The position numbers and the translations under genes are program-made. DNA of 62,381 nt, counting the filler, from Nitrospirae bacterium MYbin3 (GTDB taxonomy: Bacteria; Nitrospirota; Thermodesulfovibrionia; Thermodesulfovibrionales; Dissulfurispiraceae): assembly GCA_002753335.1 (NCBI GenBank). It is 3 parts of 3 records of this genome, joined end to end, with 100 filler letters (N's around TTAATTAATTAA, not from the genome) between each part and the next. Parts side by side here need not be neighbours in the genome. Positions count along the whole stretch, not along the records: positions 1 to 24,225 come from PEAD01000035.1; 2 more parts are not named here. One strand, given 5' to 3'. The notes beneath the pieces are model-generated. The model searched no databases. It was given only the letters and a program-made list of their open reading frames with translations, and had not been told where the DNA came from. This document shows, one piece after another, positions 1-62,381 of the stretch (position 1 is its first letter; the number at the start of each line of letters is the position of its first letter).

Positions 1-17
1 TTCGGATTCGGTAACAT
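1..17 (-). CDS. 5' start of an unidentified gene running off the window (MLPNP...)
   Basis: ATG at 17-15 preceded by SD-like AAGGGGGAG; only 5 codons visible. Confidence 0.4.
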
Positions 18-49
18 AGGCTCCCCCTTTAAGTTAGTGCCTATGTTAT

Positions 50-65
50 TGCACTTATTATGCCT
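50..65 (-). promoter_or_regulatory. possible sigma54 (-24/-12) promoter
   Basis: Minus strand AGGCATAATAAGTGCA has GG-N10-GC spacing, about 33 nt upstream of the ATG at 17; imperfect match to TGGCAC-N5-TTGC. Confidence 0.3.
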
Positions 66-112
66 ACACTATCCCCTATACCTCACATAGTGCGTTCGCC
101 CTGACTCACTAT

Positions 113-178
113 TAGCGATAAGGCTGGGTCTCTTCCGTTCAGGGCTGCGTTTTGACATTTCTAAATGTTTATTCCGCT
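113..178 (+). repeat. partial (left-end) copy of the MITE-like element at 2268-2448
   Basis: tagcgataaggctgggtctcttccgttcagggctgcgttttgacatttctaaatg aligns without gaps to cagtgataaggcttagtctcttccgttcagagcttcgttttgacagttctatatg. Confidence 0.85.
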
Positions 179-351
179 TGATATTCCGGGACAATCCGGC
201 CTGCTTTGGGAAATTGCGGAAGGTTATTAACAATAGAGCCTATTCTTTTTGCAAATAGAGTTGCGTAATACTCCGAATCCTTGGCGATATAATCACAAAT
301 AGATTCCAATCCGGCAACGGCCCTCGGTGAACATATTATCTTGCAATCCAT
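169..351 (-). pseudogene. 3'-truncated RelE/ParE-family toxin
   Basis: MDCKIICSPRAVAGLESICDYIAKDS...FPKAGRIVPEY is a typical ParE/RelE N-terminal half; only 60 aa, and the stop codon lies inside the repeat at 113-178. Confidence 0.75.
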
Positions 352-452
352 TTGGACATCCGTTTTTCGACTTCTTCATGCGTAATGCCTTTGCCTTCAT
401 CCAATTCCTTCAAGCCTGCGTCAACCTGTAGTTTGAAGTATAATTCAGCCAT
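336..452 (-). pseudogene. 5'-truncated antitoxin (C-terminal 38 aa)
   Basis: MAELYFKLQVDAGLKELDEGKGITHEEVEKRMSKWIAR overlaps the toxin start; near-identical to the 3' part of 52395-52589; upstream part replaced by the repeat at 453-572. Confidence 0.75.
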
Positions 453-572
453 ATTTGCGAAGTGAAGCGTAAAACAGCCGCAAGTGTTTGAGGCCGAAGG
501 CCGAGTTTTGCGGATGTAGCGGAACGAGCATTTAGAGATGTCCAAACCGAAAGGAATTTATCCCTATCGCAG
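453..572 (-). repeat. inverted partial copy of the MITE-like element
   Basis: Reverse complement of 453-553 aligns to about 2301-2398 (..tgctcgttcc(g/a)ctaca(t/g)ccgcaaaactcg..ctcaaacacttgcggctgttttacgct(t/g)cacttcgcaaa); degenerate TIR-like ctgcgataggga at 572-561. Confidence 0.8.
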
Positions 573-622
573 GTGGCCCTTTTTAAGCGAATCAAACGGC
601 TGAAAGTCGTTGACTGGTCTAT

Positions 623-2233
623 TTAAGCCCACAGCAAAAGCTCAATCGCCTGAAGCAGTGGATCAAAAGAGGAAGCATTAAGAGCCGATACTGCAATCGC
701 ATTATATCGTTCTGTTAAATTTTGGATAAGTTCTGTAGAAACCAAATCGGTTTTATTAAGCGCCATAATCTTTTTTTTGTCCGAGAGTTTAAGGTCATCT
801 AAAATGCTTTCGACAGAGGATATCTGCTGCTCCATCCTTGGATTGGAGGCATCAGCAAGGTGTATCAACAAGTCGGCGTCTTCAAGTTCTTCGAGCGTAG
901 TTTTAAATGCGGCAAGCAGATCTTTCGGAAGATCTCTGATAAAACCTACTGTGTCGGTTATTATTATCTCGCGCTCCTTCGGAAACCTTAGTCTTCTGCT
1001 TGCGGTATCGAGAGTGGCGAACATCTTGTCCTCAACAATAGTGGCGCTTTTGGTTAAAGCGTTCAACAGCGTGGATTTTCCTGCATTTGTATATCCAATT
1101 ATCGAAACTATCGGTATCCTGTTATGAACGCGCCTCTGCTTGCGTTGCCGCCGCGCTTCGCTCAAACCCTTAAGTTCATTCTCAAGCCGCGTGATTCTGT
1201 CGCGTATGCGGCGCCGGTCAATCTCAAGCTTCATCTCTCCGGGGCCCCTTCCGCCGATTCCGCCCATAAGCCGCGACATGGCAGTTCCTTTGCCCGAAAG
1301 CCTCGGAAGCATGTACTTTAACTGAGCAAGTTCAACCTGCACCTTACCGTCCCTGCTATGCGCCCTTCTCGCAAAAATATCGAGTATCAACTGAGAGCGG
1401 TCTATAACCTTAAGCTCCGTCTTATCAGCAATTGATCTTATCTGCGAGGGCGATAAATCCTGATCGAATACGAGCATGGTCGCGCCTTTGTCCATAGCGC
1501 TTATAATCAACTCGCTCAACTTGCCTTCGCCTAGGAGATGTTTAGGATTGATTCCTTTAAGCCGCTGTATTACGGTATCGAGCACCGCGATATCGCTAGA
1601 AACAGAAAGCTCTTTGAGTTCATCCATAGAGTCTTCAAGATCGTATTTGGGCTTTGTAGAAGCGCTCACGATAATAGCGGACTCTTTTTTGCCCTTGCTC
1701 TCAAGCACCCTGTGCCTGTCCATCTCTGCTTCAAGCGAATTCACAAAAGCGGCAAAATCGAGGTCGAGCCTGTGAAAATCCGAAACATTGATATCGTATT
1801 TTTTGTCAGAGCCATGCGGCATCAGTGATGCTGTATAGATATTTAAAGGCAGTCCTTCGCTAACACTTATGGCAGCAACCATGTCAAAACGAAGAAGCGC
1901 AAGGTCTGTGAGGTCTTCATTGTTTAAAGCAGTATCAGTTAAATGCGTGTGGATGAATCGGAGCCCCCTTAAGGCTTTTCTGCCCAATGGGTAGTCTTCA
2001 AGTCCGGGGATAAAAACACCGCCTGCGTCGCCGAGTATTACATGCGTGACAGAGCCGCGTCTGCTTAAGATAACTCCTATCTGTCTGCCAAGCTCAAAAG
2101 ATAACGATGTTAAATAGCGGGCAAGTTCAGGAGTTATAAGCTTATCCGGCGGGACCTTTCTCCGATATATCTTTTCGAGAAAAGAGAGTTGGCTTTTCTT
2201 TAGACCTGCGGTGTTTCCGTAAACCGATGCTAT
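623..2233 (-). CDS. hflX: GTPase HflX, long N-terminal form, probable ATA start (536 aa)
   Basis: G1 GYTNAGKS, DTVGF, NKTD and GGIGGRGPGE motifs; frame stays open 82 codons upstream of the listed ORF (IASVYGNTAGLKKSQL...), bounded by in-frame TAA with SD AGAGGGGG. Confidence 0.93.
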   Translation of the reverse strand: MASVYGNTAGLKKSQLSFLEKIYRRKVPPDKLITPELARYLTSLSFELGRQIGVILSRRGSVTHVILGDAGGVFIPGLEDYPLGRKALRGLRFIHTHLTDTALNNEDLTDLALLRFDMVAAISVSEGLPLNIYTASLMPHGSDKKYDINVSDFHRLDLDFAAFVNSLEAEMDRHRVLESKGKKESAIIVSASTKPKYDLEDSMDELKELSVSSDIAVLDTVIQRLKGINPKHLLGEGKLSELIISAMDKGATMLVFDQDLSPSQIRSIADKTELKVIDRSQLILDIFARRAHSRDGKVQVELAQLKYMLPRLSGKGTAMSRLMGGIGGRGPGEMKLEIDRRRIRDRITRLENELKGLSEARRQRKQRRVHNRIPIVSIIGYTNAGKSTLLNALTKSATIVEDKMFATLDTASRRLRFPKEREIIITDTVGFIRDLPKDLLAAFKTTLEELEDADLLIHLADASNPRMEQQISSVESILDDLKLSDKKKIMALNKTDLVSTELIQNLTERYNAIAVSALNASSFDPLLQAIELLLWA

Positions 2234-2267
2234 TTAAAATACCCCCTCTTTGGGATTTTCTGTAATA

Positions 2268-2448
2268 CAGTGATAAGGCTTAGTCTCTTCCGTTCAGAGC
2301 TTCGTTTTGACAGTTCTATATGCTCGTTCCACTACAGCCGCAAAACTCGCTCTTTGAGCTCAAACACTTGCGGCTGTTTTACGCTGCACTTCGCAAAGAA
2401 CTGTTTCCCAAACTTCACATTCACTACAGAAACCAAGCCTTATCGCTG
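2268..2448. mobile_element. 181-bp MITE-like element with 21-bp imperfect terminal inverted repeats
   Basis: Left end cagtgataaggcttagtctct versus reverse complement of right end cagcgataaggcttggtttct (18/21); internal stem cagccgcaa/ttgcggctg; two partial copies at 113-178 and 453-572. Confidence 0.75.
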
Positions 2449-2459
2449 AATCTAAGAGT

Positions 2460-4415
2460 TTATAACTTTACCTCAAACTCTATTTCTTTTTCGCCGAGCA
2501 GGAATCTCTTTCTGAGTGCTTTCACCTTAACGATATCGCCACTTTTTTTGTAGAAAAGATGCAGCTTTATATCTTCTATTTTTGACACAGCGTTTCCGTC
2601 AAGTGAGGTTATTTTATCTCCGACTTTTATACCAGCTTTCTCGGACACGCTGTTTTCGGGAAAAGCGAGAACTTTTATTCCGGCCTCTTTATCGCTGAGC
2701 AAGGCCATAAGCCTAGGCGATGAAATGCCGTCCATCGGTCTTCGCAGCACAATATAGTCAGCAGCATCCTTTTCTATGCTGCCTTCATTCATGATTATAG
2801 CGTAGTCGTATCCGTTTCTCCTGAATGTCCGTTTGGGTATGCCAGAGCCGTATTCAAAATGCCCCCCGCCTGCTATAACAACCATCTGGCCGCTACTCTG
2901 AAAATCAGGGTTCTTGCGGAAGTATTCGTCTATAGACATAGACATAGTTTCATCCCATAAAATCTGTGCCTGATAAAAGAAATCAAAGCTGCGGCTTTTC
3001 GAGTAGCCATGCTTGTCGAAAATATCCTTAAGCCTTTCCCTATAGTCGTTGTCCGAAAAATCGAGCTGTTCGGGTATTAATTTGCGCTCTTCATCACTCA
3101 ACGAATCCATGCCGGTCTTGGCTGTTTTTTCGGTAATCTCGCGTGTAATATTTAGCGCAACAACCGGTATCTTTTCCGCTCTCGCAAAATCGAGTATCGG
3201 TTTATAAAGATTGTAGTCAAGCCCCCATTTCTTAAAATATTCGGATTTTTTCAGAAATTCTTTTTCGTCTATCTCTCCCGAGATGTATTCGTCGAGCGCC
3301 TTTTGGTAAGGCCTCTGAAACATCTCCATCCCGATCGCTATTTTTTTATTCTTGCTGAATAGTCCCTCTATTATCTTCAACTGTATGTCATGATGAGAAA
3401 AGCGGTCATGCGCCTCGCCGACATACAAAATCTTTTTCTTCGAAATCTTTTCTATAAGGTCATTTAAGGTTTTAAGTGCGGATGTTTCGATAACCACAGG
3501 CTCTTCCTTTAAATCCATAACTATTCCCCTTTCATTTTCATTGACGCTCTTTGATATATTTCTACCGTTTTCAAATGCAAGCAAAGAGTATTGACCGTAA
3601 GTAAATAGATTTTTTAGAGCAGCTTCTGCTTCCTCTTTATTCTTTGCGTCAATTATGGCAACCGCTCCCTTTGGATTCCAAGGATTTTCCTTTACTGCAA
3701 CGCTAAAGCCTGCATAGGGCATATTAACTTTTGCGTACAATCTCGATATGAGAGGGTTGTCTTTGCCGAGTATTACCACTGACGATGCCTTTATATCCGA
3801 ATCTTTTATCGCCGCCGATTCGTTGTCTTGCGCGCCTTTTTTCTTAAAAGCTTCGATAATACTTCCATAAGCCTCTTTGTTCGATACTGGCAGTGCTGTA
3901 AGAATCTTTTTTGCTCCTATAACGCGCGAAAGCACAGCAGGTATTTCTGAATCAGCCAGTTTTCTGAACAACTTATAATCCTCATCAAGCACAATTTTGT
4001 GGGGCTCAGTATCAAACAGTCTTATGATTTTAACGCTCGAGTTATCGTTTTTGTAAGATACGTTTATTTTTTCTCCACGCAGATAAAAAGCCACCGGTAT
4101 ATCAAGGTCATAAACCTTACCGTGTTGAGCAAGCTGAAAGCTGACTTCAAACTTTCTTCCTGCACGCCTGACATTTAGCTCCTCTATTGATATCTCTGGC
4201 AGATTGTTTGTACTGTTGTCATTAATTTCAAAATTCACCAGCATCTGCTTTCTCTCTGTCCAGTCTAATTTTTTTTCATTATCGGTGAACTGTTTGATTC
4301 TTTCTTTCTTGACTGCAACATTCTGAGAGTTCGATTTTTCATCGTCGGCATAAAGCCCCGAAGCAGAAACAATAGATACATATAATGACAATAATAAAAA
4401 CCAGATCCAGCGCAT
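2460..4415 (-). CDS. exported ChaN-family (EreA/ChaN-like) protein with C-terminal PDZ domain
   Basis: Signal peptide; YVGEAHD, IGMEMFQRPYQ, QILWDETM, AGGGHFEYGSGIP motifs; PDZ SVSEKAGIKVGDKITSLDG. Confidence 0.8.
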   Translation of the reverse strand: MRWIWFLLLSLYVSIVSASGLYADDEKSNSQNVAVKKERIKQFTDNEKKLDWTERKQMLVNFEINDNSTNNLPEISIEELNVRRAGRKFEVSFQLAQHGKVYDLDIPVAFYLRGEKINVSYKNDNSSVKIIRLFDTEPHKIVLDEDYKLFRKLADSEIPAVLSRVIGAKKILTALPVSNKEAYGSIIEAFKKKGAQDNESAAIKDSDIKASSVVILGKDNPLISRLYAKVNMPYAGFSVAVKENPWNPKGAVAIIDAKNKEEAEAALKNLFTYGQYSLLAFENGRNISKSVNENERGIVMDLKEEPVVIETSALKTLNDLIEKISKKKILYVGEAHDRFSHHDIQLKIIEGLFSKNKKIAIGMEMFQRPYQKALDEYISGEIDEKEFLKKSEYFKKWGLDYNLYKPILDFARAEKIPVVALNITREITEKTAKTGMDSLSDEERKLIPEQLDFSDNDYRERLKDIFDKHGYSKSRSFDFFYQAQILWDETMSMSIDEYFRKNPDFQSSGQMVVIAGGGHFEYGSGIPKRTFRRNGYDYAIIMNEGSIEKDAADYIVLRRPMDGISSPRLMALLSDKEAGIKVLAFPENSVSEKAGIKVGDKITSLDGNAVSKIEDIKLHLFYKKSGDIVKVKALRKRFLLGEKEIEFEVKL

Positions 4416-4444
4416 TAGTTTATTATACCTCAGACTTTTTTATA

Positions 4445-5605
4445 TTATTTTTGCTTGCCAAAAGGAGAAAGAGCTCTGAGATCTTTAATTAGCGCAGGCA
4501 TTATATCAATTACTTTATCAACCTCTGCTTCGGTATTGTAGCGGCTCAACGAAAACCTGATAGAGCCGTGTATGAGGTTGAACGGCACGCCCATAGCTCT
4601 CAGAACATGACTCGGTTCAAGGGAGCCTGAAGAACAGGCAGAACCTGATGAAGCGCAGACGCCTTGTTCATCAAGCCTCAGTAGTATGGCTTCGCCCTCG
4701 ATATATTCGAAGCTGATATTCGTGGTGTTCGGCAGGCGATTTTGAATGTCGCCGTTTATCCTTGCATCAGGACAGTTTTTAAGCAAGGCCTTTTCGAGCT
4801 TGTCCCTAAGACCGCTTAAATATTTAGATTCATTTTTAATATCCCCCTTTGCAAGCTCGCAAGCTTTTCCGAGTCCGATTATCGAGGCCACATTTTCGGT
4901 GCCAGCCCTTCTGCCCCTCTCCTGATGCCCGCCGATTACATACGGATAAAAACGGGTGCCTTTGCGGACATAAAGTGCACCTATGCCTTTAGAAGCATGG
5001 ATTTTGTGGCCAGAAAGCGAAAGCATATCAACCGGAAGTTCTTTGACATTAATCGGGATTTTCCCAGCTGCCTGCACCGCATCGGAATGAAAAATTATTC
5101 CTCTTTCGCGGAGGATGGCACCCATAGCAGCTATAGGGAATATAACACCAGTCTCGTTGTTGGCATACATAATAGAAACTATTGCAGTATCATCATCGAG
5201 AGCTTTAGCAAAGGCTTGCATGTCAAGACTCCCAAGACTGTCCACAGGTAAAAAAGTTGATCTATAGCTTTTTCTCGCAAGATGTTTTGCAAAATTCATA
5301 ACAGCCGGATGCTCCACTCTCGTCGTGACAATGTGCCTTTTGCCACCCGAAACCTCGACCGCGTTCATTAGCGCAGTGTTGTCGCTTTCTGTGCCGCAGC
5401 TCGTAAATATAATTTCTTCCGGTTCAGCTCCGATTAATTCAGCAACTTTAAATCTGGCCTCTTCTACTTTTTTATGAAGCTGCCCGCCGAAGGTGTGCAT
5501 GCTGGAAGGATTGCCATAATATTCGGTAAGATACGGCAGCATCGCATCAAAAACCTCGGGAGCTACAGGCGTTGTGGCATTATTGTCAAAATATATCTGC
5601 TTCAT
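4445..5605 (-). CDS. nifS: cysteine desulfurase NifS/IscS
   Basis: YFDNNATT, SGHKIH PLP-lysine, SSGSACSSG catalytic loop; coupled to nifU. Confidence 0.95.
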   Translation of the reverse strand: MKQIYFDNNATTPVAPEVFDAMLPYLTEYYGNPSSMHTFGGQLHKKVEEARFKVAELIGAEPEEIIFTSCGTESDNTALMNAVEVSGGKRHIVTTRVEHPAVMNFAKHLARKSYRSTFLPVDSLGSLDMQAFAKALDDDTAIVSIMYANNETGVIFPIAAMGAILRERGIIFHSDAVQAAGKIPINVKELPVDMLSLSGHKIHASKGIGALYVRKGTRFYPYVIGGHQERGRRAGTENVASIIGLGKACELAKGDIKNESKYLSGLRDKLEKALLKNCPDARINGDIQNRLPNTTNISFEYIEGEAILLRLDEQGVCASSGSACSSGSLEPSHVLRAMGVPFNLIHGSIRFSLSRYNTEAEVDKVIDIMPALIKDLRALSPFGKQK

Positions 5606-6435
5606 CCTTCAACAACCTTCAGGTCTTCACATACGAGTTCGCGCAGTTTGTCTTCGATGCTTTTTATTGTAACTCCACCCATGGGACAGGAAGCACACAT
5701 CGCACGAAGTGCAACTACAACCCTGTTTCCATCAATATCGATGAGTTCTATATCGCCCCCGTCAGACTGAAGATTCGGCCTAATCTCTTTTTCGAGCACA
5801 TCCTGAATAAGTGCAATCTTTTGTAGGTTTGTAAGTTTCTTGGTCTTCTTCGCTTCATCTTTCGGAACTGTCACGGACCAGATATCATTTAGTATCTTTT
5901 CTATCTCAGGGATGCATGATCCGCAGCCTCCACCAGCCTTCGTATAATCGGTTATTTCTTCTACGGTGGTCAGATGGTTTTCGATTGCAACTTTGCGTAT
6001 CATCTCCTCTGTCACAGCAAAACATTGACACACAAGCCTGCCGGTAAGTTCGGGCGGAAGCGCTTCTCCTCTGTAATTTGCTATCGCGGCTTCAAGGGCC
6101 TCACGTCCTAAGACCGAGCAATGCATCTTCTCCTTAGGCAGCCCACCTAAATAATCTGCAATGTCCTGATTATTGATTTTTAAAGCCTCTTCCACTGTCT
6201 TGCCCTTAACAATTTCGGTGAGTGCGGATGAACTTGCTATGGCTGAAGCACAGCCAAAGGTCTGAAACTTAGCGTCGGTTATTGTGTTTGTTTCTTTATC
6301 AATACGCAGAGTTATTCTTAAAGCGTCACCGCAAACGATACTGCCCACATCCCCGACAGCATCAGGATTTTCTATCTCTCCGGCGTTCTTTGGGTTGAGA
6401 AAATGCTCTTTGACTTTGTTTGTGTAGTCCCACAT
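5602..6435 (-). CDS. nifU: Fe-S scaffold NifU (IscU + BFD-like + Nfu domains)
   Basis: CGDAL, FGCASAIAS, KMHCS; CQCF...GGGCGSC; IRPNLQSDGGD..CASC. Confidence 0.95.
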   Translation of the reverse strand: MWDYTNKVKEHFLNPKNAGEIENPDAVGDVGSIVCGDALRITLRIDKETNTITDAKFQTFGCASAIASSSALTEIVKGKTVEEALKINNQDIADYLGGLPKEKMHCSVLGREALEAAIANYRGEALPPELTGRLVCQCFAVTEEMIRKVAIENHLTTVEEITDYTKAGGGCGSCIPEIEKILNDIWSVTVPKDEAKKTKKLTNLQKIALIQDVLEKEIRPNLQSDGGDIELIDIDGNRVVVALRAMCASCPMGGVTIKSIEDKLRELVCEDLKVVEG

Positions 6436-6439
6436 TGAA

Positions 6440-8062
6440 TTAGGACAAAGCCTCTCTGGTCATTTTTTCGGCAGCTTCAAAGATAGATTTCTTATCAGCC
6501 TCTGTTCTTGCCTCGATATAGAACCTTACTTTGGGTTCGGTGCCTGACGGCCGTATCATAAGCCAAGAGCCGTTGTCGAAAACCACTTTTGTCCCATCAA
6601 CAGTGATCAAATCCTTGACAGTCAAGGATTTTCCGCCAATCTCAACAGAAACGCCTTTTTGAAACCGTTCTTTAATCGCCGAAAGCTTCTTAAGCAGAGG
6701 TTCTCCCACGAGCGAACTGTCAACGGTTATGCCCGCCCTGTCAGGATAAAAATATCCGAACTCATCCATAATATCTTTTAAGTAGGCGCTGAGATTTTTG
6801 CCTGTGACCGCCATCATCTCTATCGAAAGCAGCAGCCCGAACAAAGCATCCTTTTCAAGAGTGTTGTTGTAGCCCGAAATTCCATCGGATTCTTCAAATG
6901 CAACTATAGCTCTTTCTGCTGAATTAGAAAGAAGATACGGCCTGAAATTTTTAAAGCCAACTTTTGTCTCTTTTATCGGTATTCCGAGCTTTTCTGCTAT
7001 TGCATTCACAAAGTTGCTTGTGCCCACTGATTTAGCCACAACGCCTTTTATGCCCTTGTGGACATTAAGGAAATGAAGCGCCATAGCTCCAAAATAGTTC
7101 ATCGGTATCTGCATCGAGCCGTCCGAAAACCTAATTCTGTCTCCGTCAGGATCCATAATCACACCTAGTTTAAATTTAGAACTGCTGCGCTTCAAAACAG
7201 AATCTACGCCTTCCATATTCTTTTCTGATGGCTCAGGAGCTACGCCTCCGAACAGATAATCGTCCTCTGTTCTCAAGTAAACAACCTTATTGCACTGTCC
7301 CAAAATCTTCTGCGCCCTGCCCCTAGTAGAACCATGAACATTATCAATGCAAAGCGTTATATCAGAATCACTAATAAACTTCTTTATCCTCTCAAGATTA
7401 ATAGTGCCTTTGCTGGTTATGTATTTTATGTATAAATCTGTAAGATCTACCTTCTCGATAACAGAGGGTTCCTCATTCATAACAACACCCGAACTCATTA
7501 ATGCATTCGCTGTTTCTTCAATCTTTGTTGTTATTTCAGAACCGGCCGGGCCTCCGTCCGCAGGATTGAATTTAAAGCCTGCATAATTGGCAGGATTATG
7601 CGAAGGCGTCAGATTTACAGAACATGCTGCATTAAGCATCTCTATGCCTGCCGAAAATTCAGGCGTAGCCGCCTCGCCCGCATACAAAGCCTTAATCCCA
7701 TTTTTCTGGAATATGCCTATTACACTTCTCGCAAAATCAGGGCCTAAAAATCTGTTATCATGCCCTACAATAACGCCCCGTCTTTTTATCTCATCGAAGT
7801 CGCTCACACCCATAGCCTTCATCACTGATTCATCGTTGCTTTTTAGCATATTCACAATGGCGGTCGCAACTATGCGGACGTTATTAAATGTAAAATCGGT
7901 TCCTATCTCTCCTCTCCAGCCCGAAGTGCCGAATACAACAGTATTAGGCTGTAGGTTTTCTCTCGCAAACTTCTCAACCTCTGACAATAAATCCCGATTT
8001 TTCTCCGTGTTAGATAATATCTCTTTCCAGACAGAAGCGGCGTTTTGAAATATATTAGCCAT
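6440..8062 (-). CDS. alpha-D-phosphohexomutase family (phosphoglucomutase/phosphomannomutase-like)
   Basis: FGTSGWRG, TPSHNP phosphoserine loop, DPDGDR metal loop, FEESDG, IRPSGTEPK. Confidence 0.9.
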   Translation of the reverse strand: MANIFQNAASVWKEILSNTEKNRDLLSEVEKFARENLQPNTVVFGTSGWRGEIGTDFTFNNVRIVATAIVNMLKSNDESVMKAMGVSDFDEIKRRGVIVGHDNRFLGPDFARSVIGIFQKNGIKALYAGEAATPEFSAGIEMLNAACSVNLTPSHNPANYAGFKFNPADGGPAGSEITTKIEETANALMSSGVVMNEEPSVIEKVDLTDLYIKYITSKGTINLERIKKFISDSDITLCIDNVHGSTRGRAQKILGQCNKVVYLRTEDDYLFGGVAPEPSEKNMEGVDSVLKRSSSKFKLGVIMDPDGDRIRFSDGSMQIPMNYFGAMALHFLNVHKGIKGVVAKSVGTSNFVNAIAEKLGIPIKETKVGFKNFRPYLLSNSAERAIVAFEESDGISGYNNTLEKDALFGLLLSIEMMAVTGKNLSAYLKDIMDEFGYFYPDRAGITVDSSLVGEPLLKKLSAIKERFQKGVSVEIGGKSLTVKDLITVDGTKVVFDNGSWLMIRPSGTEPKVRFYIEARTEADKKSIFEAAEKMTREALS

Positions 8063-8561
8063 TAATTCCTCCTGATTTATATGCTTTTACAGCCAACTTG
8101 CCTGTTTTTGCTATATTGAAGGCTTCCGACAGCAACTCACGATCCGATTTATCCTTCAATGTATTCAGCCCATTGTATAAAATTTTAAGTGCTTGATGTT
8201 CGTCTTTGAATTCTTTGAAAGCTATGTGTATCATTTCGATATAAACGTCAACCCTTTGTGGTTCAGCAACCAAAATGTGCTTTAACTCAGCAAACCTTTT
8301 TTCATAATATTCTTTTGCATCTTTTCCGATCAATAAAATTCGTTCTGAAATCGTGGGAGAGTTTGAGAATATCTCAGAAATCAGTTCAATAAAAAGTGGC
8401 GCTATAATTAATATACCTAAGAAACACGAACATATTCCCACTAATACCTGACTAATCAGACCAAAGGCAGTTTTAATCTGAACCCAACCCCATATAATCA
8501 GCAAAGCAGCAGGCAGAGATCGCCATAAAAACTTTCTAAAAATCGAGTCGTAGTTGTTCAT
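8055..8561 (-). CDS. hypothetical membrane protein (2 TM helices plus helical C-terminus)
   Basis: 168-aa ORF fills the gap in the operon, overlaps the downstream start; two hydrophobic segments; no recognised motif. Confidence 0.65.
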   Translation of the reverse strand: MNNYDSIFRKFLWRSLPAALLIIWGWVQIKTAFGLISQVLVGICSCFLGILIIAPLFIELISEIFSNSPTISERILLIGKDAKEYYEKRFAELKHILVAEPQRVDVYIEMIHIAFKEFKDEHQALKILYNGLNTLKDKSDRELLSEAFNIAKTGKLAVKAYKSGGING

Positions 8562-8572
8562 AAGTTAAGTTT

Positions 8573-9883
8573 CTATGATGCAATTTTCCGTGACCATTCG
8601 TCAGCTTTTTTAAAGATATAATCTTCGTCTTTCCCTGTAAAGCTTCTATCTTTAAGCAAAATTTTGCCATCAATTATTACAGTTTCGATATCCGATGCGC
8701 TCAAGGAATAAACCATGTGAGAAAAAACATTGTACAATGGCGTCAAATGAGGCTTTTTAAGGCTTACAGCTATTAAATCTGCACATTTGCCCTTTTCTAT
8801 GCTCCCTATTTTGTCATCCAGCCCGAGTGCCTTTGCTCCTTCGATAGTTGCAATTCTGAGCGCAGTTGCCGCATTAATCACCGTTGGGTCTTTGCTTATA
8901 GCTTTGTAAACCTTGGCTGAAGTGGACATTTCACTGATAAGGTTCATGTCATTATTGCTCGCTGCGCCGTCAGTTCCAAAAGAAACATTAACACCTGCTT
9001 TTAACATCTGCGGGATTGGAGCTATTCCTGAAGCAAGTTTCAGATTGCTCTCGATGCAGTGCGACACTCCGACACCTTTCCTTGCCAGAATATCAATTTC
9101 TTGAGCATCAACCCATACGCAGTGAGCGGCAACGGAATGTCCGTCAAAAAAACCGGTGTCATCAAGATGGGCAACAGGCCTTTTGCCATACCTCGATACA
9201 ATTTCGGCAACCTCCCACTCGGTTTCTGATGAATGTATCTGACGAGAAACACTGCATTTATCAGAAAGCTTACATATTTTTTTTAGCGTTTCAGGACTGC
9301 ATGTATAAGCCGAATGTGCTGCAATACCCGGCATAATCAATCCGTCATTCTCCCATTCTGAAATAAACATCTCGGCTTGTTTGAGATAGTCGTCGGCGTT
9401 GCTCCCCGATACGGTTGGAAAGTCAACAACGCCAGAGCATATCACAGCACGCATCCCCATCTCCTTTGCTTTTTGTGCGGTGTTTCCGGCGAAAAAATAC
9501 ATATCAGAAAAAGTCGTAGTTCCTGATTTCAGCATCTCAAGACATGCAAGCTCTACTGCATCCGATACAAATTCAGGGCTAAGACATCGTGCCTCAGCAG
9601 GCCAGATATGCTTCTCGAGCCAATCCTTAAGTGGCAAATCATCCGCAAGACCCCGAAAATAGACCATAGCAGCATGAGTATGTGTGTTGACAAGGCCGGG
9701 AAGTATCACCCTGCCCTCGCCTTTGATAATTTCGGAAGATTCGTATTTTTTTAGTATTTCCTCTGAAGTATCTACATCAACTATCTTCTTATTTAACACC
9801 GCGACAGCGCCGTTTTTCACTACCTCCATAGCGCTGTTCATCGTCAGAACATAGTCCCCGCAGATTATGAAATCAGCTCTCAA
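8573..9883 (-). CDS. mtaD: amidohydrolase, 5'-methylthioadenosine/S-adenosylhomocysteine (or 5'-deoxyadenosine) deaminase
   Basis: PGLVNTHTH, HSSET, HCVW, SNLKLASG, GTDGAASNN; next to apt and mtnP. Confidence 0.8.
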   Translation of the reverse strand: MRADFIICGDYVLTMNSAMEVVKNGAVAVLNKKIVDVDTSEEILKKYESSEIIKGEGRVILPGLVNTHTHAAMVYFRGLADDLPLKDWLEKHIWPAEARCLSPEFVSDAVELACLEMLKSGTTTFSDMYFFAGNTAQKAKEMGMRAVICSGVVDFPTVSGSNADDYLKQAEMFISEWENDGLIMPGIAAHSAYTCSPETLKKICKLSDKCSVSRQIHSSETEWEVAEIVSRYGKRPVAHLDDTGFFDGHSVAAHCVWVDAQEIDILARKGVGVSHCIESNLKLASGIAPIPQMLKAGVNVSFGTDGAASNNDMNLISEMSTSAKVYKAISKDPTVINAATALRIATIEGAKALGLDDKIGSIEKGKCADLIAVSLKKPHLTPLYNVFSHMVYSLSASDIETVIIDGKILLKDRSFTGKDEDYIFKKADEWSRKIAS

Positions 9884-9889
9884 TACGCC

Positions 9890-10423
9890 CTAATCCCCTT
9901 CAAACTCAGTCTGGGCGTAAAATTTGTAGCCTTTCTGTTTCAGCTTTTTTGCGCCGCCAACATCCGGCAGGTCAACGATAAAGCACATCTCTGCAACGGT
10001 TCCGCCTAACTTTTCTATGAGGGCTGCTGCTGCTAAAGCGGTGCCGCCAGTGGCAAGCAGGTCGTCAACCAGCAAAACCTTATCGCCTTTGTGGATAGCG
10101 TCTTTGTGTATTTCGATTATGTCGGTGCCGTATTCAAGCTCGTACTCATGGCTTATCTTTTCGCCGGGAAGCTTGCCCTTTTTTCTTATAGGCACAAAGC
10201 CTCTGCCGAGCGTGTAAGAAAGCGCTCCGCCTATGATAAATCCGCGTGATTCGATTCCTACGATAACATTGAAGTCGTGGTCGCCCTTGATGTAGCGCTG
10301 GGTAAAGTTGTCGATCATAAGCCTGAAACCTACAGGGTCTTTAATCAGCGTTGTGATGTCCCTGAACATTATTCCTTTCTTTGGATAATCAGGAATCGTC
10401 CTTATTTTTGATTTAATCGGCAT
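9890..10423 (-). CDS. apt: adenine phosphoribosyltransferase
   Basis: PDYPKKGIMFRDIT, YELEYG, VLLVDDLLATGGT. Confidence 0.96.
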   Translation of the reverse strand: MPIKSKIRTIPDYPKKGIMFRDITTLIKDPVGFRLMIDNFTQRYIKGDHDFNVIVGIESRGFIIGGALSYTLGRGFVPIRKKGKLPGEKISHEYELEYGTDIIEIHKDAIHKGDKVLLVDDLLATGGTALAAAALIEKLGGTVAEMCFIVDLPDVGGAKKLKQKGYKFYAQTEFEGD

Positions 10424-10432
10424 GTTCCCCTC

Positions 10433-11206
10433 CTATGATGTTTTGCAGTTATGGCAATCTGCATTTTTTATTTTAGATAATGTCTTGACTATCAGCTTTT
10501 TCACGTTGTCAGCATTATGTGTCATAATCTTTACAATCATCTCCCACGTAACTGGCTCCTCGCCCTCTTTCCAGCAGTCGTAATCGGTTGACATGGCGAT
10601 AGACTGATAACAGATGCCGGCCTCTCTCGCCAGCGGCGCTTCAGGCACTGTGGACATGTTAATCACATCTGCCCCCAAAAGCCTGAACATATGCGATTCA
10701 GACTTTGTCGAAAAACGCGGGCCTTCGATTGTTACCACCGTTCCTGTTTTGTGGTGCCTCAGCTTCATCTCTTTTGCTGACTTCACAAGCAGACTTCTTA
10801 AATCAGTGCAGAACGGCTCTGCCATTGGAGTGTGAACGACTTTTTTCTCATGGAAAGTCAGCGGTCTGTGTTTTGTGAAATCTATGAACTGATCCACAAA
10901 AACCAGATCTCCCGGCTTTATCTGTTCCCTCAAAGAGCCGACAGCGGTGGTTGCGAGAATGTGAGTGCAGCCCTCTTTTTGCAGGGCGCTGATGTTCGCT
11001 CTGAAATTAACACCAGTCGGGAAAATGGTGTGCCCCTTGCCATGTCGGGCAAGAACAACCACATCAACGCCTTCTATCTTGCCGATAGTGAGCGGCGATG
11101 AAGGCGCGCCATAAGATGTTTTTACGGTTTTGGTCTTTGGGTTGTTCATAAAGCGCGGATCGTCCAACCCTGAGCCGCCGATGATACCGATTTTTATTTT
11201 TGACAT
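10433..11206 (-). CDS. mtnP: S-methyl-5'-thioadenosine phosphorylase
   Basis: IGIIGGSG, LARHG, EGPRFSTKSES, TDYDCW; start moved to ATG 11206 with SD AAAGGAG. Confidence 0.92.
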   Translation of the reverse strand: MSKIKIGIIGGSGLDDPRFMNNPKTKTVKTSYGAPSSPLTIGKIEGVDVVVLARHGKGHTIFPTGVNFRANISALQKEGCTHILATTAVGSLREQIKPGDLVFVDQFIDFTKHRPLTFHEKKVVHTPMAEPFCTDLRSLLVKSAKEMKLRHHKTGTVVTIEGPRFSTKSESHMFRLLGADVINMSTVPEAPLAREAGICYQSIAMSTDYDCWKEGEEPVTWEMIVKIMTHNADNVKKLIVKTLSKIKNADCHNCKTS

Positions 11207-11265
11207 AATTACTCCTTTCCTGTTTTGTTTCACCAATATAAAGTACAGGTTTGAGGGCTGTCAAG

Positions 11266-12126
11266 CTACATAAGCAGCGATAAGGCAGTAAACACCAGTA
11301 CCGTAATGCTTATGTATCCGTTCATGTTGAAGAAGGCCATATTGAGTTTGCTAAGGTCGTCGGGCTTTACGAGCGAATGTTCGTAAACAACGAGACCAAT
11401 CACAACTAAAATCCCAAGCCAATATAAAAAATTCAGGTTGAATATTATGCCTGTAAGAACAAACAATATGAGAGTAATGCCGTGAAAGATCCTTGCAAAA
11501 GAAAGAGATTTTTTAATTCCAAATTGCTGAGGAATGGAATGAAGACCGTGCCTCTTATCGAATTCAACATCCTGGAGCGCGTAAAGAACATCGAATCCTG
11601 CCAGCCAAAAAACCACAGCAAGCGCGAGCGGCAGTATTTCAAAATCAAAACTTCCTCTTACCGCAATCCAAGCGCCAAGAGGAGCCGCTGATATAGAAAT
11701 CCCAAGAACAAAGTGCGACAACCATGTAAACCTTTTAGTGTATGAATACAAAAAAAGCACTGATATTGCAACCGGCGAAAGCATTAGGCATAACTCATTA
11801 AGACTGTATGCGGCATATACCATCAATGCAAATGAAACAAATGTAAAAATCGCGGCATCCCTTACGCTTATCTTACCTGCAGGTATTTCTCTGTTTTTAG
11901 TTCTAGGATTATTAGCGTCAATCCGTCTGTCTATAATCCTGTTAAGCCCCATAGCCCCAGAACGCGCTCCTACCATAGCAACCGCAATCCAGAAAACAGT
12001 ATTCCAAGCAGGCAATCCATTTGCTGCCAGCAGCGCACCTGTAAACGCAAACGGCAAAGCAAATACCGAGTGTGAAAACTTAATCATTCCGAGATAAAGA
12101 GAGAACTTATTAAAAAGAGACTGCAT
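11266..12126 (-). CDS. mqnP: UbiA-family prenyltransferase (MqnP-like, futalosine pathway)
   Basis: IKFSHSVFALPF, NRIIDRRIDANNPRT, YSYTKR, YALQDVEFD, AFFNMNG; mqnD also present in the window. Confidence 0.8.
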   Translation of the reverse strand: MQSLFNKFSLYLGMIKFSHSVFALPFAFTGALLAANGLPAWNTVFWIAVAMVGARSGAMGLNRIIDRRIDANNPRTKNREIPAGKISVRDAAIFTFVSFALMVYAAYSLNELCLMLSPVAISVLFLYSYTKRFTWLSHFVLGISISAAPLGAWIAVRGSFDFEILPLALAVVFWLAGFDVLYALQDVEFDKRHGLHSIPQQFGIKKSLSFARIFHGITLILFVLTGIIFNLNFLYWLGILVVIGLVVYEHSLVKPDDLSKLNMAFFNMNGYISITVLVFTALSLLM

Positions 12127-12137
12127 GATGGTTGTTT

Positions 12138-13532
12138 TTATTTTCTTAAACTGAAGCGTCCTTTCAGCTTATCAGCATCAGGGCTTATACTCGGACTCTG
12201 TTTTACATTCAGAGCTTTTGCTTCGTTTTCTACTAAAGGTTTTATCTGCTCATAAATCTCTGCTATGGTCTTTTTGCCATCCTTTAGAGCTTTCAGAAAA
12301 TAGTATGTAAAGATGCCATGCCCTTTATCCGGCGCAGACGTGCTTATCTGGGTTCCCTGAGTTGCGGACAATACAGCCATATTACGTGGCATATCCTTGA
12401 TATCAGACAACATAACAAGAGGCCGGGCTCCTTTTGCAAAAACGCTTCTGCCGCCCAACCCAGAAAAGCAGGAATCAATCAAAACAATTATTTCCTGAGA
12501 CTCTAACATGCCCAGTCTTTCATACAGCCTTTTTAACGAATACCCTGTGGTCTCAAGATAGTTGGGATCTCCGTCATATGGCACTATATAAGCTCCGCCT
12601 TTATTTGGCTCCGGTGCGCCGTGGCCCGAAAAATAAACAATCACACGGCTGTCATTCTTGATTTTATTCGGAAGCCAGGCCTCTATTGATTTTTCGATAC
12701 CTGACTTTGTTGCATCCTGATCCGTAATTAATGCAATGTTCTTTTCCTGAAATCCAAGTGCCTTAAGATAGTCTTTAATTATCAGAGCATCATTTTTTGA
12801 ATAGTCCGAACTAGGAAGCCCCTTGTAGGCTTCTATCCCGATTATCACAGCAAGGTCATTGGGTCTGGGCTCAGACTTGAAATCAGGAATTTTATGTATA
12901 TCTATTTCGAATCCAGATGTGTTTTTTGATTGGGGCGTATATGCAGACATATCCCTTACTCTCGCTTTTAAAAACTCCGCCAACTTCATAGATGAACGAA
13001 GCCTGACGCCCAAATTGTCCAAGGCTTCCAATATTAGTTTTTCGGGATTATATCCGGGACGTTCAAGAGCGCCAATACCTAAACCTTTTATCGTATCGAT
13101 TTGTTTATGGTCTAAAGAAAGAATTATCAAAGCAGCATCAATTTGAGCATGAACTTTTTCGGGCATAAGTTCAGTGACATTGTGGATATCAACATTGACA
13201 TATAGATCTGCAATCACAATCATGTCTAATTGCGCCATATTGGCATCCTCTATTTTTTCGAGCCTGACAGCTTTCTTGAAATTGCGGCGGAAAAAATCGG
13301 TAAATAAGGTGTTTATCTTTTCATAATCAAACGAGCCGTATCCTCGCGCATCGTGCAAAAACTGAACTGTTCTTTTTGTGTTTTCCGAAATTACTATGCC
13401 GACTGTCATGTCTTTATAAGCAGGACGCACAATATCCAAGCCAGATAGAGGATCGAGTCGTTCCGGTACGGTCAGAGGGGTTTCGCAGCCCGAAAATAAA
13501 AACAAAAAACTAAACAATATTGATAACTTCAC
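12138..13532 (-). CDS. caspase-family (C14) lipoprotein 1, type B, unknown alpha/beta N-domain
   Basis: Lipobox LFSG-C; AVIIGIEAY, YFSGHG, IDSCFSG, GIFTYYFLKAL; GTG start overlaps the upstream TAG (TAGTG). Confidence 0.88.
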   Translation of the reverse strand: MKLSILFSFLFLFSGCETPLTVPERLDPLSGLDIVRPAYKDMTVGIVISENTKRTVQFLHDARGYGSFDYEKINTLFTDFFRRNFKKAVRLEKIEDANMAQLDMIVIADLYVNVDIHNVTELMPEKVHAQIDAALIILSLDHKQIDTIKGLGIGALERPGYNPEKLILEALDNLGVRLRSSMKLAEFLKARVRDMSAYTPQSKNTSGFEIDIHKIPDFKSEPRPNDLAVIIGIEAYKGLPSSDYSKNDALIIKDYLKALGFQEKNIALITDQDATKSGIEKSIEAWLPNKIKNDSRVIVYFSGHGAPEPNKGGAYIVPYDGDPNYLETTGYSLKRLYERLGMLESQEIIVLIDSCFSGLGGRSVFAKGARPLVMLSDIKDMPRNMAVLSATQGTQISTSAPDKGHGIFTYYFLKALKDGKKTIAEIYEQIKPLVENEAKALNVKQSPSISPDADKLKGRFSLRK

Positions 13533-15886
13533 TAATAGAGTTCCCCGAACTTCTTTTCGTCTATCTTTCCTTCGAGAAAGGCCTCAAGTGTTTTTGATTT
13601 CTTTGAAGACTTTATCTCGTCCATAGCCTTTGAGAGCTGTTCCGCGGTAATGTGCCCCTTCTCAAAAACAACCTTAAGCTTATTTCGGGCTATATCCACA
13701 TCCGCGACCTTCGCTCTTTCCCAGTTGCGGGTTACTGCAAAATCTCCATTGCCCGAAATATGAGGGGTCTGCTCAGCTCCCTTAAATTTTCTTGCGGCCT
13801 TAGGCACATTCTCTTTTATGTAGTCCGCAAGCTCATCCACCTTCACCCATACGTCCTTGCCTGCCTTGCCTCTAAGTCCTTCAAGAAAATAGTGGCTGAA
13901 TATCCCTGACTTCAGTTCTGTTTCATCCTCCCAAGACTGCTGATTCGCTGCAGAAGAGGTGAACATCACCTTTCCTGTTCCTGTGGATTTAAAAAGGTCA
14001 GAGGATGCCATCATGCCCACCAAGGGTTTGCCGCCTTTGGGCACTATTGACTTGCCGCCGCCTGTAAAACAGGCATCGAGCGCCACCAATAGCCCTTTAG
14101 CCTGAGACCCGCTCATCAAATCCCGCAAATACGATATTTTTATGCTTGTATCTTCCATTGTTTCTGCGTCTACAATTGCCGCATCATAAGGCACAAGAAA
14201 GCCGTCAAGGATTTTATCGTCCTTTGTCTTAGGTGCGCCGTGCCCTGAAAAATAGACATAGACATAGCCGTCCCAATTCTTGATTTTTCGCAACGCAGAT
14301 ATCATCTCGCTTCTTGTGGCTTTTTCATTGAGAAGCAGTATTGAGTTTTCTTTTGGAACACCGCCATATTGAGGATTGATCAGAACATCATAAACTCTTT
14401 TTGCATCTTGAGAAGCATACTGAAGGTTGGGAATATCCTGCCTGCCCTTGTAGTCTATTCCTACCACTATCGCATAAGTGTCAGAACGCAAAGGCGGTAG
14501 TTCCCCAGAAGCTGCGGGTTCGGTAACGGAAAAAACTTCATAAGTTTGTTTGAATGCTGTTTCGGATTTGCCTTTTTTCTTTGCAATGATTGGAGCTATA
14601 AGCGGATTCTCTTCCATCAATACATCTGCTGATGCAACGGAAAGAGATATATCCTTTTCTATGCCTTCCCTCAATACTCTTATTTTTGCTCTTGTCCCCG
14701 GCATTAATGTAGCTGCTTTATTAAGAAAATCTTTTATGTCTGATACATGAGCGCCATCTAATTTAAGAATTATATCGCCAACCAATATGCCCGCTCTTGC
14801 AGCAGGTCCGCCTTCCACAATTTTTACCGCTTCCACACCTCTTATCATACCTTTGCTGTAGTCTTTTACATGTATTCCAACCATCCCTTTTCCGCCCCTG
14901 TATTCCCAAGCCTTTTCTTTGTCTCCAAGCAGATAATATATGAGTGATAGATTATAGGCTGGATTGTAATCGGCATTCGTTTCTTTTATTTTTATTATTA
15001 TACTTACGGCAGTTTCACCGTCCCCGAGTCCGAGATAAGCAAAGGCCTTGCCGATAAGTGCATCGTTTAGTAAAATTTTATTGTTCGGTTCAATATGTTC
15101 CAATGCGTTATTAAAATCACTGATAGCTTCGTTAAAACTGCCTTTATAATATTGGGACCAACCCCTCCCGGCTAAAACATTTCCATTTCGAGGATTGACC
15201 TCCAGAGCCCTATTAAAGGCTCTTATTGCCTCGTCATAATTGCTCTTTTTATAGTAAGACCATCCTTCCTGCACAGGCTTTAATTCGACTAACATTTTAA
15301 CAGCCTGATTTGCCTTGTCATGCGTTTTTCTATTCAGAGGTTCGCTTAAACCTACCGACAACTGCTTTGACGCAAGATCTTTAAGTGTGGTTATTGCAGT
15401 ATTTAAATCAGCGCCTTTATCAAGTAAAATTTCAGCGGTTCTAATATGACCGTGAAACGCCGCGTGGCCTAATGCGTTGCCATATCCGGATTTTGCGTTG
15501 GGATTATGTCCTTTTTCTAGAAGTCCGCTTACTATATTGTTGCATCCTGCGCCAGCAGCATAATCCAATAATTGAGGACAATTACCGCCTTTATTTAATG
15601 TATCGTAAGCATTGTCCAGCATTACCTTATATAATTCATCGTTGCATGTACGGTATTTAATATCGAGTGGGAATATAGTTAAATCGTAAGTAGCGGCGAG
15701 TCCGAAAGCAGGCAGTCCATAATCCTGCATTTCGCATGCATTAGAGCCCTTAGCCAGAAGCTCTTTGACGGTATTAAGGTCTCCTCCTTCAACTGCCGAT
15801 CCTAATGGGGTCTTGGCTAGAGTTACACACCCGTTAAGAACAATAAGCACAGCAAATATTAAACCGCACGCCGATATTTTTTTCAT
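13532..15886 (-). CDS. caspase-family lipoprotein 2, type A: ankyrin + TPR + PDZ + C14 + SHOCT-like tail
   Basis: Lipobox VLNG-C; ankyrin ALGHAAFHGHIRTAEILLDKGAD; TPR YDEAIRAFNRALEVNP; PDZ GPAARAGILVGDIILKLDG; YFSGHG / LDACFTG. Confidence 0.9.
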   Translation of the reverse strand: MKKISACGLIFAVLIVLNGCVTLAKTPLGSAVEGGDLNTVKELLAKGSNACEMQDYGLPAFGLAATYDLTIFPLDIKYRTCNDELYKVMLDNAYDTLNKGGNCPQLLDYAAGAGCNNIVSGLLEKGHNPNAKSGYGNALGHAAFHGHIRTAEILLDKGADLNTAITTLKDLASKQLSVGLSEPLNRKTHDKANQAVKMLVELKPVQEGWSYYKKSNYDEAIRAFNRALEVNPRNGNVLAGRGWSQYYKGSFNEAISDFNNALEHIEPNNKILLNDALIGKAFAYLGLGDGETAVSIIIKIKETNADYNPAYNLSLIYYLLGDKEKAWEYRGGKGMVGIHVKDYSKGMIRGVEAVKIVEGGPAARAGILVGDIILKLDGAHVSDIKDFLNKAATLMPGTRAKIRVLREGIEKDISLSVASADVLMEENPLIAPIIAKKKGKSETAFKQTYEVFSVTEPAASGELPPLRSDTYAIVVGIDYKGRQDIPNLQYASQDAKRVYDVLINPQYGGVPKENSILLLNEKATRSEMISALRKIKNWDGYVYVYFSGHGAPKTKDDKILDGFLVPYDAAIVDAETMEDTSIKISYLRDLMSGSQAKGLLVALDACFTGGGKSIVPKGGKPLVGMMASSDLFKSTGTGKVMFTSSAANQQSWEDETELKSGIFSHYFLEGLRGKAGKDVWVKVDELADYIKENVPKAARKFKGAEQTPHISGNGDFAVTRNWERAKVADVDIARNKLKVVFEKGHITAEQLSKAMDEIKSSKKSKTLEAFLEGKIDEKKFGELY

Positions 15887-15914
15887 TGCCGCCTGCCGAA
15901 AACCTTAAAAAACA

Positions 15915-17219
15915 TCATTGCACCAACACTATCTGTTTTTTGTTTTCAGATCCTATTATTTGCGGAGACTGCTCATTGTTGTATGTCTTTCTGGCAATGC
16001 GCTCAACTTGCGGCCTGATGTAGTTGAAAAGCTCTCCTATTTCTATTTTTCCATCGCCATTTGCATCCCCTTCTCCCCTCAGCCCTCTTAGCATAAAATA
16101 CGTGAACAATCCATGTCCTTTTTCGTCATAAGTTGAACTTGTCTGGTCTCCGGAGGCAGCGGAAAGCACAGTAATCTTTTGCGGTATCTGCAAACTCTCC
16201 ATAGACATGACCAGCGGTCTTGCGCCTTTTGCTATAACAGACCTTCCGCCAGCCCCTGAAAAACAGGAATCAAGTGCCACGATAATTTCTTTTGCCTGAA
16301 TTTTCCCGAGCGATTCATAGAGCCTTTTTAAAGAATACCCGGTTTGCTCTATAAATGCAGGGTCGCCGTCGTAGGGCACAAGATAAGCATCACCTGTCTT
16401 TGGATTGGGCGCTCCGTGGCCTGAATAGTAGATAAAAACAGTGCTGTCTTTTTCGGCATTGTTATGCAGCCACTTTTCAAAATACTTTGCGAAATCTACA
16501 TTTGTAGCATGCTCATTTAAAAGCGTTACAATATTTTCTTCAGGATAGCCCATCGCTTTTGTAAGATACTCGGTCATCAGCTTTGCATCTTGAACCGCAA
16601 AATCCACTTTCGGCAGTTTCTGTCGGTAGTTTTCAACACCTATTACAATGGCATAAGAGTTTTTGTTGGGCTTTGCAACTGCAGCAGGAAGCTTGTCAAC
16701 GTCCGATTTGACAATGAGAGATACCTCTTGTGTTGTTTTAGAAACTGGTAGTATAGGCTGACCGGCAATGTCCTGCTTTTTAGCGAACTTCTCAATAAGT
16801 TTAATGGCTGGATTGGCGGAAGCTCTGTCATGCCTGCTTAAACCAACTATTGCAGCATCTATATCTGCACCCTTGTCAATGAGGAGTTTTGCTATATTGG
16901 CATGGCCTAACATAGCGGCAAACTCCAGCGGGGTATATCCGCTTCCATCCCTCGCATTCAGATCAGCGCCCTTTTCAATGAGCAAGGCTACAACATTGGC
17001 ATGGCCGCGACCTGCAGCATAGTTCAAAGGCATTAGTCCACCAACCCCCACTCTAACATTCACATCAGCGCCTTGTTCGATAAGAGTTTTAACGGTATCA
17101 ATGTCACCCGAATAAGCCGCATTAAAAAAAGGATTCGTACTCGCACACCCTGTCATCGCCATGCTTGCAAACAGCACGAAGATTACGCTGGTTAAAGAAA
17201 TAAAATTATGCCTTTTCAT
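15915..17219 (-). CDS. caspase-family lipoprotein 3, type B: ankyrin repeats + C14
   Basis: Start reassigned to MKRHNF (17219); lipobox MTG-C; three ankyrin repeats (GYTPLEFAAMLGHANIAKLLIDKGAD); YYSGHG / LDSCFSG; DANGDGKI loop. Confidence 0.9.
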   Translation of the reverse strand: MKRHNFISLTSVIFVLFASMAMTGCASTNPFFNAAYSGDIDTVKTLIEQGADVNVRVGVGGLMPLNYAAGRGHANVVALLIEKGADLNARDGSGYTPLEFAAMLGHANIAKLLIDKGADIDAAIVGLSRHDRASANPAIKLIEKFAKKQDIAGQPILPVSKTTQEVSLIVKSDVDKLPAAVAKPNKNSYAIVIGVENYRQKLPKVDFAVQDAKLMTEYLTKAMGYPEENIVTLLNEHATNVDFAKYFEKWLHNNAEKDSTVFIYYSGHGAPNPKTGDAYLVPYDGDPAFIEQTGYSLKRLYESLGKIQAKEIIVALDSCFSGAGGRSVIAKGARPLVMSMESLQIPQKITVLSAASGDQTSSTYDEKGHGLFTYFMLRGLRGEGDANGDGKIEIGELFNYIRPQVERIARKTYNNEQSPQIIGSENKKQIVLVQ

Positions 17220-17232
17220 ACTGGTTTCTCTC

Positions 17233-18798
17233 TCAATACAGCTCCCCGAACTTCTTCTCATCTATCTTCCCTTCAAGGTACGCTTCAAGTGTCTTGGACT
17301 TCTTTGAAGACTTCATCTCATCCATCGCCTTGCTGAGCTGTTCAGCAGTTATTGTTCCATTCTCAAACGCATCTTTAAGTTTTGTTCTGCCTATTTCTAT
17401 ATCCATCACTTTAGCCCGATCCCAGTTGCGGGTTACAGAAAAATCTCCGCTGCCGCTGATTTGCGGAGTCTGCTCTACATTCTTTAATCTCCGCGCTGCC
17501 TTAGAAACATTTTCTTTCACATAGTCCGCCAAGTCATTTACCTTGATCCATACTTCCTTGCTAAGCTTTCCCCTCATGCCTTCCATCAGATAATGGCTGA
17601 ATATGCCGCCCTTCAGCTCGCTTTCATCCTCCCAAGACTGCTGGTTCAACGCCGATGATGTCATAACCACCTTACCGGCACCCATTGGCTTAATTAATTC
17701 AGCAGTCGCAAGCATTCCGACCAAAGGTTTGCCTCCTTTAGGAACTATTGATTTTCCTCCTCCGCTAAAACAGGCATCCAAAGCAACCATAACACCCTTT
17801 GCATTCGTGGAGTCCACCAGTTCTTGAAGATACGAAATCTTGATGCTTGAGTCTTCCATAGATTCCGGATCGGTTACTATCGCGTCATAAGGCACAAGAA
17901 AACCGTCAACAAGCTTCTCATCTTTTGACTTTGGGGCGCCATGTCCTGAGTAGTAAATATAAACATATCCGTCCCATGTCTTTATCTTTCTAAGTGCGGC
18001 AGCCATTTCGTTTCTCGTTGCCTTTTCATTAAGAAGCAAAATTGTGTTTTCCTTAGGAACTCCGCCGTACTTCGGGTCAGTAAGTATTCTATGGATTTTT
18101 TTAGCATCTGCTGATGCATACTGAAGAGCGGGTATATCGCGTCTGCCTTTATAGTCAATACCTATCACAACAGCAAAGGTATCGGGTCGAAGCGATTTTG
18201 TGTCAACAGGAGTTGATATTTCTATATCCGGCTCAGAAGGTTTTGTTTCTTGATTGTCAATAATTTGGGGAGCAGGTTGTTCGCGCATTGCCGCTTTGGT
18301 TTTTAATAACTGTTCACGCTCACGTACTGCTTCTTTTTTTGATATAAATTCTCGTTCCCGCCTTGTATCTCTTGATGCAGTGTCAGACAGTCTTCCCCTA
18401 GTGCCGGACAAAGCAGCCTGCTTAATAACATATAAAGCATCAACAAGCCTTTTGGCTTCTTCCATGCGATCCCTTCTAAAATACATGGAATTATGAATCA
18501 CCCTTACATTCTCTTTTATCCCTATATGCATAATGACATTGCCAATCAGCAACTCAGGTTGAGCCTCGCTATACGATACAAATCTTCGGCCTCCTACTGA
18601 ATTAAAACTGAAACCGGCATCCGTAGCATTAATAGCAATATTGTAGTTTGATAGTATGTTCTCTGCAGTTTCAACAGTCATCTGCTTTGTGTTGTATGGG
18701 TCAGGTCTGTGAATTGTTGTTAATTGCTGGACCGCACAGGCAGACAAAATAAACGAAAAAAATATGCTTGCGATGAATAATCTCTTTACTGATATCAT
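17233..18798 (-). CDS. caspase-family lipoprotein 4, type A: unknown N-domain + charged linker + C14 + SHOCT-like tail
   Basis: SD AGGAGG; lipobox ILSA-C; YYSGHG / LDACFSG; ends KIDEKKFGELY. Confidence 0.9.
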   Translation of the reverse strand: MISVKRLFIASIFFSFILSACAVQQLTTIHRPDPYNTKQMTVETAENILSNYNIAINATDAGFSFNSVGGRRFVSYSEAQPELLIGNVIMHIGIKENVRVIHNSMYFRRDRMEEAKRLVDALYVIKQAALSGTRGRLSDTASRDTRREREFISKKEAVREREQLLKTKAAMREQPAPQIIDNQETKPSEPDIEISTPVDTKSLRPDTFAVVIGIDYKGRRDIPALQYASADAKKIHRILTDPKYGGVPKENTILLLNEKATRNEMAAALRKIKTWDGYVYIYYSGHGAPKSKDEKLVDGFLVPYDAIVTDPESMEDSSIKISYLQELVDSTNAKGVMVALDACFSGGGKSIVPKGGKPLVGMLATAELIKPMGAGKVVMTSSALNQQSWEDESELKGGIFSHYLMEGMRGKLSKEVWIKVNDLADYVKENVSKAARRLKNVEQTPQISGSGDFSVTRNWDRAKVMDIEIGRTKLKDAFENGTITAEQLSKAMDEMKSSKKSKTLEAYLEGKIDEKKFGELY

Positions 18799-18812
18799 TT
18801 TAAGCCTCCTAG

Positions 18813-20717
18813 TTAATACAGCTCCCCGAACTTCTTTTCGTCTATCTTGCCTTCAAGGTAAGCTTCAAGTGTTTTGGACTTCTTTGAAGACTTCAGCTCA
18901 TCCATTGCTTTACTGAGCTGTTCTGCCGTTATAATTCCTTTTTCAAAAGAATCTTTAAGCTTGGCGCGGGCTATCTCCACATCCATCACTTTAGCGCGTT
19001 CCCAGTTTCTTGTAACCGCAAAGTCACCCCTGCCTGCAATCTGTGGATTTTGGTCTGCTCCTTTCAGCTTCTTCGCAGCTTTAGGCACATTCTCTTTTAT
19101 ATAGTCAGCAAGCTCCTCCACCTTAACCCATGCTTCCTTGCCGCCTCTGCCTTTCAATCCTTCGATAAGATAATGGCTGAATATACCGCTCTTTAATTCA
19201 CTCTCATCTTCCCATGACTGCTGATTCGTGGCCGAAGATGTGACGATCACCTTGCCGGCTCCCTTAGGCTTCATCAACTCTGGACTAACTATCATTCCGA
19301 CAAGAGGCTTGCCGCCTTTTGGGACTATCGATTTACCGCCTCCGCTAAAGCATGAATCCAGCGCGATAAACACGCCCTTTGCACTGGATGTATCCACAAG
19401 CTCCTGAAGGTAAGAAACTTTTATCGCGGTTTCATCCAAAGCTTCAGGGTCGGTTATAACAACATCGCTCGGTATTAAATACGCATCCACAAACTTATCG
19501 CCCTTTGTGTTTGGAGCGCCGTGGCCCGAATAATAGACATACACAAAACCGTCCCAGCTCTTTATCTTCCTAAGTGCGGTCACCATTTCGTTTCTTGTAG
19601 CCTTCTCATTTAAAAGAAGGATTGTATTTTCTTTTGGCACACCGCCGTAACGCGGGTCGGTAAGGATATCGTAAACCTTTGCCGCGTCAGCCGACGCATA
19701 GTTTAAATTCGGAATCTCCTGCCTTCCTTTGTAATCTATGCCTACAACAACAGCATATGTATCGGAACGCAACGGCGGCAGCTTTATATCTGACGGCGGA
19801 GTGTAAGACGGCTCCTCTTTTTTAGGCGTTCTGGCTAAACCTCCCTGAACAGCTCCAAGCTTTACGGTTAAAAAAATCGAGGCTCTGTCTCTGGATATAA
19901 GCAGTAAAGCATTCTCTTCGGCCCTCGAAGCCGCAACAGCATTCTGCAAATCTTTTGGCAGAGCTATTTTAGTCCTGTTGAACTCCAAGATTATATCGCC
20001 ACGCCTTATTCCTGCCTTATCTGCCGCAGAACTTTTTACAACATCAGTAACCAACGCGCCTTTGGCCTCACTAAGACCGAACTGTCCAGCAAGTTCGGCG
20101 GTAACTGGCTGTATCTGAACTCCAAGCGATGCTCCGCCGCCGGCCTGCGCATCATAGTCGTATCCGGCAGTCTGAATACCGCCGCCAAGAGCCACAGCAA
20201 TACCTTTGCCTGCCTTGTAATCAGCCATCATCTGATCACGAACATCAGAAAGCAGCTGGCTCAGGCTTGCATGGAACGATTCTCCACCATATCCTCTTCT
20301 CATCCCAGAGGCGGTATAATTACCCCCTACATCCTTGTTGTTTTTATCCTTGATCGAAATAACCGTCTTGTGTTCGGTTTTTGATTCTGAATGCTCAATC
20401 CTCATAAGCATGTCATACGAACCCATATTGACCCGCGAAAATAAACGCGACTTTGTCATATCCTCCACTATCCGCTCGCACAAGGCAATATTGTAGTTTA
20501 CTATGGATTCTTCGGTATTCATCCATTCCAGCCATAACTGCCTATACTCAGGCGTAAAGCTGCACTCGGCTTCGATACGAACTCCGGTGTCGATGTAATC
20601 ACGCGCAGTGACTGTATTCCATATCATTCCGCTCTTGTATTCCTGAGAAGAAATAGTTATGCAACCGGATAAAAAGCCAACCATAAAAATAATTAAAATA
20701 ATTCTAGCAGCACGCAT
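18813..20717 (-). CDS. caspase-family lipoprotein 5, type A: unknown N-domain + HtrA-like PDZ + C14 + SHOCT-like tail
   Basis: Start reassigned to MRAARII (20717, SD GAGGTG); lipobox FLSG-C; PDZ LGVQIQPVTAELAGQFGL..GALVTDV..SAADKAGIRRGDII; YYSGHG / LDSCFSG. Confidence 0.9.
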   Translation of the reverse strand: MRAARIILIIFMVGFLSGCITISSQEYKSGMIWNTVTARDYIDTGVRIEAECSFTPEYRQLWLEWMNTEESIVNYNIALCERIVEDMTKSRLFSRVNMGSYDMLMRIEHSESKTEHKTVISIKDKNNKDVGGNYTASGMRRGYGGESFHASLSQLLSDVRDQMMADYKAGKGIAVALGGGIQTAGYDYDAQAGGGASLGVQIQPVTAELAGQFGLSEAKGALVTDVVKSSAADKAGIRRGDIILEFNRTKIALPKDLQNAVAASRAEENALLLISRDRASIFLTVKLGAVQGGLARTPKKEEPSYTPPSDIKLPPLRSDTYAVVVGIDYKGRQEIPNLNYASADAAKVYDILTDPRYGGVPKENTILLLNEKATRNEMVTALRKIKSWDGFVYVYYSGHGAPNTKGDKFVDAYLIPSDVVITDPEALDETAIKVSYLQELVDTSSAKGVFIALDSCFSGGGKSIVPKGGKPLVGMIVSPELMKPKGAGKVIVTSSATNQQSWEDESELKSGIFSHYLIEGLKGRGGKEAWVKVEELADYIKENVPKAAKKLKGADQNPQIAGRGDFAVTRNWERAKVMDVEIARAKLKDSFEKGIITAEQLSKAMDELKSSKKSKTLEAYLEGKIDEKKFGELY

Positions 20718-20752
20718 CTTTTTCACCTCTTTTAGTTTGTAGCTATCAATCA

Positions 20753-22393
20753 TTAATACAGTTCCCCGAATTTCTTTTCATCTATCTTGCCTTCGAGGTA
20801 GGCTTCAAATGTCTTGGATTTTTTGGGAGACTTCATCTCGTCCATCGCCTTGCTGAGCTGTTCCGCAGTTATAATTCCACGCTCAAATGCATCTTTGAGC
20901 TTTCCTCTTGCTATTTCTACATCCATAACTTTGGCGCGCTCCCAATTCCTTGATACAGAAAAGTCACCTTTGCCGAGCATCTGTGGTGTCTGGTCAATTC
21001 CCTTCAGTCTTCTCGCAGCCTTAGGCACATTGTCAGATACGTAGTCCGCAAGTTCATCAGCCTTTACCCATACGTTTTTGCCTGCCTTGCCCCTCATGCC
21101 TTCGAGCAGATAGTGGCTGAATATTCCGCCTTTCAGTTCGCTTTCATCTTCCCATGACTGCTGATTTACCGCAGATGACGTGATAACAAGTCTACCCTCG
21201 CCTTTAGGCTTCATTAAATCGGATGCCACCATCATTCCCACCAAAGGCTTGCCGCCTTTGGGAACTATCGATTTGCCGCCGCCCGAAAAACATGCGTCAA
21301 GAGCAACCATAACGCCTTTTGCATTTGAAGCATCAACAAGCTCTTGCAGATAAGAAACCTTTATGGCGGTTTCTTCCATCGCTTCAGGGTCGGTTACAAC
21401 AACATCGTGAGGCACTAAAAATGCGTCCGTAAATTTATCGCCCTTTGTCTTAGGCGCTCCGTGCCCTGAATAATAGACATACACAAATCCATCCCATGTT
21501 TTGATCCTTCTCAATGCACCGACTATCTCATTTCTTGTGGCCTTCTCATTCAAAAGCAGTACGGCATTTTCCTTTGGTACACCGCCGTACCTTGGGTCTG
21601 TCAGAGTGTCATAAACCTTTTGTGCATCCAACGAAGCGAAGCCCAAAGTAGGTATCTCCTGCCTGCCCTTGTAATCTATGCCTATGACAACAGCGAATGC
21701 ATCGCGGCGTGTCGGCGGAAGCCTATCTGTCTGAACAGGAGCGGGTTCCCTGAAAGCAACTCTTTCTGGAGATTCCTGCTTTCTGGCATATTTCTGCAAT
21801 TCAGGCCATCTGGTAAGGTCTATCGCCCATTCTTTTAAAAGAGTTGCGATAGACACAGACATTCTTCTGCCGAATTCCTGAGTAAATGCGTCCATACCAA
21901 AAACCCGCTGCATATGAAAATCGGACCGTTGAGAATCGCGCGGAGCCCTCCATATTTCCCTCCCCCCTACATCTATGAGCCGCATATTGCCTTTGACAAC
22001 ATAGTATTCGCTTGGAGAAATAGGACAGGAACCTTTTCTGCCGATACTGCTCATGGTTGCCTCAATAACAGCGTCGTAGCCTGCGGGTGGCGGCATGTTT
22101 CTTATAAGCGAAACCTTGTCAAACACCTGAGCAAATGTATCAACAGCCGTTTCTTCAAAAATAACTCCAAAAGGCGTAGGCTCGACATGAACAGATATGC
22201 AGGGCCCTGACAGAACCTCAGAAGTCATAAGACTCCTTGTGGACTCAGGAACAAGCAAGGCCACATTCATCTGTGTTTTCTGCGCAACAGGAATGATAGG
22301 GACTTCCTTTTTTAAAGTCGGACTTATAGAGCAGGCATTAAGAAAAAGAATTGATAAAAAGAAGAATATTTTAATGCCATTGAGACTTTTCAT
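20753..22393 (-). CDS. caspase-family lipoprotein 6, type A: unknown alpha/beta N-domain + C14 + SHOCT-like tail
   Basis: SD GGGAGG; lipobox FLNA-C; YYSGHG / LDACFSG; ends KIDEKKFGELY. Confidence 0.9.
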   Translation of the reverse strand: MKSLNGIKIFFFLSILFLNACSISPTLKKEVPIIPVAQKTQMNVALLVPESTRSLMTSEVLSGPCISVHVEPTPFGVIFEETAVDTFAQVFDKVSLIRNMPPPAGYDAVIEATMSSIGRKGSCPISPSEYYVVKGNMRLIDVGGREIWRAPRDSQRSDFHMQRVFGMDAFTQEFGRRMSVSIATLLKEWAIDLTRWPELQKYARKQESPERVAFREPAPVQTDRLPPTRRDAFAVVIGIDYKGRQEIPTLGFASLDAQKVYDTLTDPRYGGVPKENAVLLLNEKATRNEIVGALRRIKTWDGFVYVYYSGHGAPKTKGDKFTDAFLVPHDVVVTDPEAMEETAIKVSYLQELVDASNAKGVMVALDACFSGGGKSIVPKGGKPLVGMMVASDLMKPKGEGRLVITSSAVNQQSWEDESELKGGIFSHYLLEGMRGKAGKNVWVKADELADYVSDNVPKAARRLKGIDQTPQMLGKGDFSVSRNWERAKVMDVEIARGKLKDAFERGIITAEQLSKAMDEMKSPKKSKTFEAYLEGKIDEKKFGELY

Positions 22394-22561
22394 TTATCCT
22401 CCCCCATATGCATCGCGAGCATATATATTTAATATATCAGATTGAGCATCATCTTACCAAACCGAAAGAAAAACAAAAATTGAAATAAAAGCCGGTCTGA
22501 TGATATATTTAAAAATCAAGCTGATTTAGTCATTCCCTAATGTTTTGCCGGAGGTTTTATA

Positions 22562-22933
22562 ATGTATGAGTTAAGCATAGAAACGAGTTTTGCGTCGGCA
22601 CATCAGCTGAGAGGTTACAAGGGCAAGTGTGAAAATATTCATGGCCACAACTGGCGGGTTCAGTTATCAGTAACAGCCGCCAAATTAAACGAGATTGACA
22701 TAGCCATAGATTTTCATGACTTAAAGCGAATGGCGAACGAAGTTGTAGAACAGCTTGACCATAAAATGCTTAACGAAATTTTTCCTTTCACCGAAATTAA
22801 TCCTTCCTCAGAGAATATAGCAAAATGGATATTTGAATCGATGGGCAAAAAACTGCCTGCCAATAGTGTAAAGATGTCTAGCGTGACGGTCTGGGAATCG
22901 GACACCGCATCAGCAACCTACTACGAAGATTAA
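22562..22933 (+). CDS. queD: 6-carboxy-5,6,7,8-tetrahydropterin synthase
   Basis: FASAH, CENIHGHNW, LDHKMLN, NPSSENIA, WES; SD GGAGG. Confidence 0.95.
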   Translation: MYELSIETSFASAHQLRGYKGKCENIHGHNWRVQLSVTAAKLNEIDIAIDFHDLKRMANEVVEQLDHKMLNEIFPFTEINPSSENIAKWIFESMGKKLPANSVKMSSVTVWESDTASATYYED

Positions 22934-22943
22934 ATATTCCTCA

Positions 22944-24225
22944 GTGCAAAACAGAGCCAAATCAGACCCACATTTTTCGCTCAAACTTATAGATGCCGCT
23001 ATTTTGCGCGGCGCTGAGGAGGCCGAGGTTTTTCTCAAACAAACAGAAAGTATAAGCATAGAAGCAAAAGGGGGCAAAGCAGAAACTATAGAGTCATCAA
23101 ATACATTCGGGTATTGTCTCAGAATAATAAAAAAACAAAGACTCGGATTCTCATATTCTACGGATGCGGCTGATTTTGAAAAGGTTGCGTTTAATGCTGT
23201 TTCAGCATCTGAGTATACAGAGCAAGATGGCAATCTTGGATTCCCGTTACCCTCAGACATTTCTTCCGTAAATATTTACGATGAACATATAGAAAAGATG
23301 GATAAAGAAACTGCCATTCAACACGCCCTTGCGCTTGAACACCATGCGATGGCCGAAGATAGCAGGATAAAGAAACTCCGCAAACCTTCGGTTACTTTCA
23401 CAGTAAGCAGCACGCATATAGCCAATTCAAAAGGTATTAATGAATCTTACTCAGCCACAGGCTGTTACGCCCAACTTATGGCGATCGCCGAAGAGAGCGG
23501 GTTAAGCCAGATGGGATGGGAATATGAAGGCAGCAGATTCCTAAGCGAAATATCCTGCGAGCGGGTTGCAAAAAAAGCTGCCCAAAGGGCCCTGCAGCTG
23601 CTCGGCGCAGAAAAAACAACATCCTTTAAAGGCAGTGTGTTGCTTGATAATTCTGTGGCCTGCGACTTTTTAGGAATACTCTCATCTGCTCTCTCGGCAG
23701 AGTCTGTGCAAAAAAAGAAATCGCTCTTTGCAGACAAAATTGGCATGAAGGTTCTGAACCACAACCTCAGCATCATTGACAGCGGCCTGATTGATGGAAA
23801 GCTTGGCAGCAAACCGTTTGATGATGAAGGCGTTGCTGTTAAACTCAAATCGCCGGTCGAAAACGGTATATTAAAGTCTTTCATGCACAATACCTATACC
23901 GCTAAGAAATCCGGAGCATTATCTACAGGCAATGCAATACGAGGAAGCTTTCGCGGCATGCCTTATGTTGGGCCTACAAATCTTTATCTCGAACCCATTT
24001 CTGAGGATTACTCAAAACCGTTTGCCGAACTTGTTGCATCCGTTGACAGGGGGATATATGTAATCGAAACTATGGGTATGCATACGGCGAATCCGATTTC
24101 TGGAGAGTTTTCTATCGGGGTGTCAGGGCTGTTGATTAATGCAGGGAAACTGGGCTCCCCTGTAAAAGAACTTGTAATTTCGGGCAATATAACGGACCTT
24201 TTTAAAAATATTTCTTTGGTTGGAG
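22944..24225 (+). CDS. pmbA: PmbA/TldE-family protein, 3' end lost at contig gap
   Basis: GAEEAEVF, PFDDEG, STGNA, HTANPISGEFS; runs into Ns. Confidence 0.85.
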
Positions 24226-24325
24226 NNNNNNNNNNNNNNNNNNNNNNNNNNNNNNNNNNNNNNNNNNNNTTAATTAATTAANNNNNNNNNNNNNNNNNNN
24301 NNNNNNNNNNNNNNNNNNNNNNNNN
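24226..24325. other. artificial contig spacer
   Basis: 44 N + TTAATTAATTAA (stops in all six frames) + 44 N. Confidence 0.97.
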
Positions 24326-24421
24326 AAGGTCCGTGGTAGACCACCACGTTGATAGGCTGGCGGTGTAAGTGCAGTAATGCATTCAGCTTACCAGTACTAA
24401 TAGACCGTGTGCCTTGACCTC
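24326..24421 (+). rRNA. rrl: 3' terminal ~95 nt of 23S rRNA
   Basis: aaggtccgtggtagaccaccacgttgataggc..gtgtaag..cagtaatg..ttcagct.acc.gtactaata..ccgtg..cttgacc matches the conserved 23S 3' end; lies at a contig edge as expected for rRNA. Confidence 0.9.
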
Positions 24422-24462
24422 TTCCTTACTTATTACCTTCCCAATGTTGTCAAGATTTTTTC

Positions 24463-24490
24463 TTGCATTTTAAAAAAATCATTGTACAAT
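24463..24490 (+). promoter_or_regulatory. putative sigma70 promoter of rpoD
   Basis: TTGCAT-16nt-TACAAT, 65 nt upstream of the ATG. Confidence 0.5.
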
Positions 24491-24554
24491 TTAAAGAAAG
24501 GATAGTATTCATGTCCTTTCTTTAATTTTTCTTTTCTGAGGCGGGTTCAAAAAA

Positions 24555-25988
24555 ATGAAAGAGAAAGACATATTTGAGGAAATAATCAACCTCGGCAAGA
24601 AGCGAGGGAAGGTTACGTTTGATGAAATCAATGACGCCCTTCCTTCAGAATTCTTTTCCCCGGACGAAATTGAAGACCTTATGGATGTGCTCAGCGACAT
24701 GGGCGTCAAGGTCGTTGACCGCGAAGAAGGAATTGTGGGCGAAGAAGATGTTGAGGAAGAGGTTGAAGAGTACGAACGCGCAGAAGATCTTGTTCAGGCA
24801 TATTTTAATTCTATGGGCGACATCTCGATTCTCACAAAGGATGAGGAGACTGAGCTTGCCAAGAAACTTGAACAGGGGAAAAATATAATAAAAGAAAAAA
24901 TTTCGGTTCTGCCTATTTTTGAAAAAATCAAAGACAGCATCGAAATTGAGGAAGTAGAAGAGGGCGAAGAAGGCATAACCGAAGATGAGAGAGCAGATGA
25001 AGCGGTTATGAAAACTCTCTCAAGGCTTAAGAAATTGATGGAGCTTGTCGAAACTTCGGACAGCAAGCTGCCTAAAAAGTATCCTACCCAAAAAGAGTTC
25101 AGAGCCTCAATAAACGACAAAAAGAAAAAAGGCCAAAACACAAAAAAGTCTGAGCTTGTCTTAAAAGAGGTGCAGGCTGATTACAAAAGAGTAGAAACCG
25201 AAGTCGGGACAAAAGTAGAATTTCTCAAAGATACATGGAACAGCATATCAAAAGCAAGGCATCTTGTTACTGCGGCAAAGAATGAGCTAATAACCCGCAA
25301 TCTCAGGTTGGTTGTGAACATCGCAAAAAATTATGTGGGCAGAGGCCTTCCGCTTCTCGATCTCATACAGGAAGGCAATATCGGCCTTATGAAAGCTGTA
25401 GATAAATTCAAATACGAAAAAGGTTTCAAGTTCAGCACATATGCAACTTGGTGGATAAGACAGGCTATCACAAGGGCTCTTATCGACCAGACGAAAACGA
25501 TTCGTGTGCCTGTTCATATGATGGAGTTCTATAACCGCGTAACCAAGGCATCGCGAGAGCTTACCCAACAGTTGGGCAGAGAACCTAACAACGATGAGAT
25601 AGCAAAGAAACTTGTAGTTCCGGTAAGGAAGGTGGAAGAAGTTTTCAGGGCAATTCAGGATCCAATAGCACTCCAGACACCGATTGGAGATGAGGACACT
25701 GAACTCGAAGATTTTATCGGGGACAAGGCGAGTCCTTCACCTTATTCTGAGGCCGAAAGAATAGAAACCTCTGAACAGATTCAGCGGGTTTTGCATACGC
25801 TGACTTCAAAAGAGGAGACGGTTATCCGGATGCGCTTCGGCATTGGTGTTGACAGAGATCACACGCTAGAAGAGGTGGGCAGATATCTTTCGATAACAAG
25901 AGAGCGTGTAAGGCAGATCGAGGCAAAGGCTCTCCGCAAACTTAAGCATCCGAGCAGGCTCAAGGCCTTAAAGATATTCACAAGCTGA
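24555..25988 (+). CDS. rpoD: primary sigma factor RpoD
   Basis: Region 1.1 ([13 protein letters not shown]), [60 protein letters not shown]. Confidence 0.93.
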
Positions 25989-26005
25989 AACTTAGGAACA
26001 AACTC

Positions 26006-26043
26006 AAAAAGCCCTGACAACCAGTAATGCCAGGGCTTTTTTT
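26006..26043 (+). terminator. intrinsic terminator after rpoD
   Basis: aaaaagccctg ... cagggc followed by T7. Confidence 0.8.
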
Positions 26044-26083
26044 CGTTGAAAAAAAAGGAAAAGTTTCTGTAATATTAAAGCTC

Positions 26084-27184
26084 ATGAAAAAACATAATTC
26101 AGATAATAATGGACTCGGAAAACTACGTGAACAGATAGACGGGATAGACTCGCGCATTCTCGATCTTCTAAACAAAAGGGCTAATATTGCTATCGAAGTA
26201 GCAAAAATAAAGAGAAAGCAAAACCTGAAATTCCATTCCCCAGAGCGCGAACGGGCCATACTCGAACGCATGACAAATTCAAATGCAGGGCCATTTCCCA
26301 ATGATGCATTAAGGGTAATATTCAGAGAAATAATTTCGGCTTCACTTTCTCTTGAAGAGCCGCTAAAAGTAGCGTATCTCGGCCCAGAAGGCACATTCAC
26401 ACACCTTGCAGCGATAAGGCATTTCGGTTCCTCTGCAGATTACATTCCGGTAGAGAGCATAAAGGCTATATTTGAGGCGGTAGAAGCGAAGAAGGCTGAC
26501 TACGGTCTTGTTCCGATAGAAAATTCCAATGAAGGCGTGGTGAGCTACACCCTCGATGTGTTTGTGGACTGCGAGCTTAAAATAGCTGCCGAGGTTATGC
26601 TTGAGGTTTCCCATAATCTATTATCTAAGAGCGGCGACAGGGCAAAGATAAAAAGGGTTTATTCTCATCCTCAGGCAGCTGCTCAGTGCAGAGAATGGTT
26701 TGAGCGCAATATGCCCGCCATTCCGGTGCTTGAAGCTATTAGTACTGCAAAGGCGGCGGAGCTTGCATCCAAAGACGAGGGTACGGCAGCTATTGCGAGC
26801 GAGCTTGCGGCAAGACTTTACGACCTGAAGTTTATCGAAAGACATATTGAAGACAACAAGTACAACTATACACGCTTTCTTGTAATTGCAAGGGATTATC
26901 AGGCTAAAACCGGAAATGACAAAACCTCGGTAATGTTTTCGCTTAAAGATAAGCCCGGAGCCCTTTATAGCGTGCTTATTCCCTTTAAAGCAGCAAAAAT
27001 AAATCTGACAAAAATAGAGTCAAGGCCATCTAAAAGAAAAGCATGGGAGTACATATTCTTTGCAGACATGCTTGGTCATATAGATGATAAGAAAGTGAAG
27101 AAAGCTATCGAAGAAGTCAAAGACAGCTGCCTCTATCTTAAACATTTAGGTTCGTATCCTGTAGGCGATAAAATAGAGAGGTAA
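26084..27184 (+). CDS. pheA: chorismate mutase/prephenate dehydratase (P-protein)
   Basis: LREQIDGID CM domain, YLGPEGTFT, PIENSNEG, SHPQA, NYTRF, LTKIESRP; start moved to ATG 26084 because the longer start lies in the terminator. Confidence 0.94.
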   Translation: MKKHNSDNNGLGKLREQIDGIDSRILDLLNKRANIAIEVAKIKRKQNLKFHSPERERAILERMTNSNAGPFPNDALRVIFREIISASLSLEEPLKVAYLGPEGTFTHLAAIRHFGSSADYIPVESIKAIFEAVEAKKADYGLVPIENSNEGVVSYTLDVFVDCELKIAAEVMLEVSHNLLSKSGDRAKIKRVYSHPQAAAQCREWFERNMPAIPVLEAISTAKAAELASKDEGTAAIASELAARLYDLKFIERHIEDNKYNYTRFLVIARDYQAKTGNDKTSVMFSLKDKPGALYSVLIPFKAAKINLTKIESRPSKRKAWEYIFFADMLGHIDDKKVKKAIEEVKDSCLYLKHLGSYPVGDKIER

Positions 27185-27188
27185 ATAA

Positions 27189-28292
27189 ATGATCAAATCT
27201 CTGGATTATGTTTCTTCAATCAAACCCTATGTGCCGGGCAAACCGATATCAGAGCTTGAGCGAGAGCTTGGCATAACAGGCTCTATAAAGCTAGCCTCAA
27301 ACGAAAACCCGCTGGGTCCTTCGCCTAAGGCGGCCAAAGCGATAAAAAATTTCTTAAAGAATGCTTCCGAAATAGGACGCTATCCGGATGGCGGCGGCCA
27401 TTATTTGCGGAGCGCGCTTGCAGAAAAATTATCTTCAAAAAAAGTTTCGGTGGCCATTGACAACATAATTTTGGGCAACGGCTCCAACGAGCTTCTTGAT
27501 ATTGCGGTAAGGACTTTCATCGGCCCCGGCGATGAAGCTGTCATGGCAGCGCCTTCATTTGTGGTTTATTCTATGGCGGTGCGTTCGGTGGGCGGGGTTG
27601 CGATAGAAGTGCCGCTGATTGAGTACAGGCACGACCTATTGAAAATGGCCGAAGCAGTCAGCTCAAAAACAAAAATTGTTTTCATTGCCAATCCAAACAA
27701 TCCTACGGGCACTATGAACAGCAAAGACGAGTTCAAAAAATTCATGAAGCTCATTCCGGACGGTGTTCTCGTGGTCTTAGATGAGGCGTACTACGAATAT
27801 GTCTGCGACAAAGACTATCCTGACACGCTTAAATATTTTGCTGAGGGAAGGGATGTCCTGATTCTTCGAACCTTCTCAAAAATCTATGGACTTGCCGGGT
27901 TGAGAATCGGGTATGGCATTACTGCAAAAGAGATTGCTGCCGAGATGAACAAGTTGCGGGAACCCTTTAATACAAACACTATCGCACAAATTGCTGCGCT
28001 TAACGCGCTTGTGGACAAGAAGCATGTTAAAAATTCTGTAGAGGCAAATGAAGAAGGCAAGGCATATCTTTATAGAGAATTGGAGTCTATGGGATTAAAG
28101 TATGTTCCCACCGAAACAAATTTTATCTATATGCCTTTGAATATTGATTCGGCAAAAGTTTCTGATGCGCTTCTTAAAAAGGGAGTCATCATAAGGCCTG
28201 TAGGGCCAAAGGAAATAAGGGTTACTATCGGGCTGCCTGAAGAAAACAGGCGTTTCATAGAAGCTTTCAAAACTGTGTTAACAAGCTTTTAG
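27189..28292 (+). CDS. hisC: histidinol-phosphate/aromatic aminotransferase
   Basis: YVPGKP, KLASNENPLG, NPNNPTG, DEAY, RTFSKIYGLAGLRIG. Confidence 0.93.
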   Translation: MIKSLDYVSSIKPYVPGKPISELERELGITGSIKLASNENPLGPSPKAAKAIKNFLKNASEIGRYPDGGGHYLRSALAEKLSSKKVSVAIDNIILGNGSNELLDIAVRTFIGPGDEAVMAAPSFVVYSMAVRSVGGVAIEVPLIEYRHDLLKMAEAVSSKTKIVFIANPNNPTGTMNSKDEFKKFMKLIPDGVLVVLDEAYYEYVCDKDYPDTLKYFAEGRDVLILRTFSKIYGLAGLRIGYGITAKEIAAEMNKLREPFNTNTIAQIAALNALVDKKHVKNSVEANEEGKAYLYRELESMGLKYVPTETNFIYMPLNIDSAKVSDALLKKGVIIRPVGPKEIRVTIGLPEENRRFIEAFKTVLTSF

Positions 28293-28322
28293 TTTTACAA
28301 AAACCAAAAAAGGGAGCAATTT

Positions 28323-29348
28323 ATGGATATTATTGTTTTGCAGCCGGGGGCTTCTGAAGATGCTCTGAAGCATGTGCTTAAAAAACTGGAGAGCAAAGGA
28401 CTTAAAGCCAATGTTTCTCAGGGCACAGAGAGGACTATAGTTGGAGTTATAGGTGATACCACAAAGGTTACCGAGGATGAAGAGGATGCAATACGTGCGA
28501 TTACCGGTGTAGAAAATGTAGTCAGAATATTAAAGCCTTACAAGCTCGCAAGTCGGGAGTTCAAAAAAGAAAACACAGAAATTAACGTTAGAGGCCATGT
28601 TATAGGCGGCAAAAAAATTCAGGTTATGGCTGGGCCGTGTGCCGTAGAAAACCAAACAATCTTGATGGATATTGCTGATAAAGTCAAAGGGGCCGGAGCG
28701 ACCTTTCTGAGAGGAGGCGCTTTTAAGCCGCGCACGTCGCCCTATGCTTTTCAGGGGCTTGGAGAAGAGGGGCTTCAGTATCTTGCTGCTGCACGTGAGA
28801 AAACCGGCCTCCCGATCGTTACAGAAATAATGGATCCAAGAGATTTGGATGTAATAGTAAAATACGCCGATATAATCCAGATAGGCGCAAGGAATATGCA
28901 GAATTTCAGGCTTCTCCTTGAGGTGGGCTCAACAAAAAAACCGGTGCTGCTCAAACGCGGCCTCTCTTCAACTATTAAGGAATGGCTTATGTCTGCCGAA
29001 TATATTATGTCGCGGGGCAATCAGGAAGTTTTGCTGTGTGAAAGAGGCATAAGGACATTTGAGACCGCAACCAGAAACACCTTGGATCTCAGTGCAGTGC
29101 CTTTGCTTAAACAGCTGACACATCTGCCTGTAGTGGTTGATCCGAGCCACGGTGTGGGCAAATGGGATCTTGTTGCCCCAATGACAAAAGCTGCTATAGC
29201 GGCAGGAGCCGATGCATTAATAATTGAGGTTCACACAAATCCTGAAGAGGCTTTCTCTGACGGCGAACAGTCTTTGAGACCTGACTTTTTTGCATCGATG
29301 ATGCGTGACTTAAAACAGATCGCAAATGCGGTCGGAAGAGAGATTTAA
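28323..29348 (+). CDS. aroF: DAHP synthase type I-beta with N-terminal regulatory domain
   Basis: [46 protein letters not shown]. Confidence 0.94.
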
Positions 29349-29356
29349 ATAAACCA

Positions 29357-30928
29357 ATGATGAAAGACAATAATATTAAATTGATGTCCGGAAATGAAGC
29401 GATTGGCCGAGGTGCGATAGAGGCCGGAATTTCTATTGCTGTAAGCTATCCAGGAACTCCATCAACAGACATACTTGAATACCTTGCCCGAAACTTTGAA
29501 GGGCCGGCGCAATGGGTTCTTAATGAAAAGATAGCGCTCGAAACCGCTATAGGTGTTTCTTATACCGGCAAAAGGGCTATTTGTTCTATGAAACATGTCG
29601 GAGTTAATGTTGCTGCAGATCCGCTTATGACTGCTGCCTATCTGGGAATAAAAGGCGGATTAGTGCTTGTTGTTGCGGATGATCCGGGCGCCTATTCTTC
29701 ACAGAACGAGCAGGACACTCGGTTTTTTGCCTCATTTGCTAAACTTCCATGCCTTGAGCCTTCAGATGCTCAAGAAGCTAAAGACCTTATGCTTGCTGCA
29801 TTTGAGCTTTCTGAAAAGATGGAACTGCCGGTAATCTTAAGGACTGTCACAAGAGTCTCACATGCTCTTTCACCTGTTTCTGTTGGAGAAGTCAGGAATC
29901 AAAACGCATTATCTTTAGAAAAAAATCCTGCTAAAATGCTTGCCGTTCCTTCTAATGTTGTGCGGTGCCATAAAGCACTTAACAAAAAACAGGAGGAGCT
30001 GAAAGTATGGGCAAGAACTTCCGGTCTGAATAAAACTGCTAAGAACGGCCAGAAAAAATGCATAATCTCCTGCGGCATCGCATTTACCTATGCGAAAGAA
30101 TTCGGCAAAGATTATGCGCTTTTAAAAATCGCGGCCTATCCTTTTGATGAAAAGCTTATAGAAGATTTTGTGACAGGGATGGATGAAGTTTGGGTTGTTG
30201 AAGAAGGATACCCTGTAATTGAGAATATAGCGAGAAAATTTTCTCAAAATGTAAAAGGTAAAATAACTGGTGAGCTTAGCCCTGAAGGCGAGCTTGGGCC
30301 TGATGCATTGGCCAAACATCTTGCAAGCGGCTCTAAGCAAAATCCTGCACCAGCATCTTCTGACCTGCCCATAAGGCCTCCAGTTATGTGCCCCGGCTGC
30401 CCCCACAGAGAGTTTTACAAGGCATTAAAAGAAGCAGGCCCATCATTTACCGCAGGCGATATCGGCTGCTACACACTAGGGGCCGCGCCGCCGCTGTCTG
30501 CAATGGACACCTGTCTTTGCATGGGCGCAAGCATCAGCAAGGCTGCAGGCATCTCGAGTCAGGGAGTAAAGAGAGTTGCGGCGGTTCTCGGCGATTCCAC
30601 ATTTTTGCATTCAGGCATTCCGGCGCTTATCAGCGCGGTCTACAATAATGCCAACATTCTTGTTGTGATAATGGATAATGATTCCACCGCCATGACAGGG
30701 CATCAGCCCACACCTCTTACCGGAATAACAGCAAAAGGTGAACAGGGCGGCAAAGTGTCTCTTGAAGAAATATGCAGGGCCTGCGGCGTAAAATCTGTTG
30801 AAGTGGTCAACTCTTATGAGATAGCCAAGAATACCGAATTACTAAAACAGAAACTTGAATCTGAAGGAGTCAATGTAGTTATTTCGAGAAGCCCCTGCGT
30901 GCTGCTGGTTGGGAAAAAGAAGAAATAA
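29357..30928 (+). CDS. iorA: indolepyruvate:ferredoxin oxidoreductase alpha subunit (no C-terminal ferredoxin domain)
   Basis: GNEAI, YPGTPSTDI, MKHVGVNVAAD, SSQNEQD, CPGCPH, DIGCY, GDSTFLHSG, TAMTGHQP. Confidence 0.88.
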   Translation: MMKDNNIKLMSGNEAIGRGAIEAGISIAVSYPGTPSTDILEYLARNFEGPAQWVLNEKIALETAIGVSYTGKRAICSMKHVGVNVAADPLMTAAYLGIKGGLVLVVADDPGAYSSQNEQDTRFFASFAKLPCLEPSDAQEAKDLMLAAFELSEKMELPVILRTVTRVSHALSPVSVGEVRNQNALSLEKNPAKMLAVPSNVVRCHKALNKKQEELKVWARTSGLNKTAKNGQKKCIISCGIAFTYAKEFGKDYALLKIAAYPFDEKLIEDFVTGMDEVWVVEEGYPVIENIARKFSQNVKGKITGELSPEGELGPDALAKHLASGSKQNPAPASSDLPIRPPVMCPGCPHREFYKALKEAGPSFTAGDIGCYTLGAAPPLSAMDTCLCMGASISKAAGISSQGVKRVAAVLGDSTFLHSGIPALISAVYNNANILVVIMDNDSTAMTGHQPTPLTGITAKGEQGGKVSLEEICRACGVKSVEVVNSYEIAKNTELLKQKLESEGVNVVISRSPCVLLVGKKKK

Positions 30929-30930
30929 AT

Positions 30931-30970
30931 TTACAGGAGGGGGATGTCTAGAGATATTCCCCTCCTGCAA
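30931..30970. terminator. hairpin between convergent genes (probably bidirectional terminator)
   Basis: caggagggggatgtc / gatattcccctcctg inverted repeat. Confidence 0.7.
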
Positions 30971-30975
30971 GATGT

Positions 30976-31326
30976 TTACTTAAAAGTTTTTAAAATATAG
31001 TCTGCAATTTCCTTCGCATCCTTATCAGAAATTTTCTTTTCATCGAACTTCATCATGCCCGGACCAGGTTTGCGCATAAATTTAACAATGTCTTCGGCCT
31101 TGGTTATCTTGTTAGCCGCCAAATCTTTTGCCTTAAGAGTCTTCTTGGGGCTGGCAGGGTTTCCTCCTGCCGGGTGGCACATGGCGCAATGCTCCTGGAA
31201 CAATGTCTCTCCTACTTTCGAGGATTTCTCTGTTTTTGCCGCTTTGGTTTTTTCGGCAGCTGTGCTTAAAGATACCCAAACAAAACATGCTACGATGCAA
31301 ATGAACATACAAACAATTTTTTTCAT
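30976..31326 (-). CDS. periplasmic monoheme class I cytochrome c (c6-like)
   Basis: Signal peptide MKKIVCMF, CAMCH, distal PGPGMM; SD GGAGG. Confidence 0.88.
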   Translation of the reverse strand: MKKIVCMFICIVACFVWVSLSTAAEKTKAAKTEKSSKVGETLFQEHCAMCHPAGGNPASPKKTLKAKDLAANKITKAEDIVKFMRKPGPGMMKFDEKKISDKDAKEIADYILKTFK

Positions 31327-31336
31327 AATCCCTCCG

Positions 31337-31840
31337 TTATTTGCAGTTGCTGATATCAAGGCTGCAGGCCTTTTCTTTATTTCTGAGCGCTAAACGTGAA
31401 TCTTTGCGTAATGAGGCTTCTCGATTTCTCCGTTGTTCATCATCTGTTTCGCAGATAAGCGGTGCAACCGATTTGGGTTTGCCGCCTTCATCCAAAGCCA
31501 CAAAAGTAAGATATGCAGATGCTGTATGCCTTACATGTCCTGTTATGTAATTCTCTGCCTCGACCCTGACTCCCACCTCCATAGAGCTTCTGCCGACCAT
31601 ATTAATGCCCGCTTTTAAAAAAAGCAGATCGCCGATAAAAACAGGATTGTGAAAATCAAGCCTGTCTATTGAAGCAGTAACTGTATTAGCCCTGCTGTGC
31701 CTGCTTGCAACAACAGCTGCCGCAGTATCTATCAGTTTCATTATTACTCCACCATGTATGTTTCCTGCGGGATTCGCATCCTGCGGCAGCATGACCTGCG
31801 CCATTGTGATGCTTGTTTCACTTACCTTTCTTCCTTCCAC
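31337..31840 (-). CDS. hotdog-fold acyl-CoA thioesterase
   Basis: DANPAGNIHGG..MKLID, GRSSMEVGV, YLTFVALD; GTG start with SD AGGAGG. Confidence 0.9.
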   Translation of the reverse strand: MEGRKVSETSITMAQVMLPQDANPAGNIHGGVIMKLIDTAAAVVASRHSRANTVTASIDRLDFHNPVFIGDLLFLKAGINMVGRSSMEVGVRVEAENYITGHVRHTASAYLTFVALDEGGKPKSVAPLICETDDEQRRNREASLRKDSRLALRNKEKACSLDISNCK

Positions 31841-31933
31841 CTTGCCTCCTGAAAAGAGTTTGTAAAAAGACACTCTAATGTGCCTTAATATTCTTCTAAT
31901 TCTATCACAAAAAACCAAACACAGAACAAAACC

Positions 31934-32701
31934 ATGGAAGAATTCTCAAAACTGATCGAAATAATGAACAGCCTTCGCGCTGAAGACGGATGCCCGTGGG
32001 ACAGGGAGCAGACTAGAGAAACGCTCAAACCCTATCTGATAGAGGAAACCTATGAAGTTATCGAAGCTATTGAAGAAGGGAACCCAGAAGCCATAAAAGA
32101 GGAGTTGGGCGACCTCTTATTTCAGATAATTTTTCATTGCCGGATAGCGAGTGAGCGCAAAGAATTCGATATCTCGGATGTCATAGCCAAAATAAGCGAA
32201 AAAATGATCGGCAGACACCCGCATGTTTTTGGAGGCGCGGAGTATAAAACATCTGCTGAAGTGCTGAAGCAGTGGGAAGACAGGAAAAAAGAGGAAGGGA
32301 AAAACAGGGAATCAATATTAGAGGGCATACCAAAAGAAATGCCGTCGCTGCTTAAAGCGCATAGAATCCAGTCCCGTGCCTCAAAAGCCGGATTTGACTG
32401 GAACCATATTGACGGCGCCCTCGAAAAAATGGAAGAAGAACTCCACGAATTCAGAAAGGCGCTTAAGGCCAAAAACAAGCATGAGATAGAAGATGAGATG
32501 GGCGATGTTTTTTTCTGCCTGGTAAATCTCTCGCGTTTTACAGGTGTAAACCCTGAAGACGCTCTCAGAAAAACCATAGCCAAATTCATAAAGCGTTTTA
32601 AGCATATCGAGATGAAGGCTGCTGAGCTTGGCAAATCCCTTTCTGATATGACTATCGAGGAAATGGACGCCTTCTGGGACGAAGCAAAAAAATCTAAATA
32701 G
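31934..32701 (+). CDS. mazG: nucleoside triphosphate pyrophosphohydrolase MazG
   Basis: GCPWDREQT, EETYE, EELGDLL, RHPHVFG, second MazG domain. Confidence 0.95.
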   Translation: MEEFSKLIEIMNSLRAEDGCPWDREQTRETLKPYLIEETYEVIEAIEEGNPEAIKEELGDLLFQIIFHCRIASERKEFDISDVIAKISEKMIGRHPHVFGGAEYKTSAEVLKQWEDRKKEEGKNRESILEGIPKEMPSLLKAHRIQSRASKAGFDWNHIDGALEKMEEELHEFRKALKAKNKHEIEDEMGDVFFCLVNLSRFTGVNPEDALRKTIAKFIKRFKHIEMKAAELGKSLSDMTIEEMDAFWDEAKKSK

Positions 32702-32762
32702 AAATACCTCCTGTTTTGTTTTAAAATATTAAAATCAACTAAAACTATCTTAAGGAGACCGC

Positions 32763-33692
32763 ATGAATATTTATATCTCAGGATCTATAGCCTACGACAG
32801 GATTATGGATTTCCCCGGCAGATTTTCGGATCACATACTGCCTGACAAGCTGCATATCCTGAATGTCTGTTTTACTGTGAACGGAATGCAGGAAAAATTC
32901 GGAGGCACCGCCGGCAACATCGCATATTCGCTTGCGCTGCTCGGCGAAAAGCCTCTCGTAATGGCCACAATAGGCAAAGACTTTGCCCCATATTTCGATT
33001 GGCTAAAGAAAAACGGAATCTCTACCGATGCAATAAAAATAATCGAGAGCGAATTTACTGCGGGAGCTTATATAACTACAGACAAGGCGGACAACCAGAT
33101 TACGGGCTTCAATCCCGGCTCGATGAAGCACCAGTGTGGGTATGAAATAGCCGGCCAATCCGCTGATTCAATAGTTCTGATCGCTCCCGGAAATCTGCCG
33201 GATATGGTTAAGTACGCAAAAGACTGCCGAGCAAAAAAAATCCAGTATATCTGTGACCCGGGTCAGTCGCTTACTGCTTGGGACGGGAACCAGCTGAAAG
33301 AATGGATAAACGGCTCGAAAATATTGATAACGAATGACTATGAACTCGAGCTTGTTTTAAAAATGACAGGAGTCTCTAAAAAAGAGCTTCTCGGCATGAC
33401 CGAAATAATCATAACAACTCTCGGCGAGAAAGGTTCATTAATAAGCTCCGCATCCGGTGATGAAGAGATTTCTGTTGCAAAAGTTAAAGATGTGGTTGAC
33501 CCAACCGGAGCGGGAGATGCTTTTAGATCTGGACTCCTTAAGGGCATAGCTTCCGGCAAAAGCCTCGTAACATCCGCAAAGATGGGGGCGGTTGCTTCTG
33601 CTTATGCTATTGAACATTACGGCACACAGGAGCATAAATTTACACCTCAACATTTCTCCGAGCGCTATGAAAACAATTTTGGGAAACTCTAA
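32763..33692 (+). CDS. PfkB-family kinase (nucleoside/adenosine kinase-like)
   Basis: GSIAYD, GGTAGNIAY, DPGQ, NDYE, DPTGAGDAFR. Confidence 0.88.
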   Translation: MNIYISGSIAYDRIMDFPGRFSDHILPDKLHILNVCFTVNGMQEKFGGTAGNIAYSLALLGEKPLVMATIGKDFAPYFDWLKKNGISTDAIKIIESEFTAGAYITTDKADNQITGFNPGSMKHQCGYEIAGQSADSIVLIAPGNLPDMVKYAKDCRAKKIQYICDPGQSLTAWDGNQLKEWINGSKILITNDYELELVLKMTGVSKKELLGMTEIIITTLGEKGSLISSASGDEEISVAKVKDVVDPTGAGDAFRSGLLKGIASGKSLVTSAKMGAVASAYAIEHYGTQEHKFTPQHFSERYENNFGKL

Positions 33693-33702
33693 TCCGATTT
33701 AA

Positions 33703-34749
33703 ATGATCAACGAGCAGGCGATAAAAAGTTACATCAGAAAAGAGTTTCCTGATGTGGTTCATGTTGATGTAACTAAAATCGGGTCGGGTGTTCAGGGTTC
33801 GGGCTTTCTAGTATCCATGGAAACATCTCTTGGCAATAAGTCTTATGTTGTAAAAGGGCTCTTCCCCGAAGGGTTGGGCCATGACTATCCCTCTGACAGG
33901 GCTTCTGTGTTTCTGCTGGATTTGGAAGATTACGCTAAGCTTCCACACCATGTTAAAGCTGTTGATGTGCTTTCAGAGTTGCCGGATGGCACTGTCAAAT
34001 CTATCGGAGGAGGCAAGGAATATTATCTTTTGATGGAGCGTTGCGAGGGAATAGACTACTTTAATGACTTGAAGGCAATGGTGTTGAAGAAAAATCTTGA
34101 TAGTACGGATAAATCAAAAATATATTCAATGGCCGCTTATCTTGCAGAAATACACAGCATAAAAAAAGATTCGCGCACTCTTTACTGGCGAAAGATTAGA
34201 GATATAATCGGACATGGTGAATGTCTTATGGGAGTTTTCGATACATATCCTGACGGAACAATAAGCTATGACAAAATGGCCGAAATTGAGAAGCTCTGCA
34301 TAGACTGGAGAGCTTGCTTAAAAACAAAAGCTGCACGTCTTTCACAGATTCATGGCGATTTCCATCCGGGCAATATATGGTTTCAAAGCGACACAAAATT
34401 CATCCTATTGGATAGAAGCCGGGGAGCATGGGGAGACCCTGCGGACGATATCACCGCTCTTACTATGAATTACATTTTCTTTTCGCTTCGAGAGCACGGC
34501 GATTTGAGAGGCGCATGCAAAGAAGGTTTCGAGATGTTCTTCAGCGAATATCTGCGGCTTTCTGGTGACAGCGAGATTTTTGAAGTGCTTGCGCCGTTTT
34601 ATGCTTTTAGGGGCGCGGTTGTGGCCAATCCTATTTTTTACAAAGATGTTGATGAAGCGGTGCGGGATAAAATCTTCAATTTTGTCAGGAACGTACTTAA
34701 GACAGATTCTTTTGATTTTCAGACCACAAACGATTACCTTAAACCTTGA
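33703..34749 (+). CDS. APH/choline-kinase-fold phosphotransferase
   Basis: Gly-rich IGSGVQGSG, Brenner motif HGDFHPGNI, LLDRS, GDPADD. Confidence 0.8.
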   Translation: MINEQAIKSYIRKEFPDVVHVDVTKIGSGVQGSGFLVSMETSLGNKSYVVKGLFPEGLGHDYPSDRASVFLLDLEDYAKLPHHVKAVDVLSELPDGTVKSIGGGKEYYLLMERCEGIDYFNDLKAMVLKKNLDSTDKSKIYSMAAYLAEIHSIKKDSRTLYWRKIRDIIGHGECLMGVFDTYPDGTISYDKMAEIEKLCIDWRACLKTKAARLSQIHGDFHPGNIWFQSDTKFILLDRSRGAWGDPADDITALTMNYIFFSLREHGDLRGACKEGFEMFFSEYLRLSGDSEIFEVLAPFYAFRGAVVANPIFYKDVDEAVRDKIFNFVRNVLKTDSFDFQTTNDYLKP

Positions 34750-35413
34750 TATAGTTTGCCCAAACAAGAAAAAGCTCTTTCGTTGCCCTGATATCCCTGC
34801 CGCAGTATTTTGCGATATCGATATAAAGGCCGGCTTTAAAAAGAGCGCCAACATCAGCTCCGCTTATGCCGTCAGCCTTAGGGCTTTGTATTCCCTGGGT
34901 CTTGCACCACATATCCAGGCTGAATCTCCGTTTTGAAGCCCCATAAAAATTAAGCTGGTCCATAAGATCTATATGCGGCCCACTATAGCGGTTTCCCATG
35001 ATATCCCGCGAAGGTTTTATTCTATGAACTGCCGAGCGAACTAGTATAAAGGGGCAGTCAAAAGAGCGTCCGTTGAATGTTATAAACTGGTCGTAGGATT
35101 TAACAGCAGCCCAGAACTTTTCGAGTATCTCTTTTTCGGTTCCGCATTCAAACCTGATTCCATCCTCTTCAAACGGGAGCAGTGGATCTCCGGGCATCTG
35201 AAAATAAACCGCCCCCTTGTTGGTGTCCGGATTCAGCATGCCTATCGAGATAACTTCTCCGGTTAATGGATAAAGGCCAAGACTTTCTTTGACCTTTTCT
35301 TGTTCTTCTTCGGTTTGTGACGATTTAAGAAGATATTCTTGTGTGGAGGGGTCGAGTGTTTCGAAATCTTTGCCGGTTGTTTCTATATCGAATATAACAC
35401 GCTTCAACGGCAT
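34739..35413 (-). CDS. RNase H-like DEDD 3'-5' exonuclease (PolB-exo-like)
   Basis: FDIET, TFNGRSFDCP, HIDL, YCGRD. Confidence 0.85.
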   Translation of the reverse strand: MPLKRVIFDIETTGKDFETLDPSTQEYLLKSSQTEEEQEKVKESLGLYPLTGEVISIGMLNPDTNKGAVYFQMPGDPLLPFEEDGIRFECGTEKEILEKFWAAVKSYDQFITFNGRSFDCPFILVRSAVHRIKPSRDIMGNRYSGPHIDLMDQLNFYGASKRRFSLDMWCKTQGIQSPKADGISGADVGALFKAGLYIDIAKYCGRDIRATKELFLVWANYIKV

Positions 35414-35431
35414 GAATCCAAGCGGCCTTTT

Positions 35432-36733
35432 TTAGGCCGCTTTTTTAGGCATCTTTTCAAAAACCTTCCATGCCTTAATAGTATCTATTGCCCGCTGAAG
35501 CTGAGCATCGTTCTTCTCATCAACTTCTACAGGTACTTTTTCGCTCTCATCTTTGGTTTCTTCGTTTACCTGTTCGTTTTTCAGATGCCTTTCTAGGTCT
35601 TTTTCTCTGTAAACTGTATGCGATTTTCCGTTCTTTGCATCAAGCTTTACATTAATATCCGGCGTTATACCTACGCCCTGAATACTTGTGCCTTTAGGGG
35701 TATAGTATTTGGCTGTGGTAAGACGGAGTCCAGAGCCGTCGCTTAACGGGATAAGACTTTGCACCGAACCCTTGCCGAATGTTTGCGTGCCTATTACTAT
35801 GGCGCGGTTCCAATCTTTAAGGGCTCCTGCTACTATCTCGGAAGCGCTCGCGCTTCCTTGATTCACAAGAACCACCATCGGCATATCTGTATAACTCTGG
35901 TATGTGCCTTCAGTATAATATTCGGTCTTGTTGCCTTTTCTTCCTTTAATATAAACTACAAGTTTTTTTGTCGGCAGGAACTGGTCAGAAACTTCCACAG
36001 CGCTGTTCAGCAAGCCTCCAGGATTGTTTCTCAAATCGAGGACAAGGGAGGTGAAGCCGTCTTTTTTTAGTTTTTCAAGTGCTGCAGAGAGGTCTGCCGC
36101 GGTGGTTTCCTGAAACTGAGTAAGTTTAAGATAACCGATTTTATCATCAAGCACTTTTGTTTTTACGCTCTTGATCTTGATTATATCCCTAGTGATTGTT
36201 ATGTCTTTTGTCTCTTTCCATCCTTCACGAAAGATCGTTATTGTTATGTTTGTTCCTTTGGTTCCTCTCATTTTTGAAACAGCGTCATGAATGCCCATAT
36301 CTTTTGTGGATTCGCCCGATATTTTCATGATTCTGTCGCCAGCTTTCAGGCCAGCCTTGTATCCCGGAGTATCTTCGATAGGAGCAATGATCGTGAGAAA
36401 CCCATCTTTTATGCCTATCTGAATCCCGATTCCGCCGAACTCTCCCTTTGTTTCAACCTGAAAATCTTTGAAGGAATCAGGAGTCATATAGCCTGAGTGC
36501 GGATCCAGCGAATGAATCATGCCTTTAAGCGCGCCGTCTATAAGCGTCTTGGTTTTTACCTCTTCAACATAGTTTTTTCTTATTATGGTCAATGCCTCGG
36601 TAAATGCTTTCAGATCTTCATAGCTGCTGTCTGCGCTTACTATGCCTATGCCTATCATGCCTGCTGCTATGCCTGCAAAAACAGCCCCGATGATTGCGGC
36701 CGTAAACAACCATTTTTTTATCGAAAACATCAT
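35432..36733 (-). CDS. ctpA: carboxy-terminal processing protease (S41A)
   Basis: LDPHS, PDZ GGIGI, DLRNNPGG, SASASEI, TFGKGSVQ. Confidence 0.95.
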   Translation of the reverse strand: MMFSIKKWLFTAAIIGAVFAGIAAGMIGIGIVSADSSYEDLKAFTEALTIIRKNYVEEVKTKTLIDGALKGMIHSLDPHSGYMTPDSFKDFQVETKGEFGGIGIQIGIKDGFLTIIAPIEDTPGYKAGLKAGDRIMKISGESTKDMGIHDAVSKMRGTKGTNITITIFREGWKETKDITITRDIIKIKSVKTKVLDDKIGYLKLTQFQETTAADLSAALEKLKKDGFTSLVLDLRNNPGGLLNSAVEVSDQFLPTKKLVVYIKGRKGNKTEYYTEGTYQSYTDMPMVVLVNQGSASASEIVAGALKDWNRAIVIGTQTFGKGSVQSLIPLSDGSGLRLTTAKYYTPKGTSIQGVGITPDINVKLDAKNGKSHTVYREKDLERHLKNEQVNEETKDESEKVPVEVDEKNDAQLQRAIDTIKAWKVFEKMPKKAA

Positions 36734-36746
36734 ATTCCTCCGTAGT

Positions 36747-37979
36747 TTATCTTTTCAGCCACTGGCGCGGGTCGAGAGGCTTGCCTTTATAGCGAAGCTC
36801 AAAATAAAGACCGGACGTCCCGAGAGTTGTGGACTCTCCTACCGAACCGAGGGTTTCATTTTCTTTTATTATAGCCCCTTTAGAAGAAAAAATTCTTGCA
36901 AGGTTTCCATATAGAGTATGATAGTTGCCGCCGTGACTTATTATTACAAGCTGACCGTATCCTTTGAACTCCTCTGCAAAAACCACTTTGCCTTCCGCAA
37001 CAGCCTTAACTGTCGAACCGTGCGCAGCTTTAATATGTATACCGCTCCTGAATACCGGCAGATTGAACAACGGATCCATCTGCGTTCCGTATTGTATAGC
37101 AACGGTGCCGTTTGCAGGCCAAGGAAGCCTGCCTTTAAGCCGTCCAAAAGTACTGTCATCCTCAGGCTCTTCTTCTTTTACTCCGGGCTTAACCTTCTTT
37201 GTCCTTTTCTTTTTTGTCTCTTTTTCATGCTGTTCAGAATCCTGAATTATTCTCAAAAGTTTTTGCGATGACTCCTGAAGCTCGCGTATCATCTGTTGGT
37301 ATGATTTTTTTTCTTTGCGCACGCTTACAAGCAGGGTCTCACGTTCAGCCTTTTTATGCTTCAACGACTCTTCCATTGCCGAAAGTTTTTTCTCTTCAGA
37401 CTTAAGCTCGGATGAAAGCCGCTTAAGCTTTTCCTGTTTATCATCCAAGACGCGGACAGTTTCCTGGTATTTTTCTATGATTTTCCTGTCATGACGTGAA
37501 ATGTCATTGAAGTATTTTGTTATCCTTAGGGTTTTTGCTTCATCCAGACCGCTTATAATAACGAGCAGCGCATCATTGCTCTTATGCAGTCTTTGCAGCG
37601 CCCTGAGCCTTTTTTTAAGGTAATCGGCCTGCGTCTGAATGCCTTTTTTGTTTGCCTCGATATCTTCCTGAACCGCAATTATCGCAGCCTGTATTTTTTT
37701 TGTTTTTTTGCGCTGCGCCGAAAGCTGTTCTTCAATGTTGTTCAGCTCCGAAGTGGTCTTGCGCAGTTCCTCCAAAACAGAACGCTCCATACGGTTTGCG
37801 GATTCGAGTTTTTTTCTCTGCGTCTGGAGGTCTTTTTGAATCTGCTTGTACTCATCCTGAGGATTTTTTGAGTGAGCTCCGACAGGAAAGAAAAACAGGG
37901 TGAAAATTATCGAAGAGGCAACTGATAGAAATAGCGCAGTCGGCATTTTCACCGCATCGCCGATTTTGTTTTTGTGCAT
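36747..37979 (-). CDS. envC: EnvC-like coiled-coil M23 murein hydrolase activator
   Basis: Long coiled coil plus degenerate LytM domain (LPWPANG, GYGQLVII, LYFELR); follows ftsEX. Confidence 0.88.
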   Translation of the reverse strand: MHKNKIGDAVKMPTALFLSVASSIIFTLFFFPVGAHSKNPQDEYKQIQKDLQTQRKKLESANRMERSVLEELRKTTSELNNIEEQLSAQRKKTKKIQAAIIAVQEDIEANKKGIQTQADYLKKRLRALQRLHKSNDALLVIISGLDEAKTLRITKYFNDISRHDRKIIEKYQETVRVLDDKQEKLKRLSSELKSEEKKLSAMEESLKHKKAERETLLVSVRKEKKSYQQMIRELQESSQKLLRIIQDSEQHEKETKKKRTKKVKPGVKEEEPEDDSTFGRLKGRLPWPANGTVAIQYGTQMDPLFNLPVFRSGIHIKAAHGSTVKAVAEGKVVFAEEFKGYGQLVIISHGGNYHTLYGNLARIFSSKGAIIKENETLGSVGESTTLGTSGLYFELRYKGKPLDPRQWLKR

Positions 37980-38005
37980 AGTGCAGGTCTCATAAGGAAG
38001 CGGAC

Positions 38006-38881
38006 CTAAAGCCTTATTCTCCCTATCGCTATGGCTGCACCTATAATGCCGAGTATTATGCCTATTATAGGCAGCGCGACAAGGATCTCAACAGGGAATA
38101 CGAGGGTTTTCAGCATAGGTATTACGCGGCTAAGCCGGTAAGTTATGGCAAAATAAAACATAAGGGCCATGCCCAGGCCAAGCAGTCCGCCGGAGAAGCC
38201 TATTATTCCACCCTCTATTAAAAATGGGCCTCGTATAAACCCGCCTGTGGCTCCCAGCAGTTTAATTATATCTATCTCATTTTTCTTGCGGTAAAAAAGA
38301 ATTTTTACCGTGCTGTACATTACAAACACCACACCGAACGAGATGGTCAGGAATATTATTATGCTTATATTTTCAAGGGAGCGGCGCAGCCTATATATGG
38401 CCTCAGCGATCTTTTCTCCGTAAAACACATCATCAACTCCGCTTATGCTCTTTATGTTTTCTGCAATCTGCTTGGTGCCTGAAGTTGATATGAAATCACG
38501 CTTTAGTTTAAGTTCTATAGAGGCTGCAAGCGGGTTTTCATCAAGACCTTCGAGGACGTTTCCTGAATCTTTGAGCGCCTGTTTAAGCTCGTTCATCGCA
38601 TCTTCACGCGACATATAAGTAAGGCCCATTACATCCTGTCTTTGTTTTATGGTGCTTATTACACCATCTATTTCCTCTTTCGAAAGTTCTTTGTTTAGAT
38701 ATACTATCATCGAAAATCTTTCCGGAATTCGGGTTGCCACCAGTTCAACATTATAGAGGAAAAATGATGTGAGGGTAATTATAAACAGGCTCGAACCAAC
38801 CGTAAGAGTTGAAAGCAGATTTATCCATTTCTCTCTCCAGATGCTCCGGCATGCTGATTTGAACGAATATGGAAGAGCCAT
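38006..38881 (-). CDS. ftsX: cell division permease FtsX
   Basis: TM - periplasmic domain (ENPL) - 3 TM, EIDIIKLLGAT..FIRGPF..EG. Confidence 0.92.
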   Translation of the reverse strand: MALPYSFKSACRSIWREKWINLLSTLTVGSSLFIITLTSFFLYNVELVATRIPERFSMIVYLNKELSKEEIDGVISTIKQRQDVMGLTYMSREDAMNELKQALKDSGNVLEGLDENPLAASIELKLKRDFISTSGTKQIAENIKSISGVDDVFYGEKIAEAIYRLRRSLENISIIIFLTISFGVVFVMYSTVKILFYRKKNEIDIIKLLGATGGFIRGPFLIEGGIIGFSGGLLGLGMALMFYFAITYRLSRVIPMLKTLVFPVEILVALPIIGIILGIIGAAIAIGRIRL

Positions 38882-39543
38882 TATCCTGCCTCCTCGCCGA
38901 TTATGGTTCCGGAATCAAGTTTAAGTACACGCTTGCCGGTATTTCTGAAAAGCTCTCGATTGTGGGTTGCAATAAGTATAGTGGTGCCCTGAATGTTAAT
39001 ATCCTTAAAGAGCCTAACAATATCCACCGCTGTATTGGGGTCTAGGTTTCCTGTAGGTTCATCCGCAAGTATTACCTTTGGCTCGGCAGCTATTGCCCGT
39101 GCGATAACAACCCTCTGCTGTTCTCCTCCAGATAGGCTTTTAGGATAGCTCTCGGCCTTGTGTCGCAGATAAACAAGTTTTAATGCTTCTGAAACTACAT
39201 TTCTGATGTCCTTTTCTGGAACACGTCTTATCCTTAGCGCAAGCGCCACATTGTCATATATCGTCTGGTTGTTTATAAGCTTAAAGTCCTGAAACACAAC
39301 ACCTACACTTCTTCTGAGTTTGGGAATCCTGGCATTGCTAAGAGAGGCAAGATGAAAATCGCCTACAGTTATATCTCCTTCGTCAGGCCTTTCGGCAAGA
39401 TACATAAGCTTAAGCAGGGTTGACTTGCCGGCGCCGCTCGGTCCGGTGATAAAAATCATTTCGCCTTTTTCTATGTCGAGCGAAACATTTTTTAAAACAG
39501 TATGGTTGTCGTAAAATTTCGAAACATTATTAAAACGTATCAT
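38881..39543 (-). CDS. ftsE: cell division ATPase FtsE (alternative start 39567)
   Basis: GPSGAGKST, VVFQDFKL, LSGGEQQRV, LADEPTGNLD. Confidence 0.93.
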   Translation of the reverse strand: MIRFNNVSKFYDNHTVLKNVSLDIEKGEMIFITGPSGAGKSTLLKLMYLAERPDEGDITVGDFHLASLSNARIPKLRRSVGVVFQDFKLINNQTIYDNVALALRIRRVPEKDIRNVVSEALKLVYLRHKAESYPKSLSGGEQQRVVIARAIAAEPKVILADEPTGNLDPNTAVDIVRLFKDINIQGTTILIATHNRELFRNTGKRVLKLDSGTIIGEEAG

Positions 39544-39563
39544 AGCCCCTGCTGTTTTTTCGC

Positions 39564-40550
39564 TCATTTACCTAGCGCCTCCTTAACAGCTGCCGCTATG
39601 CTGTCAGCAGTAAGCCCGAACATCTTTAAAAGTTCTTTTGGAGAACCGGAGCAGCCAAAAGTGTCTTTAGTGCCAATTCTTACAATCTTTATAGGGCAAT
39701 ACTCGGCAAGATATTCTGCAACGGCTCCGCCGAGTCCGCCAATCACCGAATGTTCTTCAGCTGTCACTACTACCTGACAGGATTTTGCAGCATCCAGCAA
39801 TGCGTCGGTATCCAAAGGCTTTACTGTCGGCATGCTTATAACACCTGCATCTATTCCGGATTCGGCAAGCATCTTCTTTGCTTCGAGTGCGGCCGAAACC
39901 ATAATTCCATTGGCTACTATATTTGCGTCTTTACCTTTTGAAAATACGTAAGCTTTTCCTATTTCGAAACGATAATTTTCGGGCATGACCGCCGGAACCT
40001 TAGCTCTTCCCAACTTCACATAAACAGGTCCGACAAAATCGGCTATCCTGTCTATAACCTGCTTGGTTTCATAACCGTCCGCAGGAACAATTACTGTCAT
40101 GTTCGGAATTACGCGCATCAATGCAATATCTTCCAAGGCCTGATGCGATGCGCCATCCTCACCAACTGTTATACCGCCGTGAGTAGCCACAAGCTTCACG
40201 TTGAGGTTTGAATAGCTTATTGTCTGTCTTATCTGATCCCAGGCCCGGCCTGTTTCAAAAATTGCAAAAGTGGATGCAAAAGGTATTTTATCCGTGAGAG
40301 ATAAACCTCCGGCTGTGCCTACAAGGTCTTGCTCTGCGATGCCCATATTGAAAAATCTTTCCGGAAAAACTTTTTTGAAATTTGCGGTTTTGGTAGAGCC
40401 TGAGAGGTCGGCATCAAGCACAACCACTTTTTCATTGCGCCTGCCGAGAGCTAAAAGAGCGGCTCCGTAAGCATCCCGCGTAGCTGTATCCTGCCCGAAA
40501 AAATCGTCGCGCTGTTCTGTCTGAGCTGTTTTATCATCTCTGCTTCCCAT
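39564..40550 (-). CDS. transketolase C-terminal subunit
   Basis: ATRDAYG, DADLSGST, GIAEQD, GEDGASHQ, EEHSVIGGLG. Confidence 0.92.
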   Translation of the reverse strand: MGSRDDKTAQTEQRDDFFGQDTATRDAYGAALLALGRRNEKVVVLDADLSGSTKTANFKKVFPERFFNMGIAEQDLVGTAGGLSLTDKIPFASTFAIFETGRAWDQIRQTISYSNLNVKLVATHGGITVGEDGASHQALEDIALMRVIPNMTVIVPADGYETKQVIDRIADFVGPVYVKLGRAKVPAVMPENYRFEIGKAYVFSKGKDANIVANGIMVSAALEAKKMLAESGIDAGVISMPTVKPLDTDALLDAAKSCQVVVTAEEHSVIGGLGGAVAEYLAEYCPIKIVRIGTKDTFGCSGSPKELLKMFGLTADSIAAAVKEALGK

Positions 40551-40551
40551 A

Positions 40552-41382
40552 TTAACTCAACTCCTTTAACGCTTTTTCAAGTTCTTCTGCGGTAGGTGCA
40601 AGGCCATGGTATTCGGCTTTGCCTTCGAATATAGAAACGCCCTTGCCTTTAATTGTCCGTGCAATAAGAACAGACGGTTTCCCTTTTAGTTTTTCGGCAT
40701 CATCAAGCGCATCAACTATCGCCTTCATATCGTGGCCGTCAATGTCATAGACATGCCATCCGAATGCTTTCCATTTATCCGCAACAGGCTCAACCTTCAT
40801 CACGTCGCAGCATCTGCCGTCTATCTGAAGCCCATTCACATCAACAACAGCGCATAGATTGTCCAGGAAATAATGGCTCGCACTCATCGCGGCTTCCCAT
40901 ATCTGACCTTCCTGAGTTTCTCCGTCACCCATAAGGCAATAAACCCGTGAAGTTCTGTTATCGAGTCTCAGGCCAAGAGCCATGCCGTTTGATATCGAAA
41001 GGCCCTGTCCGAGAGAGCCTGTCGAAACTTCAACTCCCTGCAGCAGCTTTGATGACGGATGCCCCTGCAGCTTGCTTCCAACTTTTCTTAGTGTGGATAG
41101 CATTGATGTCTCAAAATACCCTGAGAGGGCAAGAACTGTATAAAGAAGAGGAGCTGCATGCCCTTTTGAAAGAACAAACCTGTCCCTGTCGATCCACTTA
41201 GGGTTGTCAGGTCTATGGTTCATCTTGTAGAAAAAAAGTGCGGTTGCAATATCAGCAGCAGAAAGAGATCCGCCAGTATGGCCCGACCCTGAAATAGTAA
41301 GCATTTTCAGAATCTCAATTCTTACTTGGCGCGCCTGCTCTTCGAGAAAAGCTATGTCGCGCGACTGTTTCATAAAACTCAT
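40552..41382 (-). CDS. transketolase N-terminal subunit
   Basis: GHTGGSLS, LSKGHAAP, LQGHP, TGSLGQG, TPP motif GDGE..EG. Confidence 0.93.
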   Translation of the reverse strand: MSFMKQSRDIAFLEEQARQVRIEILKMLTISGSGHTGGSLSAADIATALFFYKMNHRPDNPKWIDRDRFVLSKGHAAPLLYTVLALSGYFETSMLSTLRKVGSKLQGHPSSKLLQGVEVSTGSLGQGLSISNGMALGLRLDNRTSRVYCLMGDGETQEGQIWEAAMSASHYFLDNLCAVVDVNGLQIDGRCCDVMKVEPVADKWKAFGWHVYDIDGHDMKAIVDALDDAEKLKGKPSVLIARTIKGKGVSIFEGKAEYHGLAPTAEELEKALKELS

Positions 41383-41555
41383 TTTCCCCCCTCTTTCAGA
41401 AAAAAACTTGTTTATTATAAATGACCGGCCGGTAAAAAGTCGAAAGATATAAATATATTTTTTAAGCTTTTTTTACAAAATTAACTTGAAGTTTTTTTTG
41501 CCGATGAGTTAACGTACTTAAAATTAAATTTTATTTCAAAGAAGGAGAACTGATA

Positions 41556-41705
41556 ATGGCAACAGCAAAAAAGGCAGTAAAGAAAGCGGCACCGAAAAAA
41601 GCAGCGGCCAAGAAGCCGGCAGCAAAGAAAGCGGCACCGAAAAAAGCAGCGGCCAAGAAACCGGCAGCAAAAAAAGCAGCACCGAAGAAGGCAGCTAAGA
41701 AATAA
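41556..41705 (+). CDS. 49-aa Lys/Ala/Pro-rich histone H1-like protein (absent from the ORF track)
   Basis: SD AAGGAG then MATAKKAVKKAAPKKAAAKKPAAKKAAPKKAAAKKPAAKKAAPKKAAKK*, followed by a hairpin. Confidence 0.85.
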   Translation: MATAKKAVKKAAPKKAAAKKPAAKKAAPKKAAAKKPAAKKAAPKKAAKK

Positions 41706-41739
41706 CATTTCAACCTATTCTGGTTTTAGGTCTAACAGT

Positions 41740-41780
41740 TTTAAAGAGGAGGCCGACGATATGTCAGCCTCCTCTTTAAA
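41740..41780 (+). terminator. hairpin/terminator after the histone-like gene
   Basis: tttaaagaggaggc ... gcctcctctttaaa 14-bp inverted repeat. Confidence 0.7.
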
Positions 41781-41800
41781 TTTATGGAGACAATCTTAAA

Positions 41801-44263
41801 GTGGGTGCTTATCAAACTATGAACTTTTCTAATTTTCAAAAACCTAGCAGGTATATAAACAGCGAAATCAACTCGATTAAAAAATCGGGGGAAGAGAGGC
41901 TAAAATTCGGACTCTGTTTCCCTGACACCTATGAAGTGGGTATGTCCCACTTGGGGCTCCGCATACTTTATATGATAATCAACGGACTGCCCTATGCAGC
42001 AGCAGAAAGATTTTTTGCGCCTTGGCCCGACCTTGAAGATTATATGAAAAGAAATAACGCGCCCTTGTCTTCGCTTGAATCAGGAGACTCCCTCGGACGC
42101 TTTGATATAGCCGGCTTCAGCCTTCAGTACGAACTTTGCTATACCACGGTTTTAAACATGCTTCATTTAGGAGGCATCCCGGTGCGTTCGGAGGAAAGGC
42201 TGAATTCAAAAAAACATTATCCTCTTATCGTCGCAGGCGGACCTTGCACCGTGAATCCTGCGCCGATGTCCCAGTTTATAGATGCTTTTCTTATAGGCGA
42301 CGGCGAGGATGCCGTTGTTGAGCTTTGCGAAGCGGTTTTTAACTGGAAGTGCAGCGGCAGCAATGACAGAGAACTATTGCTGAAAGCGGTCTCAAAGATA
42401 GAAGGGTTTTATGTGCCTTCTTTGCATAAAGAGAACGATCGCATCAAAAGAAGATTTATTTCGAACCTTGATGATGCTCCATACCCTTTGGCGCCTGTGG
42501 TGCCTTTTACATCCATAGTCCATGACAGGGTTACTATCGAAGTGTCGCGCGGATGCTCGATGGGCTGCAGATTCTGCCAGGCAGGAATGATCTACAGACC
42601 TCTAAGAGAACGCAGCCCCGAGAAAGTTATCGAGATAGCGGAGCAATCATTAAAGAATACAGGCTACGATGAAATATCATTTACATCCTTAAGCGCAGGC
42701 GACTACCCCCATTTATTGCAGGTTATAAAAGAATGCAACAAGCGTTTTATCGATTCACGCATAGCGCTATCGCTGCCTTCGCTTCGGGTTGGAGCCGTAA
42801 ACCGCGATGTGCTCAGAGAAATTCGCTCTATAAGAAAAACCGGCTTTACTATGGCGCCAGAAGCGGCAACCGACAGGCTAAGGAATGTCATCAATAAAGA
42901 CTTTACCGAAACGGACTATGAAAATGCACTTAAAACCTTGTTTGAAGAAGGTTGGCTTACACTTAAAATGTATTTCATGATAGGGCTTCCGACAGAGCAG
43001 GATGAAGACATAGAGGCTATTCAACAAATGGCAATGAATGCCTTGAAGACCGCCAAATCACAAACCGGCAAGTTTGTAAACATCAGTGTGACGGTTTCTC
43101 CGTTTGTGCCAAAGCCACACACCCCTTTCCAGTGGCATGGACAGGCGCCGTTTCAGGATATAGGACAAAAGCTCTCTTTTTTAAGAAACTCATTCGGCAA
43201 GAAAAAACTTAAGTACAAAGGTCATGACGAAAGAGCGAGCATGCTCGAAGCCGTATTCGCAAGAGGCGATGCAAAACTCGGAGACTTGATAGAAAAGGCA
43301 TGGGGGCTCGGCTGCAGGCTTGACGGCTGGTCAGAGTTTTTTGATTTTGGAAAATGGACCGAAGCTATGGAAAAGAGCGGCATAGACGGATTTCAGTATG
43401 CCTGCCGCAGTTTTGCTAAAGAGGACAAGCTTCCGTGGGACGTCATAGATACAGGCATCAAAAAAGATTTTCTTTATGGTGAATATGAACGCGCAATCTC
43501 TTCCGAAAAAACATCTGACTGCAAAAAAAGCTGTTCGGGTTGTGGGCTTAAATGCGTGCCGGACGGAAAAACTTCGGACAAAACCTTTGAGCCGATCTTT
43601 TTAAGGACAGAAAAAAAACAAACCTGTCTGCCAAAAATCAGAGTCCGTTCTCTATTTTCGAAAACCGGCAGGATGCGCCACCTTTCTCATTTAGAGCTTA
43701 TTACCGCAATGCTCAGGGCGCTTAGGCGGGCGGACATTAAGCCTGATTTCAGTCAGGGATTTCACCCTTCCCCGAAAGTTTCTTTCTGCCCGCCGCTTAG
43801 CGTAGGCGTTGCAGGAGAGCGTGAATATTTTGATATGGAGGTTTTCACGCCCTTTGATATACAATTCTCCATGCAGAAACTGAACAATACTTTGCCTGAA
43901 GGCATTCGCATAGGGGGCATGGCGAGCATTCCGTTCAATGCCCCGTCCCTTACAAAATTCATTTCGAGATACGAATACCGAATAGCGGGCTTTGAAGCTG
44001 CCGATTTTGCAAGCGAAAGATTCATCTGTCCCATCGAAAAACTTATTGTTCAAAGAGAAGGCAAGGATGTCGATATCGCGCCTTGCATCGAAAATATTAC
44101 GAAAGAAAACGACTCTCTCCGGCTTGTGCTTAAAGATTCTGAAACCCTAAAGGTGCGCGTCGGAGAAATCGTTCAAGCCCTGCTCGGTAAAAGCACAGGA
44201 AGCCTCGACATTACGAGAACCGCGCTTTATGGATGGGACAACGAATGGAAGGAGCCTCAATGA
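41801..44263 (+). CDS. B12-binding radical SAM protein fused to radical-SAM-linked domain (TIGR03960/TIGR03936-type)
   Basis: FPDTYEVGMSHLG, CSMGCRFC, FMIGLPTE, PFVPKPHTPFQW; C-domain LSHLEL..FSQGFHPSPK; usual position upstream of rng. Confidence 0.88.
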   Translation: MGAYQTMNFSNFQKPSRYINSEINSIKKSGEERLKFGLCFPDTYEVGMSHLGLRILYMIINGLPYAAAERFFAPWPDLEDYMKRNNAPLSSLESGDSLGRFDIAGFSLQYELCYTTVLNMLHLGGIPVRSEERLNSKKHYPLIVAGGPCTVNPAPMSQFIDAFLIGDGEDAVVELCEAVFNWKCSGSNDRELLLKAVSKIEGFYVPSLHKENDRIKRRFISNLDDAPYPLAPVVPFTSIVHDRVTIEVSRGCSMGCRFCQAGMIYRPLRERSPEKVIEIAEQSLKNTGYDEISFTSLSAGDYPHLLQVIKECNKRFIDSRIALSLPSLRVGAVNRDVLREIRSIRKTGFTMAPEAATDRLRNVINKDFTETDYENALKTLFEEGWLTLKMYFMIGLPTEQDEDIEAIQQMAMNALKTAKSQTGKFVNISVTVSPFVPKPHTPFQWHGQAPFQDIGQKLSFLRNSFGKKKLKYKGHDERASMLEAVFARGDAKLGDLIEKAWGLGCRLDGWSEFFDFGKWTEAMEKSGIDGFQYACRSFAKEDKLPWDVIDTGIKKDFLYGEYERAISSEKTSDCKKSCSGCGLKCVPDGKTSDKTFEPIFLRTEKKQTCLPKIRVRSLFSKTGRMRHLSHLELITAMLRALRRADIKPDFSQGFHPSPKVSFCPPLSVGVAGEREYFDMEVFTPFDIQFSMQKLNNTLPEGIRIGGMASIPFNAPSLTKFISRYEYRIAGFEAADFASERFICPIEKLIVQREGKDVDIAPCIENITKENDSLRLVLKDSETLKVRVGEIVQALLGKSTGSLDITRTALYGWDNEWKEPQ

Positions 44264-45768
44264 GCTCAGAACTGGTTATAAATGTAACAAGAGAGGAGAG
44301 CAGGGTCGCATTGCTCGAAAACGGACAGGTGGTCGAGCTTTACATCGAACGGAAGCGCGATGCAAGCCTGGTCGGCAATATCTATAAAGGCAAGGTGCTC
44401 AAAATACTTCCGGGCATGCAGTCAGCCTTCGTTGATATTGGCCTTGAGAAAGCGGCGTTTCTCTACGTAGCGGATATAATGCCCGAAATGGATGAATTTT
44501 ATTCGGCATTCTTGGATGACAGCAGTGATAAGATGGATCTCGACATGCCCTTTAATCAAGGCATTCGGCCGTCGTCTATAGATGAAATCATTCAAGAGGG
44601 GCAAGAGCTTATTGTACAGGTATCGAAAGATCCTATCGGTTCAAAAGGCGCGCGTGTAACTTCCTATGTCACCCTTCCGGGCATATACATAGTGCTTATG
44701 CCTAATGTTGAGCATGTCGGGATTTCCCGCAGAATAGAGGATGAAGAAACACGTATGCAGCTTAAGGTTATTGCTGACGAAATCAAACCCAAGGGGTTCG
44801 GTCTTATCATGAGAACTGCAAGCGAAGACGCAACACGGGAAGAAATAAAAAACGATGTCGAATTTTTGCTTCTGCTCTGGGAAAACATTCATAAGAAAAG
44901 CGAAAAAATCGCGGCTCCGAATATGCTATACAACGACCTTGATCTTGTCTTCAGAAGCGTTCGTGATTTCATGGGTCATACTGTGGAGCGTCTTGTAATA
45001 GATTCCGCCGAAGAGTATGATCGGGTCAAGGACTTCGTAAAGACCTATTTCCCGCGCTTGGTTGACAAGGTGGAGCTTTATGAAGACCGGGAGCCTATTT
45101 TCGATTCCTTTGCACTGGAACTCGATATATCCCGTGCACTCGGCCGACGCGTGTGGTTGAAATCGGGCGGCTATATAGTTATTGACCAGACCGAGGCGAT
45201 GACCGTAATTGATGTAAATACAGGCAAGTTCGTGGGCAAGGAAAACCTAGAAGACACTATTTTAAAGACCAACCTCGAGGCTGTAAAAGAAATTGCGTAT
45301 CAGACAAGGCTTCGCAATTTAGGCGGCATAATAATCATAGACTTTATTGATATGGAAAAGCAGAACAACAGGGAAAAAGTATTCAATGCTTTTGTAGAGG
45401 TGATGAAACGGGATAGGGCGAAGAATACAATTTATAACATTTCAGAGCTCGGAACAATACAGATGACGCGGAAGCGAGTTCGTGAAAGCCTCGGCAGGGT
45501 TCTCTGCGATCAATGCCCGTATTGTGAGGGCAAGGGCTTTATAAAATCTCCGCAAACCATAGCATTCGAGATATTCAGAAAGATAAAGAAGATGAACCTG
45601 CCATCAGGGTCCAAAGCCATCATAAAAGCAAGCCCCACAGTCGCAGAACTCCTTTCGGATGAAGAGCGGCAGACTCTGGAAGAAATCGAGAACACCTGCA
45701 AGATAAAACTTATTATCAAGGAAGAGCAGGGACTGCATCAGGAAAACTACACAATTGAGGCGGTCTAA
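44260..45768 (+). CDS. rng: ribonuclease G (Rne/Rng family)
   Basis: S1 domain GNIYKGKV..PGMQSAFVDIG, IDVNTG, RLRNLGGIIIIDFIDM, CPYCEG; ATG 44260 overlaps upstream TGA. Confidence 0.94.
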   Translation: MSSELVINVTREESRVALLENGQVVELYIERKRDASLVGNIYKGKVLKILPGMQSAFVDIGLEKAAFLYVADIMPEMDEFYSAFLDDSSDKMDLDMPFNQGIRPSSIDEIIQEGQELIVQVSKDPIGSKGARVTSYVTLPGIYIVLMPNVEHVGISRRIEDEETRMQLKVIADEIKPKGFGLIMRTASEDATREEIKNDVEFLLLLWENIHKKSEKIAAPNMLYNDLDLVFRSVRDFMGHTVERLVIDSAEEYDRVKDFVKTYFPRLVDKVELYEDREPIFDSFALELDISRALGRRVWLKSGGYIVIDQTEAMTVIDVNTGKFVGKENLEDTILKTNLEAVKEIAYQTRLRNLGGIIIIDFIDMEKQNNREKVFNAFVEVMKRDRAKNTIYNISELGTIQMTRKRVRESLGRVLCDQCPYCEGKGFIKSPQTIAFEIFRKIKKMNLPSGSKAIIKASPTVAELLSDEERQTLEEIENTCKIKLIIKEEQGLHQENYTIEAV

Positions 45769-45795
45769 ATCCGTGCTGGCCGAAGTGCTACCGAT

Positions 45796-45825
45796 TTGAC
45801 AACCTTCACGTTTTTTTGATTAAAT
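45796..45825 (+). promoter_or_regulatory. putative sigma70 promoter of tRNA-Asn
   Basis: TTGACA-18nt-TTAAAT (with TGn) just upstream of the tRNA. Confidence 0.45.
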
Positions 45826-45833
45826 ATCCGGAT

Positions 45834-45909
45834 TCCCGGGTAGCTCAGCCGGCAGAGCAGGTGGCTGTTAACCACCCTGTCGGGGGTTCGAATCCCTCCT
45901 CGGGAGCCA
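45834..45909 (+). tRNA. tRNA-Asn (GTT)
   Basis: Cloverleaf: acceptor TCCCGGG/CTCGGGA, D arm GCTC/GAGC, anticodon arm GGTGG-CTGTTAA-CCACC, T loop TTCGAAT, encoded CCA; 76 nt. Confidence 0.97.
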
Positions 45910-47517
45910 GGCGTTACTCTCAGCGAAACCTTTTGCTGGGTTAAGTTTTGATGGATCTATGGGCGGAAGTTCCCATAGATCCATTTTGATTTTTCCGCTA
46001 AGTTTGTTATGTTTTGTGTCTTTTCTTACATTCGCACTATAAGATATCTTTTTAATCAAGAGGTGCATTAAATCATATTTTTCATCCTGGGTAAGTTTGT
46101 CATAAACATCCTCAAACGTTTTGAAATTTTCTTTAATAATATCGGCGCTAACAATTTTATTTTCTATGCTGTTAATCGCAAAACCCACACTATTTATCTC
46201 ATTTTTAAGTTGTTCAGACTGTGTTTCTAAATCATCGATCTCTTTCATAATATAGTTTGTGCGACTATTCTTCTTCCCTTCTCCTCCAAGCACAGAAAGA
46301 AGATTTTTGGCTTTTTTATCCACCTGCGCCAGATTATCGGTTAACATTTTCTTTTTTACGTATAAATTTCTTACTTTTCCTTTATGTTCTTTTGTCGCAT
46401 TATCAATAACACCTGAAACTATGCGCGGATCTTTTGCCAAAAACTTCAATTCATCAACAACAAGAGCTTCAATCTCACGCGCATTAACGCTCCCGATTTC
46501 GCATTGTCTCTTGCTTGCATCGTTATCCACAGTACACCTGTAATAGCAATACTTTTTCTCTTTAGATATGGAAAAACTTGGCGTCATGGCAGAGTTGCAA
46601 TTTTTGCAATAAAGAAGACCTCTCAATAAAAACTGATTGTCATCCTGTCTGTATCCTGTTTTTGTCATATTGTTAACAAAGAGCATTGACTTGACGGAAT
46701 CGAAAACCTCCTCGCTGATAATTGCTGAATGCTTTCCTGGATAAGTAGTATCTTTATGTCTTATTTTGCCGATGTAAATAGGATCGCTTAACAGCCTGCT
46801 AAGGTTAGTCTTGTTGAATTTGTCGCCTCCTAGCTCTCTGCCTGCCCTAGTGGTCCACTGTTTCATGCGATAACCTTTGTTATTTAATGCTATTGCGGTT
46901 TTGCTAAGAGAACCCTTTTTTATATATGTCTCAAATATTTCCTGGGCTATAGGAACTTCTGCTTTATTAATGATAAGACATTTGTTCTCATAGTCAATAT
47001 CATATCCAAGACGAGGATAGCCACCGTTAAAAAATCCTTGGCTCGCCCGGTGGGTCATTATATCTGTAGTTCTCTCTGATGTTTGTTCCCTTTCCATTTG
47101 TGCAAATATCAAAACAATCCGGATTACAGCCCTTCCTATAGCTGTAGATGTATCAAAATTTTCCTGCAAGGATATTAGGTCAATTTCTTTTTTCTCAAAA
47201 GATTTAAACATATGTTCAAAGTCAATAATGGATCGGGAAAGTCTATCGATCTTTTTTACGATAACTGTGTTTATGTTGCCTTTTATTATATCGGCCAGCA
47301 TTCTCTGGAACTCCGGCCTGTTAGTGTCTTTGCCAGAAAACCCTTCTTCCCGATAGATGCTGAAGTTAGTCCATTTTTTGTAAGTACAATAACTTTTCAA
47401 CTTTTCGATTTGTTCGTCGAGGGAGTCCCCATCTGTTGCTTGAGCCCCAGTCGAAACCCTGACATATAAAGCACATTTTCTTTCTTTATCTTCGCGTTCT
47501 TCCATCTTTGTTTCCAT
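45868..47517 (-). CDS. large serine recombinase (resolvase + recombinase + Zn-ribbon/coiled coil)
   Basis: YVRVST catalytic Ser, SGKDTNRPEFQRM, DRLSRS, ERT, GYD, CKNC...YYRC. Confidence 0.93.
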   Translation of the reverse strand: METKMEEREDKERKCALYVRVSTGAQATDGDSLDEQIEKLKSYCTYKKWTNFSIYREEGFSGKDTNRPEFQRMLADIIKGNINTVIVKKIDRLSRSIIDFEHMFKSFEKKEIDLISLQENFDTSTAIGRAVIRIVLIFAQMEREQTSERTTDIMTHRASQGFFNGGYPRLGYDIDYENKCLIINKAEVPIAQEIFETYIKKGSLSKTAIALNNKGYRMKQWTTRAGRELGGDKFNKTNLSRLLSDPIYIGKIRHKDTTYPGKHSAIISEEVFDSVKSMLFVNNMTKTGYRQDDNQFLLRGLLYCKNCNSAMTPSFSISKEKKYCYYRCTVDNDASKRQCEIGSVNAREIEALVVDELKFLAKDPRIVSGVIDNATKEHKGKVRNLYVKKKMLTDNLAQVDKKAKNLLSVLGGEGKKNSRTNYIMKEIDDLETQSEQLKNEINSVGFAINSIENKIVSADIIKENFKTFEDVYDKLTQDEKYDLMHLLIKKISYSANVRKDTKHNKLSGKIKMDLWELPPIDPSKLNPAKGFAESNAWLPRRDSNPRQGG

Positions 47518-47939
47518 GTTTTGTTAAGAGTAACATATAGTCGAGTTTTGGTTCAATGCTAGTAACCTGTGATCTCATCAAACTGTCGTAGGCTTGGCGA
47601 CACTTACGACATTCCCTCTGATCTTGTCGCCTCTCTTAATAGCGTTTTCAACTGCTAGCATCTCTATCCGCAAAACCTTATCTGCCCCAGATTTCTTTTT
47701 GTTGACGAGAAACATAGCGTTACATTTTTCTGTGTTTACAGGGATAACAACAACCAATACGTCATGAGGGAGAACGACATATTGGATGTCTATGTCTGTT
47801 CCAACTCTTAATGTCGTTGATATATTGTCACGTCCCAAGTAACCGAGACCAATTCAATCCCAGATAATCGAGACCACCATTTTATTTATCTTATTTCTTC
47901 CGCATTTTTAAGTCAACATTTTTCACCTCGATTTTGCCT
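45868..47939. mobile_element. one end of an integrative element/genomic island at tRNA-Asn (cut by contig end)
   Basis: Serine integrase abutting and overlapping the tRNA 3' half; sequence looks AT-richer than the flank; other end not in this contig. Confidence 0.7.
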
Positions 47940-48039
47940 NNNNNNNNNNNNNNNNNNNNNNNNNNNNNNNNNNNNNNNNNNNNTTAATTAATTAANNNNN
48001 NNNNNNNNNNNNNNNNNNNNNNNNNNNNNNNNNNNNNNN
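47940..48039. other. artificial contig spacer
   Basis: 44 N + TTAATTAATTAA + 44 N. Confidence 0.97.
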
Positions 48040-48138
48040 GCCTGCTTAATCACACTTACTTACGTCGTCTAATTCCTACTGCATACTCTTTTCATATTTG
48101 CATCTCTTTTTTCATGAAACTTTTGACATTACCGGTTT

Positions 48139-48894
48139 TTAGAGAGAGCCGGAGGGCTTACCGAGAGACTTTATAAACTCGCGGTTAAGCTTTGCTATAA
48201 AAGAAACTTTGATGCCTTTTGGACATGCGGCCTGACATTCATAATGGTTGCTGCAGTTTCCAAAACCCTGCTTCATCATCTCTTCGGTCATGGCGCAAAC
48301 CCTCCGCGCAGCCTCAGTACGGCCTTGAGGCAGAAGCGCTAAATGTGCTACTTTTGCGCTGACAAATAACATTGCCGAACCGTTGGGACAGGCCGCAACA
48401 CAAGCGCCGCAGCCTATGCATTCAGCCGCGTCCATAGCCCTGTCCAATTCGGATTTTGGAATTAATATCGCGTTGGCGTCCGGCACGCCGCCGGTGCTCA
48501 CAGAAACATATCCGCCCGACTGAATTAAGCGGTCAAGTGCGCTTCTATCAACAACTAAATCTTTTATCACAGGGAACGCCTTGGCCCGCCAAGGCTCTAT
48601 GTAGATGGAGTCTCCGTCTTTAAAATTTCTCATGTGCAGCTGGCATACCGTAGTCTTTTCCTGCGGTCCATGTGCTGTGCCGTTGATCACCTGCGAACAG
48701 GTGCCGCAGATGCCCTCGCGGCAGTCGTGGTCAAAGGCGATAGGCTCCATGCCTTTTTTAATAAGACCTTCATTAACCACATCCAGCATTTCGAGAAACG
48801 ACATGTCAGGGCTTATATCAAGGGCTTCATACTGCTGCATGCTGCCGCTCTCTCCGGCGCTTTTCTGTCTCCATATAAAAAGGGTAAGGTTCAT
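48139..48894 (-). CDS. sdhB: succinate dehydrogenase/fumarate reductase Fe-S subunit
   Basis: [32 protein letters not shown]. Confidence 0.95.
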
Positions 48895-50807
48895 TATTTA
48901 TAGCTCCTTACCGCAAGATGAACATTCTCGAATTCAAGCGGCTCCTTGTGCAAATCAGGCTCTTTGCCTTCGCCCTTGAATTCCCACGCAGCCACATATC
49001 TGAAATTCTCGTCATCTCTCTTTGCCTCGCCGTCCGGCATCTGGTACTCCTCACGAAAATGCCCGCCACACGACTCTTTGCGCTGCAAAGCATCCAAAAC
49101 AAAAAGCTCTGCAAACTCAAGAAAATCGGCCACGCGCCCCGCTTTTTCGAGCTCCTGATTAAGTTCTGTTCCGCTCCCGACAACCTTTACATTTTCCCAA
49201 AATTCGGCCTTAAGCTGAGGAATTAATCTGAGCGCTTTTTCAAGCCCCTCTTCGTTGCGCGCCATGCCCGCATACTCCCACATTATGCGCCCCAGTTCGC
49301 GATGGAACTCATTCACCGTTTTTTTGCCGTTTATCGAAAGTAGTTTGCGAGTGAAACTTTCGGTTTCATCTTTAGACTTTTTAAATTCTGCATTGTCTGT
49401 CGTAATTTTGCCCAGAGAAGTACGGGCAAGATAATCGGCAATAGTGTAAGGGATAACGAAATATCCGTCCGCAAGCCCCTGCATAAGAGCGCTTGCACCA
49501 AGCCTGTTTGCTCCGTGGTCAGAAAAATTCGCCTCGCCTAAAACAAAAAGCCCGGGGATGTTGCTCTGAAGATTGTAGTCAACCCAAAGCCCGCCCATCG
49601 TATAATGCGGGGCAGGATAGATGCGCATAGGCTGCGCATAGGCATCCTCGTCCGTTATCTTTTTATACATATCAAAAAGATTGCCATAGCGTTCCTGAAT
49701 TTTTTCTTTGCCGAACCGTTTTATTGCATCACCGAAATCAAGATAAACACCGCGTGCTCCGGGGCCTACGCCTCTGCCTTCATCGCAAACCTCTTTTGCA
49801 GCCCGTGATGAAATGTCGCGGGGCGCAAGATTGCCAAAGCTCGGATATTTGCGCTCAAGATAGTAGTCGCGCTCGTCTTCGGGTATTTCGGACGGATGTC
49901 TTGTATCGCCCTGTTTTTTAGGAGCCCATACCCTTCCGTCATTCCTCAGCGATTCGGACATCAGCGTCAGCTTTGATTGATGGTCACCTGTTACAGGAAT
50001 ACAGGTTGGATGTATCTGCGTAAAGCAGGGATTCGCAAAATAAGCACCTTTTTTATATGCCCTGTAAATGGCGGTGGTGTTGCTTCCCATCGCGTTTGTC
50101 GAAAGGTAAAAAACATTTGAGTATCCGCCTGTGCAGAGGCATACAGCATCCGCCGCGTGGGAACTGATCTGCCCTGATACGAGATCCCGGACCGTTATTC
50201 CCTTGGCCTCGCCATTAACTATTACGAGATCCAACATCTCTGTGCGAGGATAAAGCTTCACCGAGCCTGCGTGAATCTGTCTCGAAAGCGCAGCATACGC
50301 GCCGAGCAGCAATTGCTGGCCTGTCTGTCCGCGAGCATAAAAAGTCCGCGAGACTTGCGCTCCGCCGAACGAGCGGTTTTCAAGGTATCCAGCATAGTCG
50401 CGCGCAAAGGGCACACCCTGCGCCACGCATTGATCAATTATCTGGTTGCTGATAGCTGCGAGGCGATAAACATTCGCCTCTCTCGCCCTGAAATCCCCGC
50501 CCTTGACCGTGTCATAAAAAAGGCGATATACAGTGTCGCCGTCATTGGGATAGTTTTTTGCCGCGTTTATGCCGCCCTGTGCTGCTATGCTGTGTGCCCT
50601 GCGGCCGCTGTCCTGATAGCAGAAGACCTCGACATTATATCCGAGCTCTCCGAGTGTTGCGGCAGCTGAAGCTCCGGCAAGACCGGTGCCAACAACAATA
50701 ATTTTATACTTGCGCTTGTTCGCCGGATTTACAAGCTTAAGGTCTTGTCTGTGCTTGTCCCACTTAAGAGAAAGCGGGCCCGAAGGGCATTTGCCGTCGA
50801 GTATCAT
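48894..50807 (-). CDS. sdhA: succinate dehydrogenase/fumarate reductase flavoprotein
   Basis: [44 protein letters not shown]. Confidence 0.95.
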
Positions 50808-50811
50808 CGCG

Positions 50812-51456
50812 TTACCTCACAGCCCCGAGCAGGATAAACAGAGGGATGGAAGAATATCCTGCAAAAAGAACCATAGAAATTATCACTGCTGATTTCATAA
50901 TAAAAGGCATGGCAGCTTCAGAATTCATTCCGAGCGTTTGAAAGGAACTCTGAATCCCATGGCTGAGATGGTAAAACAAAGCAGTAATTGAGGCAACATA
51001 AACCAAAACCACAGGCAAAGAACTAAAGCCCTGCACCACCATTCCAAAGACATCAGGCCTTGAAAAAAGGTCTCTGCCCGGAACACCCGAAAAGGTGAAC
51101 TGAATGAGGTGGTATAAAAGAAATGCGGCTATGACACTGCCTGTCCATATCATGTTTTTTGATGCAAAGGTGGCCTTCTGGCTTTTAATTATGGCGTATG
51201 CCTGCGGCTTAGCCGCCCTGTTTTCGAGCGTGATCAGAACCCCATATAAAACATGAATCGTAAGAACAGCAAGCATTATAAGCCTGAAAGACCAGACGAG
51301 AAGCGGCAAAGAATGCAAACGCTCAGCATAGCTGTTAAGCGCACCGGAATAGACCGTAAAGTTGCCGAGCAGGTGCACTATAACAAAGGCAATCAATGCC
51401 TGCCCGCTTAAGGCCATCAAATTTTTTCTTCCCACAGTATTGCTGAACAATCGCAT
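50812..51456 (-). CDS. sdhC: succinate dehydrogenase cytochrome b subunit (5 TM)
   Basis: VGRK..MALSG, HLLGN, HLSHG..S.FQTLG; start at ATG 51456 with SD AAGGGG. Confidence 0.9.
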
Positions 51457-51552
51457 CGATATCCCCTTAATTTGCAACTCTTTTAATTTTATCATATCGG
51501 TTTGTTTTGATGCTGCGAAAGGATTTCAAGCTCAAATAGGAGTTGACTTGTT

Positions 51553-51900
51553 TTAGGCTTTAGAATTTACGATTATAGCAACCTGTTTTTTCAATTTTGG
51601 AAGCTGCTTTTTTATGATATTCCAGACTATTTTGTAATCAACGCCAAAATAAAAATGTATCAGCTTGTCTCTAAATCCGGCAAGGGTTTTCCAAGGAACA
51701 TCAGGCTGCTTTGCCTTAAAATCAGCCGCAATATTTTTTGCTGCTTCTCCGATTACCTCAAAATTTCTTACAACAGCATCCCGCGTTTTGCGGTCATCAA
51801 GAAATTCTTTATAAGTCATCCCATTTGTGTAAGAACTGATATATTCTATCGCCTCTAAAATATCTCCAACAAAATCTTTGTCTCTTCGTTTCTTAGACAT
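51553..51900 (-). CDS. HEPN (DUF86, HepT-like) RNase toxin
   Basis: DAVVRNFEVIGEA, PW, RDKLIH (RX4H), YFGVD..IVW. Confidence 0.9.
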   Translation of the reverse strand: MSKKRRDKDFVGDILEAIEYISSYTNGMTYKEFLDDRKTRDAVVRNFEVIGEAAKNIAADFKAKQPDVPWKTLAGFRDKLIHFYFGVDYKIVWNIIKKQLPKLKKQVAIIVNSKA

Positions 51901-52267
51901 AAACCAAGCTCCCTTTTATGTCCTCAGCAATGTGCTTATAGCGCGGGTTCTGAAAGCTGCTCATATAATGATTATATGTTGCTAAATCAACCTTTCTACC
52001 AAGTATCTTTTCAAGCTCATCCGCAAGAGATACAAATTCGAATCCTATCGGTTTTTTAAGGTCCACCAGAATATCAACATCACTCTTTTTCCTCTGAGTC
52101 CCTTTAGCAAAAGAACCGTAAAGGATTATCTTTCTTACACCGTAACTGTTTTTTAAAGAAGGCATTGCTTTTCGTAATGTTGCGATTATATCTTCACGGG
52201 ATACAGGTTCAGGCTTGGAGCGAATCGTCGGTGATTTTGAAATAGCTTTTTGTTTTAAGGTGCCCAG
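51893..52267 (-). CDS. minimal nucleotidyltransferase (MNT) antitoxin, probable CTG start (124 aa)
   Basis: YGSFAKG...SDVDILV, LGRKVDL; frame open 34 codons upstream of the listed ATG, with SD AAGGAGG 6 nt before CTG 52267. Confidence 0.85.
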   Translation of the reverse strand: MGTLKQKAISKSPTIRSKPEPVSREDIIATLRKAMPSLKNSYGVRKIILYGSFAKGTQRKKSDVDILVDLKKPIGFEFVSLADELEKILGRKVDLATYNHYMSSFQNPRYKHIAEDIKGSLVYV

Positions 52268-52394
52268 AATATGCCTCCTTTCCTTCGTGCTTTATTTTAG
52301 CATGTTGTGGACTGTTGTATTGCCTGCGCCGTGTGGTAACAAATGCTTATTTATTTGCTTTAAAGGTCGCTGTCCCTAATTTAATTCTCGCTCC

Positions 52395-52589
52395 TTACAA
52401 CTTGATTTGAAATCCATTTTGCCATCTTTTTTCGACCTCTTCGTGCAGAATGCCTTTGCCTTCATCCAATTCCTTCAAGCCCGCGTCAACCTGCAGTTTG
52501 AAGTATAATTCAGCCATAATATCATCAACGCTAATCTCTTCAGGAAGAGAACTAATCATTTGTATTACCTGCTCTTTTACTCCGGCCAT
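52395..52589 (-). CDS. orphan type II antitoxin-like protein (cognate toxin deleted, C-terminus apparently frameshifted)
   Basis: KEQVIQMISSLPEEIS.DDIMAELYF...GLKELDEGK..HEEV; paralog of 336-452. Confidence 0.7.
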   Translation of the reverse strand: MAGVKEQVIQMISSLPEEISVDDIMAELYFKLQVDAGLKELDEGKGILHEEVEKRWQNGFQIKL

Positions 52590-52702
52590 AATGTACCGCC
52601 TATGTTTTTAAATATACCACAAAAAGTTTGCTCTACCTCTGCATCTGCGCCGTGTGGCTATAAGCAGGTGGATTTATCTTGTTTTATTTGACCCTATTTT
52701 AT

Positions 52703-53110
52703 TTACAACTGTTTCTGCATACTGCCTGTCATAGCCAAGTCGAAGTTATATCCTTTACATAAATACCAATTAACCATGTCTGTTTGAGAAAATGTGCAAT
52801 CTAATGTAGACGGTCGTAAATATGTTTTACGAAATCCCTCTTGCATTGCAACTTTTTCAATTTCAGTTAAAAGTGCCGTACCAATACCTTTTCTACGCAT
52901 ATTCCGTAACACAAAAATCTCATATATTACCATCCGGCTAATTTCTGGTTCAGGCCAGCGATCTAAAGAAACAAAGGCCACTTCACCGCAATCAGCTATA
53001 ACCCTATAATGTTTAGTTTTCAAGCTTTTTGAACTTTCACTTGCACGCATCATCAATTCTGATGACTTAAAACAATCTGCCGTATCCGCCTTTATTAATT
53101 GAATTTCCAT
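52703..53110 (-). CDS. GNAT-family N-acetyltransferase
   Basis: Motif A IFV..MRRKGIGTALL and WY..KGY. Confidence 0.75.
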   Translation of the reverse strand: MEIQLIKADTADCFKSSELMMRASESSKSLKTKHYRVIADCGEVAFVSLDRWPEPEISRMVIYEIFVLRNMRRKGIGTALLTEIEKVAMQEGFRKTYLRPSTLDCTFSQTDMVNWYLCKGYNFDLAMTGSMQKQL

Positions 53111-53140
53111 TTATAGATTTTTAATTTGAACAAAAAACCG

Positions 53141-55519
53141 CTACCATTTCTCTCCCACTTTTATAAGTATATCTTGAGCCGGTTTGTTCCCCAGTCTTGC
53201 TGCAGTTATAAGATCATCTTTCCCTTTTTGGTAGGAGTCTATGCTCATATACGCTCTGCCTCTATTAAAATATGCGTGATCGTTTTTGGGGTCCATCGAA
53301 ATAGCTTTGTTAAAGTCAGTCAGAGCTTCTTGCGAGCGGCCTAAGTCTATGAGAGTTGCTCCTCTTCCAACTAAAGCTGCAAGAAAATAATGAGAATTTT
53401 GGGGTGCAGCCTGAATAATATAATTAAAATCTTTTAAAGCTGCATCGTTGTTGATTATATTGCTGTAATAAACGGACCCACGAAGAAAAAATGCCTGCCA
53501 GTTTTGTGCATTTAGATTTATCGCACTATCAAAATCATCCAATGCTTTCTTGTATTCATTAATTATCAAATACACATTTCCTCTCTGTGTATAAAGCTGG
53601 CTAATGGATAAATATTTAAAGTCATGATCCTTGTTTTGCCAATGCTCTATAGCTTTAGTGTAATCATTTATTGCTTCCTGGTATTTCCCCATATACATAA
53701 AAGAATTTCCTCTATATTCATAAGCGGTCTCAGGAAAAGAGTTGACTTGTATAATCAGAGAAAAATCTTCAATAGCAGACTGGTAGTTACCTAAGTGGTA
53801 ATATGCAATTCCTCTATTTTGCAAGTCATCCGCAAGAAAAAGGAAAGGATTCACTGTTATTCCTTCAAATTTTCTTTTTCTCATTTCGATGGCTGCATTA
53901 TAATCCTCAATTGCTTTCTTATAATTACCTATCTTTGAATAAGTATCTCCTCGCCTTCCTAAGAGAGTTCGGACAGCATCATTTTTTTTATGGCCGAACA
54001 TTTTAAGGAACTTAGCATTAATAGCGTCTGTGTAATCCTCTATTGCTTTCGAATATTCTTCCTGCCTAGTCCAATAAATAGCTCTTTCAATAAAAAACTC
54101 ACCATGCATAGGTGAGTTTTTTATTGATTGTTCATAAGCATTTATTGCATTCTGGGCCTCTTTTACATCTGAATGAATCGAAGCTTTAAGAAGAAAAACT
54201 GCTGACGCTAGGATAGGTGACATTTTCAGTTTGGTAGCCTTGTTTATGGTTTTTAAGGCAAGTTTTATGTCTTTTTTCGTTATCCAATATCCATCAGCTA
54301 AAAAGTAGTACCCTATTGCCGATTGTGGAAACAGTTCCGTTACTTTTTTATAATCGGCAATCGCCAATTCCAGATAATTATCTTTCCACATATTAGCCCT
54401 TAGATATTTTCCGCGATAAAGGTAACCCCTATAATCTTTGGGGATTTTTTTTATATAGTTATCAAAAATCTCTTTTACCCAAGGTTCATAAAGCCTAAAA
54501 TTGCGAGGGTCTTTGTCGAATATGAAATCCAAATCTTTTATTCCTAAATCATATCTACCAAGTTTAAAATAAGCTAGTGCTCTCATTTCGCAAGTATGTA
54601 TAACTTGGTCCTCAATATCCTCCGGTTCAAGAGCTATAATTGTTATATCTTTATCATTCCAGTTATTCAAATTAATAGCTTTGTCTAAATCCTTTATGCT
54701 TTTTACATATTCATCCAGAAATATAAGCAACGATCCTCTTAAATAGTAAGGTAGGGAATAGGTTGGAACACTATCGATCACTTTACTCAAGGCTTCTATT
54801 GCTTCTTTTATCTCTGGTGAGTTTTTGTAGTTCTCTTCATTTTGGCCCTGAAGTTTTGTAAATGCGAGTTTAAGCCAATCCAGGGCACTCAGTTTATTTA
54901 CTGTATCATTGTATTGTTTTATTGTTGTGCCATCTGTCTTTCCGGTTAATTCTTTTTTTAACCGTTCAACCTCCTTCGCTAAGTCCTCACTTTTCTTTTT
55001 AGACTGCTCAAGCTCCAGGCTTTTATTAACATCTCGGCGTATTTTATCAATAGCTTTTGTAACCTCATTTGTATCTGCAGAGACAGTTGCTTTGAGCCAG
55101 TATATTTTGCCGTCCCATTTCTCATCAACAACGAAAGTTGTAACTATCCCGGCGGTGTACGTTACTATCTGATCCCTTGTTAGATGAAAGTCCTTAACCT
55201 CAGTTTCGCTGGTAATAAAGATTCCTATTTCCTCCAATATAAGCCTCTTGACCTGTTCTAAAGCGAGAATGCGGCTTGAGGCTTTGGAATCAAATTCGCT
55301 AGCTTGATAGGTATACTCTTTTGTAAATGTAACTTTCTCGGCAAAGGCAGGAACGGCAAATAGGCATAATAAAAGCGTCAGCGATATTTTAAAAAAACAA
55401 GCATCAATTTTGTCATTGCCCGACTTGATCGGGCAATCCAGATTTTTCCTAAAAGACTGGATTCCCGCCTGCGCGGGAATGACGACATCTGTGATTCTAA
55501 TATTAGAAAAGCGCGACAT
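53141..55519 (-). CDS. exported multi-TPR protein
   Basis: SD GGGAGG, signal h-region LTLLLCLFAVPAFA, many TPRs (RG..Y..LG.YQ.AI.D(Y/F)..AI), C-terminal AARLGN..AQ. Confidence 0.88.
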   Translation of the reverse strand: MSRFSNIRITDVVIPAQAGIQSFRKNLDCPIKSGNDKIDACFFKISLTLLLCLFAVPAFAEKVTFTKEYTYQASEFDSKASSRILALEQVKRLILEEIGIFITSETEVKDFHLTRDQIVTYTAGIVTTFVVDEKWDGKIYWLKATVSADTNEVTKAIDKIRRDVNKSLELEQSKKKSEDLAKEVERLKKELTGKTDGTTIKQYNDTVNKLSALDWLKLAFTKLQGQNEENYKNSPEIKEAIEALSKVIDSVPTYSLPYYLRGSLLIFLDEYVKSIKDLDKAINLNNWNDKDITIIALEPEDIEDQVIHTCEMRALAYFKLGRYDLGIKDLDFIFDKDPRNFRLYEPWVKEIFDNYIKKIPKDYRGYLYRGKYLRANMWKDNYLELAIADYKKVTELFPQSAIGYYFLADGYWITKKDIKLALKTINKATKLKMSPILASAVFLLKASIHSDVKEAQNAINAYEQSIKNSPMHGEFFIERAIYWTRQEEYSKAIEDYTDAINAKFLKMFGHKKNDAVRTLLGRRGDTYSKIGNYKKAIEDYNAAIEMRKRKFEGITVNPFLFLADDLQNRGIAYYHLGNYQSAIEDFSLIIQVNSFPETAYEYRGNSFMYMGKYQEAINDYTKAIEHWQNKDHDFKYLSISQLYTQRGNVYLIINEYKKALDDFDSAINLNAQNWQAFFLRGSVYYSNIINNDAALKDFNYIIQAAPQNSHYFLAALVGRGATLIDLGRSQEALTDFNKAISMDPKNDHAYFNRGRAYMSIDSYQKGKDDLITAARLGNKPAQDILIKVGEKW
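55412..55483. repeat. 72-bp double-hairpin palindromic element (REP/RPE/dRS3-like) inside the TPR gene
   Basis: gtcattgcccgacttgatcgggcaatccag ... ctggattcccgcctgcgcgggaatgac; contains ATTCCC-N8-GGGAAT. Confidence 0.85.
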
Positions 55520-55606
55520 AAACCCTCCCCAGCATTGAACAATAAGAAATTATGCCACTTGGCGGGAGAAAGGTAAAGGGAAAAGTACCATTTTCCTGAA
55601 ATAAAA

Positions 55607-55638
55607 ATTGCTTCGGGCCTTTGTCTCTCGCAATGACA
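55607..55638 (-). repeat. REP-like half element (TGTCATTGCGAG...CGAAGCAAT)
   Basis: Minus strand tgtcattgcgagagacaaaggcccgaagcaat; shares the GTCATTGC end with the element at 55412. Confidence 0.55.
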
Positions 55639-55805
55639 GGCAAAGCAGAGTGAAGGCTCTGCACGCCACCTCAGCGAGAGGGATAAGTTCCTGTCGTGAA
55701 TGCGGAATTTTTTTCGCTTCAGTTGCTCCAATAATCAATCAGGCAATTGCAAATGAACAGTAAGTTTGTTATTTTTACAACCGATAAAACTGCTCTGATG
55801 AAAAT

Positions 55806-55842
55806 TTACAATAGGGGGAGCATTGCGCTCCCCCTATTGTAA
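55806..55842 (-). terminator. terminator of the octaheme cytochrome gene
   Basis: Perfect 16-bp inverted repeat ttacaatagggggagc / gctccccctattgtaa 8 nt past the stop, followed by ATTTT on the minus strand. Confidence 0.8.
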
Positions 55843-55849
55843 GAAAATA

Positions 55850-57088
55850 CTAATGTTTTGCTGCGGCTTTTTCTGTCCTTAATTTTGCTGCTTCGTCTTT
55901 GATCTTCTGGAGCGTCTCTTTCATAGGCGCCCATCCGTACCAATGCATATAGTCCGGATTCATATGGAACGCGCCCTGGAATGTACGCATCCTGTATTCG
56001 AGGAACATACGATAGAGATCCTGTTCTAAAGAGCTTTTTGCCTCGTAAAACTGAAGCAGGTCTGGCGCAAAGCTCCAGCTTGCCGGTTTCTTAAGCACGC
56101 CGTCATTATAAAGACCCTGCACCACCCTTATAGCCTCGGCAAATATTTTATCCACATCTTTAACAACCATATCGCCTTCATCAAGCTGTTTCTTTGCATA
56201 TGAAGCGCCATGGCATGTGGAGCAAACCTTGGTCATCTTGTCACGCTCTTTCTGGAACTCTTCCTTAGAAAGTCTTGCCACCTTGCCTGCTTTGACCAGC
56301 TCAAGTCTTGCGGTGGGCTGTCCTTTGTCGTCAAGAACGCCGAGCGCCTTAAGGATAGTGACGCGGTCGTTCATCCAGTCTTTATCGTCTTCAGGAAGTC
56401 TTAAAGCTAAAAAGCCCCAAGAGGTTATAACATTATGGTCACCGCCGTTCATGTGGCAGGTCTGGCAGGTGGGAGCCCTCTTGCTGTCTTTTCCTTCGAT
56501 CTGCCATATCGTGCCGTGCTTTGATGTGGAGTACATCTCCCACTGCGGATGGTCAAAGCCCATGTGGCAGGTCTGGCAGGCCCTCGGATCAAGAGCCTCG
56601 CTCTTTTTGAACGAATGCCTTGTATGGCAGGCGTCGCATTGTGCATGGCCGTAGCGCATTTCTGCCTTTTCTTTGGCCGATTTTTCGCCTATCTTATGGC
56701 AGGCTGAACATCCTTTATAACCCTCACCCGTCACAGCCTTGGGCTGGTGTCCCATCATCGGCATTGACGATGATGCTATCCAAGCAAGATTGTGTTTTCC
56801 AGCCTTGAACTGGTCCACCTGATTTTTGTGGCATCCTGCACAGGTTTCAGCGGTGGGCATCTTTGCAAGTTTGTAATCATCTTTCGTCTTGTGGTCCGAG
56901 CCGTGGCATGAAGAACAATCCACGCCGGCCTTCGACATTTTGCCGTCCAGGTGCTGTTTGACAACTCCGGGTGTAACCTTCTCATGGCAGTTTACACAAG
57001 CGCTTTTCTGCGTTTTTTTTGCGGCGAAAGCAACCGTACTCATAAGCAATGCAATAACTATTACTAACGCAAACTTAAAAACTTTCAT
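55850..57088 (-). CDS. periplasmic octaheme cytochrome c, HAO-related family
   Basis: Signal peptide; eight CxxCH (CVNCH, CSSCH, CAGCH, CSACH, CDACH, CQTCH x2, CSTCH); CHTRHSF, HPQWEMY..SKHG, GAFHMNPDY.HWYG. Confidence 0.88.
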   Translation of the reverse strand: MKVFKFALVIVIALLMSTVAFAAKKTQKSACVNCHEKVTPGVVKQHLDGKMSKAGVDCSSCHGSDHKTKDDYKLAKMPTAETCAGCHKNQVDQFKAGKHNLAWIASSSMPMMGHQPKAVTGEGYKGCSACHKIGEKSAKEKAEMRYGHAQCDACHTRHSFKKSEALDPRACQTCHMGFDHPQWEMYSTSKHGTIWQIEGKDSKRAPTCQTCHMNGGDHNVITSWGFLALRLPEDDKDWMNDRVTILKALGVLDDKGQPTARLELVKAGKVARLSKEEFQKERDKMTKVCSTCHGASYAKKQLDEGDMVVKDVDKIFAEAIRVVQGLYNDGVLKKPASWSFAPDLLQFYEAKSSLEQDLYRMFLEYRMRTFQGAFHMNPDYMHWYGWAPMKETLQKIKDEAAKLRTEKAAAKH

Positions 57089-57182
57089 TAATAATTCCTC
57101 CTTATTTTTACAAACAACTACTTGGCTTGTACGAAATAAAAACCCCCTTTCTTTATGGAATAGAATCTGTATATTGAAGTGT

Positions 57183-57227
57183 ATTATATTTTCAGCAATA
57201 AGACCTAAAGTATGATTTAAATCATAC
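57183..57227 (-). promoter_or_regulatory. FNR/CRP-family-like operator plus -10 box of the cytochrome promoter
   Basis: Perfect 18-bp palindrome GTATGATTTAAATCATAC (57210-57227) and minus-strand TATAAT (57188-57183). Confidence 0.6.
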
Positions 57228-57265
57228 CGGGGCAGGCGACTTTAAGTGTGTTATCATATATTTCA

Positions 57266-57979
57266 ATGAGTTCAGCGACAGCCAAAGATATTCATATAGT
57301 GCTAAAGAAACTGGGCAACGACTTGATAGCCGAGCATTCGCAGCGTTTTTTCAAGACCGGCAAAGGCGAATATGCCGAGGGTGATAAGTTTTTAGGAATA
57401 CGTGTTCCTGTGCTCAGAAAGCAGGCCCAAAATTACAAAGACCTTTCTATAAAAGAAACGTTGCTTCTGCTAAAATCCAGCTTTCATGAGGCACGGCTGC
57501 TCGCCCTGTTCATACTCACAAAGAAATTTGCGGAAAGCAGCGACAAACAAAAATCCGAAATTTATAACCTGTATCTGCAAAATATGCAGCATATAAACAA
57601 CTGGGATCTGGTTGACAGCTCTGCCCCTTATATCGTCGGAGCATATCTTGAGAAGAGAGACAAAGCCATGCTTTACAAACTCGCCGCATCAAAGCGTCTC
57701 TGGGAGCGCAGAATCGCAATAGTCGCAACTTTTTATCTTATCCGAAAAAATAATTTTACCGACACACTCGCGATAGCCGAATTGCTACTGAAGGACAAAG
57801 AAGATTTGATACACAAAGCGGTCGGCTGGATGCTCCGCGAAGTTGGCAAACGCGATTTGGAAATCTTAAAAAGTTTTTTGAAAAGGTATTACACAGAAAT
57901 GCCCCGCACAATGCTGCTTATTGCTATCGAAAGATTCCCCGAAAAAGAGCGCAGGGCATATCTTAGCGGCAGTGTTTAG
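57266..57979 (+). CDS. AlkD-like DNA alkylation repair protein (HEAT-like repeats)
   Basis: FFKTGKGEY.EGD.FLGIRVP, NNWDLVD, LWERR, LIHKAVGWMLRE.GKR; start uncertain (57248 or 57266). Confidence 0.88.
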   Translation: MSSATAKDIHIVLKKLGNDLIAEHSQRFFKTGKGEYAEGDKFLGIRVPVLRKQAQNYKDLSIKETLLLLKSSFHEARLLALFILTKKFAESSDKQKSEIYNLYLQNMQHINNWDLVDSSAPYIVGAYLEKRDKAMLYKLAASKRLWERRIAIVATFYLIRKNNFTDTLAIAELLLKDKEDLIHKAVGWMLREVGKRDLEILKSFLKRYYTEMPRTMLLIAIERFPEKERRAYLSGSV

Positions 57980-57986
57980 CTAAAGA

Positions 57987-59054
57987 TTAATCCGGCTTTC
58001 CATCCGAAGAGGAGCTGTCAAAATCCACTATCTTTTTGCCTTTGATGTAATCCTTGGTTTTGTAGCTTGTTATGCTCAGCATTTTTTTGATTATGTCGTT
58101 CATTCTTACACACTGTTCCTTAACCATATCCATTTCATCCTGTGTCATAGGCTGGCCGTCTTTAGCCTTTTTCTCTGTAAGCGAGATAACTCCCTGAACC
58201 ACAGTCATAGGCTGCCTGAGTTCGTGGGCGGTGGCCCCGGACAGTTCTATAATGGCTGAAAGTTTTTCCTGCTCTATGTTTTTGGATATCTCGGCGCTCA
58301 ACCTTCGTGCCAGATAATAAATAATCGCCGAAACAAGAATGCTGCTGATAAATCCGATGATGGCCATGGATATTATGCTCCGGCGTATTTTCATAGCCTG
58401 CAGGGCATCTGAATTTTCCATCGGTATTGTTATGTTTATTGCGCCTCTTATTTTACCCGGACCATAGCCTTCGGCCGCATGACATTTAAAGCAGGGATCG
58501 TCTATCTGTATCGGCGCAATGTATTTAAAAAGCCTGGCGCCGTGATACCCTTTAAAAACGGTCATCGCCTCTTTTGCCCTTCCGGACTCAAGGTCTGCGA
58601 GAGCCTTTCTTTCCCATTCATCAGGAACATTAACAGGATTTATAGGCCGCAGGCTTACAACACGAAACTTATACCCATGCTGCTTATTTGCTATTTCGGA
58701 CATCTCCCTACACATGGTTGCCGGATTTATCTTTGTGAACCGTTTGCCGTCAACAGTGACAATCTCCCTGTGTGGGTCGTCTAAAAAAGGGTTCGGCGGA
58801 GTCTCTTTTGTTGCCTGTACATAAACGCCTCCGTGCTGGGAGTTCCAGATTCTCGTTACCATTATCTGTTCAAAAAATGCCCTCGCAACATCGCGCAGAT
58901 CTGTTATCTGATTTTCATCGATGTCTCTGCGTTCCCAGGTAATCAGAGAAGCAACAATGAGTATCATTATAAGCAGCAGCGGCGCCAGAAACATTATTGT
59001 AAGGCGCAGCGGGTTTGACTCTTTTGTTAAGCTCTTTTTTGCGGTTTCAATCAT
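57987..59054 (-). CDS. membrane sensor with c-heme DUF3365-type periplasmic domain and HisKA-like segment, no ATPase domain
   Basis: TM, HGGVYV..PNPFL, NPA.M.RE, SLRPINP.N.PD.WE..AL, CFKCH, TM, AHELRQP; protein ends about 60 aa later. Confidence 0.8.
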   Translation of the reverse strand: MIETAKKSLTKESNPLRLTIMFLAPLLLIMILIVASLITWERRDIDENQITDLRDVARAFFEQIMVTRIWNSQHGGVYVQATKETPPNPFLDDPHREIVTVDGKRFTKINPATMCREMSEIANKQHGYKFRVVSLRPINPVNVPDEWERKALADLESGRAKEAMTVFKGYHGARLFKYIAPIQIDDPCFKCHAAEGYGPGKIRGAINITIPMENSDALQAMKIRRSIISMAIIGFISSILVSAIIYYLARRLSAEISKNIEQEKLSAIIELSGATAHELRQPMTVVQGVISLTEKKAKDGQPMTQDEMDMVKEQCVRMNDIIKKMLSITSYKTKDYIKGKKIVDFDSSSSDGKPD

Positions 59055-59084
59055 GTCGCAAGGAATAACTCAGGGGATTCCGGC

Positions 59085-60791
59085 TCAGCGTATGTAAGCC
59101 TCGGTAACGTATCGTCTCATCATTCTGTGCGTATTGAAATAATAAGCGTTCTTGCCTATGGCATTTTGCATAATCCTTATCCACAGATGCTTATCGTTAT
59201 AAAATGCCGGGATGATTACATGCTCCAGCTTGTGATACAGATCATCGGCGTCTTTTGAGGGATCAGCAGCAACCTCCGACGACGGGCCTATGGCCCAGCC
59301 TGTGAAGCCTTCGATATGCCCTTCTATCCACCACCCGTCAAGCACACTGAAGTTCGGAACACCGTTGTGAGTGGCTTTCATGCCGCTCGTGCCGGAAGCC
59401 TCAAGCGGTCTCAGAGGCGTATTAAGCCAGACATCAACACCCGACACAAGCTTTAAGGCGAGCTCCATATTGTAGTTTTTCAAAAATACAACCTTAAGCC
59501 TGTCTTTAAGCCTGTCTTTGTATTCGAAAATTTTCTGTATCAGCATCTTGCCGTTTTCATCCCTTGGATGCGCTTTTCCGGCATATATTATCTGGAGCCT
59601 GCCTTCGCCTATCCGCGCAAGTTTTTCGACGTCGGTGAAAAGCAGATCGGCTCGTTTGTATGCGGTCGCCCTGCGGGCAAATCCTATGGTGAAGGTGTCG
59701 TAGTTCATGTCTGCCTGAGCTTCGCGGTTTACATAATCTATTAGAATTCTTTTTGCCTCCATGTGAGCGGTCCAGAGTTCGTCGTCAGGAATGCGGCCGA
59801 CCCTCACAAATATTTCGGGCTCATTAGCCCATCCCGGAAGATATTTGTCAAAAAGCCTTTTCATGCTATCGCAGGTCCAGCTAAAAGAATGCACACCGTT
59901 AGTAATAGCATTGATGTGATAGCCGGGGAACATTCCCTGCGAAACCTCGCCATGCTTTTTCGCAACACCGTTCACATAGTTGCTTAAATTAAGGGCGAGC
60001 AGAGTCAGGTTAAGATTGTCTTTTCCGCCCAGATCTTTCATGACTTCTATGGGCAGCATATTGCAGAGCACTCTCCCTACAATGTCGTAGCTGAATTTAT
60101 CATGTCCGGCAGCAACCGGTGTGTGTGTTGTAAAAACGCAGAGGCTTCTTACCTTGTCAAAATCCCAGACGAGTTTTTCATCCCACACTTCTTCGATATC
60201 CTTTTTGTATCTCAGCAGAAGTTCAAGTGTCAAAAGGCTTGAGTGGCCTTCGTTCATGTGATACTTCTTTATCTCAAAGCCGAGACATTCGAGCATCCTG
60301 ACTCCACCGATGCCGAGGACTATCTCTTGCTTTAGTCTGTAAACCTGGTCGCCTCCATACAAATGATAGGCGATGCCCCTGTCCTGCTCTTCATTTTCGG
60401 GCAGATCGGTGTCTAGAAAAAGCACCGGCATTCTGCCTCCGGTTGCGCTTTCTATAACATAAAGCCATGCTGCCACCGCAACATCCCTGTTTTCTATGCA
60501 GACCGAAACCCTCTCTTTGATCGGAATCATAAACTTCACCGGATCCAGTTCATCCGGCAGTTCTGTCTGTCTTCCGTAAATATCGAGCTCCTGCTTAAAG
60601 TAGCCTTTTTTGGTCAACAAAGTTATCGCGATCATCGGGAGCTTAAGGTCTGTTGCCGATTTTACGGTGTCTCCTGCAAGCACACCGAGGCCTCCGCTGT
60701 AGGTCGGCATATCGCTTCTGATGCCGATCTCCATCGAAAAATATGCTATCTTTGGTTCGTTTATAAAATCGTCAGTCGAGTATTGCGCCAC
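59085..60791 (-). CDS. glgP: alpha-glucan (glycogen) phosphorylase, short form
   Basis: AYFSME, YSGGLGVLAGD, HMNEGH, FARRATAYKR, EASGTSGMK PLP motif. Confidence 0.93.
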   Translation of the reverse strand: MAQYSTDDFINEPKIAYFSMEIGIRSDMPTYSGGLGVLAGDTVKSATDLKLPMIAITLLTKKGYFKQELDIYGRQTELPDELDPVKFMIPIKERVSVCIENRDVAVAAWLYVIESATGGRMPVLFLDTDLPENEEQDRGIAYHLYGGDQVYRLKQEIVLGIGGVRMLECLGFEIKKYHMNEGHSSLLTLELLLRYKKDIEEVWDEKLVWDFDKVRSLCVFTTHTPVAAGHDKFSYDIVGRVLCNMLPIEVMKDLGGKDNLNLTLLALNLSNYVNGVAKKHGEVSQGMFPGYHINAITNGVHSFSWTCDSMKRLFDKYLPGWANEPEIFVRVGRIPDDELWTAHMEAKRILIDYVNREAQADMNYDTFTIGFARRATAYKRADLLFTDVEKLARIGEGRLQIIYAGKAHPRDENGKMLIQKIFEYKDRLKDRLKVVFLKNYNMELALKLVSGVDVWLNTPLRPLEASGTSGMKATHNGVPNFSVLDGWWIEGHIEGFTGWAIGPSSEVAADPSKDADDLYHKLEHVIIPAFYNDKHLWIRIMQNAIGKNAYYFNTHRMMRRYVTEAYIR

Positions 60792-60792
60792 G

Positions 60793-61605
60793 CTAAATCC
60801 CTCCGCATTCTGAAGTCATCTTGAGCAACATTTTAAGGGCAGCTTCTCCCTCATCGCCAATAGCGATTGTGTAAGAATTAACATAAAGACCGATGTGTTC
60901 CATTATCACTTTTTCGGAAAGCTCCTGAGCATGCTGTTTGATATAAGGCATGGCCTCTTCCCTGTGCAGGAGAGAATAGTTTACACTCGCCCTGACAAGG
61001 TTTTCAATAGCGGTAATAACAGCAGGCCCAAATGTTTTTTTTGCGGCAATTCCTCCGAGTGGAAGCGGAAGCCCGGTTTTTTTATCCCACCAGTCGCCGA
61101 GGTCTATCAGCCGGGTCAAGCCATGTTCAGGATAGGTAAAACGCCCTTCGTGTATTATGAGTCCGGCGTCAACTTCCCCATGTGATACTGCATCCATTAT
61201 GAGGTTGAACGGCATAGAAATTAAATTTTCGGACTCAACCGTAAAACTTTCAGTAAAACAGAGCTTGAGCAAAAGAGCTGCTGTGGTGTATCTTCCCGGA
61301 ATAGCTATTTTCCTGTCTTTAAGATCAGATAAAGCCATATCTTTGTTTGCCACAATGAGAGGGCCGCAGCCTCTGCCTAAAGCGGCGCCCGCTTTTAGAA
61401 AAACATAGTCATTCTGCAGATGATAATAGGCATGGCACGATACCTTTGAAATATCCAGCTCCCGTCTAAGCGCAAGACTGTTCAATGTTTCAACATCTTC
61501 GATCGTCAGCTGAAAGTCGAACTCTGCCAACTCAATTTTTTTGTTCGCGATGGCGTAAAAAATAAATGTGTCGTTCGGACAGGGAGAAAAGCCTAGTGTG
61601 GTCAT
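60793..61605 (-). CDS. mqnD: 1,4-dihydroxy-6-naphthoate synthase
   Basis: GFSPCPNDTFIF, DVETLN, GAALGRGCGP, IIHEGRFTY, DLGDWW, HIGLYVN. Confidence 0.93.
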   Translation of the reverse strand: MTTLGFSPCPNDTFIFYAIANKKIELAEFDFQLTIEDVETLNSLALRRELDISKVSCHAYYHLQNDYVFLKAGAALGRGCGPLIVANKDMALSDLKDRKIAIPGRYTTAALLLKLCFTESFTVESENLISMPFNLIMDAVSHGEVDAGLIIHEGRFTYPEHGLTRLIDLGDWWDKKTGLPLPLGGIAAKKTFGPAVITAIENLVRASVNYSLLHREEAMPYIKQHAQELSEKVIMEHIGLYVNSYTIAIGDEGEAALKMLLKMTSECGGI

Positions 61606-61664
61606 GTTTGCAATTTTAGCACTAACGGTTTATATTTACCAATCAAGGCTTAAGGGGGGGCTAA

Positions 61665-62381
61665 ATGAGTATTTATCAAAACATATTGGGTCTTATAGGC
61701 AACACGCCTTTGCTTAGAATTAACCGGATGGCATCCGGCAGCAGCGCCGAGATATGGGCAAAGCTAGAAGGCGCTAACCCCGGAGCATCGGTAAAGGACA
61801 GGATAGCGCTCTCTATGATAGAGGCTGCAGAGCGGGACGGTCTGCTTAAGCCGGGGGCTACTATGATAGAACCAACAAGCGGCAATACCGGCATCGGCCT
61901 TGCCATGGTTGCCACCGTAAAAGGGTACAAACTTATATTGACGATGCCCGAGACGATGTCTATAGAAAGGCGTCAGGTGTTTCAGGCCTTCGGGGCTGAG
62001 CTTGTGCTTACGCCGGGAGAAAAAGGGATGAAGGGCGCTATCGAAAAAGCGGAAGAGATGAAAAGAGAAAATCCCGACTTTTTCATGCCGCAGCAGTTTA
62101 AAAATCCGGCCAACCCAGAGATTCACAGAAAGACAACAGCTCAAGAAATAATAAATGATTTGGGCTGCGTACCGGATGCTTTTGTTGCGGGTGTGGGCAC
62201 CGGAGGCACAGTCACCGGTACAGGCGAAGTTCTGCGTAATAAAAAACAGGACATACTGATAGTTGCTGTAGAGCCGGCAAGCTCGCCGGTGCTTTCTGGC
62301 GGACAACCCGGCAAGCATAAGCTGGCCGGACTTGGCGCAGGTTTTGTTCCGGACATACTCAACACTAAAATATACGATAGA
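61665..62381 (+). CDS. cysK: cysteine synthase A, truncated by window end (absent from the ORF track)
   Basis: [61 protein letters not shown]. Confidence 0.93.

Follow-up and report, generated by a model that had tools for sequence, protein, structure and literature searches.

A tandem array of six predicted lipid-anchored caspases with modular N-termini and a candidate secreted partner in a Nitrospirae bacterium

The window (the whole stretch of 62,381 nucleotides analysed, filler included) from Nitrospirae bacterium MYbin3 (G000) carries one co-oriented array of six intact genes with caspase-family C14 domains, g1 to g6, on the minus strand (Table 1). An earlier, sequence-only reading had described six consecutive co-oriented genes here, and six open minus-strand reading frames (ORFs) were recovered at 12138-22393. 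The array limits stand, while the starts of two genes are revised: the g3 ORF opens at 17261 and the g5 ORF at 20753, with the actual starts likely lying further downstream, at 17219 and 20717. Misassembly is unlikely because the array sits on a single contig and non-overlapping genes share no exact repeat longer than 26 nt; in run X1, one contig bears g4 plus, upstream, 30 nt of a type A tail (see below), just under the bridging bar. A promoter and terminator scan stayed at chance level (20 against 23.4; 13 against 10.2), and no foreign-island signal was found, the GC content of the array (0.41-0.46) being the same as that of its flanks. An integron-like array was considered because toxin-antitoxin genes sit between array members in relatives; it was rejected, with intergenic gaps of at most 35 nt and no intergenic repeat found.

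Table 1. Features of the caspase array, its flanks and the partner gene (window positions unless another contig is given)
Feature	Position	Strand	Open frame	Description
g6	20753..22393	-	20753-22393	546 aa; lipobox C21; putative DUF330-PqiC/PelC/CsgG/LptE-like N-domain; type A C14 (H311/C368); 69-aa tail
g5	18813..20717 (likely start)	-	18813-20753	lipobox; ~160-aa N-domain; HtrA-type PDZ; type A C14 (H411/C468); tail
g4	17233..18798	-	17233-18798	521 aa; lipobox C21; ~115-aa N-domain; charged linker; type A C14 (H286/C343); tail
g3	15915..17219 (likely start)	-	15915-17261	lipobox; ankyrin repeats; type B C14 (H282/C333); without tail
g2	13532..15886	-	13532-15886	784 aa; lipobox C20; ankyrin + TPR + PDZ; type A C14 (H549/C606); tail
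g1	12138..13532	-	12138-13532	464 aa; lipobox C16; N-domain; type B C14 (H304/C355)
69-codon helical tail of type A genes	20753-20962, 18813-19022, 17233-17442, 13532-13741	-		predicted structure all-helical
mqnP-like UbiA prenyltransferase gene	11266..12126	-		11 nt downstream of g1; housekeeping flank, outside system
queD-like PTPS gene	22562..22933	+		divergent flank, outside system
Partner gene (secreted FlgP-like + DUF4384)	G000:C61:37621-38442 = L132:2622-3443	-		outside window

Each of the six proteins has a lipobox Cys, followed at +2 by E, V, A, A, I or S, which bears out the lipoprotein-type signals without Asp at this position that had been read from the sequence. The +2 rule is an E. 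coli rule and may not hold for this phylum. Lipoboxes were called with a pattern rule of our own, which fires on 50/1355 background ORFs of ≥300 aa in this genome and on 100 of the 136 unique full-length members of the wider family. A signal-like segment opens each of the 12 full-length C14 proteins that this genome encodes, and both Lgt and LolA are present. The lipoboxes predict lipid anchoring of all six proteases outside the cytoplasm, in the cell envelope, where the sequence-only reading had placed them.

The C14 assignment passed the Pfam cut-off (Peptidase_C14, PF00656) for all six proteins, with E-values from 1.5e-19 to 7.8e-12, and the claimed His-Cys dyad was located in every domain; family-wide, 131/136 members have a His motif and 136/136 a Cys motif. 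The acidic S1 pair, equivalent to TbMC2 Asp95/Asp211, is also present in 6/6 and both residues are invariant in 113 type B rows, the first lining up with the Asp of the metacaspase 'CIND' motif. Passages of PMC6426788 relate the S1 Asp to a preference for basic P1 residues, and by analogy with the S1 acidic residues of Arg/Lys-cutting homologues the array proteases are predicted to cut after Arg/Lys. The protease half is not constant, as had been supposed, and falls into two subtypes: type A (g2, g4, g5, g6; about 70-75% identity to one another) and type B (g1 and g3; a pair at 47% identity that shares about 30-36% with type A). The closest folds to the C14 model (g6 model pLDDT 89.8) are MALT1 (3v4o, Z 21.7; range 21.7-22.0, top or tied-top), across whose entire caspase domain it aligns, p10-like half included, and plant metacaspases. 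A sequence search of solved structures gave 24 matches with a type B profile and none at E≤1 with one type A domain as query. No Ig domain was matched in the six proteins, the EACC1-associated caspase model NF047832 scored 65-98 bits, below the required 140, and the PADLOC 'caspase' model covers only about 130-160 of its 453 positions in them.

Domain searches agreed with the ankyrin, TPR and PDZ assignments made earlier. The N-terminal halves are modular, as claimed, but they do not all differ: ankyrin repeats occur in two genes, PDZ in two, and the N-domains of g1 and g6 are probably of one fold family (E 9e-17 by iterated HMM, but only E 0.0013 and probability 18.6 by hhalign). The modelled g6 N-domain (Z 13.2 to 2iqi, rmsd 3.8 over 163 aligned residues; 10.9 to PelC; 10.7 to CsgG) appears to be a CsgG/PelC/PqiC-fold lipoprotein domain. 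A PH-like fold is a weak lead for the g4 N-domain model, whose TM of 0.53 to a bPH_6 cluster lies below the naming bar and whose Atlas feature scores are under 0.9. The g5 N-domain model is unreliable (pLDDT under 50); its structure search listed no fold, and profiles did not match it to the g6 family. Across the family, 132 members gave 48 N-domain clusters, among which ankyrin, TPR and WD40 modules are common, and S41, trypsin, SecDF P1 head and cytochrome c7 modules also occur. Overlooked in the earlier domain layout was the 69-aa helical C-terminal tail of the four type A genes. Over its last 34 codons the array copies resemble one another more closely than over the remaining gene (118/183 versus 580/1198 identical codons at identical residues). 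Of two tails compared with SHOCT (PF09851), one gave a match, which stayed below the cut-off (14.2 bits, with 27 required; E 0.037).

The family comprises 5036 representatives at E≤1e-30, some of which may not be exported, and its core members occur in 26/201 genomes of the order. The array varies among relatives, as the sequence-only reading required of a polymorphic system: the repertoire turns over rapidly between G000, G001 and the X1 strain, with g1 missing between g2 and mqnP in the latter two and the MYbin3 array uniting two blocks that stand apart in G001. A mosaic caspase gene in G001, and split or remnant copies elsewhere in G000, accompany this turnover; new front ends arise through recombination inside the caspase gene and through gene gain, loss and transfer. 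For g3, dS to the G001 orthologue is 0.16-0.17 against 0.8-1.4 for flanking genes, which suggests recent transfer. The arrays of G001, G009 and G019 have toxin-antitoxin genes inserted among their members. The mqnP-queD locus, put forward earlier as the site for comparison, is not conserved among relatives, and we rejected it as a fixed insertion site: the two genes are about 100 kb apart in G009 and on separate contigs in G002, G007 and G019, and queD was not found in G017.

The patchy distribution, fast turnover, transfer of g3, toxin-antitoxin insertions and common ankyrin, TPR and WD40 modules would suit envelope surveillance, in which phage, predator or epibiont proteins would be recognised by the variable N-modules, setting off the protease. 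The g2 TPR/PDZ and g3 ankyrin modules also evolve faster than the others (dN/dS 0.28-0.37), as sensors might. However, all modules measured have dN/dS far below 1: for the N-modules, values of 0.03-0.12 in three of five orthologue pairs resemble those of housekeeping neighbours (0.03-0.10), and the caspase domain lies at 0.018-0.06. Housekeeping N-domains are present, and the genes have no linked output that spans the membrane or acts in the cytoplasm. The domain search of the array's flanking genes agreed with the earlier statement that no transposase, STAND, gasdermin or CRISPR gene adjoins it, and found no TIR gene. Among the 141 nearest neighbour ORFs of the family, PADLOC matched nine, every one through a generic domain, and none matched a Thoeris model; TIR, gasdermin, STAND and CRISPR models were absent from these ORFs and from recurrent neighbour clusters. 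We therefore consider surveillance rather unlikely.

Missed in the sequence-only reading were a secreted protein with an FlgP-like domain and a DUF4384 domain, whose fold we take to be Ig-like, and its link to an FlgT/CsgG/SLH envelope cluster, the genes of which carry FlgT_N, FlgO and CsgG domains. This partner gene is co-oriented with and ≤1 kb from a caspase gene in 45/95 loci, mostly directly downstream; it was not seen in 50/95, many of them on short contigs, and it does not lie beside the array in MYbin3. Intact partners (E≤1e-100) are found in 19/201 genomes of the order, one close copy each, and all 19 have both core caspases and the envelope-cluster marker (44/201 overall), although these genomes represent 5 families and the counts are not phylogenetically independent. 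The marker occurs in 23 of the 26 core-caspase genomes. Conversely, 21/44 marker genomes are without core caspases, and physical adjacency is limited to 6-8/95 loci, so the caspases are dispensable for the envelope cluster. Flagellar genes are not among the recurrent neighbours of the caspase genes. Three genomes without core caspases have split or partial partner matches; G075, with a split caspase, has no partner match. No partner-caspase fusion was found among longer proteins, a weak test. The partner occurs in the cultured species Dissulfurispira thermophila (P0153) and Thermodesulfovibrio yellowstonii (P0253). Across phyla, its mean column identity is 67%. Its signal peptide lacks Cys and hence a lipobox, unlike FlgP. 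Its N-domain matches the FlgP-type chains 9hmf_C (E 5e-4), 9yfg and 9yec (FlgT_N: E 0.047), and the 9hmf_C alignment is ungapped across a hairpin insert tied to ring formation (PMC12222027); 9hmf_C was taken to be FlgP on the basis of the same paper, and 9yec and 9yfg from chain counts in PMC13521929. DUF4384 occurs fused to cyanobacterial orthocaspases (PMC7475262).

A run of caspase genes followed directly by one secreted gene could instead encode a weapon with its immunity: surface- or vesicle-delivered caspases with variable targeting, and one inhibitor protecting the producer. A single-copy partner would be enough for a constant enzyme, and its decay where caspases are absent fits. Against this stand the high conservation of the partner, its tie to a structural envelope cluster and the scaffold role suggested by its FlgP-like domain. 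Lipid anchors also speak against delivery, leaving this explanation distinctly doubtful.

We give little credence to the caspase domain being an auto-processing or transpeptidase tag that releases unrelated envelope passengers or links them to an envelope acceptor, in the manner of clan CD transamidases and ligases. Whole-enzyme passengers (S41 in G019; trypsin-PDZ), stand-alone N-module versions adjoining caspase genes and the shared fold of legumain ligase and GPI transamidase (Z 15.5-17.9) argue for it, but the linkers carry no conserved cleavage motif, most members are already lipid-anchored by lipobox prediction, and the nearest folds are MALT1 and metacaspases. An incidental pile-up of redundant duplicates through paralogue recombination, with only generic proteolysis in common, would account for the joined blocks and remnant copies but is improbable given strong purifying selection on every orthologous copy and strict co-occurrence with the partner.

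The explanation that we put first, with slightly less than even confidence, is that these predicted lipid-anchored, Arg/Lys-cutting envelope caspases have one common secreted partner as regulator and are optional accessories of an FlgT/CsgG/SLH-type envelope structure. The starting point is the intact dyads, S1 Asp pairs and lipoboxes, with Lgt and LolA in the genome; the proteins would be exported, lipidated and transferred to the outer membrane, where each N-module (CsgG/PqiC-like fold, PDZ, ankyrin, TPR) may direct its protease to, or cluster it at, an envelope site or substrate of its own, the recombination and gene exchange described above supplying new front ends. As the genetics suggest, the single-copy partner would bind the caspase domain common to all copies, probably via DUF4384, in a control resembling that of Ig3 over MALT1 but acting in trans, whether activating or restraining, and would be built into a ring or lattice through its FlgP-like domain. 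The output would be limited proteolysis (maturation, remodelling or quality control); the family likely cuts envelope proteins rather than killing the cell, and caspases may have other jobs outside the order. Of the two roles offered by the sequence-only reading, that of variable sensor is weakened because the N-modules have housekeeping-like dN/dS and ordinary envelope-type domains and PADLOC matches are only generic, while the link to the partner and the envelope cluster favours the second, envelope protein processing. More speculatively, and in our view unlikely, the FlgP-like ring or lattice might display DUF4384 domains that dock and cluster the MALT1-like caspases, giving apoptosome-style induced-proximity proteolysis outside the cytoplasm, with interchangeable front modules aiming each enzyme.

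To our knowledge, the bacterial caspase-like enzymes characterised so far act as effectors of death or defence in the cytoplasm, and most prokaryotic caspase homologues lack an assigned function. The large family described here has a defined two-part core, protease and partner, and therefore makes the role of non-suicidal bacterial caspases directly testable; an Ig-like cofactor in trans, if true, would bear on the origin of paracaspase regulation. The family is widespread and unstudied. In line with the earlier statement that this is not a recognised system, our search of openly available papers found no exported caspase arrays and no published description of the partner protein; subscription papers and the PMC3501461 supplements may list such architectures.

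The array proteins resemble prokaryotic metacaspases and orthocaspases (C14B; MaOC1, Geobacter GSU0716 3BIJ) in PF00656, the His-Cys dyad, the acidic S1 pair and the many accessory domains. Passages of the PMC3501461 survey describe Nitrospirae as richest in such genes and N-terminal helices as possible signal peptides; compared with the C14B proteins in those passages, ours differ in being lipobox-bearing, arrayed and provided with a dedicated FlgP-like/DUF4384 partner. The catalytic domain is structurally like that of paracaspase MALT1, which, according to PMC4713714, has a dimerising protease domain under the control of an Ig domain; MALT1 is eukaryotic and cytosolic with Ig3 in cis, whereas the array proteins are without Ig and control by DUF4384 would be in trans. 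A caspase-fold protease is shared with Type IV Thoeris (its enzyme reportedly Arg-specific), gasdermin-associated proteases and Craspase, but the array has no TIR, gasdermin or Cas partner and is predicted to act outside the cytoplasm. Unlike the Vibrio H-ring (FlgT/FlgP/FlgO) and the Campylobacter FlgP basal disk, which are not known to contain a protease, the partner has no lipobox and carries DUF4384; its FlgP-like N-domain and the FlgT_N and FlgO genes of the cluster are the points of likeness. Finally, the predicted fold of the g6 N-domain and the CsgG-domain genes of the linked cluster recall curli CsgG, PelC and PqiC.

The six consecutive, co-oriented C14 genes proposed in the sequence-only reading are intact ORFs that fill positions 12138-22393 on the minus strand (numbered from g1 at 12138, on the mqnP-like side, to g6 at 22393, on the queD-like side). 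With 17219 and 20717 taken as the likely starts of g3 and g5, spacing ranges from 1-nt overlaps to 35-nt gaps. Each gene passes the cut-off of the Pfam Peptidase_C14 profile, and the lipobox Cys without Asp at +2 (by our own lipobox rule) and the His-Cys catalytic dyad described in that reading were recovered in all six. Since the entire array lies on a single contig and the longest exact identity between its paralogues is 26 nt, an assembly echo is ruled out as its origin. Only window positions 1-24225 map to one contig, so genes past 24225 need not truly neighbour the array.

The source genome contains 12 full-length C14 genes, each starting with a signal-like segment, as well as split remnants. 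A GTDB scan returned at least 543 relatives and placed the closest ones in Nitrospirota; the 74 loci retained span Nitrospirota, deltaproteobacterial lineages, Elusimicrobia and Deferribacterales, among others. After removal of four duplicate loci and of truncated or weak matches, 136 unique complete core members were counted in the fetched loci; by our rule a lipobox occurs in 100 of them and a different hydrophobic N-terminus in 27, leaving nine with neither. Background ORFs (n = 1355) gave 384 hydrophobic starts versus 50 lipoboxes, so the lipobox class alone discriminates. The N-modules of 132 members form 48 clusters, ankyrin being the biggest (44). A scan that covered 77 of the 150 best representatives showed N-modules with TPR, PDZ, WD40, PEGA, DUF2846, cytochrome c7, trypsin and a SecDF P1 head; one genome, G019, has a complete S41-type protease in this position, identified from motifs. 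Representatives P0067, P0073, P0088 and P0135 are exported multi-WD40 proteins of 2000-2650 aa with the same caspase domain and tail at the C-terminus. That a similar signal peptide, judged by eye, stands ahead of at least four different N-modules suggests that these were swapped between a conserved leader and a conserved caspase.

The protease domain, at first taken to be constant, proved to comprise two subtypes. Type A (g2, g4, g5 and g6; within-group identity about 70-75%) carries a 69-aa helical C-terminal tail, which type B (g1 and g3; about 30-36% identity to type A) lacks. The tail is a separable module, since it terminates a caspase-free lipoprotein in locus L067 (E 1e-19); its likeness to SHOCT is sub-threshold only. 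In metacaspases the acidic S1 pocket is built by two Asp residues (PMC6426788); since neither varies across 113 type B rows and each of the six array proteins has both, Arg/Lys specificity is predicted. When the predicted g6 model (pLDDT 89.8) was compared with solved structures, its caspase domain matched MALT1 most closely (Z 21.7, rmsd 3.7, 215 aligned), in a tie with plant metacaspases (Z 21.6 and 21.3) and followed by GSU0716 (20.3). The modelled N-domain has a DUF330-PqiC/PelC/CsgG/LptE lipoprotein-type fold (Z 13.2-10), with concordant Atlas leads. The g1 N-domain probably shares this fold, the second comparison being weak; that of g5 was assigned no fold by model or by profile match to the g6 family, and a PH-like domain in g4 is a lead only.

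The array varies among relatives, as anticipated from the sequence alone: in G001, a genome of the same genus, the genes are split over two loci, and in a third strain (sequencing run X1) mqnP is joined straight to g2, g1 is absent and g5-g6-queD stay together. The new type A gene of G001 is a mosaic, with 84-86% nucleotide identity to g2 in the opening 240 nt of its caspase region and 84-88% to g6 thereafter, which shows module swapping by crossover inside a caspase gene. Array copies are alike at 118/183 in the last 34 codons versus 580/1198 in the remainder (orthologues: 98/157 versus 768/1293), a modest sign of 3′-end exchange. A quick tree of 132 caspase domains requires the ankyrin label to change 23 times, and starred branches force at least six of these changes. 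Selection, from single-pair estimates, is purifying throughout, with dN/dS of 0.018-0.06 for the caspase, 0.03 (g6), 0.04 (g5), 0.12 (g4), 0.07-0.34 (g2) and 0.37 (g3) for N-modules, and 0.03-0.10 for seven flanking genes, queD being saturated. The dS of g3, likewise single-pair (0.16-0.17 versus 0.8-1.4), suggests recent transfer.

Locations of features in the window, the source genome (G000), other order genomes (G) and fetched loci (L); C, contig
Feature	Location	Remark
N-filled gaps	window 24226-24325, 47940-48039	
Secreted ChaN (Tiki-superfamily)-PDZ protein	window 2460-4415	further exported PDZ fusion
Large serine recombinase	window 45868-47517	distant from array, beyond a gap
Low-GC multi-TPR protein	window 53141-55519	distant from array, beyond a gap
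Multihaem cytochrome	window 55850-57088	distant from array, beyond a gap
Split/remnant caspase genes	G000 C52:60629-60940, C5:48915-49496, C57:24828-25052	
lolA and CsgG-domain lipoprotein	G000 C34:32985-34915	lolA immediately upstream; lipoprotein of dispersed envelope cluster
S41/CtpA-type protease-caspase fusions	G019:C33 about 74523-76880; L076:7163-9403, L093:283-2481, L097:8276-10531	type A in G019; type B in the others
g3-like signal peptide before at least four different N-modules	L097:10586-12037, L073:757-2169, L052:7969-9834, L069:3022-3723	by eye
Lipoprotein, g6-like N-domain + type A tail, no caspase	L067:8127-8969	immediately upstream of caspase-partner pair
Secreted serpin	L029:4609-5841	between two exported WD40-caspase genes, beside CHAT gene; possible inhibitor
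PIN, PemK, HEPN-nucleotidyltransferase modules	L021:10707-11108, L023:12108-12452, L025:15004-15728, L030:4088-4716	between relatives' caspase genes
G001 locus 1		mqnP-g2-g3-PIN-ankyrin/type B-new type A-CARDB/type B-g4-bioB
G001 locus 2		queD-g6-broken C14-PemK-g5

Clustering of 1097 ORFs from 95 caspase loci revealed a single dominant neighbour family, a secreted ~270-aa protein (the partner) that is co-oriented and <1 kb from a caspase gene in 45 of the 95 loci; the 46th locus of its cluster holds merely a longer FlgT_N protein. Its C-terminus is DUF4384, a domain found fused to cyanobacterial orthocaspases (PMC7475262). The N-domain is FlgP-like, matching 9hmf_C (E 5e-4), 9yfg and 9yec with no gap across the hairpin insert to which ring formation has been tied (PMC12222027); FlgP and FlgO rings lie beneath the outer membrane (PMC13521929). 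Named homologues of the partner point to Thermodesulfovibrionales. The partner stands alone on contig C61 of the source genome, away from the array, and 12.5 kb off the array in G001. It is intact in 19 of 201 order genomes, always as one close copy, and core caspases (E<=1e-40) occur in all 19 versus 26 of 201 overall. A marker gene, one of a FlgT_N/CsgG/FlgO/SLH/GNA1162-like/transglutaminase/MlaDEF envelope cluster, is present in 19/19 partner genomes versus 44/201 overall and in 23 of the 26 caspase genomes; nominal P values for such co-occurrence are overstated because related genomes are not independent. Against a tight link, seven caspase genomes lack a close partner match (two of these have a divergent one), core caspases are missing from 21 of the 44 genomes with the marker, and the envelope cluster adjoins caspases in only 6-8 of 95 loci, its genes being scattered across several contigs in the source genome.

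Because one partner per genome accompanies up to ten caspase matches with unrelated front ends, its putative binding site would be the catalytic domain, common to all caspases. In MALT1 the protease domain mediates dimerisation, and an adjoining Ig domain controls the enzyme (PMC4713714). Given the shared catalytic domain and this mode of control, we tentatively favour lipid-anchored, predicted Arg/Lys proteases that would be sited by their N-modules, regulated in trans by the partner, and engaged in processing or remodelling envelope proteins. A surveillance role seems unlikely: TA genes do lie inside several arrays, but the defence context is thin, with PADLOC matches in nine of the 141 nearest neighbour ORFs scanned (out of 199 chosen, with shadow frames among them), all to generic domains and none to TIR, gasdermin, STAND or Cas. 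Weapon plus immunity is somewhat less probable still, and an auto-processing tag and incidental duplication are both improbable.

By every sequence test the array family is a C14B peptidase, and Nitrospirae have been reported as richest in metacaspases, some with probable signal peptides (PMC3501461). Type IV Thoeris and gasdermin proteases were rejected, PADLOC having found neither TIR nor gasdermin among those 141 ORFs; EACC1 caspases and paracaspases were rejected as well. A search of the literature, covering main texts, yielded no account of lipoprotein caspase arrays or of the partner. The structure nearest to the g6 caspase domain, MALT1, has its Ig domain adjoining the protease, whereas the partner here is proposed to act in trans. 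The array is real and constitutes a variant, predicted to be exported and undescribed in the literature searched, of a known protease family.
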